The notes under the pieces are model-generated. The model saw only the letters and a list, made by a program, of their open reading frames with translations, made no database searches and was not told where the DNA came from. From contig NZ_CP032551.1 of assembly GCF_009734345.1 (NCBI RefSeq), forward strand, positions 870,001 through 902,000: DNA of 32,000 nt, in the 5' to 3' direction. This DNA is from Pseudidiomarina andamanensis. GTDB lineage: Bacteria > Pseudomonadota > Gammaproteobacteria > Enterobacterales > Alteromonadaceae. This document shows positions 1-32,000 of this stretch, piece by piece (within the stretch, counting starts at the first letter, position 1; each line of letters starts with the position of its first letter). A program made the translations under genes and the position numbers.

Positions 1-471
1 ACTAAAATACAAAGCATACCCATTCACATCGGTAACAACTTTTACCGCATGCGGACTTTGTACTTCTTCTAGCGAAGAAATCGGTACCGCCAAGGTCGCC
101 ATTTGTGCAAGTTTTTGATTCGCTAGATTATCTGCTACTTGGCGAATGATCTCAGGCGGAATAAACGGCTCATCCCCCTGCACGTTGACCACCACTTGAT
201 CATCAGCAATGGCTAAATAATCAATGACTTCAGCAATTCGTTCAGTACCTGAATTGTGGTGCGGCGAGGTCATCATAGCTCGTCCACCAAACGCTTCAAC
301 GGCGTCAATGATGCGCTGATCATCGGTGGCGACAATAACTTCAGCAGCACCAGCGGCGGCGGCACGTTCGTAAACACGCTGAATCATGGTTTTATTGCCA
401 ATCATCGCCAGTGGTTTACCCGGCAAGCGAGACGATGCGTAACGTGCGGGAATTATGACGGTAAAGCTCAT
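1..471 (-). CDS. kdsB: 3-deoxy-manno-octulosonate cytidylyltransferase (CMP-KDO synthetase); the C-terminal part lies beyond the left window edge
   Basis: Absent from the ORF track because it runs off the edge. My translation of the minus strand from the ATG at 471-469 gives [82 protein letters not shown]...[15 protein letters not shown]. This is a typical KdsB N-terminus (IPAR..S.R.PGKPL, QGDEP). The ATG overlaps the ycaR TGA (ATGA at 468-471), and the lpxK-ycaR-kdsB order is conserved. Confidence 0.9.
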
Positions 472-665
472 GACGATAGTTGCTCCAACTCTGCGCTGCT
501 AAGCTCACGGGCTTCGTGGCTTAATAGCATCGGAATATCATTGCGAACCGGATACGCGAGCCGCTCACCGCGACACACTAATTCACTTTTATCAGCAACC
601 CAAACTAACTTTCCTTTGCATAAAGGACACGCCAAAATAGCTAAAGTCTTCTCATCAACCGCCAT
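468..665 (-). CDS. ycaR: Trm112/YcaR family small protein (UPF0434)
   Basis: This is track ORF 468..716 trimmed to the internal ATG at 665. The product [20 protein letters not shown]...[11 protein letters not shown] has the CPxC knuckle and the IP-hydrophobic motif typical of YcaR. The start lies 2 nt after the lpxK TAA (670-668). Confidence 0.85.
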
Positions 666-667
666 AA

Positions 668-1654
668 TTACTCCTTGCATGCTATACCGTGCAGACGCTG
701 CTGTAACTGTTGCCAAAATTCATCACTAAATTCTGCCGAAACCGGCAAATAAAACCAATTCTCTTGCGCAAATGTACGACATTTTGCCGCATCTTTTTCT
801 GTCATCAGTACATTCATTGACGACTCAATGTTCTCAAAATCACCCGCATGAAACGGATGATGATCAGCAAATTCAATGCAACGTTTGAGTGTTAGCTGCT
901 GTTGTTTAAGCGTATCAAAAAATCGTTGCGGATGACCTATACCTGCAATCGCAACACTATCACCGAGAGGTTGATCAACTTCAACGTTATCAATAACTCG
1001 CTTCCAGCGTTGCGGTTTAAGGGTAAATGACCAGCCATAGTTTTGCTCAGACAGGCCATTTTGCACCACCAAATCAACCTGTTGTAATCGCACTGCAGGT
1101 TCTCGTAATGGCCCAAGCGGCAAGCGCCAGCCGTTACCTAATCCGCGCATGCCATCAACGACAGCAATTTCGATATCGCGCGCCAACCGATAATGCTGTA
1201 ACCCATCATCACTGAGTATGATATCTGTTGCTGGAAACGTCTGAAGAATTAATTCGATAGCGTGTTGACGATTGGGGCTTACCGCTAGTGGCACGCCAGT
1301 TCGTTGAGCCAGTAACTTTGGTTCATCGCCGACGCTCTGTGCTGTTGCTGACGCAGTGACAATTTGTGGGAATGGGCCTTGCGCACCATAGCCGCGCGAG
1401 ATAATTGCCGGCGAGTAGCCCTGTTGTTTAAGCCACTGCACCAGCGCTTCAGTTACCGGTGTTTTCCCGGTGCCACCGACACTAATATTGCCAACCACTA
1501 TAACTGGCACCGGCGCTCTATAGCTGGCTAAAATACTAGCTCGATACGCCCAGCGCCGTACCGTACTCATAGCCACGAACAGCGCATGCAGCGGTAATAA
1601 AAGAACTAACAACGGATGAAGGCCAGAACGATACCAAGCCCGCTGCCAAAACAT
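668..1654 (-). CDS. lpxK: tetraacyldisaccharide 4'-kinase
   Basis: 328 aa with an N-terminal membrane helix, the P-loop VGNISVGGTGKTP, and the conserved ILSDDGLQH motif. It lies 2 nt downstream of msbA, as in E. coli. Confidence 0.95.
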   Translation of the reverse strand: MFWQRAWYRSGLHPLLVLLLPLHALFVAMSTVRRWAYRASILASYRAPVPVIVVGNISVGGTGKTPVTEALVQWLKQQGYSPAIISRGYGAQGPFPQIVTASATAQSVGDEPKLLAQRTGVPLAVSPNRQHAIELILQTFPATDIILSDDGLQHYRLARDIEIAVVDGMRGLGNGWRLPLGPLREPAVRLQQVDLVVQNGLSEQNYGWSFTLKPQRWKRVIDNVEVDQPLGDSVAIAGIGHPQRFFDTLKQQQLTLKRCIEFADHHPFHAGDFENIESSMNVLMTEKDAAKCRTFAQENWFYLPVSAEFSDEFWQQLQQRLHGIACKE

Positions 1655-1656
1655 GA

Positions 1657-3429
1657 TTACTCGCCCCCGCTAAACTGCAGACTATAAAGCTGGTAATAAG
1701 CACCTTGTTTGTCGAGTAATGTCTGATGATCACCACGTTCGAGCACTTTGCCCTCTTCCATCACCAATATTTCATCAGCGTTTTCAATGGTTGAGAGCCG
1801 GTGTGCAATGACAATCGAGGTTCGATTTTGCTGTAGCCGACTCAAGGCTTTTTGAATGTGACGTTCAGACTCTGTATCAAGTGCAGATGTCGCCTCATCC
1901 AGAATCAAAATTGGCGCATCGCGCAATAACGCACGAGCAATCGCAATACGTTGACGTTGCCCACCAGACAACATCACGCCATTTTCGCCAACCATGGTGT
2001 TTAACCCAAGTGGCAAGTTGTCGGTGAACTCGGTAATAAAGGCTTGTTCCGCTACTTCGCGGATACGCTCTGCCGATACTTCACCGCGCGCGCCATAGGC
2101 GATATTGTTGGCAATTGTATCGTTAAATAGGGTCACATGTTGCGATACCAAAGCAAACTGACGGCGCAAACATTTCAGTTTGTAATCGTAAATATCCACG
2201 TCATCGAGATAAATCTTTCCACTTTGTGGTGCATAAAAGCGGGTAAGTAAGTTCGAAATTGTTGATTTACCACTACCCGAACGACCAACCAAGGCCAATG
2301 TTTTGCCTGGTTTCACATCAAAACTGACTTTGTCTAACGCCGGCGACTCTGCCTCGTCATAAGTGAAAGTCACATCTTCAAACCGTATATGCCCGTGTGC
2401 ACGTTCAACAAGGTAGGTTCCTTTGTTTGGCTCCGCCTTTTCGTCTAACACCTCAAAGATGCTTTGTGCTGCGGCAATTCCACGCTGGAAGTCACTGTTC
2501 ACCGTCGTGAGCTGCTTGAGCGGGCGAAGCAACATAATCATCGACGTGAGTAATGTCGTAAACGCACCCGCTGATAACTGTTCTAGCATTTCCGGGTAGC
2601 TTGCAAGTACTAACACCATCGACAAACTAAACGACGCAATCAACTGAATAACCGAGGTGCTCACGGTTTGTGCGTTAATAAGCTTCATATTCTGGTTGCG
2701 GGTGACATTGTTGATGTCTTGAAAGCGCTTGGATTCGCGCTTTTGACCTTCATACATCACCACAACTTTATGGCCATTAAGCATTTGCTCAGCCGTTGTT
2801 GTGACGTTACCCATGGCCGTTTGAATACGGCGCGATACTTGACGGAAACGTTTTGAAACCACGGAGACCACTTTGGCAATTAATGGGCCGACAACCAAAA
2901 ATACCAATGACAATTGCCAACTGATGTAGAACATCAAACCCAACAAACCAACGACAAACGCACCTTCGCGAATCAATACTAAAATAGCGCGTGAACTGGC
3001 CTCCGCCACCTGCTGTGTGGTATAGGTGATTTTTGATAATAAGTCACCGGTTGAATGGCGATCATGAAATGACACCGGTAACTTCATCATGTGATCAAAT
3101 AATTGCTGACGCAGCGTGGTGATCACTCGAAAACCAACCCAGTTCAATAAGTAGGTAGAAATAAAATTGAAGGTACCGCGAGCGATGAACACTAAAGGCA
3201 CAAAAATAGCGCCATAAATGAGGATGGTAGAATCTTGTTCGGTTAACCCTTCATCGATAAGTGTTTCGATTTGAGAAAAGAAAAATGTATCGACGGCTGC
3301 ATAGCCAATCATCGCAATAACCGAAAAAATAAATGCCGTACGATACGGCTTTATGTAGCTTAGTAAGCGACGAAAAGTCCGCTTCTTTTGGGCTTCGGTC
3401 ATATTTTCCAGTATATTTTCAGCGCTCAT
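1657..3429 (-). CDS. msbA: lipid A export ABC transporter permease/ATPase
   Basis: 590 aa: a six-helix transmembrane domain plus an ABC nucleotide-binding domain (Walker A GRSGSGKST, signature LSGGQRQR, Walker B ILILDEATSALD). The msbA-lpxK pairing is present. Confidence 0.95.
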   Translation of the reverse strand: MSAENILENMTEAQKKRTFRRLLSYIKPYRTAFIFSVIAMIGYAAVDTFFFSQIETLIDEGLTEQDSTILIYGAIFVPLVFIARGTFNFISTYLLNWVGFRVITTLRQQLFDHMMKLPVSFHDRHSTGDLLSKITYTTQQVAEASSRAILVLIREGAFVVGLLGLMFYISWQLSLVFLVVGPLIAKVVSVVSKRFRQVSRRIQTAMGNVTTTAEQMLNGHKVVVMYEGQKRESKRFQDINNVTRNQNMKLINAQTVSTSVIQLIASFSLSMVLVLASYPEMLEQLSAGAFTTLLTSMIMLLRPLKQLTTVNSDFQRGIAAAQSIFEVLDEKAEPNKGTYLVERAHGHIRFEDVTFTYDEAESPALDKVSFDVKPGKTLALVGRSGSGKSTISNLLTRFYAPQSGKIYLDDVDIYDYKLKCLRRQFALVSQHVTLFNDTIANNIAYGARGEVSAERIREVAEQAFITEFTDNLPLGLNTMVGENGVMLSGGQRQRIAIARALLRDAPILILDEATSALDTESERHIQKALSRLQQNRTSIVIAHRLSTIENADEILVMEEGKVLERGDHQTLLDKQGAYYQLYSLQFSGGE

Positions 3430-3486
3430 GCAATTCTTATAAAGTTCAACAATATCTGCATTCTAACCGCTTTCACCAGTGGCTGG

Positions 3487-5763
3487 CTAGTTATCCGCAT
3501 CAAACCATGCTCTATTCTTACCAGCCCAAGGCTGATGTACTTGCCATTTATTCTGCGCAAAGGTCACGGTAATTTGGCCTCCGCGGGCGGTATCTAGTAA
3601 GGGTATGCTTAATTCTTCAAGCCGCTGTTTCACTTGTTCGGCTACCATGCCGTACGCATTGTTCCGCCCCCGGCTTGCGATTGCGACTTGTGGCGCAACA
3701 GACTGTAAGAAATAGCTCTCGCTTGAACTATTGCTGCCATGATGAGGTAATACCAACAGGTCTGCTTGAATGGGTGCAATATGAGCCAGTAAGGCTCGCT
3801 CAGCGCGTTTTGTTATATCACCGGGTAATAGAATCGACGTGCCACCAATCATTAATTTCAATACACACGAGTCGTCATTGTAACGATTATTGGTTACTTC
3901 TCGTGGATGCAATATCGCCCATGTAACTTGACGCCACTGCCCTGTTTGACCAGCAACGCAGGGTAAGCCATGACCACTACCGTACCATCGCATAGCCGGA
4001 AATTGCTCCGAGATAGTCGTAACACCGCCCTCATGATCATTGTCAGTGTGACTCACGAAGCCATAGATAGGTGTAAGTTGATGATGTCGTAAAAATGGCA
4101 ATATCACCCTTTCCGCCATATTCCCCCCAAGCTCCCAATTCGCCCCGGTATCAACAATCACGGCTTCATCAGCCTGCGCAATGACGATAGCGCTGCCCTG
4201 ATCAACATCAAGAATATGAAGCCGCACCAAAGTGTTTTGTTGTTGCAACTGATGCGAAATGATCAGTCCAAAGCCAAAAATGGCCGTGCAGCTTAACTTC
4301 CAGTACCAGCGCCACGGCCAAACCCACGTGATCAACACCACCACCAAACCGATGATTGGGCCGGTCAGGTGTGCGGGTACCCACTGCCACGTCAACTTAG
4401 ACAGATAATTCAATAGTGGTTCTGCATAGTTGAGTGGTACCTCAGCAATACGTAATAGTCCAAGCGATATCCCATCGCTACCCAACAACAGCATGAGCAA
4501 ACCGAGCAAACTGAGTGGCAACACCCAAAACGTAACTAGCGGCACAACAACAAGATTCGTAAGCGGAGCCAGTAGTGGTAAACCATCAAACCACATTGCG
4601 GTTAGCGGCCACATGGCAAACGTTAATGTCAGTTCAAGTCGCCACAAAGCTCGGATACTTTGCCAACGCCCGCTAATAATCGGCCAGCGCCAATTCATTA
4701 AGAGAATCGTTGCTACCGCAGCTACCGATAACCAAAATCCACTTTGCAAAGGTGCCAGGGGATGCACCACGATGACCACAGCGACAGCTCTTAAAAGCAC
4801 CCGACTTGGCGGTGTATGCAGAGCAAAATACTTGTGGATGATAACCACCGAAAACATAACAAATGCGCGCACCGTTGCGGTCGCAAAACCTGCTAAACCG
4901 GCGTAAAAAAATGTAACCACAAGGGCAACACAGGTTGCAATAAACCAACTATTATTTGTTTCTCGGCGCCTACGACTGCGCGCTTGATAACGTAAAAGAG
5001 TACGAAAAAGCCACAACACACCGCCAGCTACGAGGGTTAAGTGCAGCCCTGATATTGCAATTAAATGGGCAAGCCCAGTGCGTTGATAGGTTTGCCACTG
5101 TTCATCAGACAGCGCTTGCCGTTCGCCCAAAGTTAACGCTTGTAAAATACCAAACTGCTGCAGTTCCGGCTGAAAGTAGTTAAGTTGATTGAATAGTTGC
5201 TGTCGAAAGTTTGGTTCACCAGCAACGAAGGTACCAGAGCGTATACTCCCTAGAGCATGAATTTGTTGACCGACAAGATAGCGATGATAAAGAAACCCAC
5301 CGTCATTACGAACCCCTTGCGGGGCTTTGAGTCGTGCTCGAAATTGCCAAGTTGTGCCAGCTTGTGGAGGAATAACCAGCGCCGGTGGCTCATACCAACT
5401 TAAGCGCGCAGTAGCCGATCTCGATAACAACTGGTTTTCTATACTTTGAATTTCTCCTTGAATACGCCAAAAGTCTGGACGAACTTGAGTTATTTCCGTC
5501 ACCGTCATCTGCAAAGACACTGGTTTATTCAGATTCTCATCAAAGATCAGCGTATTTTGATGCAAATAAGCGTTGCCACTACCCCACGCTATGCCGCACA
5601 ATACACAGCCGAGAATAATGGCGTACGGTCGCAGCAAAGCATAACGCCATGACACGACAGCGACTAAAGTAGCAAGTATGACCCATTGCTGGATGCTCAT
5701 CGGCTTGCTAAAAGTAAAGGTTAGCGCATAACCGGCAAGCGCCGCGCACAACCACCTATCCAT
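3487..5763 (-). CDS. comEC: DNA internalization-related competence protein ComEC/Rec2
   Basis: 758 aa polytopic membrane protein with a C-terminal metallo-beta-lactamase-type domain (VSHTDNDHEGG, LPHHGS). Its position upstream of msbA matches E. coli ycaI. Confidence 0.85.
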   Translation of the reverse strand: MDRWLCAALAGYALTFTFSKPMSIQQWVILATLVAVVSWRYALLRPYAIILGCVLCGIAWGSGNAYLHQNTLIFDENLNKPVSLQMTVTEITQVRPDFWRIQGEIQSIENQLLSRSATARLSWYEPPALVIPPQAGTTWQFRARLKAPQGVRNDGGFLYHRYLVGQQIHALGSIRSGTFVAGEPNFRQQLFNQLNYFQPELQQFGILQALTLGERQALSDEQWQTYQRTGLAHLIAISGLHLTLVAGGVLWLFRTLLRYQARSRRRRETNNSWFIATCVALVVTFFYAGLAGFATATVRAFVMFSVVIIHKYFALHTPPSRVLLRAVAVVIVVHPLAPLQSGFWLSVAAVATILLMNWRWPIISGRWQSIRALWRLELTLTFAMWPLTAMWFDGLPLLAPLTNLVVVPLVTFWVLPLSLLGLLMLLLGSDGISLGLLRIAEVPLNYAEPLLNYLSKLTWQWVPAHLTGPIIGLVVVLITWVWPWRWYWKLSCTAIFGFGLIISHQLQQQNTLVRLHILDVDQGSAIVIAQADEAVIVDTGANWELGGNMAERVILPFLRHHQLTPIYGFVSHTDNDHEGGVTTISEQFPAMRWYGSGHGLPCVAGQTGQWRQVTWAILHPREVTNNRYNDDSCVLKLMIGGTSILLPGDITKRAERALLAHIAPIQADLLVLPHHGSNSSSESYFLQSVAPQVAIASRGRNNAYGMVAEQVKQRLEELSIPLLDTARGGQITVTFAQNKWQVHQPWAGKNRAWFDADN

Positions 5764-5818
5764 GGACGTTGTACCTGTTTATTAAAATAACTTCGGTAAG
5801 AGTGAAGACGGACTAGAC

Positions 5819-6370
5819 ATGCCACGCAAGTTTATTCAACGCATCATGCCCAAGCATGAAACTGTGAGAAACAGCAAAAGCCTAAAAGTCTTCGGCAAGT
5901 TATTGCACGATGCTAACCTGTGGCACCTTAATCGTCGTTCTGCTGCTGGTGGTTTCGCCGTTGGACTATTTTTTGCGTTTATTCCGGTGCCATTTCAGAT
6001 GGTTCTTGCAGCTGCAGCAGCCATCCCATTTCGCGTTAATTTGCCGCTTTCGGTCGCCTTAGTTTGGGTTTCAAACCCAATCACCATGCCCGTGTTATTT
6101 TATTTTTGTTATCTGCTGGGTAACTGGATTCTCGGGCAACCACCGCAAACCTTTAGCTTTGAATTATCTTGGCACTGGTTAGCGCAAAGTATTGCGACTA
6201 TTGGCCCCGCGTTCCTGCTGGGCTGTCTGATTATGGCAGTAATTAGTAGTATCGCCGGGTATTTCACTATTAGCCTGTTGTGGCGCCAATCAGTCGTCAG
6301 TGCATGGCGCGAACGTGCACAGCGCATGCTCGAAAAAGCGAAACATCGTAAACACGAATCTAATGACTAA
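5819..6370 (+). CDS. DUF2062-family inner-membrane protein
   Basis: 183 aa. The N-terminus (PRKFIQRIMPKHE...LWHLNRRSAAGGFAVGLFFAFIPVPFQM) and three hydrophobic segments fit my memory of the DUF2062 family. Its function is unknown. Confidence 0.65.
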   Translation: MPRKFIQRIMPKHETVRNSKSLKVFGKLLHDANLWHLNRRSAAGGFAVGLFFAFIPVPFQMVLAAAAAIPFRVNLPLSVALVWVSNPITMPVLFYFCYLLGNWILGQPPQTFSFELSWHWLAQSIATIGPAFLLGCLIMAVISSIAGYFTISLLWRQSVVSAWRERAQRMLEKAKHRKHESND

Positions 6371-7589
6371 TCGCTTGAACAATTTCAAGCTGTGCCGCCC
6401 GCCAAGCTGGATATAACGTCGCAAAGATACTCATAGTGAGCGCCACAAGCGCCACCAGAACCACATCGAGCGACTGTAAATAAACCGGTATTTGATTGAT
6501 AAAGTAGACATCGCTCGCTAGCAATGACTCGCCACTCAGCCACTGAATCCAACTCATTAAGTCAGGTAATATCAGCGTTAACAATACCCCAGCAATCGTA
6601 CCCAGCACGGTACCAATCAGGCCATTTTGTAGACCTTGCCAAACAAACACTTGCATAACCTGTTTACCGCGCAAGCCCATGGTACGGAGTATTCCGATAT
6701 GGCGCTGTTTTTCTTGAACCGTCATGATGAGCGTTGAAATAATATTGAAACACGCAACCGCCAACACCAGTATGAGTACAAGGTACATCACCATACGCAC
6801 CAGCTGTATATCGCGATACAAGTGACCTTGTGACCGCATCCAATGATCAAGATACACATAATCCTTTATGTCATAACCTATTTCATTGGCGACTTGCTGT
6901 GCCTGCATAACATTGGTGAGCACTAACTCAACCGCTGTTGCGCCATTTTGAATTCCAACCATTTCACGCGCGGTTTGTAGAGATACATAGGCGAATTGGT
7001 GGTCGACTTGACCACCAAATGCGAAGGTTCCCTGCACATTCAATCGAATACGTTTCGGTTCACGAAAGTTCGCGTTTTGTGCCACCAACAACATCACCGT
7101 GTCACCAGTTGTCACCTTAAGCTTTTCGGCAAGCTTATCGCCGAGCACCACAGCGTTGGGCTCGGTGACCAGTGCTTGCCATGTTTCTGGCGACATATAT
7201 TCTTGAATGGCTTGTACCTGCGTTGTGTCAATGCCTTGAATTTGCACACCGGTAAATTGAGCGCCCTGTTGCACCATACCTTGTGTGCGAATCACGGGTT
7301 TTGCACTTACCACGCTGGGATGTTTAAGACTGGCCGCCATTATTTGTTGAGGGTCGGCTAATTGCTGATTCACCGCAGTAAACTCGACATGTGGAATCAA
7401 ACTTAGAAAGCGTTCTTGTAGAACCTTCTCAAAGCCGTTCATGACGCTTAAACCAGCAATAAAAACCATGCAGCCCAGCGCAATACCAAGCGTTGATGAC
7501 GCCGAAATGAACGATACGAAACCACTTCGCTCGCGGCGGTTGCGAAACCGACGAGCTAAATGCCAAGTCAGGCGCAAGCGCTCAATCAT
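6360..7589 (-). CDS. lolE: lipoprotein-releasing ABC transporter permease LolE
   Basis: 409 aa MacB/FtsX-type permease ([27 protein letters not shown]). It is the third gene of the lolC-lolD-lolE order. Its ATG overlaps the lolD TGA (ATGA at 7586-7589). Confidence 0.85.
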
Positions 7590-8269
7590 GCAAACAGCTC
7601 CGCTTTATTTAACTGTCCGTGATGAAGCGTTAAAGTTCGCGGAAGTTTCGCCGCCAGCGAATTGTCATGCGTCACAATCACAAATGCAGTATCAAACTCT
7701 TTGTTAAGTTCTAACAACAACTCAAATACTTGTTCAGCGGTACTGTCATCTAAATTTCCAGTCGGTTCATCGGCAAGAACTAAACGTGGTGAGTTAGCTA
7801 ACGCACGTGCAATAGCGACACGCTGCCGCTCACCACCAGAGAGTTCAGCTGGGCGGTGCTGTAATCGTTCTGCAAGCCCCACACGTTGCAATAACTGCTC
7901 GGCACGTAACTTCGCTTCGCGCGTTGAGACACCGGCAATTAACTGTGGCATCGCGACGTTTTCAAGTGCGGTGAACTCTGGCAACAAATGATGAAATTGA
8001 TAGATGAATCCGATTTCTTTGTTACGCCAGTCAGCAAGTTGATTTGATGACCAGTCTTGAATGGCGTACCCAGCAAATAGCACTTCACCTGACGTTGGCT
8101 TATCTAACCCCCCCATGCAATGCAGCAGTGTACTCTTGCCAGAACCGGAACTCCCAACAATCGCGAGCATTTCACCGGCATTCACGGATAAATTAACATC
8201 GTTTAATACCTGTAATTGGCGGTCGCCATCTTGGTAAACTCGGGATAATTGGCGGCATTCCATCAACAT
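7586..8269 (-). CDS. lolD: lipoprotein-releasing ABC transporter ATPase LolD
   Basis: 227 aa with Walker [10 protein letters not shown], signature LSGGERQR and Walker [13 protein letters not shown]. It is flanked by the two Lol permease genes. Confidence 0.9.
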
Positions 8270-8290
8270 GCTATGCAGTCCTTCTGATTT

Positions 8291-9532
8291 TTATTCATAT
8301 CGCAGTGCCTGTGCTGGCAGTATTTGGCTAGCACGCCAAGCGGGATATAGCGTCGCGAGAAGAGTTAGCGCTATCGCCGCCAGCACTATAAAGGTAATCT
8401 GTCCAGATTCCATTAATACTGGTAACCCTGCTTGCCCAGTAAAGCTCAAATCAACTTGCAACACCGTTAGTATTTCGTTGAGATTCGCAGCAACACCAAT
8501 GCCTATTAATAAACCGACCACACTGCCAATAATACCGCTGGTAGCTCCTTGCACCATAAACATGGCATATAAATGTGTGCGGCGTAATCCCATGGTTTGC
8601 AGTATGGCAATATCAGATCGCTTATCTTGAATCACCATCATCAATGCTGAAACCACATTAAACGCGGCAACCGCAATAATCAGGCTCAACATCAATCCAA
8701 CCATGCGCTTTTCCATACTGACCGCATCAAATAGCTCACCATACTGCTCACGCCATGTTTGCGTGGTCACACTATCACCGAGAGTTGCTTGCACATCTCG
8801 TTCGGCAATTAACGCCGCAAATGGGTCAGTAAAGTAGAAGCGTAACGCAGAAACATGATTAGGGGGTAGCCTCAATAAACGTGCGGCATCGGCGCCATGC
8901 ATAACCAGCAAATGACTATCAGCTTCCGATTGCATCGCAACAATCGCTGCGACTTTGAATTGACGCTGAGCTGGCATTAATCCGAGTGGCGTATACACAC
9001 CACCTGCAGCGGCGATGACCCGAATGGTATCCCCCGGCCAAACATCGAGCTGTTGCGCCAAAGCTTGACCTAAGATGACCTGGTAACTGCCTTCAGTCAG
9101 CGCTGACAAGTTCCCGTACAACAAATGCTGACGCAGCGGTTGCCATTGCACATCGGCATCAGCAACATCAGGAAATAACCCCTGCAGAACAACCGGCCGC
9201 AGTTCGCCACTGCTTTGTACAACGCCCGCACTGCTGACTTGCGGCACCACACCAATTTGTTCAGTTAACGGCGGAATACGCTTTGCCAATTGCTGCCAGT
9301 TACTCACCTGCTGACTTTCAGCTTCAGTCACCGTCAATTGCGGCACCACGCCAAGAATACGTTGTTTCAGCTGTTGCTCGAAGCCGTTCATCACCGAGCT
9401 AACAATAATAAGCGCTGCCACGCCAATTAAGATTCCAGCCAAGGCAAACCGATTGATAAACCGCGTAAAGCGATTGCCATGGCGCGCTCGGCTGTATCGT
9501 AATCCTAAGAAAAATGCTGCAGGCTTAAACAT
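8291..9532 (-). CDS. lolC: lipoprotein-releasing ABC transporter permease LolC
   Basis: Track ORF 8291..9589 trimmed to the ATG at 9532, giving MFKPAAFFLGLRYSRARHGNRFTRFI, which matches the Lol permease N-terminus. An AGGA Shine-Dalgarno lies just upstream. It is the first gene of the lolCDE order. Confidence 0.85.
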   Translation of the reverse strand: MFKPAAFFLGLRYSRARHGNRFTRFINRFALAGILIGVAALIIVSSVMNGFEQQLKQRILGVVPQLTVTEAESQQVSNWQQLAKRIPPLTEQIGVVPQVSSAGVVQSSGELRPVVLQGLFPDVADADVQWQPLRQHLLYGNLSALTEGSYQVILGQALAQQLDVWPGDTIRVIAAAGGVYTPLGLMPAQRQFKVAAIVAMQSEADSHLLVMHGADAARLLRLPPNHVSALRFYFTDPFAALIAERDVQATLGDSVTTQTWREQYGELFDAVSMEKRMVGLMLSLIIAVAAFNVVSALMMVIQDKRSDIAILQTMGLRRTHLYAMFMVQGATSGIIGSVVGLLIGIGVAANLNEILTVLQVDLSFTGQAGLPVLMESGQITFIVLAAIALTLLATLYPAWRASQILPAQALRYE

Positions 9533-9580
9533 GTTGATTCCTAAATAACTTTGCGGAGCAAGCATAAAGAAAACTGAGCA

Positions 9581-9609
9581 CTGATCCAAGCGCCAAGTTA
9601 CGGTATACT
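9581..9609 (+). promoter_or_regulatory. candidate sigma70 promoter for mfd (CTGATC-N17-TATACT)
   Basis: The -10 TATACT (9604-9609) matches 5 of 6 consensus positions. The weak -35 CTGATC (9581-9586) sits at 17-nt spacing. The site is in the 118-nt divergent lolC/mfd intergenic region. This is pattern evidence only. Confidence 0.3.
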
Positions 9610-9650
9610 CCTTAGCAATTTGTTTTTAGCAGTAGAGAAACTCATAACTC

Positions 9651-12600
9651 ATGACCAGTGCGTCTCCATTTAAGCCACCGAAACCATCATCAGCGCGTCA
9701 AGATATTACTTGGCAAAACCTCGTCGGTAGCAGTATCGCATTGGCTCTGGGCCAATTGATAGAGCAACACGATGGTCCGGTGTTAATAGTTACGCCCGAT
9801 GCCCCGCAAGCGCATCGCTTAGAGCAGGAAGTGCAATATTTTGCACCCAATTGGCGCCAGCAGGTCATGGTGTTTCCAGACTGGGAAACGCTACCCTATG
9901 ATAGCTTTTCACCGCATCAAGATATTATTTCTGAACGTTTAAGCGTGCTAGCTCGCCTGCCCGACATGCAGCGTGGTGCGTTGATTGTGTCATTGAACAC
10001 CTTGATGCATCGCATTGCGCCAACTGATTACGTAGCAGGTCAAGCAGTTCAGGTTAATAAAGGCCAAAAACTTGATATTCACGGCTTGCGCCAGCGTCTA
10101 GAGCGCGCCGGTTATCGTCATGTTGCTCAAGTAATGGAACATGGTGAATTCTGCGTTCGTGGCTCGCTTCTTGATTTGTTCCCAATGGGAAGCAGCCAAC
10201 CTTATCGTATCGATTTCTTTGATGATGAAGTAGATTCTATTCGTCTGTTTGACCCTGACACGCAGTTGTCAGCTGGTGAAATTGACGCGATAGATTTATT
10301 ACCCGCTCACGAATTCCCAACGAATCCAACGGCTATCGAGTTATTCCGTGCGCAATATCGCGACCAATTTGACGCTTCGAATGCGCGTGATTCGGTATAT
10401 ATGCAGGTATCCAATCAGCAATTCCCGGGCGGCGTTGAATATTATTTACCGTTATTCTTCGAGAATACAGCGAGTATTTTTGATTACTTACCGAACAATA
10501 CGCTGTTAGTCACATTTGGCGATCTACAAGGCAGTTTAGATCATTTGTGGCATGACATTAATCAGCGCTATGAACAACGACGCTATGACCCGTTGCGCCC
10601 GTTATTGCCACCGCATCAACTATTTCTCGCGGTAGACCAGATTCATGCGGCGTTTAAAGAAATGCCGCGCATTCGCGCCATGGTTCCAAGCGATAAAGCG
10701 CAGCCAAGCCCAAAGGTGTTTCAGACCCAGCCTATCGGCGAAATTGCCATTAATCACCAGTTGAAGAACCCGCTCGAGAAGCTCTCGCAGCGCCTGAAGG
10801 ATGCGGGAAAGCAGCGCGTCATCTTTTTAGTTGAGTCAGCTGGTCGCCGCGAAACATTGCGTGAATTACTCGCGCCATTGCAGCTTGGGCTTGAAGAAGT
10901 AGAGCACTTTCAACAATTCGCAACCAGCAAACAATCCTACGCCATTAGCGTCAGTCCGGTCGCACATTCATTCGCACTAAGCGACGAACAACTACTCGTT
11001 ATTACTGAAACCGAATTACTCGGGCAACGTATTGCGCAGCGCCGTCGCCGCGACCAAAAGGCGACGGTAAATGCTGAGAATATGGTGCGCAACCTCGCCG
11101 AACTACGTATCGGTCAACCGGTGGTTCATATTGATCATGGTGTCGGACGTTACCAAGGGCTACAAACACTGGATACCGGTGGCGTCACAACAGAATTTGT
11201 GACCATTGAATATGCCAACAACAGTAAATTGTATGTGCCGGTCGCTGCGTTGCATGTGTTAAGCCGCTACAGCGGCGGCGAAGAAGCTTCAGCGCCGTTG
11301 CACAAGCTTGGCAATGACCAATGGGAGAAAGCCAAGCGCAAGGCTGCTGAGAAAATTCGTGATGTTGCCGCTGAATTACTCGACGTCTATGCCCGTCGTG
11401 AAGCAAAACCGGGTTATCCATTTAAGCTTGACCAAGAGGAATATCAACGTTTTGCTGGCAGCTTCCCGTTTGAAGAAACCGATGATCAACTCGCGGCTAT
11501 CGCTGGTGTGTTAGCAGATATGCAAGCACCGCGAGCAATGGACCGATTGGTTTGCGGTGATGTTGGTTTTGGTAAAACAGAGGTAGCGATGCGCGCGGCA
11601 TTTGTGGCCGTGAACGACAGTAAACAAGTTGCGGTGTTGGTGCCAACCACCCTGTTGGCGCAACAGCACTATGAAAATTTCAAAGACCGTTTTGCCGATT
11701 GGCCAATCCGCGTTGAAGTGCTGTCACGTTTTAATACCGCAAAACAAACTCAAAAAATTCTCGCCGACCTTGCCGAAGGCAAAGTGGATTTGGTGATTGG
11801 CACGCATAAACTACTCAGCGCTGACGTGAAGTTTCATGATCTCGGCTTGCTGATTGTGGATGAAGAACATCGCTTTGGTGTGCGTCAAAAAGAAGCCATT
11901 AAACGACTTCGAGCGGATGTCGACATTCTGACTCTTACCGCAACGCCAATACCTCGTACTTTGAACATGGCGATGCATGGTGTACGCGATTTATCCATCA
12001 TCGCGACTCCACCAGCCAAGCGTTTGGCCGTGAAAACTTTTGTTCGCGAATATGACGAACCAACCATACGCGAAGCTGTACTGCGGGAAATTTTACGGGG
12101 TGGTCAGGTATACTTCCTGCACAACAATGTTGAAACCATCGAGAAAACCGCGGAAACATTGGCGCAATTAGTACCGGAAGCACGTATAACGGTAGCCCAC
12201 GGACAAATGCGAGAGCGCGAACTTGAACGCATCATGTCTGATTTTTACCATCAGCGATACAATGTACTGGTGTGCACAACAATTGTCGAAACCGGTATTG
12301 ATGTGCCAACAGCGAATACCATTATTATGGACCGTGCCGATCATTTGGGTCTCGCTCAAATGCACCAGTTGCGTGGTCGTGTTGGTCGCTCCCATCATCA
12401 GGCCTATGCTTATTTACTTACACCAAACCCGAAACGCATGACTAAAGATGCACTTAAGCGTCTTGAAGCTATTTCGCAGCTCGAAGACTTAGGAGCTGGC
12501 TTTATGCTGGCTACCCACGATTTAGAAATTCGTGGTGCGGGCGAGTTATTAGGTGATGATCAAAGCGGCCAAATTGAAACCATTGGTTTTACCTTGTATA

Positions 12601-13112
12601 TGGAAATGCTTGAGCAGGCCGTTAAAGCCTTACGAGAAGGTAAACAACCAGCGCTCGACCAGTTGCTGCAAGCGCAAACCGAAATTGATTTGCGCGTACC
12701 TGCCTTATTACCTGAATCGTATATCGCCGATGTGAACACACGCTTGAGCCTATACAAACGTATTGCAAGTAGTGATAACACGCAGGCATTGCATGAAATT
12801 CAAGTTGAGTTAATTGATCGATTTGGGTTATTGCCCGATGCGGTTAAGAATTTAGTTCGTGTTGCCGAACTTCGTAGTCGCGCTCAACAGCTTGGCATTC
12901 GCAAAATCGATGGTGGCCCGAATGGCGTCAACGTCGAGTTCGCTACCGATACTAAAGTTTCGCCACAAGTTCTTATTCAGCTCATACAACAGCAACCGAA
13001 TGAGTATCGACTTGAAGGGCCAACGCGTTTACGTATTCTTCGTAAAATAGACGATACTCAAGCACGGCTGAAACTGGTAGAGTCACTACTGGACGAATTT
13101 GCACGAGGATGA
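9651..13112 (+). CDS. mfd: transcription-repair coupling factor
   Basis: 1153 aa. It has a UvrB-homology N-terminus, an RNAP-interacting region, and superfamily-2 helicase motifs (GDVGFGKTEVA, DEEHRFG, TATPIPRT, QLRGRVGR). Confidence 0.97.
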   Translation: MTSASPFKPPKPSSARQDITWQNLVGSSIALALGQLIEQHDGPVLIVTPDAPQAHRLEQEVQYFAPNWRQQVMVFPDWETLPYDSFSPHQDIISERLSVLARLPDMQRGALIVSLNTLMHRIAPTDYVAGQAVQVNKGQKLDIHGLRQRLERAGYRHVAQVMEHGEFCVRGSLLDLFPMGSSQPYRIDFFDDEVDSIRLFDPDTQLSAGEIDAIDLLPAHEFPTNPTAIELFRAQYRDQFDASNARDSVYMQVSNQQFPGGVEYYLPLFFENTASIFDYLPNNTLLVTFGDLQGSLDHLWHDINQRYEQRRYDPLRPLLPPHQLFLAVDQIHAAFKEMPRIRAMVPSDKAQPSPKVFQTQPIGEIAINHQLKNPLEKLSQRLKDAGKQRVIFLVESAGRRETLRELLAPLQLGLEEVEHFQQFATSKQSYAISVSPVAHSFALSDEQLLVITETELLGQRIAQRRRRDQKATVNAENMVRNLAELRIGQPVVHIDHGVGRYQGLQTLDTGGVTTEFVTIEYANNSKLYVPVAALHVLSRYSGGEEASAPLHKLGNDQWEKAKRKAAEKIRDVAAELLDVYARREAKPGYPFKLDQEEYQRFAGSFPFEETDDQLAAIAGVLADMQAPRAMDRLVCGDVGFGKTEVAMRAAFVAVNDSKQVAVLVPTTLLAQQHYENFKDRFADWPIRVEVLSRFNTAKQTQKILADLAEGKVDLVIGTHKLLSADVKFHDLGLLIVDEEHRFGVRQKEAIKRLRADVDILTLTATPIPRTLNMAMHGVRDLSIIATPPAKRLAVKTFVREYDEPTIREAVLREILRGGQVYFLHNNVETIEKTAETLAQLVPEARITVAHGQMRERELERIMSDFYHQRYNVLVCTTIVETGIDVPTANTIIMDRADHLGLAQMHQLRGRVGRSHHQAYAYLLTPNPKRMTKDALKRLEAISQLEDLGAGFMLATHDLEIRGAGELLGDDQSGQIETIGFTLYMEMLEQAVKALREGKQPALDQLLQAQTEIDLRVPALLPESYIADVNTRLSLYKRIASSDNTQALHEIQVELIDRFGLLPDAVKNLVRVAELRSRAQQLGIRKIDGGPNGVNVEFATDTKVSPQVLIQLIQQQPNEYRLEGPTRLRILRKIDDTQARLKLVESLLDEFARG

Positions 13113-14200
13113 TTATGACTGTTTGGTTGCGTACCACGTTACTTACTCTTGGATTAAGCGCTACTTCACTGGCGATAGCACAAGAGTCGTCAGCTGATTG
13201 GCGCTGGTTTGAAGTAGAAGTGCTCGTGTTTAAACAAGCGCCAAACAACGATGCGGAAGCGTTTCCGTGGCACCCACCGCGCCAATTTGACGCAAGACAC
13301 GATCCGATTTCTGGTTATTATGCGCCAAACTTTTTTGCACTACTGAATGACCTCCCGCTGTGTCCAAGCAGTGAAGAAGCATTAACTATTCGTCCGGTAT
13401 TTTGTGCGCAAGCTAATGAAGTGGATCCTTTTGGTCATCCTTGGTATCAACCTAGTCGAATTTTAAGTGGCTTCGAACAAGCACCTGCACAAGTTGTCGA
13501 TGGCAGCGGCGGCGACATGATGACAAGTTCTGGGCCATATTTAATGCCTGCTGAAACGCACGTGTTCGACGATTTTCGTGAGCAACTGATGCGCCGTAAT
13601 GTGGGCTCTCCGCTGTTGCATGTGGCCTATCGCACCCCTGTATTTACCCGAAGCGAAGGCTACACAGTAAGACTTTTTGGTGGTCGTAACTTCGGCCAAG
13701 AATTTTTGCCAAGTGGATACGAACAGCCGCCATTTGCTCTGATCGAAAGTGCAGCTGTAGATGAAGAGCAGCAACCTCAACTTTTTGAAGAACTTGAAGC
13801 ACTGCTCTCGCGAGTGAATCAGCAAGAGATTCAAATTAGTTATCGTGATCATGGCACGCCGAATCCACCGCCTTTGATTCCTGAGCGCGCGCGTTCGCAG
13901 CGCGCAGAGCCAGTATGGGAACTCGATGGCACTTTGCATATTTATCTAGTGGGTAACTATCTGCACATTGATAGCGATCTTGAACTACGTAGCCCGCAAC
14001 AGGTACAGTTTAATCAGCGTGAATTAGCCGCTCAAGTTGAGCAGGCCTTGCAAGTTGATCGTTCTACCTCACGCTTTTTACGCAGCTACCGACTCGACCA
14101 ATTACGACGGGTTATTAGTCATGAAACGCACTATTTTGATCATCCAAAACTTGGACTAGTGGTGCAAATTAGACGCACTGATTTATCTGCTCGACGCTAA
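13109..14200 (+). CDS. csiV: CsiV-like periplasmic (peptidoglycan-associated) protein
   Basis: 363 aa with a signal peptide (LGLSATSLAIAQE), followed by WRWFEVEVLVFK and a C-terminal HETHYFDHPKLGLVVQIRR. These motifs and the location right after mfd match my memory of the CsiV family. The ATG overlaps the mfd TGA (ATGA). The family assignment is from memory only. Confidence 0.55.
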   Translation: MIMTVWLRTTLLTLGLSATSLAIAQESSADWRWFEVEVLVFKQAPNNDAEAFPWHPPRQFDARHDPISGYYAPNFFALLNDLPLCPSSEEALTIRPVFCAQANEVDPFGHPWYQPSRILSGFEQAPAQVVDGSGGDMMTSSGPYLMPAETHVFDDFREQLMRRNVGSPLLHVAYRTPVFTRSEGYTVRLFGGRNFGQEFLPSGYEQPPFALIESAAVDEEQQPQLFEELEALLSRVNQQEIQISYRDHGTPNPPPLIPERARSQRAEPVWELDGTLHIYLVGNYLHIDSDLELRSPQQVQFNQRELAAQVEQALQVDRSTSRFLRSYRLDQLRRVISHETHYFDHPKLGLVVQIRRTDLSARR

Positions 14201-14241
14201 TAGATAATCAAATTATTGAATAAAGAAGCATAGGAATTGCG

Positions 14242-14733
14242 ATGGAAAAGTACGAAGAATTGCTGCTGGCACTTCGAAAAGTCATTCGCGCAACAGACTT
14301 GTACTCCAAGCAACTGAACAAACGCACCGGCTTAACAGCGCCACAGCTGCTCATATTAAGAGAGATAGCGGCTGCCCCAGACGGCATTACAGCCAGCTCT
14401 GTCGCTCAAAATATTACTTTAAGCCCGGCAACCGTGAGTAATGTCATTGACCGACTTGAACATCGCGAGTTAATTCACCGTGAGCGTAGCACCGAAGATC
14501 GGCGTCGTGTGGTGCTATCATTGACAGCGCAAGGTAAACAGCGGTTAGCGGAAGCGCCAAGACCGCTCCAGGAAGATTTTATTCATAAATTTCAGTCATT
14601 AGACGATTGGGAGCAGTCGCTGCTAGTGGCAGGTATGCAACGCATTGCAGCCATGATGGATGCCGAAAAGCTTGATGCTGCAGATGTACTTGAAGTAGGA
14701 ACCTATGAACAAAAGAAATATCGCTCGCGCTAG
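14242..14733 (+). CDS. MarR-family winged-helix transcriptional regulator
   Basis: 163 aa. GLTAPQLLILREIAAAPDGITASSVAQNITLSPATVSNVIDRLEHRELIHRERSTEDRRRVVLSLTAQG is a canonical MarR wHTH plus wing. Confidence 0.85.
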   Translation: MEKYEELLLALRKVIRATDLYSKQLNKRTGLTAPQLLILREIAAAPDGITASSVAQNITLSPATVSNVIDRLEHRELIHRERSTEDRRRVVLSLTAQGKQRLAEAPRPLQEDFIHKFQSLDDWEQSLLVAGMQRIAAMMDAEKLDAADVLEVGTYEQKKYRSR

Positions 14734-16495
14734 CTTTACGGCTATCTCTCTGCTGGTTTTATCGAGTTGCGCTCAAGTTACGCAGCCTGAACTATGCGAT
14801 AGTAGCATCACGCCAATTTATGCCATTCAAGGTGACGGATTTCAGTCACCAGTGAGCGGTCAACAAGTGACTACGCGCGGAATTGTTACCGCTAACTGGC
14901 AAAGTGAAGCTGAACTCGGTGGCTTTTTTATAGCCAGCGAACAAGCCGACCGCGACGATAATGCACTGACGTCAGAGGGGTTATTTGTACAAGCAAGTGC
15001 CAATTTAACCAGCCTTAAACAAGGTGATCTGGTGTATTTGACGGGTACTGTCGCCGAGCTCAATGAGTTAACCCAACTAACTAACCTCAGTCAGCATGCT
15101 GTTTGCGACTCTGGTTATACGGTTGAGCCTACCTCTTTTCAACTGCCAGTCACCGCAAAAGAACAGTTCGAAGCGCTTGAAGGCATGCCGGTTCAGATTA
15201 GCCAGGAATTGGTCGTCAACGGTCATTATCAGTTGTTACGGCATGGTCAATTTGATGTGGCACATGAACGTCTGTATACGCCCACGCAACACCATCAACC
15301 TGGTGCCGAAGCGCAGTCTCAGGCCAAAGCGAATGCGTTAGCTCGACTCGTCATTGATGATAACTTGGCGCCGAATTCAACGATCATGGTTGCCCCTAAG
15401 CAAAACATCACAGCTACGAATAGCCTCCGCAGTGGCGATAGCATCGGTCCAGTTCAGGGTATTATTAGTGACTTTCGTGGCAGCTACCGCTTACAACCAA
15501 CGTCACAGATTAGCGTGGTAACGACGAATCCACGCCCAGCAGCACCAGAAGCACCAACAACCAATACACTGCGTGTTGCCGCCTTTAACGTGCTGAATTA
15601 CTTCAATGGCGAGGGTGAGAATAAGCAATTTCCAACCGAGCGGGGTGCCAAAACTGCTGCTGAATTTGAACGCCAGCATCAGAAAATCATCGCCGCACTC
15701 GGCCAGTTGAATGCTGACATTATTGGCTTATTGGAACTCGAAAACGATGGCTATGCGAGTCATAGCGCAATCGTTGAGTTAACCACAGCACTCACTGCGG
15801 CAACTGGGCAACCATGGCGATATGTGCAGGCTGCTCCGGGTAAATTTGGTAGTGATGACATCACCAATGGTCTCATTTATCGCAGTGATAAAGTGACACC
15901 ACAAGGGCAACCACTAACGGTAACGCAAGCACCGTTTGGACAACGCAGTCGCCTGCCTCTTATTCAACGCTTTTCTCCTAAGAATACAGTTGAAAACGTC
16001 GTTGTTGCCGTAAACCACTTTAAATCTAAAGGGGGCTGTCCGAAAGATAATAGCGACCCGAATGCCAACCAGAGCGACGGGCAAGCCTGCTGGAACAAAG
16101 TGCGCGTTCAATCGGCCAAAGCATTGGCTGATTTCATAGACAACCATGAAGATTTAAAGCGTTTTCCGTTACGCGTACTAATGGGCGATTTTAATGCCTA
16201 TGCGCAAGAAGACCCAATTCAAACGTTACTACAACGCGGCTATTACAATCGCATCGATGCATTTAATCCGCATGCCTATAGCTATGTGTATGATGCGCAG
16301 GCTGGTAGCCTTGACCACCTGCTCGTCTCGAGCCAGTTGGCTGCTCGTGTTGTTTATCAAGCCATTTGGTCAATAAATGCCGACGAACCTACACTGCTGC
16401 AATACAACAATGCCGACGCAAACCCCAATTGGTATGCGCCCTCCCCTTACCGAGCGTCTGATCACGACCCCATTTACGCTGATATTCAGTTTTAA
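14705..16495 (+). CDS. ExeM/NucH-type extracellular nuclease (endonuclease/exonuclease/phosphatase fold), lipoprotein
   Basis: 596 aa with a lipobox LVLSS-C. The N-terminal module resembles ExeM/NucH (ITPIYAIQGDGFQSPVSGQQVTTRGIVT). The EEP domain carries LRVAAFNVLNYFN, GLLELEND, VNHFKSKG, MGDFNAY and SDHDP. Confidence 0.8.
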   Translation: MNKRNIARASFTAISLLVLSSCAQVTQPELCDSSITPIYAIQGDGFQSPVSGQQVTTRGIVTANWQSEAELGGFFIASEQADRDDNALTSEGLFVQASANLTSLKQGDLVYLTGTVAELNELTQLTNLSQHAVCDSGYTVEPTSFQLPVTAKEQFEALEGMPVQISQELVVNGHYQLLRHGQFDVAHERLYTPTQHHQPGAEAQSQAKANALARLVIDDNLAPNSTIMVAPKQNITATNSLRSGDSIGPVQGIISDFRGSYRLQPTSQISVVTTNPRPAAPEAPTTNTLRVAAFNVLNYFNGEGENKQFPTERGAKTAAEFERQHQKIIAALGQLNADIIGLLELENDGYASHSAIVELTTALTAATGQPWRYVQAAPGKFGSDDITNGLIYRSDKVTPQGQPLTVTQAPFGQRSRLPLIQRFSPKNTVENVVVAVNHFKSKGGCPKDNSDPNANQSDGQACWNKVRVQSAKALADFIDNHEDLKRFPLRVLMGDFNAYAQEDPIQTLLQRGYYNRIDAFNPHAYSYVYDAQAGSLDHLLVSSQLAARVVYQAIWSINADEPTLLQYNNADANPNWYAPSPYRASDHDPIYADIQF

Positions 16496-16529
16496 CTCAC
16501 AAAAACGAATCAGCGCTTGTCACACAATA

Positions 16530-16572
16530 GGTCTTTGTTGCATCTTTTATAGCAGCTAGTGCAACAAAGGCC
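16530..16572 (+). other. 13-bp imperfect hairpin (one G-U pair, 17-nt loop) covering the Shine-Dalgarno of the ECF sigma gene
   Basis: GGTCTTTGTTGCA (16530-16542) pairs with TGCAACAAAGGCC (16560-16572). The 3' arm contains the AAAGG Shine-Dalgarno and ends immediately before the TTG/ATG start (16573/16576). No U-tract follows. Confidence 0.5.
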
Positions 16573-16575
16573 TTG

Positions 16576-17151
16576 ATGGTGAGTCAGGAATATTCTGGAT
16601 TTGGGCAAATTACGGATGAAGTAACCCTCGCTGCCGCGGTTGCTGGTAAATCACGTGCCCAGCAAATCATATTTGAGCGATATAAAAGCTCAGTGCTGCG
16701 CACGCTTATTGGTTTATGTCACGACCGAGAGCTTGCTCGCGATCTCGCCCAAGATGTATTTCTTCAGGCGTTTACAAAGCTTCATCAACTCCGCAATCAA
16801 CAAGCCTTCGGCGCATGGCTAAAGCAGCTGACTGTGCGCACTGCTTTATCCTATTTTCGCGCACGGTCACCAGTGGCTGAGTCGATAGAGGAAGAATTCA
16901 TTGATAGCACCGAGTGGTCTGCGCAAGCCGATTGGCTTGTTCAATTACGTGATATTGAAACGTTAATTGCACAGCTAAATGATACCGAGCGCCTCACTGT
17001 CTGGCTCTATTTAGGCGAAGGTTACACTCACGAAGAGATTGCTAATCTCCTCGACGAACAGGCATCGACCGTGCGTAAACGTTATCAACGTGCCTTAATG
17101 AAACTAAATACTTTTTTGACACAAGAGGTACCTCATGACCACAAAGCATGA
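16576..17151 (+). CDS. ECF (group IV) sigma-70 family RNA polymerase sigma factor
   Basis: 191 aa from the ATG at 16576 (the track uses the TTG at 16573). Region 2 is DLAQDVFLQAF...FGAWLKQLTVRTALSYFR. The region 4 HTH is YTHEEIANLLDEQASTVRKRYQRALMKL. Confidence 0.85.
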   Translation: MVSQEYSGFGQITDEVTLAAAVAGKSRAQQIIFERYKSSVLRTLIGLCHDRELARDLAQDVFLQAFTKLHQLRNQQAFGAWLKQLTVRTALSYFRARSPVAESIEEEFIDSTEWSAQADWLVQLRDIETLIAQLNDTERLTVWLYLGEGYTHEEIANLLDEQASTVRKRYQRALMKLNTFLTQEVPHDHKA

Positions 17152-17518
17152 GCAACAATTGCAACAACAGTGGCAACAATATGTTGCCACTGAAGCTGAG
17201 CATGTTGAACTCGAATTTCCGCAACAACGGACTACTCAATTTGAGAAAAGAATCAAACCAATGTGGCTAACCGCGGTGGCCTTTGTGATGGCGATTGCGG
17301 TAACGTGGTGGTTGTCATTTCTACCCGTTCCTGAGTCATCAGAAGCAAGCATCGCCGGCGCTCCTGCATCGCCATCTAACGAGGTAGCACCTATGTTACT
17401 TGCAGCGAACTATCGTCTTGATTCTTTAGAGCGACGCATTCAACAGGCGTATCTACAAGGAGCCTCAGATGCTGAGCTGCAACAATTGTGGCAGCAACAT
17501 CAAGCGCTTGCCGATTAG
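17135..17518 (+). CDS. putative single-pass anti-sigma factor (non-ZAS)
   Basis: 127 aa, overlapping the sigma gene by 17 nt. It has a Gln-rich cytoplasmic N-terminus, one TM helix (MWLTAVAFVMAIAVTWWLSFL) and a roughly 60-aa periplasmic tail. There is no HxxxCxxC motif. The anti-sigma role is assigned by position only. Confidence 0.5.
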   Translation: MTTKHEQQLQQQWQQYVATEAEHVELEFPQQRTTQFEKRIKPMWLTAVAFVMAIAVTWWLSFLPVPESSEASIAGAPASPSNEVAPMLLAANYRLDSLERRIQQAYLQGASDAELQQLWQQHQALAD

Positions 17519-17526
17519 GAGGTTTA

Positions 17527-18357
17527 ATGATGGTTAAATCAATATTAGCGCTGATAGCGGCAGGTTTATTTTGTATTCCTGCACTCGCACAGGAGCAGCA
17601 GGCTCGAGATTATGCTCGGGCAGCGGCTATCGCCGCCAGTAAAGCTCATGGTTCGCAGCCACAGGTTGTGCTTGAAGAGCCTGCACGTAGCTATTTTGAA
17701 TGGGGTGCTATTCTCAATCAACAAGCTAAAGTAGTCAGCGTGCGTAATGGCAGTGTCGCTGATGAAATGAAGCTACAAATGGGTGATATGATTCTATCCA
17801 TCAATCGGCAGCCGGTTGCACCACAACAACTTGACGATGCTCTCACTATTCTTGCCTCGTTAGACCATAATCAACCATTCTCCGTAGGCATTAAGCGCGA
17901 TGGCGAAACACTTGAATTAACCGGTGTAGCCCGTGCGACAGTCATTCCAGGTTGGCGTCTTGAAGTGCTAAATACCTTGGAAGAAGAAACACCTTCGACT
18001 ATCACCGATAGCGCCTGCGGCCGAATTAGCGTGTTTTTCACGCCGCCAGTTACCGCTGATTTATACCCAGCATTTATCAACTCAATTGATGGCGACAATG
18101 TCCGAATCAAAAACCCATCATTTAAGCTCGCCGTAAACGATTACAAAGTTGGCGTTCATGAACTCATTGATGAGCCATCTCTGCGTCGTGGCGGCGGCAG
18201 CGCTCCTGAAAAACTTATTCAACTAACGATTGAACCGAATAAAACCTATCACATTGCCGCGAAATTTATCCGCGAAAAGCGTTATCAACGTTTTGATGCT
18301 GGATACTGGGAGCCCGTTGTTTGGAAAGTAACCGAACAAACTTGTCAGGTAGACTAA
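17527..18357 (+). CDS. secreted PDZ-domain protein with an unassigned C-terminal domain
   Basis: Trimmed to the ATG at 17527, which has a perfect AGGAGG 6 nt upstream and lies 8 nt after the anti-sigma TAG. It has a signal peptide (ILALIAAGLFCIPALAQE) and a PDZ-like core (VVSVRNGSVADEMKLQMGDMILSINRQPV...FSVGIKRDGETLELTG). I could not place the roughly 150 C-terminal residues in any family. Confidence 0.65.
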   Translation: MMVKSILALIAAGLFCIPALAQEQQARDYARAAAIAASKAHGSQPQVVLEEPARSYFEWGAILNQQAKVVSVRNGSVADEMKLQMGDMILSINRQPVAPQQLDDALTILASLDHNQPFSVGIKRDGETLELTGVARATVIPGWRLEVLNTLEEETPSTITDSACGRISVFFTPPVTADLYPAFINSIDGDNVRIKNPSFKLAVNDYKVGVHELIDEPSLRRGGGSAPEKLIQLTIEPNKTYHIAAKFIREKRYQRFDAGYWEPVVWKVTEQTCQVD

Positions 18358-18358
18358 T

Positions 18359-18392
18359 TCGTCATTTCGTTGTCATGCGTTCATGGTAAACT
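18359..18392 (+). promoter_or_regulatory. Pho-box-like PhoB site plus -10 element for the alkaline phosphatase gene
   Basis: TCGTCAT-TTCG-TTGTCAT (18359-18376) is two 7-mers at 11-bp periodicity, compared with consensus CTGTCAT-AWAW-CTGTCAY. Ten nt later comes TAAACT (18387-18392). This matches the box-N10-(-10) geometry I recall for E. coli phoA (CTGTCATAAAGTTGTCAC-N10-TATAGT). Confidence 0.5.
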
Positions 18393-18425
18393 TTGACAAA
18401 ATTGAAACTATGTAGGATGAATTTC

Positions 18426-19793
18426 ATGGCCTCACGTGCTTTATTTGCGCTTACCGCAGCAGCCGCATTCGTACTTGCTAGTTGTTCTAGCACCGCGAAT
18501 AATTCAACTGTCGACACCACTGCTTCGAAGGAGCAATCGCCAAATATCATTTTTATGATTGGCGATGGCATGGGCTTTGAGTTTATCTCAGCCTATCGTT
18601 ATGCCATGAGCCAGCGCGGCACCGGTGAGCTTGCGCCAACGCCATTTGATGATCTGTTGGTGGGCGCAGCAACGACATATCCTGATGATGATACTTGGGT
18701 GACCGATTCAGCCGCTAGTGCAACAGCCTTAGCAACCGGCGTGAAAAGCTACAACGGTGCTATTGGCATTGATGCAGATAAAAACCCAAAACAAACTCTG
18801 ATGGAGTTAGCTCGCGATAAGGGTTGGTCGACCGGTGCTGTTGCTACGGTGCAAGTAAACCATGCCACCCCGGCAAGTTTTTTTACCCATCACCCCTCGC
18901 GCAATCTGTATAACGATATTGCTGATTCTTATGCCCAGCAAGTGAGCGCAGGTGGTTGGAGTTTTGATGTACTTTTAGGTGGCGGTCACAGTTACTTCAA
19001 GCGTGACGATGTGAACTGGTTACCGCAGCTTGAGCAGCAAGGTCTCCAAGTTATTACCGAGCTAGAGCAGCTTGACGACGTATCGGCTAGCCCAGTATTG
19101 GGACTTTTCGCGGACAAAGCACTGCCCTTTGCCATTGATGATCGTCCAGGACGTCTTGCCGAGATGACCAAGCATGCATTGCGGCTTCTTGAAAACCGAT
19201 CTGAGCAAACTGGCAAGCCGTTTGCATTGATGGTTGAAGGTAGCATGATTGATTGGTGTGGACATGCAAATGATATCGCCTGCGCCGTGCATGAAATGGC
19301 GGATTTCGCCGCTGCCGTCGAGGTAGTGCGAGATTATCTTGCTGATAATTCTAATACCTTATTAGTTATTACGGCCGATCATTCAACCGGTGGTTTAACG
19401 TTGGGTCAAGGGGGTGAATATGCTTGGTACTCAGAAAAAGTGATGGGTATTCAAAAATCGGTGGAAGCGATGGCCACTGAGTTAGTGCAACTACCGAAGT
19501 CAGCTTGGCGCGACTACTTAACGCCTGAGTTGAATCTGCCACTAACCGATAGTCAATGGCAACAACTGGAGTCAGTGACCATTGATGAGCAACTCAAAGG
19601 TCGCGACAAACTCAAGCCAGTTCATCAGGTATTAGTGCAGATTATCAGCGAACATACGCGTACCGGTTGGACGACTTCTGGTCATACCGCTGTCGATGTT
19701 CCTGTGATGGCCGTAGGCCCTGGTGCAGAAGCCTTCCGTGGCTACATTGATAACACCGATATTGCTAAAGCCTTATTGAAGCTGGTGCGTTAA
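18426..19793 (+). CDS. phoA: alkaline phosphatase (PhoA family), lipoprotein
   Basis: IFMIGDGMG and the active-site VTDSAASATALATG are present, along with metal ligands near DWCGHAND and ITADHSTGG. The lipobox is VLAS-C. The start is set at the ATG at 18426, with AGGA 8 nt upstream. The ATG at 18417 is possible. The track's TTG at 18393 falls immediately after the predicted -10 (18387-18392), upstream of the likely transcription start. Confidence 0.9.
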   Translation: MASRALFALTAAAAFVLASCSSTANNSTVDTTASKEQSPNIIFMIGDGMGFEFISAYRYAMSQRGTGELAPTPFDDLLVGAATTYPDDDTWVTDSAASATALATGVKSYNGAIGIDADKNPKQTLMELARDKGWSTGAVATVQVNHATPASFFTHHPSRNLYNDIADSYAQQVSAGGWSFDVLLGGGHSYFKRDDVNWLPQLEQQGLQVITELEQLDDVSASPVLGLFADKALPFAIDDRPGRLAEMTKHALRLLENRSEQTGKPFALMVEGSMIDWCGHANDIACAVHEMADFAAAVEVVRDYLADNSNTLLVITADHSTGGLTLGQGGEYAWYSEKVMGIQKSVEAMATELVQLPKSAWRDYLTPELNLPLTDSQWQQLESVTIDEQLKGRDKLKPVHQVLVQIISEHTRTGWTTSGHTAVDVPVMAVGPGAEAFRGYIDNTDIAKALLKLVR

Positions 19794-19803
19794 GCGCACC
19801 AGC
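19781..19803. other. 9-bp perfect hairpin spanning the overlapping stop codons of convergent phoA and the asnB-like gene
   Basis: GCTGGTGCG-TTAAG-CGCACCAGC. The loop contains both stop codons (TAA 19791-19793 on the plus strand, TAA 19792-19790 on the minus strand). There is no flanking U-tract on either strand. Confidence 0.6.
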
Positions 19804-21805
19804 CCAATTCGTTAGCCCGCTGTTGGGCTAACGCTGGCACATCCGTTTTAACAAAATGATGATGGAGAATTTGCACACCTAACATGTGATTAATCACAGC
19901 ATCAAGCTGCACCTTCTCATCAATCGGTACTTCGTCTGACTCATGACGCGCAAAAGTACGTTGCACTTCATCAAAATCAAGTAAGCCCGCTTCTTTCACT
20001 GCATCTTCAGATAAAAACTGTTCCGCAAGTTTCAATACCGCTCGCCACTTCTTCGGATCGGTATGCGCCGGCGGCGCCATAAACGCAAACTTTTCACGCT
20101 TATACAACGTCTCCGGCAACAACCCTTTCATGGCTTCGCGCAGCACATATTTCTCTTTATTGCCTTTAATACGCAGATGCGGCGGTACGGTAAAGGCGTA
20201 TTCAGCAAGGTGATGATCTAAAAACGCAGGTCGTGCCTCCATTGAGTTTGCCATATCGACTCGGTCACCACCCCACGTTAATATCTGCCCTTCTAACATG
20301 GTTTTAATCCACACATATTGCGCGCGGTCGAGTGGATGACGTCCTTTTAACATGGTTTCATCTAATGTCGCGGCAATGGCTTTGCCGGCATCGTATTCTT
20401 GCAGGCCTTCTCGACGCTCGGCTGCAATTAACGGCAGTGCAACATCACCGCATGACAACCAAGGTTGAACGCAGCTTGGCGTGAAACCCATTTTGGCATT
20501 GAATGCAGCGCTTACAAACTCTTCGCGCGCTAACATGGCCCCTTTAAATAGCTTGTTGTTCTTCTCCAACAATTCTTGCCACGCTTTACGTTCGCTATCT
20601 GGTAAATGGTCTAACCCATGTAAAAACATATCTTTGCGAAATGCTGGATAGCCCGCAAAAAGCTCATCTGAACCTTCGCCAGTAAGCACCACCTTGTAGC
20701 CAACTTCGTTTACCTGCTGACTCATCAGGTACTTGGCAACACCCAACGTGTTATAGATGGTGCGCTCGGTATGCCAAATGGTTTTCACGAAATGGTCATA
20801 AAGGTCATCAGCTTTCAAACGCATAATGTGATGATCAGCGCCAGTTGCCTCAGCCATTTCTTGAGCAATAGGCGTCTCATCGTAGTCATCCGAATCAAAG
20901 CCAATGGTAAATGCCTTCACCGAAGTTTGTGTCGCCGCAGCTGACAAGCCAAGAATAGCGCACGAGTCAATGCCACCGGATAAATAGCAACCAACCGGAA
21001 CGTCAGCGGTTAAGCGATGTTGTACCGCCTCTAATAGGTGTTCACGAACGCCGTCAATGTATTGCTGTTCATCCACGTCATCGCCCGGATACTCATGCTC
21101 TAGAGGAAAGTTAACATCCCAGTATTTTGACTCACTTAGCTCAAGTTTGTCGTTTTTGCGAGTCACTTTCACAACATGACCAGGAGCAACCTGTTTTACG
21201 CCTTTGAACGCTGTTGTACCTGGCACCATCACTTGAATTAACTGGTGATATAAACCCTCACTCGAGAACTCACGCTTCACCGATGGATGCGCAAATAGTA
21301 CTTTAAGCTCTGAACCAAATACGACGCCATCTGCTGTTTCGGTGTAATACAGAGGTTTGATACCGAATCGGTCGCGCACTAAATACATGGCGTCTTCATT
21401 ACGATCGTACAAGCCGAATGCGAATTCTCCGCGTAAATGTTTCAGCGTTTCTTCCAGACCTTCACGCGCGTACAAATGCAAGACGATTTCTGAGTCGCTT
21501 TTGCTACGAAAACGAGCACCTTGTGCGGTTAAATCGGCGCGAATACGTTTAAAATCATAAAACTCACCGTTGTGCGCCAATAATAATTGACCACTATCGC
21601 TGACAAACGGTTGCCGCGCGCGATCTTCGTTTAAATCGATAATTGACAATCGCGCGTGGCTGAACCCCACACCCGTGTTGTCGAGAATTTGATAGCCAAA
21701 ACCATCTGGCCCGCGGTGATGCATGATGGCTGCCATATTTACCAAGGTTTGTGCATCTGGCTTCAGCTTGGCATCACGATTAAATATTCCTGCTATTCCA
21801 CACAT
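19790..21805 (-). CDS. asparagine synthetase B-family glutamine-dependent amidotransferase (long form, 671 aa)
   Basis: It has the N-terminal nucleophile MCGIAGIF of an Ntn glutaminase domain (HRGPDG, AHNGEFYD, SDSE). The PP-loop YLSGGIDS is at residues 275-281, followed by TGEGSDELFAGY. It is about 115 aa longer than E. coli AsnB. An AGAGGA Shine-Dalgarno lies 10 nt upstream. Confidence 0.85.
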   Translation of the reverse strand: MCGIAGIFNRDAKLKPDAQTLVNMAAIMHHRGPDGFGYQILDNTGVGFSHARLSIIDLNEDRARQPFVSDSGQLLLAHNGEFYDFKRIRADLTAQGARFRSKSDSEIVLHLYAREGLEETLKHLRGEFAFGLYDRNEDAMYLVRDRFGIKPLYYTETADGVVFGSELKVLFAHPSVKREFSSEGLYHQLIQVMVPGTTAFKGVKQVAPGHVVKVTRKNDKLELSESKYWDVNFPLEHEYPGDDVDEQQYIDGVREHLLEAVQHRLTADVPVGCYLSGGIDSCAILGLSAAATQTSVKAFTIGFDSDDYDETPIAQEMAEATGADHHIMRLKADDLYDHFVKTIWHTERTIYNTLGVAKYLMSQQVNEVGYKVVLTGEGSDELFAGYPAFRKDMFLHGLDHLPDSERKAWQELLEKNNKLFKGAMLAREEFVSAAFNAKMGFTPSCVQPWLSCGDVALPLIAAERREGLQEYDAGKAIAATLDETMLKGRHPLDRAQYVWIKTMLEGQILTWGGDRVDMANSMEARPAFLDHHLAEYAFTVPPHLRIKGNKEKYVLREAMKGLLPETLYKREKFAFMAPPAHTDPKKWRAVLKLAEQFLSEDAVKEAGLLDFDEVQRTFARHESDEVPIDEKVQLDAVINHMLGVQILHHHFVKTDVPALAQQRANELGWCA

Positions 21806-21822
21806 ACTTACTCGGTCCTCTT

Positions 21823-22887
21823 TTATACGACGTCTATGACACGCTCAGCGCGTTCTACCATGCATGTCAAAAGGGCCATGCGTAAAAATACCGCACCACG
21901 CGCTTGGCTGAAGTACCAGTTATGCGTAGTGTGATCGAGATCAGTCGATAACTCCTCGCCACGCGCTAAAGGATGCAGAATAATCGCATCCTCTTTCAAT
22001 GGCGATTTTGCCGTCAAATGAAAGGCGCTACCGTAGGTGTTAAAGGTATCGCCTTCCCACGATATGGCGTTTATATACACCACATCTAAGCTAGATAAGA
22101 CCTCTTCGAGTTCAGTACTCGTTGTAATATGAATGCCTCTCGCTTCAAGTTCTTCCCGTTGACCTACGCCAAATAAATCAGTAGAGCTGGCTTCATCATG
22201 AATGATCACCAACTCTTCCACGGCATGCGGAAACACCGATAAACATTTAAGAAAACTGCGCACGGTACGCATTTTGTTCGGTACGCCAATCACGCCAATG
22301 CGAATCTTTGTGTTATTTGCAGCATCAATAAGTTCTGGTCGCCATTTAAAAATGGCATACATATCCGCAAGCGCTTGCGTCGGGTGCTCATCCACACCAT
22401 TACCCGCATTAATAATGGGAATGCGCAGTGCATCCATCATTTCAAACAACGAACTTTCATTATTATCACGCAACACCACGCAGTCGCCGTAGTTATTGAA
22501 CATTTCAGCAACGTCAGCCAAACACTCACCTTTGGCAATGCCAGTCGTTGAGCGATCGGTGATTGACATAATATCGCCACCGAGGCGATGCCAAGCGCTC
22601 TCAAATGAAAGCCGCGTACGCGTGCTTGGTTCGTAAAATGCGCTAATCAAAATTTTATTTTGTAACGGCGAGCTGAAACGCTTCGGGTTACTTTCAATTT
22701 TTGCTGCTAAGCGAAATAGCTGTTTCATGGTGTCTTGATCAAACTGATCGCCAGACACAATATGCTGATTCGCTAGTTTGACTAAATAGTCACCATCTTC
22801 CTGAATCACCCTGAGCAAGGCTTTCGGATGCGCGTCGCCATAGACATCAGGCCGCTCACGTTCAAATGAGACATCGTTCATATTCAT
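21823..22887 (-). CDS. aspartate carbamoyltransferase-like transcarbamylase paralogue, second substrate unknown
   Basis: 354 aa. FYEPSTRTRLSFE (STRTR = 22612-22626, verified on the DNA), HPTQALAD, MRTVRS and LHPLARGEE match the ATCase catalytic-chain motifs. It also carries a roughly 36-aa N-terminal extension and has the aspartate-site RxQ replaced (see findings). Confidence 0.75.
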   Translation of the reverse strand: MNMNDVSFERERPDVYGDAHPKALLRVIQEDGDYLVKLANQHIVSGDQFDQDTMKQLFRLAAKIESNPKRFSSPLQNKILISAFYEPSTRTRLSFESAWHRLGGDIMSITDRSTTGIAKGECLADVAEMFNNYGDCVVLRDNNESSLFEMMDALRIPIINAGNGVDEHPTQALADMYAIFKWRPELIDAANNTKIRIGVIGVPNKMRTVRSFLKCLSVFPHAVEELVIIHDEASSTDLFGVGQREELEARGIHITTSTELEEVLSSLDVVYINAISWEGDTFNTYGSAFHLTAKSPLKEDAIILHPLARGEELSTDLDHTTHNWYFSQARGAVFLRMALLTCMVERAERVIDVV

Positions 22888-22893
22888 AGTGTG

Positions 22894-23013
22894 TTACCAA
22901 AGTTGTTTAGAAATGAAATCTTTTAACCACAGCGCTATCAAAATGAGCGGCGCCATCGCTGCGAAAATAAGGCAAATCATCACTAACGCGCTAAATTCGG
23001 TTAATCCGAGCAT
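22894..23013 (-). CDS. 39-aa hydrophobic micro-protein (not in the ORF track), possible symporter accessory subunit
   Basis: My translation is MLGLTEFSALVMICLIFAAMAPLILIALWLKDFISKQLW*. The ATG (23013-23011) overlaps the symporter TAA (TAATG). An AGGAG Shine-Dalgarno (23026-23022) lies 8 nt upstream. The TAA (22896-22894) is 6 nt before the ATCase-like ATG. The ORF fills an otherwise unexplained 125-nt gap. Confidence 0.55.
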   Translation of the reverse strand: MLGLTEFSALVMICLIFAAMAPLILIALWLKDFISKQLW

Positions 23014-24440
23014 TACGATGACTCCTGTAATTTGTTCCAATCAAAATTTTGCTTCGAGCGCCAAACACCTATCGCACAAACTGCTGCAGATAGCGCACAG
23101 GCGGTAAGTGCGGCGACATAAAATCCAATTAAAAAATAACTCACAAGGCCAAGCAGTGTGCCGCCAGCCATGGCCACTGCCGCGTATTTCCCAGATAGCT
23201 TATTTTGATATAAGCCGAAAACTATTGGGAAAATCGTACTGGCAACAAACGCACCGGCAAAATTCAATAAGGCGCCCAAAGTGGCAACCTGAGGTAAACA
23301 GAACAGCCAGGTCAACACGCCAATTCCAGCAATACAATAGCGATTAAACGTAAATAATTGCTTGTCGGTTGCCTTTGGGCGTAATTTTTTGTGGTAAAAG
23401 TCTCGCGTTACTAAATCGGATGTTGCTGCAAGTAATGAATCAAGACTAGACGCTAACGCTGAAAAAACCACGATAAACACAACAACGGCACCAACTTTAC
23501 CAAGCACCTCAGCGGCAACCATCGGGCCTACCATATCGGCACTGGGAGGGAAAATGCCTAATTGTGGCGCAGCCAGCGCGATAAATCCGGTGACAATTGG
23601 AATCGGCAGCCAGAGCAAACCACCAAGTAAAAACGCTTTAAACGCAACGTTCCCTTTAAACGCGAGTGCACGAGACCACCACACATTCGAATGAAATATT
23701 TCGCCCAGGCCGAAAAATATATTGTTAAACAGAAACATAATGGCGGCTGGAAACATTAAGTCGAGTAATCGAGGATGATTCTCTGATAATTCGGTATGAA
23801 TACTTTCGAGGCTCACCGTATCAATTAAAAACCAAGCAATACCAACCACCCCGATGATAATGATCAACGCTTGGATAAAATCGGTGGCGATGACCGCACG
23901 TAGACCGCCAAACAAGGTGTAGCCAACGCAGATTACCAGAATAGCCGTCATGCCAATGTGATAATCCAAGCCACTCAACGCTTCGAGTAATATACCTCCC
24001 GCCATACCAAGGCTGACGAGCCAACCGAAGGCATAAACCACCGAAATGACCATAAATACCCACCACGCCGCTCGACCAAAGCGCAGACGGATAAAGTCAC
24101 CTGAGGTATAACCATGCGGCATTAAACGCTTTATACGCGCCGCAAGCGGTGCAAATAGAATAAGTCCCAGTGCGGCAAACGAATACCCCACCATACCCCA
24201 GATACCGAACTGATAGGTCAATTGCGGGGCGACAAGTGTGGTGTTACTGGTCACCCAGGTTGCCATCGCTGTTGCTGCGGCTAATGCGAAGCCCACGTTA
24301 CGCCCCGCTAGCGCAAAATCTTCGTGAGTTTTATTCGCACGCCCTAAATACCAGCCAAATGCTATCCAGAGCAATCCAAAGATCACTACCAAACTGAGCC
24401 CAAGGGTACTATCTAATGCAAAATCTGCAGTTTCACTCAT
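23013..24440 (-). CDS. sodium:solute symporter (SSF) family transporter
   Basis: 475 aa polytopic protein. The N-terminus (DFALAGRNVGFALAAATAMATWVTSNTTL) is typical of PutP/PanF/ActP-type SSF proteins. A GGAG Shine-Dalgarno lies 8 nt upstream, and the ATG overlaps the upstream ORF by 8 nt. Confidence 0.8.
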   Translation of the reverse strand: MSETADFALDSTLGLSLVVIFGLLWIAFGWYLGRANKTHEDFALAGRNVGFALAAATAMATWVTSNTTLVAPQLTYQFGIWGMVGYSFAALGLILFAPLAARIKRLMPHGYTSGDFIRLRFGRAAWWVFMVISVVYAFGWLVSLGMAGGILLEALSGLDYHIGMTAILVICVGYTLFGGLRAVIATDFIQALIIIIGVVGIAWFLIDTVSLESIHTELSENHPRLLDLMFPAAIMFLFNNIFFGLGEIFHSNVWWSRALAFKGNVAFKAFLLGGLLWLPIPIVTGFIALAAPQLGIFPPSADMVGPMVAAEVLGKVGAVVVFIVVFSALASSLDSLLAATSDLVTRDFYHKKLRPKATDKQLFTFNRYCIAGIGVLTWLFCLPQVATLGALLNFAGAFVASTIFPIVFGLYQNKLSGKYAAVAMAGGTLLGLVSYFLIGFYVAALTACALSAAVCAIGVWRSKQNFDWNKLQESS

Positions 24441-24972
24441 GCGCTCGGCTCCGACGATGTTGATGCAGAATGATCACGACGAGAATTGCAAACAGCAGGC
24501 CACCAAGGGCAAACAAGGTTAGCGCTTGTTCTAAAGCGTAGTGATCCACCTGAACGCGCACCACGTTACTTACCTGGTTACTTGACTGAATACTTGGCTG
24601 AGAGTTTTTCGGGCTTAGGCCGCCTGATTCATCCGCAACTGCGCGGATACGAAAGTAGTGATTACCGTCATCGAAGCCGGTGAGTGTCATACGTTGAAAA
24701 TCACCAAACCAAGGATAAGTGCGCTCAATCTCACGAAAATCTTCGTCTGTTGAATACTCAACAATGAAACCTTGAGATGGTGATTCAGATAGGCTCAACA
24801 CAAAATAGCCTTCGCGACTTGATTCTGGCGCAGATAACTCCGGTAGCGAGCTGTTCGCCAAATTGGATGGGTTGGTTTGGGAAGATAAAACGTAGGCAGA
24901 AGCGGGTCGCGCAAGCAGCGTGATGAGTAACAACAAAGCAATGTTTATAACGAACCTTGCGCGGTCTGGCAC
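24433..24972 (-). CDS. bitopic membrane protein: signal peptide, beta-rich (FN3/Ig-like by pattern) periplasmic domain, C-terminal TM anchor
   Basis: 179 aa from a GTG start with AGGAAGGA upstream. The signal peptide is INIALLLLITLLARPASA-Y. The pattern GYFVLSLSESPSQGFIVEYSTDEDF...LTGFDDGNHYFRIRAV looks FN3-like. The C-terminus has a TM helix (LTLFALGGLLFAILVVIIL) followed by HQHRRSRAHE. I recognise no family. Confidence 0.6.
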   Translation of the reverse strand: MPDRARFVINIALLLLITLLARPASAYVLSSQTNPSNLANSSLPELSAPESSREGYFVLSLSESPSQGFIVEYSTDEDFREIERTYPWFGDFQRMTLTGFDDGNHYFRIRAVADESGGLSPKNSQPSIQSSNQVSNVVRVQVDHYALEQALTLFALGGLLFAILVVIILHQHRRSRAHE

Positions 24973-25068
24973 AATTCCTTCCTGTAGCCCTTTGTTCCTA
25001 GGCTACCAAGTGAGGAAAATCATTTCAACTTAAGGTATGCTCACAAGCAATGTCGTTTAGGGAATGTT

Positions 25069-25485
25069 ATGCATCCGATTTATTTATGTAGCATGGGCGC
25101 CAATATCGCGCCAGAAAGCAATTTTGCTGCCGCTCGCGAGTCGATCTCAGAGCTGGGCAAAGCTTATTATTCACGCGCTATCTATACACAACCCGTTGAT
25201 ATGCGCAGTGACCATGACTTCCTCAATGCCCTATTTTTAATCGTTTCACCGTTAGACAGTATTGCTCTCAAAAAGCGGTTCAACGCTATCGAGATTAGTC
25301 TGGGGCGAGATCGTGATGATCCGCTTAGTAGTAAAAAAGATCGCCCAATGGATATCGACATTTTGGGTGAGCTGAACTCTGACCTAGTGTGGCAAGAAGT
25401 ACCTGACTATTTGCAAGAAGTCGTTCCAAACCTTAAACCAATCGCTGATAAACTTGTTCAAACGCAAGGGGCATTACATGACTAA
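25069..25485 (+). CDS. divergent, short HPPK-like protein (FolK fold)
   Basis: 138 aa. By eye it aligns to E. coli FolK: YLCSMGANI / YIAIGSNL; YSRAIYTQP / SSFYRTPP; DFLNALFLI / DYLNAAVAL; IEISLGRDR...DRPMDIDIL / IELQQGRVR...PRTLDLDIM. Confidence 0.6.
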   Translation: MHPIYLCSMGANIAPESNFAAARESISELGKAYYSRAIYTQPVDMRSDHDFLNALFLIVSPLDSIALKKRFNAIEISLGRDRDDPLSSKKDRPMDIDILGELNSDLVWQEVPDYLQEVVPNLKPIADKLVQTQGALHD

Positions 25486-26191
25486 TTCAAAGAAGTTTGC
25501 TTTAGTGACCGGCGCAGGTCGTCGATTTGGCTTAGCTTTGGCACATGCACTGCTCGATGAGGGGTATCAGGTACTTGCTCATTACAACACGTCTAAAGAC
25601 GGCATAGATGAACTTGAACAGCGCGGTGCCATTGGTTTACAAGCAAACTTAGCAAACTTAAATGACGTGCATCAGTTAATTCAGGCTGTGCAACAACATT
25701 GCCCGAAATTGCATCTATTGGTTAACAACGCATCATGCTTTTTTGATAACCAACGTGTGGATGAAAGTGATGCCAATCTCGTCGCGGTATTAAATGTGCA
25801 CACCGCAGCGCCCTACTTGCTGATTAACAAGCTACAGCAGCAGCTCACCAATGCCGAAGGTAGTGTCGTTAATATCACCGACATCTATGTTGATAGCCCC
25901 TCTACCGACTATATCGCGTATTGCGCAGCGAAAGCTGGTTTAGCAAGTTTGACACAAGCATTTGCCAAAAAATTAGCCCCAGCGGTGCGCGTTAACGCAA
26001 TCCAGCCGGGGCCAATATTATTTTTGCCTGAGCACGATAGCCAGCACCGTAAAAAAGTACTCGCTGAAACACCACTGAACCTTGAAGGAGGTTTAGAGCC
26101 GATGATAGCTGCGGTGCGCTTTTTACGCGACAACCCATTTATCACCGGCGAATCCATCAAAGTAGATGGTGGCCGCGCTTTGACCATTTAG
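25478..26191 (+). CDS. folM: FolM-type short-chain dehydrogenase (pteridine / dihydromonapterin reductase-like)
   Basis: Trimmed to the ATG at 25478, with AAGGGG 7 nt upstream and an 8-nt overlap with the HPPK-like stop. VTGAGRRFG fits the TGxxxRxG signature that distinguishes FolM/PTR1-like SDRs from the classical TGxxxGxG. The catalytic YCAAK is present. Confidence 0.7.
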
Positions 26192-28869
26192 GCCGCAAGC
26201 ATTTGTCTTAAAACATAGTGTAATATGCCGCCGCTACGGTAGTACTGCAATTCATTACCCGTATCGATGCGGCACTTCACTTCAAACTCAACGGCTGAGC
26301 CATCAGCTTTCTTCGCTTTAACTTTCAGCATCTGACCTGGTTTCAAATCACTATTGATTCCGACGATGCTAATTTGCTCATCACCCGTTAGTCCATGCGC
26401 TTGCACACCTTCGCCGTCGACGAATTGTAGTGGCAACACACCCATGCCAACCAAATTCGAGCGGTGAATTCGTTCAAAGCTCTCGGCGATAACAGCTTTC
26501 ACACCTAGCAACGTCGTACCTTTTGCAGCCCAATCTCGGCTTGAACCGGTACCGTACTCTTTGCCCGCTAAAACCACCAACGGTGTGCCTTCTTGCTGAT
26601 ATTGCATGGCCGCATCATAAATTGCCATTTGCTTGCCACTTGGCACATGACGTGTAAAGCCACCTTCAACACCGTCTAGCATTTGGTTCTTAATGCGAAT
26701 ATTGGCAAATGTGCCGCGCATCATTACCTCGTGATTTCCGCGACGCGAGCCATATGAGTTGAAGTCTTTCACCGCTACACCATTTTCTTGCAAGTATTTA
26801 CCTGCTGGTGAATCAGGCTTAATTGAACCAGCTGGTGAGATATGGTCGGTAGTAATAGAGTCGGCAAATACCGCCAGTACACGCGCATCTTTTACATCTG
26901 CAAGTGGCGCTAATGGCTTATCAATACCAATAAAGTACGGTGGATTTTTCACGTAAGTTGAATCGTCACTCCAGTTGTAGGTTTTACCCTCGCCGATTGG
27001 AATAGAACGCCACTCGTCGTCACCTTTAAATACTTCACCATATTCTTTGCTAAACATTTCGCCATCAACCAAGCGCACAGCTTCCGCAATTTCGGCACTG
27101 GTTGGCCAAATGTCTTTCAAGTACACCGGATTACCCGAACTGTCTTCGGCAATCGGATCATTACTCAAATCAATGCGCGTTGTTCCCGCTAACGCATACG
27201 CAACCACTAACGGTGGTGACGCTAACCAGTTGGCTTTAACATCCTGGTGAATACGCCCTTCGAAGTTTCGGTTACCAGACAGTACCGATGATACGGTTAA
27301 GTTACCTTCACGAATGGCATCGGTGATTTCATCCGGTAATGGGCCTGAATTACCGATACAGGTCGTACAGCCATAACCGACAAGGTTAAAACCGAGTTTA
27401 TCTAAGTATTCAGTTAAACCCGCTTTGGCTAAATAATCAGTCACAACTTTTGAGCCAGGAGCTAACGAAGATTTCACCCAAGGCTTACGATTAATACCTT
27501 TCTCAAGGGCTTTCTTCGCAACCAAACCAGCTGCCATCATGACGCTTGGGTTTGAGGTATTGGTACACGAGGTAATCGCAGCGATGACCACATCGCCATG
27601 CGATAAGCTGTAATCTTTCCCCTTTACCTTAATTGCTTTGTCTGCTTCAGCTGACTGGCCATTGGTTTCTAAGAACAAATCAAAGGCTGAGCCCAACTGC
27701 GGCATGCCGACACGGTCTTGTGGACGTTTCGGGCCTGCCAAAGACGCTTCAACAGTACTTAAATCTAATTCTAAAGAATCGGTGAACACGGGTTCGTTAC
27801 CTGAATCGCGCCACATGCCCTGAGCTTTGGCATAAGCCTCTACTAGCGCAATGGTATCGTCGTCGCGCCCCGACAACTCCAGGTAACGCAAGGTTTCTTG
27901 GTCAACTGGGAAGAAGCCACAAGTTGCACCATATTCTGGTGCCATATTACCGATAGTCGCGCGGTCAGCGAGTGGCAAATTGTCTAAGCCAGGACCATAA
28001 AATTCGACAAGTTTACCTACCACACCGTGTTTGCGTAACATCTGCGTGACGGTTAACACCAAATCGGTTGCAGTGACCCCCTCTGGTAATTTCCCTGTCA
28101 TTCGGAAACCAACAACCTCAGGAATTAACATGGAAACAGGTTGTCCGAGCATTGCGGCTTCCGCTTCAATACCACCAACTCCCCAACCAAGTACACCAAG
28201 GCCGTTAATCATTGTGGTGTGTGAGTCGGTACCAACTAAAGTATCCGGCATCACATAAGTTTTCCCGTCTTGCTCTTTCGTCCAAGCAACTTTGGCTAAA
28301 TACTCCAAATTGACTTGGTGACAGATACCCGTGCCTGGCGGCACCACGCGGAAGTTTTCAAACGCATTTTGGCCCCAACGCAAAAACTGATAGCGTTCGA
28401 AGTTACGTTCCATCTCTATGCGAACGTTCTCTTTAAAGGCTTCTGGCGTCGCAAATTTATCCACCATCACCGAATGGTCAATCACCAAGTCGACCGCCGA
28501 CAATGGATTAATCTGATTCGGATCTTGGCCTGCTTTCGCAACAGCGTCACGCATAGCAGCCAAATCAACCACCGCCGGTACACCGGTAAAATCTTGCATG
28601 AGTACGCGCGCTGGTCGGTACTGAATTTCTCGATCTGAGCTACGCTTATCAAGCCATTTCGCTATTGCCTCAATATCCTCAGCCGTAACCGTGTCGCCGT
28701 CTTCATTGCGAAGCAAGTTCTCTAACAGTACTTTCATTGATGTTGGTAATTTCTTCACATCGGCAATGCTAGCGAGTTTTTCTGCTGCCTTCGGCAAGCT
28801 GTGATAGTGATAGGTCTTACCGTTTACTTCTAACGTACTTAACGTTTTCAAGCTGTCGTTGCTCGACAT
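26188..28869 (-). CDS. acnA: aconitate hydratase A
   Basis: 893 aa (E. coli AcnA is 891 aa). The Fe-S cluster cysteines lie in [10 protein letters not shown] and [10 protein letters not shown]. The swivel domain carries [10 protein letters not shown]. An AGGAG Shine-Dalgarno lies upstream. Confidence 0.95.
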
Positions 28870-28890
28870 AGCTTACTCCTTTTTTAAACG

Positions 28891-28922
28891 ATGCATCCCC
28901 TAAGCTTAGTCACAAATTTGTG
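28891..28922. promoter_or_regulatory. cluster of three perfect palindromes in the acnA upstream/leader region (candidate operators)
   Basis: ATGCAT (28891-28896), CTAAGCTTAG (28900-28909) and CACAAATTTGTG (28911-28922) lie 22-53 nt upstream of the acnA ATG at 28869. Confidence 0.3.
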
Positions 28923-28974
28923 GTTCAGCCATAGCGTTTATCTATATTCACTATGGGTATATTAATTGCAAAGA

Positions 28975-28996
28975 TCAACCAACTACCAACCAACTA
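28975..28996. repeat. tandem 11-bp direct repeat (T/C)CAACCAACTA x2
   Basis: TCAACCAACTA (28975-28985) is followed directly by CCAACCAACTA (28986-28996). It sits in the 215-nt divergent acnA / GGDEF intergenic region. Confidence 0.6.
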
Positions 28997-29084
28997 ACAT
29001 CTTGAATCCGTACCACATTACAAATAATTAAGCCTGATAAACAGCTAAGCATTTTGCTTCTGCGTACGTCATGCTATAACTGCT

Positions 29085-30008
29085 ATGTCACTCTTTTGGA
29101 AGATTAAAGCAATGCCGCACGCGAAGCTCGCTCAATTTAAAGCTCTGGGAAAGTACATGGACTTGTTACTTGATGCGATCTGTGTAGTTAATCCGAGTGG
29201 TGAGTTTATTTATGTTAGTGCCGGTGCAGAGCGCGTATTCGGTTACCAACCTGATGAAATGATTGGGCAATCAATGTTCCAATTTATGCATCCTGACGAT
29301 CACGATAAGACACGGAAAGTCGCCGCCGAAATCATGCAAGGCGTAGCAAAAGTAAACTTTGAAAATCGTTACATACGAAAAAATGGTGAAGTTGCTCATA
29401 TACTTTGGTCGGCGCGCTATTCGAAAGATGATGATATTCGAATTGCCGTCGCTCGCGACATTACCGAGCAACGCCAAGCTGAAGTTGAACGACTTAAGTT
29501 ATTGCAACAACTTGAACAGCAGGCGCTGTTCGACCCATTAACTGAGCTTCCAAATCGAGCGTACTTCTATCAAAAAGCGCTACAAGCATTGCAACGTCAA
29601 AGTGATATTGCGTTGCTGTACCTAGATTTGGATAAGTTTAAGCAGATTAATGATAGTTTTGGACATGCTGTTGGCGATCAGGTACTCAAAATAGCGGCGC
29701 AGCGGATTGTCCAGAGTCTGCGCAACCAAGATATCGTCGCTCGTATTGGCGGCGATGAATTCGTTGTTTTTCTTGAACGGGTGCAGTCCAACGAAGCTGC
29801 CACCGCTATCGCAGACAAAATTATCAACGCCTTTGTGGAGCCAATAGCAATTGCCCCTGATCAGTCATTTGAAATTGGCATCAGTATCGGTATTGCACTG
29901 TCGCATCAGCATGGTAATGACCTTGAGCTGCTTTTATTAAAAGCTGATAATGCCATGTATCGTGCGAAACAACATTTAAATCACCATGTTCTTGTGGCAT
30001 CAGAGTAA
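29085..30008 (+). CDS. PAS-GGDEF diguanylate cyclase (cytoplasmic)
   Basis: The PAS domain includes ICVVNPSGEFIYVSAGAERVFGYQPDEMIGQSMFQFMHPDD. The GGDEF domain has an intact active site (RIGGDEFVVF) and an RxxD I-site (RNQD) five residues upstream. The ATG at 29112 (MPHAKL...) is a possible alternative start. Confidence 0.85.
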   Translation: MSLFWKIKAMPHAKLAQFKALGKYMDLLLDAICVVNPSGEFIYVSAGAERVFGYQPDEMIGQSMFQFMHPDDHDKTRKVAAEIMQGVAKVNFENRYIRKNGEVAHILWSARYSKDDDIRIAVARDITEQRQAEVERLKLLQQLEQQALFDPLTELPNRAYFYQKALQALQRQSDIALLYLDLDKFKQINDSFGHAVGDQVLKIAAQRIVQSLRNQDIVARIGGDEFVVFLERVQSNEAATAIADKIINAFVEPIAIAPDQSFEIGISIGIALSHQHGNDLELLLLKADNAMYRAKQHLNHHVLVASE

Positions 30009-30018
30009 CAGCCAACGC

Positions 30019-30046
30019 TTGTGCCCAAGCGACAAGCTCTTATAAT
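30019..30046 (+). promoter_or_regulatory. candidate sigma70 promoter for tesB (TTGTGC-N16-TATAAT)
   Basis: A perfect -10 TATAAT lies at 30041-30046, 39 nt upstream of the tesB ATG. The -35 matches 3 of 6 positions. This is pattern evidence only. Confidence 0.35.
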
Positions 30047-30084
30047 ACACTGATTAGACCAGTTGAATTTCTGAAGGAACACGA

Positions 30085-30948
30085 ATGAGTCAGGTATTGG
30101 ATGATCTTCTTAACTTGTTGAAGTTAGAAACCATTGAACAAGGTATTTATCGTGGACAAAGTCAGGATTTAGGCTTTGGCGCCGTATTTGGCGGCCAAGT
30201 GATTGGCCAAGCTTTATCGGCAGCCAAAGAAACCCTACCTGAAGACCGCAAAGTTCACTCGCTACACACCTACTTTTTACGTCCCGGTGATGCGCATAAA
30301 CCCATTATTTATGACGTTGAAAATATTCGCGACGGCAAAAGTTTTTCAACTCGCCGAGTGCAAGCTATTCAATACGGTAAACCGATTTTCTATATGACTG
30401 CGTCTTTTCAAATTGAAGAGCTGGGGTTTGAGCACCAAGACACCATGCCTGAAGTGCCTGGACCGGAAGGACTGGTTTCGGATATCGATATATACCGAGA
30501 ACATGCTGAGCTCATACCAGAAGCAATCCGTAATAAGTTTATCTCGGAAAAGCCGATTGAAATGCGCTTCGTAACTGCGAATAACCCATTTAAACCAAAA
30601 GTGGATGAGCCGCGCCGTTACGTTTGGCTGCGTGCCAACGGCCCTATGCCGAATGATTCTCGGGTACATAAGTATTTGCTTGCCTATGCTTCTGATTTCA
30701 ACTTTCTGCCAACGGCATTACAGCCGCATGGTTATAGTTTTGCACAACCGAATATTCAAATGGCGACTATTGACCACTCTATGTGGTTCCACAAAGATTT
30801 TCGCATGGACGATTGGTTGCTATATGCTATCGATAGTCCGGTGGCGACAGGCGCTCGCGGCTTGGTTAGGGGACAAATATTCTCCCGCGATGGCACCTTA
30901 GTGGCATCAACCATGCAAGAAGGTGTGGTACGAAAACACGGTAACTAA
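30085..30948 (+). CDS. tesB: acyl-CoA thioesterase II
   Basis: 287 aa, near-collinear with my memory of E. coli TesB ([19 protein letters not shown]...[53 protein letters not shown]). Confidence 0.93.
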
Positions 30949-30963
30949 ACATCCTAACCAATC

Positions 30964-30992
30964 AAAAAAGGCGCCGTCATGGCGCCTTTTTT
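30964..30992. terminator. bidirectional Rho-independent terminator between tesB and nupC
   Basis: AAAAAAGGCGCC-GTCAT-GGCGCCTTTTTT: a GC stem with an A-tract on one side and a T-tract on the other. It lies 16 nt after the tesB stop and 16 nt after the nupC stop. Confidence 0.85.
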
Positions 30993-31007
30993 ATATCACT
31001 TTAATCG

Positions 31008-32000
31008 TTAACCAAGTGAGTAAAAGAAGCCAGCAATGGCTGCACTCATCATGTTCGCTAACGTAGCAGCTAATAATGCTTTAATACCCAAACGAGCAAT
31101 ATCGTGGCGACGGCTCGGCGCCATCCCCCCTAACCCACCAAGCAAAATTGCAATCGATGAAAAGTTTGCAAAGCCACACAGTACAAAGGTGATAATTACC
31201 TGGCTGTGCATGCTCAGTTGATCTTTGTAATTGACGAAGTCTAAGTAGGCAACGAACTCATTGATAACCAACTTTTGTCCAATAAAGCTACCCGCTAAAT
31301 GGGCTTCATCCCAACTCACGCCCAATACGTAGGCGACCGGCTGGAACACATAGCCGAACAATTGCTGCAATGATAAATCAGGGTAACCAAACCAGCTACC
31401 AACCCAGCCAAACAAGCCATTGATTAACGCAATCAAGGCGACGAATGCGATAAGCATCGCCCCCACATTAATTGCCAACTGCACACCACTTGAAGCACCA
31501 GCGGCTGCGGCATCAATAACGTTTACTGAACGATCTTCGACTTCGACACTATCGGTGGCATCACCAGTTTTACCGGAAATAATATTCTCAATATCTTCAC
31601 GCGGTTTTTCAGTTTCTGGAATGATCATCTTGGCCATCAGTAGACCCGCAGGTGCAGCCATGAAACTTGCTGCAATCAGATATTTCAGCTCAACCCCGAC
31701 TCCGGCATAACCGGCCAGTACTGAACCTGAGACCGATGCCATGCCACCAACCATTACGGCAAACAATTCAGAGCGCGTCATGCTCGCAATAAACGGACGC
31801 ACCATCATTGGTGCTTCTGTTTGTCCTACAAACACGTTTGCTGCCGCTGACATTGACTCTGGTCGGCTACTACCAATAATTTTCTGCAAAGTGCCACCCA
31901 GAATGCGGATGATCCATTTCATGATACCGAGGTAATAAAGCACTGAAATTAACGATGAGAAAAATACAATGACGCTAAGAACTTGAATGGCAAATACAAA
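31008..32000 (-). CDS. nupC: NupC-family (CNT) nucleoside:cation symporter; the N-terminal part lies beyond the right window edge
   Basis: The frame stays open from the track's GTG at 31943 to position 32000 (my translation [36 protein letters not shown]). This matches the conserved central region of NupC, so the true start is outside the window. Confidence 0.85.

Follow-up and report, generated by a model that had tools for sequence, protein, structure and literature searches.

The five-cistron minus-strand operon described here is, on balance, probably the core of a self-contained compatible-solute module, comprising synthesis, uptake, breakdown and regulation, for an N-carbamoyl amino-acid amide. 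The predicted solute would most likely be small, uncharged and nitrogen-rich, carrying a urea-like cap and an amide; to our knowledge, a carbamoyl-amide solute of this kind has not yet been linked to any genes. The operon lies in a 32,000-nucleotide stretch of the Pseudidiomarina andamanensis genome (hereafter the window), and judged from sequence none of its five cistrons is a housekeeping gene.

All five open reading frames and the four junctions between them, as described in an earlier note on this DNA, matched on re-reading of the window sequence (Table 1). The cistrons are chained from 24972 to 19790 (ORF list and junction reading). The first, which starts at a GTG codon preceded by AGGAAGGA, overlaps the symporter gene by 8 nt (ATGAGTGA); the symporter stop codon shares 1 nt with the ATG of the 39-codon ORF (TAATG); and gaps of 6 nt and 17 nt, the latter containing AGAGGA, precede the ATCase-like and AsnB-like genes, respectively. 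The coordinates 19790-24972 originally assigned to the system hold for this core, but not for its full extent, as the regulator sits outside at 14242-14733. In the 96-bp gap between the operon and a divergent HPPK-like gene lies a promoter-like element whose promoter role we infer. Its G/C-rich -10 (TAGCCT) fits the consensus at only 3/6 positions, which is why a consensus scan missed it; terminator-like sites were not enriched in the consensus scan (4 seen versus 7.7 expected from shuffled sequence). Of 85 gammaproteobacterial loci, 55 nevertheless have the pattern TTGAnn-N16-18-TAnnnT upstream of the first cistron, versus 13 expected from shuffles. The -10 also resembles that of the osmoregulated P. 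stutzeri ect promoter (TTGAGA, 18 nt, TACCCT), a likeness that we regard as circumstantial.

Table 1 Features of the proposed solute module in the window
Feature	Position	Strand	Basis
179-aa bitopic membrane protein, first cistron	24433..24972	-	ORF list
475-aa solute:sodium symporter (SSF), DUR3 branch	23013..24440	-	PF00474, 101 bits
39-aa single-TM micro-protein MLGLTEFSALVMICLIFAAMAPLILIALWLKDFISKQLW	22894..23013	-	ORF list, translationally coupled to symporter gene
354-aa ATCase-like carbamoyltransferase	21823..22887	-	OTCace_N + OTCace domains
671-aa AsnB-type glutamine-dependent amidotransferase	19790..21805	-	GATase_7/6 + Asn_synthase domains
163-aa MarR-family regulator, EctR/CosR type	14242..14733	+	MarR domain; 5 kb beyond operon 3' end
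Promoter-like element	25000..25028	-	-35 TTGAAA 25028-25023; spacer 17 nt; -10 TAGCCT 25005-25000

The order 179-aa protein, symporter, 39-40-aa peptide, ATCase-like and AsnB-like enzyme was found in about 86 gammaproteobacterial loci (all 80 genome loci that the ATCase-like protein retrieved, and six others), with strict synteny although the flanks vary between genera, and with the AsnB-like gene directly 3' of the ATCase-like gene in every case. A sister family at ~45% identity occurs in Rubinisphaera, Rosistilla, one Myxococcota MAG and 80 metagenome loci, many of them on saline contigs; here the AsnB gene directly follows the ATCase-like gene in 55/55 loci with enough sequence, and the SSF gene lies upstream of the latter in 56 of 60. 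The cluster spans at least three bacterial phyla, including Planctomycetota and Myxococcota; a previously proposed neighbourhood check of the ATCase-like, AsnB-like and SSF trio came out strongly positive, both in Gammaproteobacteria and in other phyla. Such recurrence of identical gene order and of the micro-ORF far exceeds what chance would produce. Carriers named in the records include Idiomarina, Kangiella, Pseudoalteromonas and Thiothrix nivea, among others; with the exception of T. nivea, we take the named genera to be marine or halophilic. Ectothiorhodospira was not among the best 120 matches to the ATCase-like window protein, nor among the best 120 to its Sedimenticola homologue, all matches listed being at least 68% identical. 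One carrier, the halophile Idiomarina solivarensis HP20-50 (locus L027 of our set), has a 2026 genome description in which betB is the only solute-synthesis gene cited, which, like the carriers' habitats, we count as circumstantial support for the solute module.

The ATCase-like protein, which has a conserved N-terminal extension of ~35 aa, falls below all NCBIfam PyrB and OTC cut-offs (201 bits versus 237 for TIGR00670; 190 versus 263 for NF002032). Relative to E. coli PyrB, it keeps the carbamoyl-phosphate site (STRTR, K84, R105, HPTQ) and the alpha-carboxylate ligand R167, and is changed at R229 (to A), Q231 (to S), K232 (to W), R234 (to G) and HPLPR (to HPLAR). Replacement of Arg229 and Gln231, which bind the aspartate side chain, extends across the whole family (a single cluster at 50% identity) and its sister clusters at 35-48%; canonical pyrB sequences are 31-35% identical. 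On the missed cut-offs and the Arg229-to-Ala and Gln231-to-Ser changes, identity as PyrB was rejected. We propose N-carbamoylation of a neutral L-amino acid as its reaction. L-glutamine ranks first among the candidates, given that the Arg for the alpha-carboxylate remains in place and both aspartate beta-carboxylate residues have become Ala/Ser; the amino-acid substrate is a guess that rests on these two pocket residues.

The AsnB-like protein passes the family model TIGR01536 (456 versus 267). Three more specific identities were rejected: AsnB (NF006949, 287 versus 499), the NAGGN enzyme AsnO (TIGR03104, 318 versus 570) and the PEP-CTERM type (TIGR03108, 400 versus 817). The initial view that this is neither a pyrB nor an asnB housekeeping context is upheld by the scores of both enzymes and by the altered aspartate pocket. 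With Cys2, the N-G-E motif, Asp and the SGGIDS PP-loop all present, the enzyme is, judged by its motifs, an intact glutamine-dependent amidotransferase. Its top PDB match is the hydroxyamidotransferase 7ylz (187 bits), followed by E. coli AsnB (150 bits), and we propose that it amidates the carboxylate of the N-carbamoyl amino acid.

The symporter scores below every NCBIfam equivalog cut-off. Its best solved relatives are DUR3 urea-proton symporters (103-117 bits), all other SSF structures scoring at most 37 bits. Nine urea-contact residues have been defined in AtDUR3 (PMC11840088). By alignment mapping, W93, T98, Y117 and W338 are kept and Y315 is replaced by W, while 4/9 are swapped for smaller residues (W95 to T, Q124 to G, N305 to G, Y461 to L). 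We propose that it serves the uptake or recapture of a ureido solute. The 179-aa protein, which we propose assists the symporter as an accessory subunit, has a signal peptide and, after a beta-rich extracytoplasmic domain of ~100 aa, a C-terminal TM helix with a basic tail; it had no Pfam or NCBIfam match. A single-sequence AF2 model of low confidence (pLDDT 51) predicts helices at 4-20 and 145-178 and, between them, strands across 54-112. Its family (alignment A2) conserves G-Y, G..G....R and, in the TM helix, H-x9-F..G...F, and a gene for one of its members precedes the SSF gene, both in ~80 gammaproteobacterial loci and in the sister family. The micro-protein position holds a 39-40-codon ORF in 84 of the 86 gammaproteobacterial loci (78 under the stricter criteria of an ATG start and a W end). 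Codon-position variability follows the order 3 > 1 > 2 (0.59, 0.47, 0.29), and gene callers also annotate the ORF in Thiothrix, Sedimenticola, Bowmanella, Pseudoalteromonas, Rubinisphaera and Rosistilla. The peptides conserve a Pro at their centre, the motif (K/R)D(W/F) and (L/I)W at the C terminus.

Outside Idiomarinaceae, the cluster usually gains an M20 hydrolase of the L-carbamoylase family and an isochorismatase-type amidohydrolase. The M20 gene adjoins the cluster in four different arrangements, and its product scores 359 bits on the hydantoinase/carbamoylase model TIGR01879 (cut-off 204), exceeds the cut-off of an 'allantoate amidohydrolase' subfamily model (534 versus 399 bits) and has as its nearest equivalog model ErtE, an N-carbamyl-L-glutamate amidohydrolase (352-382 versus a cut-off of 520). 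The isochorismatase-family gene directly follows the M20 gene in 12/27 loci, the nearest models of its product being BiuH (66 versus a cut-off of 370), RutB and nicotinamidase. These hydrolase types match both of the bonds expected from the originally suggested single carbamoylation and single amidation, and so strengthen that suggestion. In many sister-family loci, both genes are co-directional with the synthetic genes and 17-60 nt downstream, and are therefore probably co-transcribed with them, which sits awkwardly with net solute accumulation. Among the ORFs of the 32-kb window, neither hydrolase gene was found; Idiomarinaceae and Thiothrix have the transporter and two synthetic enzymes with no hydrolase nearby. 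In Pseudidiomarina, the hydrolases are either encoded elsewhere or absent from the genome.

A related MarR gene lies within the fetched flanks of 62 loci. The window protein shares 65% identity with its counterpart near the Pseudoalteromonas cluster; with the MarR proteins encoded beside the Planctomycetota and Myxococcota clusters, its full-length identity is 37-44%. The nearest homologues on plasmids (42-48% identity) are divergent from ectABC-ask in Leisingera and Sphingobium, downstream of ectABC-ask and proVWX in Vibrio nigripulchritudo, and divergent from a BCCT transporter in Vibrio; ectABC and BCCT neighbourhoods are the published contexts of EctR and CosR. We propose that it represses the operon, a link that we infer. 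The window gene lies five genes off and overlaps an unrelated neighbour (14705-16495). Its proximity within Idiomarinaceae may be plain synteny. As no BCCT, EctABC or ProX homologue was found at any system locus, there is no other recognised osmolyte gene near these regulators, except otsAB in locus L088. Circumstantially, otsA, otsB and trehalase genes lie directly upstream of the cluster in one Myxococcota MAG. The osmolyte idea of the earlier note thereby gains three independent supports: the linked CosR/EctR-type regulator, the DUR3-like transporter and this trehalose-gene adjacency. Against it count Thiothrix nivea, a carrier that presumably is not a marine organism, and the planctomycete solute surveys of Ferreira et al. 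2016, which reportedly include no carbamoyl solute. The part available to us of a 2026 review likewise names none in its planctomycete solute list.

The preferred scheme, each chemical step of which is read from family membership and gene linkage, would run as follows. The ATCase-like enzyme would use carbamoyl phosphate to carbamoylate a neutral L-amino acid, with L-glutamine favoured, at its alpha-amino group, and the AsnB-type enzyme would adenylate the remaining carboxylate and then amidate it with glutamine-derived ammonia. The DUR3-related symporter, with an enlarged urea-type pocket, would import or recapture the solute together with the 179-aa bitopic protein and the 39-aa TM peptide. 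In most other lineages, the isochorismatase-type amidohydrolase and the M20 L-carbamoylase, both encoded within or next to the operon, would cleave both bonds and return the amino acid. The EctR/CosR-type MarR repressor and the promoter with its G/C-rich -10 would place the system under salinity control. Pseudidiomarina would possess the uptake and synthesis core, with the putative regulator 5 kb away and no hydrolases within the 32-kb window.

That the genes serve instead to take up and break down a ureido or amide nitrogen compound from outside (urea, an N-carbamoyl amino acid, or a biuret-like or citrulline-like compound) we consider unlikely. DUR3-like import would then be followed by release of ammonia, CO2 or carbamoyl phosphate by the hydrolases and possibly a phosphorolytic transcarbamylase, with the MarR protein acting as a substrate-responsive repressor. 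The symporter's closeness to urea transporters, the M20 score on the allantoate amidohydrolase model, the nearness of the isochorismatase-type enzyme to the models of RutB and the biuret hydrolase BiuH, and the co-direction of the hydrolases with the operon in many loci all fit this scheme, and catabolic transcarbamylases exist (catabolic OTCase, putrescine and oxamate transcarbamylases). It gives, however, no role to an ATP- and glutamine-consuming amidotransferase with intact motifs that is the most invariant partner (55/55 and all gammaproteobacterial loci). Furthermore, the linked genes include no carbamate kinase, Idiomarinaceae and Thiothrix retain the transporter and both 'synthetic' enzymes with no hydrolase nearby, four of the nine DUR3 urea contacts are replaced, and the regulator groups with EctR/CosR rather than with any known set of catabolic MarR proteins. 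It is quite unlikely that the same two-step chemistry serves nitrogen storage, signalling or the making of a small bioactive metabolite rather than an osmolyte. The product would be nitrogen-rich (four N per molecule for a glutamine derivative), hydrolase co-transcription suggests turnover, Thiothrix nivea carries the cluster, and we take Idiomarina and Kangiella to be peptide-degrading bacteria with surplus nitrogen. Yet the regulator (EctR/CosR type), the neighbouring trehalose genes and the promoter with its G/C-rich -10 point to osmotic control, and the cluster has a solute importer, no exporter and none of the tailoring or resistance genes typical of secondary metabolism.

The enzymes might also build a different group, either a guanidino group through activation of the ureido carbonyl (giving an N-guanidino acid, by the logic of argininosuccinate synthetase and GMP synthetase) or an amino-acid amide made under a transient carbamoyl protecting group that M20 removes. 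AsnB-type enzymes, ArgG and GuaA form one PP-loop ATP-pyrophosphatase superfamily; the nearest solved homologue is the non-canonical hydroxyamidotransferase 7ylz, so that the family departs from plain amidation; and probable co-transcription of M20 downstream of AsnB in ~19 sister loci fits a sequential pathway. We nonetheless find both variants improbable: the AsnB-like protein passes the asparagine-synthase family model, we know of no AsnB-family member that acts on a ureido carbon, the carbamoylase and amidase pair matches a ureido bond and a carboxamide better than a guanidine, and after removal of a protecting group the subsequent amidase step would make a futile cycle. Hardly credible is a housekeeping origin, with the organism's pyrB and asparagine synthetase beside a transporter by chance, even though older annotations name many members 'aspartate carbamoyltransferase (catalytic subunit)' and the AsnB-like protein passes TIGR01536. 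The PyrB and AsnB equivalog cut-offs are all missed, Arg229/Gln231 are replaced throughout the family and its sisters, pyrI is absent, canonical pyrB is only 31-35% identical, and linkage to the SSF, micro-ORF and hydrolase genes is obligate across phyla.

Parts of the proposed N-carbamoyl amide module resemble several known systems. With PyrB (EC 2.1.3.2), the transcarbamylase shares the fold, the trimer-type carbamoyl-phosphate site, Arg167 and 31-35% identity; it differs in its 35-aa N-terminal extension, HPLAR, R229A, Q231S and R234G, and in having no PyrI partner. Among solved structures, the DUR3 proteins (PDB 9j7c, 9x5u, 9vim) match the symporter far better than any others, and they share with it W93, T98, Y117 and W338. 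They are, however, ~700 aa long, whereas the symporter has 475 aa and no C-terminal domain, is always encoded with two single-TM proteins, and is changed at W95, Q124, N305 and Y461. The cluster-linked hydrolases belong to the families of TIGR01879/ErtE and of BiuH, RutB and nicotinamidase, which cleave N-carbamoyl and carboxamide bonds, but they lie under every equivalog cut-off, and neither is encoded in the window.

The ectoine system (ectABC(-ask) with EctR/CosR) uses a regulator from the same MarR subfamily (those in ect and bcct contexts are 42-48% identical) and has clustered synthesis and uptake genes, a G/C-rich -10 element and, as in Rosistilla, a MarR gene divergent from the operon; its enzymes and product are entirely different, and the window MarR is 5 kb off rather than adjacent. 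In the system for NAGGN, N-acetylglutaminylglutamine amide (asnO, ngg and an M42 peptidase; TIGR03104, TIGR03103, TIGR03106), an AsnB-type enzyme amidates the alpha-carboxylate, a second enzyme caps the alpha-amino group and a metallo-hydrolase is encoded in the same operon, the product being an uncharged glutamine-derived osmolyte. Both systems use an AsnB-type amidotransferase, although the one described here misses the AsnO cut-off. The NAGGN capping enzyme is the GNAT/ATP-grasp protein Ngg and its hydrolase is of the M42 type, whereas here the cap would be added by a carbamoyl-phosphate-dependent transcarbamylase, the hydrolases are M20 and a second, isochorismatase-type enzyme, and the operon includes a dedicated DUR3-like transporter.

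The earlier note had described five chained minus-strand ORFs, and all five, together with every junction between them, were exactly confirmed (coordinates are collected in the table below). The best database matches came from P. donghaiensis, at 95% identity. Base composition was flat across the operon region, and terminator-like sites occurred there at a frequency not above that in shuffled sequence. A search for riboswitches and leader RNAs returned no Rfam match at gathering thresholds anywhere in the window, nor, with E relaxed to 5, any in 24300–25300. At the distal end of the operon, the stop codon of the AsnB-like gene overlaps that of a convergent alkaline phosphatase gene (18393–19793, PF00245) by 4 nt (19790–19793), which leaves no space for a terminator between the two genes.

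Window positions of the five cistrons and of the MarR-family regulator gene.
Feature	Position	Strand	Remarks
179-aa ORF	24972–24433	minus	GTG start, AGGAAGGA ahead of start
475-aa symporter gene	24440–23013	minus	overlap with 179-aa ORF = ATGAGTGA
39-codon micro-ORF	23013–22894	minus	ATG overlapped by symporter TAA
354-aa ATCase-like gene	22887–21823	minus	6 nt after micro-ORF
671-aa AsnB-like gene	21805–19790	minus	17 nt after ATCase-like gene, spacer with AGAGGA
MarR gene	14242–14733		

The ATCase-like protein contains both transcarbamylase domains and, aligned to E. coli PyrB, retains the carbamoyl-phosphate site (S52-T53-R54-T55, R105, H134-P-x-Q137 and K84 of the neighbouring chain) in the motifs EPSTRTRLSFE, VVLRD and EHPTQ and an aligned Lys. 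The aspartate site of PyrB (R167, R229 and Q231) is preserved only at R167 (MRTVRS): Ala takes the place of R229 in the window protein, and Ala or Ser does so across the family, Q231 is Ser here and Ser or Ala in the family, and the family motif N-A/S-I-A/S-W replaces TRVQK. Further departures from E. coli PyrB are Gly at R234, HPLAR for HPLPR, and a conserved extension of ~35 aa N-terminal of the domain. In line with the established structural literature on ATCase, we take Arg167 to hold the substrate alpha-carboxylate, and Arg229 and Gln231 the beta-carboxylate of aspartate. The kept carbamoyl-phosphate site and Arg167, together with the loss of Arg229 and Gln231, thus argue for a transcarbamylase whose substrate is not aspartate but another alpha-amino acid, with a side chain that is probably neutral. 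The protein scored below every curated PyrB and OTC cut-off (TIGR00670, 201.5 against 236.95; NF002032, 189.8 against 263; NF006046, 166 against 512). No second ATCase homologue was found within the 32-kb window, and a plasmid search with the protein returned only canonical pyrB (31–35% identity). A group of more distant paralogues of ~355 aa in the alignment of retrieved ATCase-like proteins (P0167–P0181 in alignment A3) carries the N-terminal extension together with degenerate STRTR and HPxQ motifs, and may be non-catalytic.

The AsnB-like protein combines a class II glutamine amidotransferase domain, with its Cys2 nucleophile and Gln-binding motifs, with an SGGIDS PP-loop (MCGIAG, HARLSIIDL, HNGEFYDF, SKSDSEIV and LSGGIDS). 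Only the broad family model TIGR01536 was passed (456 against a cut-off of 267); the models for AsnB (NF006949, 287 against 499) and AsnO (TIGR03104, 318 against 570), as well as the PEP-CTERM model, were failed, and the best solved relative was a non-canonical hydroxyamidotransferase (7ylz).

The symporter belongs to the SSF family (PF00474, 101 bits, residues 42–426) and, when compared with solved structures, scored 103–117 bits against DUR3 urea symporters and ≤37 bits against all others. Nine residues contacting urea, including the Trp dyad W95/W338, have been reported for AtDUR3 (PMC11840088). Mapped by alignment, four of the nine are kept, one is conservatively changed, and four are replaced, in every case by a smaller residue (W95T, Q124G, N305G and Y461L), as expected for a substituted urea rather than for urea itself; we infer that a substituted urea would be the substrate. 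In the neighbouring 179-aa protein, a signal peptide is followed by a beta-rich domain of ~100 aa and by a C-terminal TM helix, which is conserved; the protein matched nothing in Pfam or NCBIfam even at E up to 1, and its AF2 single-sequence model (pLDDT 51) was too poor for a fold search. Judging from its conservation, the micro-ORF is a real gene. An ORF of 39–40 codons was picked at its position in all but two of 86 gammaproteobacterial loci (78 of 86 under a stricter criterion of an ATG start and a W end), and the family shares a central Pro and a C-terminal (L/I)W, with most variation at third codon positions. Plant DUR3 has about 15 TM helices within about 700 aa, whereas the bacterial symporter is much shorter and is always flanked by two single-TM proteins (window 22894–24972), which by analogy could be split-off peripheral helices of a DUR3-type transporter.

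The earlier note had proposed a test of whether the trio of ATCase-like, AsnB-like and SSF genes stays together in other genomes, and it does. The five genes and their order are the same in each of the 80 species genomes that a search with the ATCase-like protein brought up, among them Idiomarinaceae, Kangiella, Aliikangiella, Pleionea, Ketobacter, Pseudomaricurvus and Bowmanella; the flanks vary from genus to genus, and the arrangement recurs across phyla. It was also seen in Thiothrix nivea, Sedimenticola, Bowmanella denitrificans and Pseudoalteromonas ruthenica. The ATCase-like family forms a single cluster at 50% clustering, with sister clusters at 35–48% identity that share the N-terminal extension and likewise lack R229 and Q231. 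Searching with a four-sister profile uncovered a large family with members in Planctomycetota, Myxococcota, Opitutales and Phycisphaerales. The gene order in Rubinisphaera italica and Rosistilla carotiformis is small membrane protein, SSF, 40–41-aa ORF, ATCase-like, AsnB-like, M20 and isochorismatase-type. Across 80 metagenome loci, the AsnB-like gene directly follows the ATCase-like gene wherever there is enough sequence (55/55), the SSF gene lies ahead of the ATCase-like gene in 56 of 60, an M20 gene is nearby in 21 of 32 (in 19 of these co-directional and directly after AsnB), and an isochorismatase-type gene comes after the M20 gene in 12 of 27. These sister-family contexts are those of the same system.

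Other neighbours were of narrower distribution. HPPK-like and SDR genes were rejected as system members, since outside Idiomarinaceae they are not syntenic with the cluster; in the window (25069–26191), a weak HPPK-like ORF (138 aa, PF01288 45.8 bits) overlaps a 245-aa SDR gene by 32 nt, divergent from the operon, and the two may be a pterin-related pair. Directly upstream of the cluster, four Ketobacter-like loci (L058, L062, L067 and L078, at about 100–5900) have a second SSF paralogue, together with an RND adaptor and an unannotated, pump-sized ORF of ~1035 aa.

The M20 protein is a hydantoinase/carbamoylase-family amidase (TIGR01879, 359 against 204), whose nearest equivalog model is the N-carbamyl-L-glutamate amidohydrolase ErtE. 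In Gammaproteobacteria outside Idiomarinaceae and Thiothrix its gene adjoins the cluster in four different arrangements (upstream either divergent or co-directional, downstream either convergent or co-directional), a signature of functional linkage. The isochorismatase-family protein comes closest to the models of the amidohydrolases BiuH, RutB and nicotinamidase. The two hydrolase types match exactly the two bonds, N-carbamoyl and carboxamide, expected from the transcarbamylase and from the amidotransferase. Within the window, tblastn gave no match to the M20 hydrolase, and no isochorismatase-type ORF was present.

A MarR-family regulator recurs near the cluster. The window MarR is 65% identical to the one near the Pseudoalteromonas cluster and 37–44% identical, over its full length, to those beside the Rosistilla (divergent), Myxococcota and several metagenomic clusters; such a gene lies inside the fetched flanks of 62 loci and is immediately adjacent to the cluster in several independent lineages. 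Full-length similarity to MarR proteins encoded beside ectABC or bcct places it in the EctR/CosR subfamily: it is 45% identical (E 6e−53) to a Leisingera protein whose gene is divergent from ectABC-ask, 42% identical to a Sphingobium protein whose gene is divergent from ectABCD-ask, and 47% identical to a 158-aa Vibrio protein whose gene is divergent from a BCCT transporter gene. Another close homologue on annotated replicons is found just after ectABC-ask and proVWX in Vibrio nigripulchritudo. EctR and CosR, published from the same gene contexts, are repressors that act at low salinity on genes for the synthesis and uptake of compatible solutes. No BCCT, EctABC or ProX homologue was found in the ~170 system loci or the window. 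The window MarR gene stands five genes away from the operon and overlaps a different gene; its assignment in this genome relies on the pattern across phyla. That overlap, of 29 nt, is with the next gene, for a 596-aa endonuclease/exonuclease/phosphatase-family protein (14242–16495), and the regulator may thus be co-transcribed with an unrelated gene. Further along (16573–18357) lie genes with overlapping start and stop codons for an ECF sigma factor, a 127-aa putative anti-sigma protein, for which no family match was found, and a 289-aa PDZ-domain protein.

A promoter-like element, TTGAAA-17-TAGCCT, precedes the first cistron; the pattern is present in 55 of 85 loci against 13 expected, and its G/C-rich −10 resembles the osmoregulated ect promoter of P. 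stutzeri. A regex search of the same upstream region for a sigma-54 promoter gave no match. In six loci (L060, L066, L072 and L082–L084, from Kangiella, Aliikangiella, Pleionea, Sedimenticola and Bowmanella), TTTG-N4-CAAAG(C)TTTG palindromes overlap the conserved promoter at its −35 and spacer and are a candidate operator; no shared operator motif was seen by eye in the sister family, whose upstream regions are too divergent. In a Myxococcota MAG (L088, 1312–5606), otsA (GT20), otsB (trehalose phosphatase) and a GH15 trehalase gene lie directly upstream of the cluster, with an EctR/CosR-like MarR gene upstream of these in turn, so that the region looks like an 'osmolyte island'. The genome description of the halophile Idiomarina solivarensis HP20-50, which carries the cluster (L027), has only betB to cite for solute synthesis. 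Along with the promoter −10 and the L088 trehalose genes, this is a circumstantial hint of an osmotic role.

From the gene content, motifs and linkage observed, we lean, if only slightly, towards reading the locus as a self-contained compatible-solute module for an N-carbamoyl amino-acid amide; the substrates, direction, regulation and physiological role that we infer for it would be as follows. Carbamoyl phosphate and a neutral L-amino acid would yield an N-carbamoyl amino acid, which the amidotransferase would convert with ATP and glutamine to the carboxamide. The DUR3-like symporter, with its two single-TM partners, would take up or recapture the solute, the amidase and carbamoylase, where present, would undo the two synthetic steps, and an EctR/CosR-type repressor would control the operon.

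In many sister loci the hydrolases are probably co-transcribed with the synthetic genes, which is awkward for accumulation and keeps three rival readings alive. A system for import and catabolism would accommodate such co-transcription, yet it explains neither why an ATP- and glutamine-dependent amidotransferase should be the most invariant partner nor the hydrolase-free core of Idiomarinaceae and Thiothrix, and we consider it unlikely. The co-transcribed hydrolases would also suit the same product in a non-osmotic role, which seems a little less probable again, and a different chemistry, such as conversion of ureido to guanidino or use of a protecting group, to which we give slightly less credence still. 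Housekeeping pyrB and asnB, whose specific models the two enzymes fail, are effectively excluded. Under the compatible-solute reading, the locus is of an already known kind, an osmolyte operon with an EctR/CosR-type regulator; what would be new are the specificities of the enzymes, the architecture of the transporter and the product, and NCBIfam (June 2026) holds no specific model for any component.

As to the product, the 1-amide of N-alpha-carbamoyl-L-glutamine (carbamoyl-glutamine amide), a solute of Ectothiorhodospira marismortui, is one of only two uncharged amino-acid-type osmolytes described (Roberts 2005). The earlier note had held that this compound lacks assigned biosynthetic genes, and our full-text literature searches for the gene set or the compound agree, returning no gene assignment and no account of the cluster. 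Ectothiorhodospira was absent from the best 120 matches of both ATCase-like searches (with the window protein and with the Sedimenticola protein), lists which contained only matches of ≥68% identity. That the cluster encodes this very compound is a tentative and rather doubtful proposal; it would entail a new glutamine N-alpha-carbamoyltransferase, an AsnO-like alpha-carboxyl amidotransferase and a three-component DUR3-derived transporter of ureido solutes.

If true, a 'rare' osmolyte under EctR/CosR-type control would turn out to be widespread, with carriers in Idiomarinaceae, Kangiellaceae, Pseudoalteromonas, marine Planctomycetota and Myxococcota, and an orphan osmolyte would gain its genes. 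Compatible-solute pathways shape salt survival in marine and halophilic bacteria and supply industrial 'extremolytes', and a gene set conserved over at least three phyla marks a gap in halophile annotation. The cluster may account for how Idiomarina and other halophiles manage with neither recognised ectoine synthesis genes nor a full set for betaine. The transcarbamylase and AsnB families would each gain one substrate specificity, the DUR3-derived bacterial transporter with two single-pass partners, one a conserved 39-aa micro-protein, would be a new transporter type, and the EctR/CosR regulon would reach beyond ectoine and betaine. The system is tractable, with expressible components, a candidate product that can be synthesised and carriers in culture.

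The genes for N-acetylglutaminylglutamine amide (NAGGN) are known. In that pathway an AsnB homologue amidates the alpha-carboxylate of glutamine, and a metallo-hydrolase is encoded inside the synthesis operon. NAGGN, the 'trio' system of model TIGR03104, is a precedent for both AsnB-type alpha-carboxyl amidation and an in-operon metallo-hydrolase. The two systems differ in the partners of the amidotransferase: Ngg (GNAT plus ATP-grasp) and an M42 peptidase adjoin it in the NAGGN trio, whereas neither occurs in the window or any related locus, and their places are taken by the transcarbamylase and by the M20 and isochorismatase-type hydrolases.

Follow-up and report, generated by a model that had tools for sequence, protein, structure and literature searches.

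The window that we analysed, a 32,000-nucleotide stretch of the Pseudidiomarina andamanensis genome, holds a five-gene cassette read from the minus strand, in which an ATCase-like transcarbamylase of 354 aa from the marine 'pseudo-ATCase' group (21823..22887; ORF and translation, with an ATG start) forms the fourth cistron. The cassette opens with a 179-aa bitopic membrane protein (24433..24972; ORF and translation) that begins with a signal-like helix, is rich in beta structure in the middle, ends in a transmembrane anchor, finds no match in Pfam or NCBIfam, and is probably an accessory subunit of the symporter encoded next, whose start its own stop overlaps by 8 nt. This second gene specifies a 475-aa sodium:solute symporter of the SSF family (23013..24440), recognised by Pfam SSF at 101 bits and scoring 138.8 bits against TIGR00813, which is under the cut-off of 184 for that model; all specific NCBIfam cut-offs were missed too. 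Between symporter and transcarbamylase lies a gene for a 39-aa single-helix membrane micro-protein (22894..23013; found by sequence reading, and by tblastn in other loci), whose ATG shares one base with the symporter TAA and whose stop is 6 nt from the transcarbamylase ATG. The last gene, starting 17 nt past the transcarbamylase stop, encodes an AsnB-type glutamine-hydrolysing amidotransferase of 671 aa (19790..21805; Pfam GATase_7 and Asn_synthase; TIGR01536 at 456 bits) that keeps the Cys2 nucleophile (MCGIAG). A promoter and terminator scan of the operon returned fewer sites than shuffled sequence and no meaningful coding-strand site inside it.

The AsnB-type gene is the only Asn_synthase-family gene in the genome, and we rejected a role for it as a housekeeping asparagine synthetase because AsnA and AsnRS are also encoded and would cover ordinary asparagine supply. 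Cyclisation of the hydantoin or beta-lactam type was likewise rejected for this enzyme since the glutaminase Cys2 is retained. Searches for genes of related metabolism revealed no carbamate kinase in the cassette or anywhere in the genome, no allantoinase in the cassette, no isochorismatase-type amidase orthologue in the genome and, by Pfam and NCBIfam, no osmoregulation genes beside the cassette within the window. An M20 carbamoylase, which adjoins the cassette in many other genomes, is not adjacent here; its orthologue, 58% identical, stands by itself some 0.9 Mb from the cassette in an uninformative neighbourhood.

To place the transcarbamylase residue by residue, we aligned it with E. coli PyrB, to which it is about 30-35% identical (HMMER E 4e-45), and MAFFT gave the same pairings. 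A sequence-only reading of this gene had claimed that the motifs binding carbamoyl phosphate are intact, and both alignments bear this out, with STRTR 88-92 pairing with S52-R56 of PyrB, R140 with R105, the HPTQ of H168-Q171 with H134-Q137, and HPLAR 305-309 with HPLPR, where P268 has become alanine. R207 does correspond to R167, as that reading had also proposed, and the adjacent-chain ligand K84 is retained as K119, such that all carbamoyl-phosphate ligands are kept together with K84, R105 and R167. The aspartate side of the site is different. The PyrB segment DILYMTRVQKER pairs with DVVYINAISWEG of the target, and this pairing places A274 at R229 and S276 at Q231, so the by-eye assignment of Ala274 and Ser276 to these two positions held in proper alignments, which find no equivalents of R229 or Q231 here or in any of 36 orthologues. 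PyrB contacts the aspartate beta-carboxylate through an RxQxER motif in its 240s loop; the target lacks this motif and reads N-A-I-S-W, with E233, R234 and L235 missing and the loop three residues shorter than in PyrB. Further changes are G166 to M, H106 to D and K232 to W. The N-terminal extension of about 36 residues noted earlier is real, and it carries many residues that are invariant in the family (R10, D14, G17, A19, P21, K22, L24 and L25 among others).

Conservation counted over the MAFFT alignment of the 36 orthologues revealed that the residue loss is a family-wide pattern rather than a chance lesion. Position 229 (PyrB numbering) is alanine in 34 and serine in 2 of the orthologues, and position 231 is alanine in 31, serine in 4 and valine in 1, while N228, W232, M166, A268 and every carbamoyl-phosphate ligand are invariant, as are the alpha-carboxylate ligands R105, R167 and K84. 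STRT and HPTQ are present in the target, and the third motif takes the form HPLA, an invariant variant of the family; the signature N-[AS]-I-[AS]-[WFY] is common to subfamilies B and C. Scored against curated models, the target reached 201.5 against a cut-off of 236.95 for TIGR00670 and 189.8 against 263 for NF002032, with the remaining ATCase models lower, such that every NCBIfam ATCase cut-off is missed. OTCase models gave at most 110 bits against cut-offs of at least 280, and the DxxxSMG and HCLP motifs are absent. The tree places the target in a separate clade (support 98/95) that is the sister of the canonical ATCases. The family also has a sister group that is truly degenerate, and this looks quite different. 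The fold is that of ATCases, with Foldseek TM values of 0.75-0.80 normalised to the target, as judged from a moderate AlphaFold2 model that was built on a 30-sequence family alignment and has a pLDDT of 71 and a poorly defined carbamoyl-phosphate loop.

Elsewhere in the same genome are a canonical PyrB (TRIQQER, HPLPR) and, in an arg cluster, ArgF, which, together with the scores below all ATCase cut-offs and the separate clade, argues that the target is not the pyrimidine enzyme of this genome. Because the carbamoyl-phosphate and alpha-carboxylate ligands are invariant and both beta-carboxylate ligands have given way to small neutral residues in all 36 orthologues, we infer a catalytically competent transcarbamylase with an acceptor other than aspartate. 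This prediction had been made from the single sequence, and the intact carbamoyl-phosphate site, family-wide ligand loss, sub-cut-off scores, separate clade and presence of PyrB and ArgF all favour it. The accompanying description, an uncharacterised specificity class within the ATCase clade, needs amending, as the class is indeed uncharacterised, but it is a sister of that clade rather than nested inside it and had already been recognised by Barba et al. in 2013.

We evaluated the cassette across 80 fetched loci, with 40 distant loci examined for their neighbours, which revealed a stable arrangement. Both flanks of the transcarbamylase are present in 76 of the 80 loci, the other 4 ending at contig edges. 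The symporter lies directly upstream in 78 (59-89% identity), the upstream DNA of the remaining two (L047 and L072) being cut by the contig end, and the AsnB-type gene lies directly downstream in 79, with the contig ending in the remaining one. All subfamily-B and C loci have the AsnB-type gene downstream too (46-65% identity), and an AsnB-like partner also follows the transcarbamylase in Nitrosomonas marina, Stieleria, a cyanobacterium and two metagenome contigs; these partners are orthologous and all keep Cys2. The AsnB-like gene is therefore an obligate partner of the transcarbamylase. The small membrane genes are nearly as persistent, with a homologous ORF of about 150-190 aa at the cistron-1 position in 34/40 distant loci and in subfamily-B loci L095, L103, L104 and L105, and with a same-length peptide ending in ..LW or ..IW at the position of the 39-aa gene in 75/80 loci (tblastn); a 39-40-aa gene is called in L095, L103 and L104. 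The enzyme genes occur in about 6% of sampled Gammaproteobacteria as well as in marine nitrifiers, planctomycetes, cyanobacteria and sphingomonads, and the named hosts of the family are mostly marine or saline.

Neighbouring genes in other genomes link the cassette to carbamoyl and amide chemistry and, in several lineages, to osmoadaptation. An amidase of the M20 hydantoinase/carbamoylase family lies beside the cassette in 29/40 distant loci, its best model being a generic allantoate-amidohydrolase/carbamoylase subfamily and its second-best ErtE (N-carbamyl-L-glutamate amidohydrolase) at about 375 bits, below the ErtE cut-off. Isochorismatase-type or asparaginase-type amidases adjoin the cassette in other loci. 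One variant operon (L097) has the order carA-carB-transcarbamylase-AsnB, which, with the lack of a carbamate kinase in the P. andamanensis genome, argues for a biosynthetic direction; about 2.4 kb separate the carA start of L097 from the end of an upstream gene, truncated by the edge of the locus, that codes for a sucrose-phosphate-phosphatase-type/GT20 fusion. In Stieleria, the genes just upstream on the same strand include GSMT, an SDMT-like gene and one for a BCCT betaine-type transporter, in Nitrosomonas marina the cassette adjoins a gene for an MscK-like channel, and in Ectothiorhodosinus mongolicus an MscS gene directly follows it and sucrose synthase is encoded divergently upstream.

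Knowledge of N-carbamoyl-glutamine amide goes back to 1991 and to a single purple sulfur bacterium, and we know of no natural product other than this glutamine derivative that carries exactly the pair of an N-carbamoyl group and an alpha-amide. Solute surveys of Rhodopirellula and marine Synechococcus reportedly do not list it; both carry the pseudo-ATCase group (PMC4016543). The compound, as N-carbamoyl-L-glutamine 1-amide, accumulates in Ectothiorhodospira marismortui (PMC1224877), which in NCBI taxonomy equals E. mobilis. In E. mobilis, a producer by species synonymy rather than the producing strain itself, genes for an M20 enzyme, an isochorismatase-like amidase, the transcarbamylase and the AsnB-like enzyme stand in a row, the latter two being 60% and 66% identical to their counterparts in our window. 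E. mongolicus, which carries the cluster too, is reported to be without betaine and ectoine synthesis genes and to need an alternative solute (PMC7824335). The Ectothiorhodospira members emerged from sampling genomes across the class, from a pufLM screen and from exact-sequence matches; protein searches with the carAB-linked variant or the Nitrosomonas marina orthologue named no Ectothiorhodospira homologues. Because the cluster is present in 41/41 good genomes of the Ectothiorhodospira/Thioalkalivibrio family, and reports of the solute, to our knowledge, concern very few of its members, the link to the producer does not discriminate. The literature that we searched held no paper on genes for N-carbamoyl-glutamine amide synthesis and, for follow-ups on 'pseudo-ATCase', for R. 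baltica locus tags and for solute NMR of Idiomarina, nothing relevant beyond the papers cited here.

Our preferred reading, in which our confidence is evenly balanced, is that the transcarbamylase uses a neutral L-alpha-amino acid as its acceptor, most plausibly L-glutamine, and that the amidotransferase amidates the alpha-carboxyl of this amino acid to give an osmotic solute. Carbamoyl phosphate would be bound exactly as in ATCase, and the alpha-carboxylate of the acceptor would be held by R140, R207 and K119 of the neighbouring subunit, its side chain entering a pocket that R229A and Q231A/S would have enlarged and stripped of charge and that the invariant N273 and W277 would line. We infer this acceptor only from which residues were lost. 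The presumably co-transcribed AsnB-type enzyme would then activate the N-carbamoyl amino acid by adenylating its alpha-carboxyl, which glutamine-derived ammonia would turn into an amide, so that the product would be an uncharged N-carbamoyl amino acid amide. Carbamoylation and amidation may run in either order, since the group bound by R207 could be either a carboxylate or the carbonyl of an amide. Uptake or recapture of the solute, or of a precursor, would fall to the symporter and the two small membrane proteins encoded with it, and the M20 carbamoylase, adjacent in many genomes and encoded elsewhere in this one, would break the solute down. Synthesis operons do not usually have a symporter as their lead enzyme-sized gene, and this layout would also suit a pathway of uptake and conversion. 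We regard the proposal as the best explanation because of the carbamoyl and amide chemistry among the neighbours (M20 carbamoylase, isochorismatase- and asparaginase-type amidases), the osmoadaptation neighbours in Stieleria, N. marina, E. mongolicus and the carAB-linked variant, the enzyme pair in E. mobilis as the producer species, and the mostly marine or saline hosts.

Several other readings compete with this one. The same chemistry might serve another acceptor or purpose, yielding another N-carbamoyl amide, such as that of asparagine, alanine, serine, glycine or a comparable amino acid, whose main use could be nitrogen storage, signalling or metabolite exchange rather than osmoprotection, an alternative that we consider unlikely yet credible, given that the lost ligands exclude only a beta-carboxylate side chain, that the M20 neighbour best fits the generic model and falls below the ErtE cut-off, that a symporter-first operon suggests uptake, and that the window itself has no osmotic neighbours. 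Weighing on the other side are the recurrence of osmoadaptation genes beside the cassette in four unrelated lineages, the enlarged pocket, which would suit a longer side chain, and the standing of the glutamine derivative as the only natural product known to us with both modifications, made by a species that has the genes. It is a good deal less probable that the cassette is a catabolic module, whose symporter imports a ureido compound and whose transcarbamylase phosphorolyses it to carbamoyl phosphate and an amine, like catabolic OTCase, PTCase and UGTCase. The Rubrobacter UGTCase, the characterised member of the wider pseudo-ATCase set, is indeed catabolic (PMC4016543), and the leading transporter and frequently adjacent carbamoylase would suit such a role, but neither the cassette nor the genome offers a carbamate kinase, the obligate partner is an amidotransferase that consumes ATP and has kept its glutaminase Cys, and one variant shares an operon with carbamoyl-phosphate synthetase genes.

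A guanidino route, in which the AsnB-like enzyme adenylates the ureido oxygen and ammonia replaces it, turning the amine into a guanidino compound much as argininosuccinate synthetase does, strikes us as very improbable. Such a route could draw on the PP-loop ATP pyrophosphatase that the AsnB synthetase domain and argininosuccinate synthetase have in common, and on a conserved core made up of the enzyme pair, sometimes with carAB; however, we know of no AsnB-family member that adenylates a ureido oxygen, the hydrolases that recur next to the cassette belong to the carbamoylases and amidases, with no guanidinases or amidinohydrolases among them, and nothing specific was found in its favour. The most improbable reading of all is that the target is a second, divergent aspartate carbamoyltransferase for pyrimidines or an inactive pseudo-enzyme. 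Databases do label it an aspartate carbamoyltransferase, and ATCases are what it matches best in both structure and sequence, but no member retains R229 or Q231, the scores lie below the ATCase equivalog cut-offs and a canonical PyrB is present. A dead enzyme is disfavoured because all carbamoyl-phosphate ligands stay invariant at 65-95% identity across orders, and the truly degenerate sister group has quite another appearance.

Taking the glutamine-amide reading further, it is possible, though we lean against expecting it, that the transcarbamylase is an L-glutamine N-alpha-carbamoyltransferase, which would be a new activity, and that the solute is a widespread, overlooked marine osmolyte, served by recycling enzymes of its own and by a three-part Na+ symporter devoted to it. 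If the reading is true, an orphan compatible solute would gain its genes, a well-studied transcarbamylase family would gain a new acceptor specificity, and thousands of marine 'aspartate carbamoyltransferase' and 'asparagine synthase' annotations would be corrected. With four nitrogen atoms per molecule, such a nitrogen-rich solute could matter for osmoadaptation and for marine dissolved organic nitrogen, nitrifiers and picocyanobacteria being among the organisms concerned.

Our observations coincide with the marine 'pseudo-ATCase' subgroup described by Barba, Dutoit, Legrain and Labedan (2013, BMC Syst Biol 7:99; PMC4016543), whose subgroup numbering differs between table and text and whose members include Rhodopirellula baltica RB13301, Nitrosococcus oceani, Synechococcus WH8102 and Kangiella koreensis. 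The published motifs of that group are STRT, HPTQ, HPLA and AIA/AIS/SIA replacing RxQ, and its published synteny places a Na+ symporter on one side, an 'asparaginase' on the other and a HyuC-like carbamoylase adjacent 'in nearly all cases' (PMC4016543). With STRT, HPTQ, HPLA and A-I-S, symporter and AsnB-type flanks and a marine host, the target is a member of this group, differing in that no HyuC-like amidohydrolase is adjacent to it. The only enzyme tested in that study was from Rubrobacter and another subgroup, the marine group being left without an assigned function (PMC4016543), and our analysis adds the N-terminal extension, a small membrane cistron on either side of the symporter gene, the variant linked to carAB, the osmolyte genes among the neighbours and the link to Ectothiorhodospira. 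That Rubrobacter xylanophilus UGTCase resembles the target in belonging to the ATCase branch, being annotated as ATCase and lacking the RxQ motif, whereas it is catabolic and comes from a cluster for purine breakdown that also encodes carbamate kinase and allantoinase, neither of which neighbours the target. PyrB (EC 2.1.3.2) shares with the target the fold, the carbamoyl-phosphate site, K84, R105 and R167, and the target differs from it in its 36-aa extension, separate clade, lack of pyrimidine context and loss of R229 and Q231. A parallel in logic is NAGGN synthesis (asnO-ngg), which would share with the proposed pathway the blocking of the glutamine alpha-amino group and the amidation of the alpha-carboxyl by an AsnB-type enzyme to give an uncharged solute, often with a hydrolase encoded alongside. 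Our amidotransferase is not of the AsnO family (317.9 bits against the cut-off of 570 for the NAGGN AsnO model TIGR03104), and where NAGGN blocks nitrogen by Ngg acetylation and peptide formation, the cassette described here would do so by carbamoylation through its transcarbamylase.

The target transcarbamylase is a single 354-aa ORF with an ATG start (21823-22887, minus strand) that possesses both transcarbamylase domains (Pfam OTCace_N, 134.7 bits; OTCace, 41.2 bits). Its top NCBIfam model was the ATCase model TIGR00670, at 201.5 bits against a cut-off of 236.95, and it fell even further under the respective cut-offs of the remaining ATCase and OTCase models. The closest solved structures were E. 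coli PyrB chains (HMMER, E ~4e-45), with the P268A mutant ranked first, consistent with the HPLAR motif of the target. A moderate AlphaFold2 model (pLDDT 71) matched ATCase catalytic chains with TM-scores of 0.75-0.80 (normalised to the target).

Alignments to PyrB (HMMER) and across 36 orthologues (MAFFT) revealed that the carbamoyl phosphate ligands S52, T53, R54, T55, R105, H134 and Q137 (E. coli numbering) are all kept, exactly reproducing the residue pairs of a sequence-only reading of this gene, as are the adjacent-subunit residue K84 and R167, the latter also called conserved in that reading. The target's DILYMTRVQKER pairs with PyrB DVVYINAISWEG, such that A274 and S276 replace R229 and Q231 as had been proposed by eye, and PyrB residues E233, R234 and L235 are deleted. 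Every orthologue shares this pattern, with position 229 being Ala in 34 of 36 and Ser in 2, position 231 being Ala in 31, Ser in 4 and Val in 1, and positions 228, 232, 166 and 268 being invariantly N, W, M and A (36/36); the active-site substitution is fixed family-wide. The N-terminal extension holds many residues that are invariant among orthologues; it is therefore genuine protein sequence, in agreement with the earlier description, and does not stem from a mis-called start.

Evaluating the 2.41-Mb genome further, we found three transcarbamylases: a canonical PyrB possessing TRIQQER and HPLPR, an ArgF within an argC-argB-argF-argG cluster, and the target, which is not the cell's ATCase. 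The PyrB gene (L001 1453-2499, a locus from the genome's own contig, G000:C1 ~1408140-1409186) is of the long class (~340 aa) with a HPLPRDSRAEANE insertion, and the next gene resembles glutamate-1-semialdehyde aminomutase and is neither pyrI nor pyrC. The closest homologue of the target is a P. donghaiensis protein (95% identical). A maximum-likelihood tree with an OTCase root placed the target in a 26-member clade of HPLAR-type sequences (support 98/95), with 15 canonical ATCases as its sister group. The suggestion of an uncharacterised specificity class within the ATCase clade is supported, except that in this tree the clade lies beside the canonical enzymes and that the group had been outlined in 2013.

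The operon consists of five minus-strand cistrons in tight succession, and the target is number four. The first, for a 179-aa bitopic membrane protein (24433-24972), runs 8 nt into the start of an SSF symporter (23013-24440), the symporter's TAA shares one base with the ATG of a 39-aa one-helix peptide (22894-23013), and this peptide ends 6 nt before the transcarbamylase, which in turn ends 17 nt before a 671-aa AsnB-type amidotransferase with the N-terminus MCGIAG (19790-21805). The comparison covered 80 genome loci from Idiomarinaceae, Kangiella, Alteromonas, Bowmanella, Ketobacter, Pseudomaricurvus, Pleionea and Thiotrichaceae. In 76 of them the symporter-transcarbamylase-amidotransferase trio was complete, with genes 59-96% identical to their window counterparts, and contig ends cut the other 4. 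The micro-peptide, likely a small symporter subunit, was recognisable at the equivalent position in 75 of the 80 loci, spanning several orders, and also in subfamily-B loci (below), with the same length and a C-terminal ..LW or ..IW. Among 40 distant loci, 34 held a cistron 1 homologue and 29 an adjoining M20 amidase (hydantoinase/carbamoylase family; NF006771 ~510 bits, with ErtE, N-carbamyl-L-glutamate amidohydrolase, second at ~375 bits), whose orthologue in the target's own genome is solitary and elsewhere. Divergent from the cassette, and kept beside it within Idiomarinaceae only, is a pair of overlapping genes at 25069-26191 (plus strand), a 138-aa HPPK-like ORF that scores under the folK cut-off and a FolM/pteridine-reductase-like SDR.

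A library-wide search and motif table separated several HPLAR subfamilies. Subfamily A, that of the target, is gammaproteobacterial (YINAI[A/S]W), and subfamily B (Y[MV]NSIA[FY]) is ~46% identical to it, has the same cassette, and occurs in Nitrosomonas marina, N. aestuarii, the planctomycetes Stieleria and Roseiconus, an Oscillatoriales cyanobacterium, marine Novosphingobium and Croceicoccus, and others. Variant C has a short transcarbamylase (316 aa, no N-terminal extension) in a carA-carB-transcarbamylase-AsnB operon (L097 2568-9929), and having a carbamoyl-phosphate synthetase of its own implies that the product is made at high flux. Across A, B and C the AsnB-like partners are orthologues of one another, at 46-65% identity, with the glutaminase Cys2 retained. 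Two more HPLAR-type clades (L096 7001-15080, from Actinophytocola, and L101 1-14700) sit with TenA, a JmjC/cupin protein, APH-type kinases, a ThiD-like kinase, dCMP deaminase, and thymidylate-synthase-like and nucleoside deoxyribosyltransferase-like genes, in clusters resembling a pathway to a pyrimidine antimetabolite of the bacimethrin type; their AsnB-like protein begins MAG and so lacks the glutaminase Cys. A sister group of ~355-aa proteins (P0136, P0138, P0140, P0141, P0145, P0153 and others; L098 7001-8065) has the N-terminal extension of the target, to which its members are 35-41% identical, but none of the carbamoyl-phosphate motifs, as STRTR, HPTQ and HPLxR have decayed (e.g. SRSQ, NPTH, HTGQR). 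These were placed beside subfamily A with weak support, had no AsnB-like gene in the single context inspected, and are possibly true pseudo-enzymes derived from the HPLAR family.

What the target makes is suggested by its site and its partner. The carbamoyl-phosphate site and the alpha-carboxylate ligands are retained, and small residues, beside an invariant Asn and an aromatic one, take the place of the positively charged and polar beta-carboxylate ligands. This combination supports the non-aspartate acceptor already predicted, and points to an L-alpha-amino acid whose side chain is neutral and probably exceeds that of aspartate in length. The obligate partner is a true AsnB-type glutamine amidotransferase that would be dispensable for asparagine, as the genome has AsnA and AsnRS and GatB was not found in it. 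No carbamate kinase was found anywhere in the genome, which with the carAB-linked variant favours synthesis over phosphorolysis. Recurrent neighbours are the carbamoylase and isochorismatase-type or asparaginase-type amidases, the set needed for dismantling a carbamoylated, amidated amino acid. We put at about even the chance that the target and the AsnB-like enzyme make an N-carbamoyl amino acid amide solute; that the product is specifically the glutamine derivative is a more tentative proposal. The acceptor could be some other neutral amino acid, carbamoylation and amidation may occur in either order, and an uptake-and-conversion pathway would also fit, given that a symporter leads the operon. 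To our knowledge, solute surveys of some hosts have not reported N-carbamoyl-glutamine amide.

Neighbourhoods and known producers bear on the solute proposal. In Stieleria maiorica the cassette lies directly 3', on the same strand, of a glycine/sarcosine N-methyltransferase (GSMT-type; 491 bits, over its cut-off), a sarcosine/dimethylglycine methyltransferase-like (SDMT-like) gene and a transporter of the BCCT family that most resembles the betaine type, and is followed by M20 and an isochorismatase-like hydrolase. A MscK-like mechanosensitive channel abuts the cassette in Nitrosomonas marina, and on the variant C contig a sucrose-phosphate-phosphatase-type/GT20 fusion gene ends ~2.4 kb upstream of the carA start. 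A review names Ectothiorhodospira marismortui, "also known as E. mobilis", as a species that accumulates N-carbamoyl-L-glutamine 1-amide (PMC1224877), and NCBI taxonomy resolves the former name to the latter, where the four enzyme genes are consecutive. Among 400 evenly sampled gammaproteobacterial genomes, a homologue at E <=1e-70 was present in 24, and of the 23 other positives just one, Ectothiorhodosinus mongolicus, had pufLM. Its operon comprises M20, an isochorismatase-like amidase, transcarbamylase (64% identical to the window's), AsnB-like (65%) and MscS. This species was singled out for missing betaine and ectoine synthesis genes, with N-carbamoyl-glutamine amide among several candidate solutes (PMC7824335). 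Both purple sulfur bacteria have an ~800-aa sucrose synthase gene that directly adjoins the M20-amidase-transcarbamylase-AsnB cluster in divergent orientation (upstream of the operon at L107 3513-5942 in E. mongolicus; L131 12938-15322 in E. mobilis), and together these would form a small osmolyte island. The transcarbamylase occurs in 49 of 55 genomes of the E. mongolicus GTDB family (41/41 high-quality ones), including E. shaposhnikovii, E. magna, E. lacustris, E. marina, E. sp. PHS-1, E. mobilis and Thioalkalivibrio sulfidiphilus. The hypothesis requires this producer link, which is nonetheless weak as proof because the whole family carries the genes.

The hypothesis is specific, testable and fairly well supported and, if true, would add a new specificity to the transcarbamylases and assign genes to an orphan osmolyte. 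No function for the marine group was found in the literature searched, where later papers do not use the term "pseudo-ATCase" and a 2015 transcarbamylase review does not treat the group. The sequence-only observation is correct, and its essentials were published in 2013 by Barba et al. (PMC4016543), who named such paralogues pseudo-ATCases, characterised just a Rubrobacter enzyme of another subgroup, and proposed no function for the marine members (Rhodopirellula baltica, Nitrosococcus oceani, Synechococcus WH8102 and Kangiella koreensis). That group has the motifs STRT, HPTQ and HPLA, with AIA, AIS or SIA where ATCase has RxQ, and is flanked by a Na+ symporter on one side and a so-called asparaginase on the other, with a HyuC-like carbamoylase usually close (PMC4016543).
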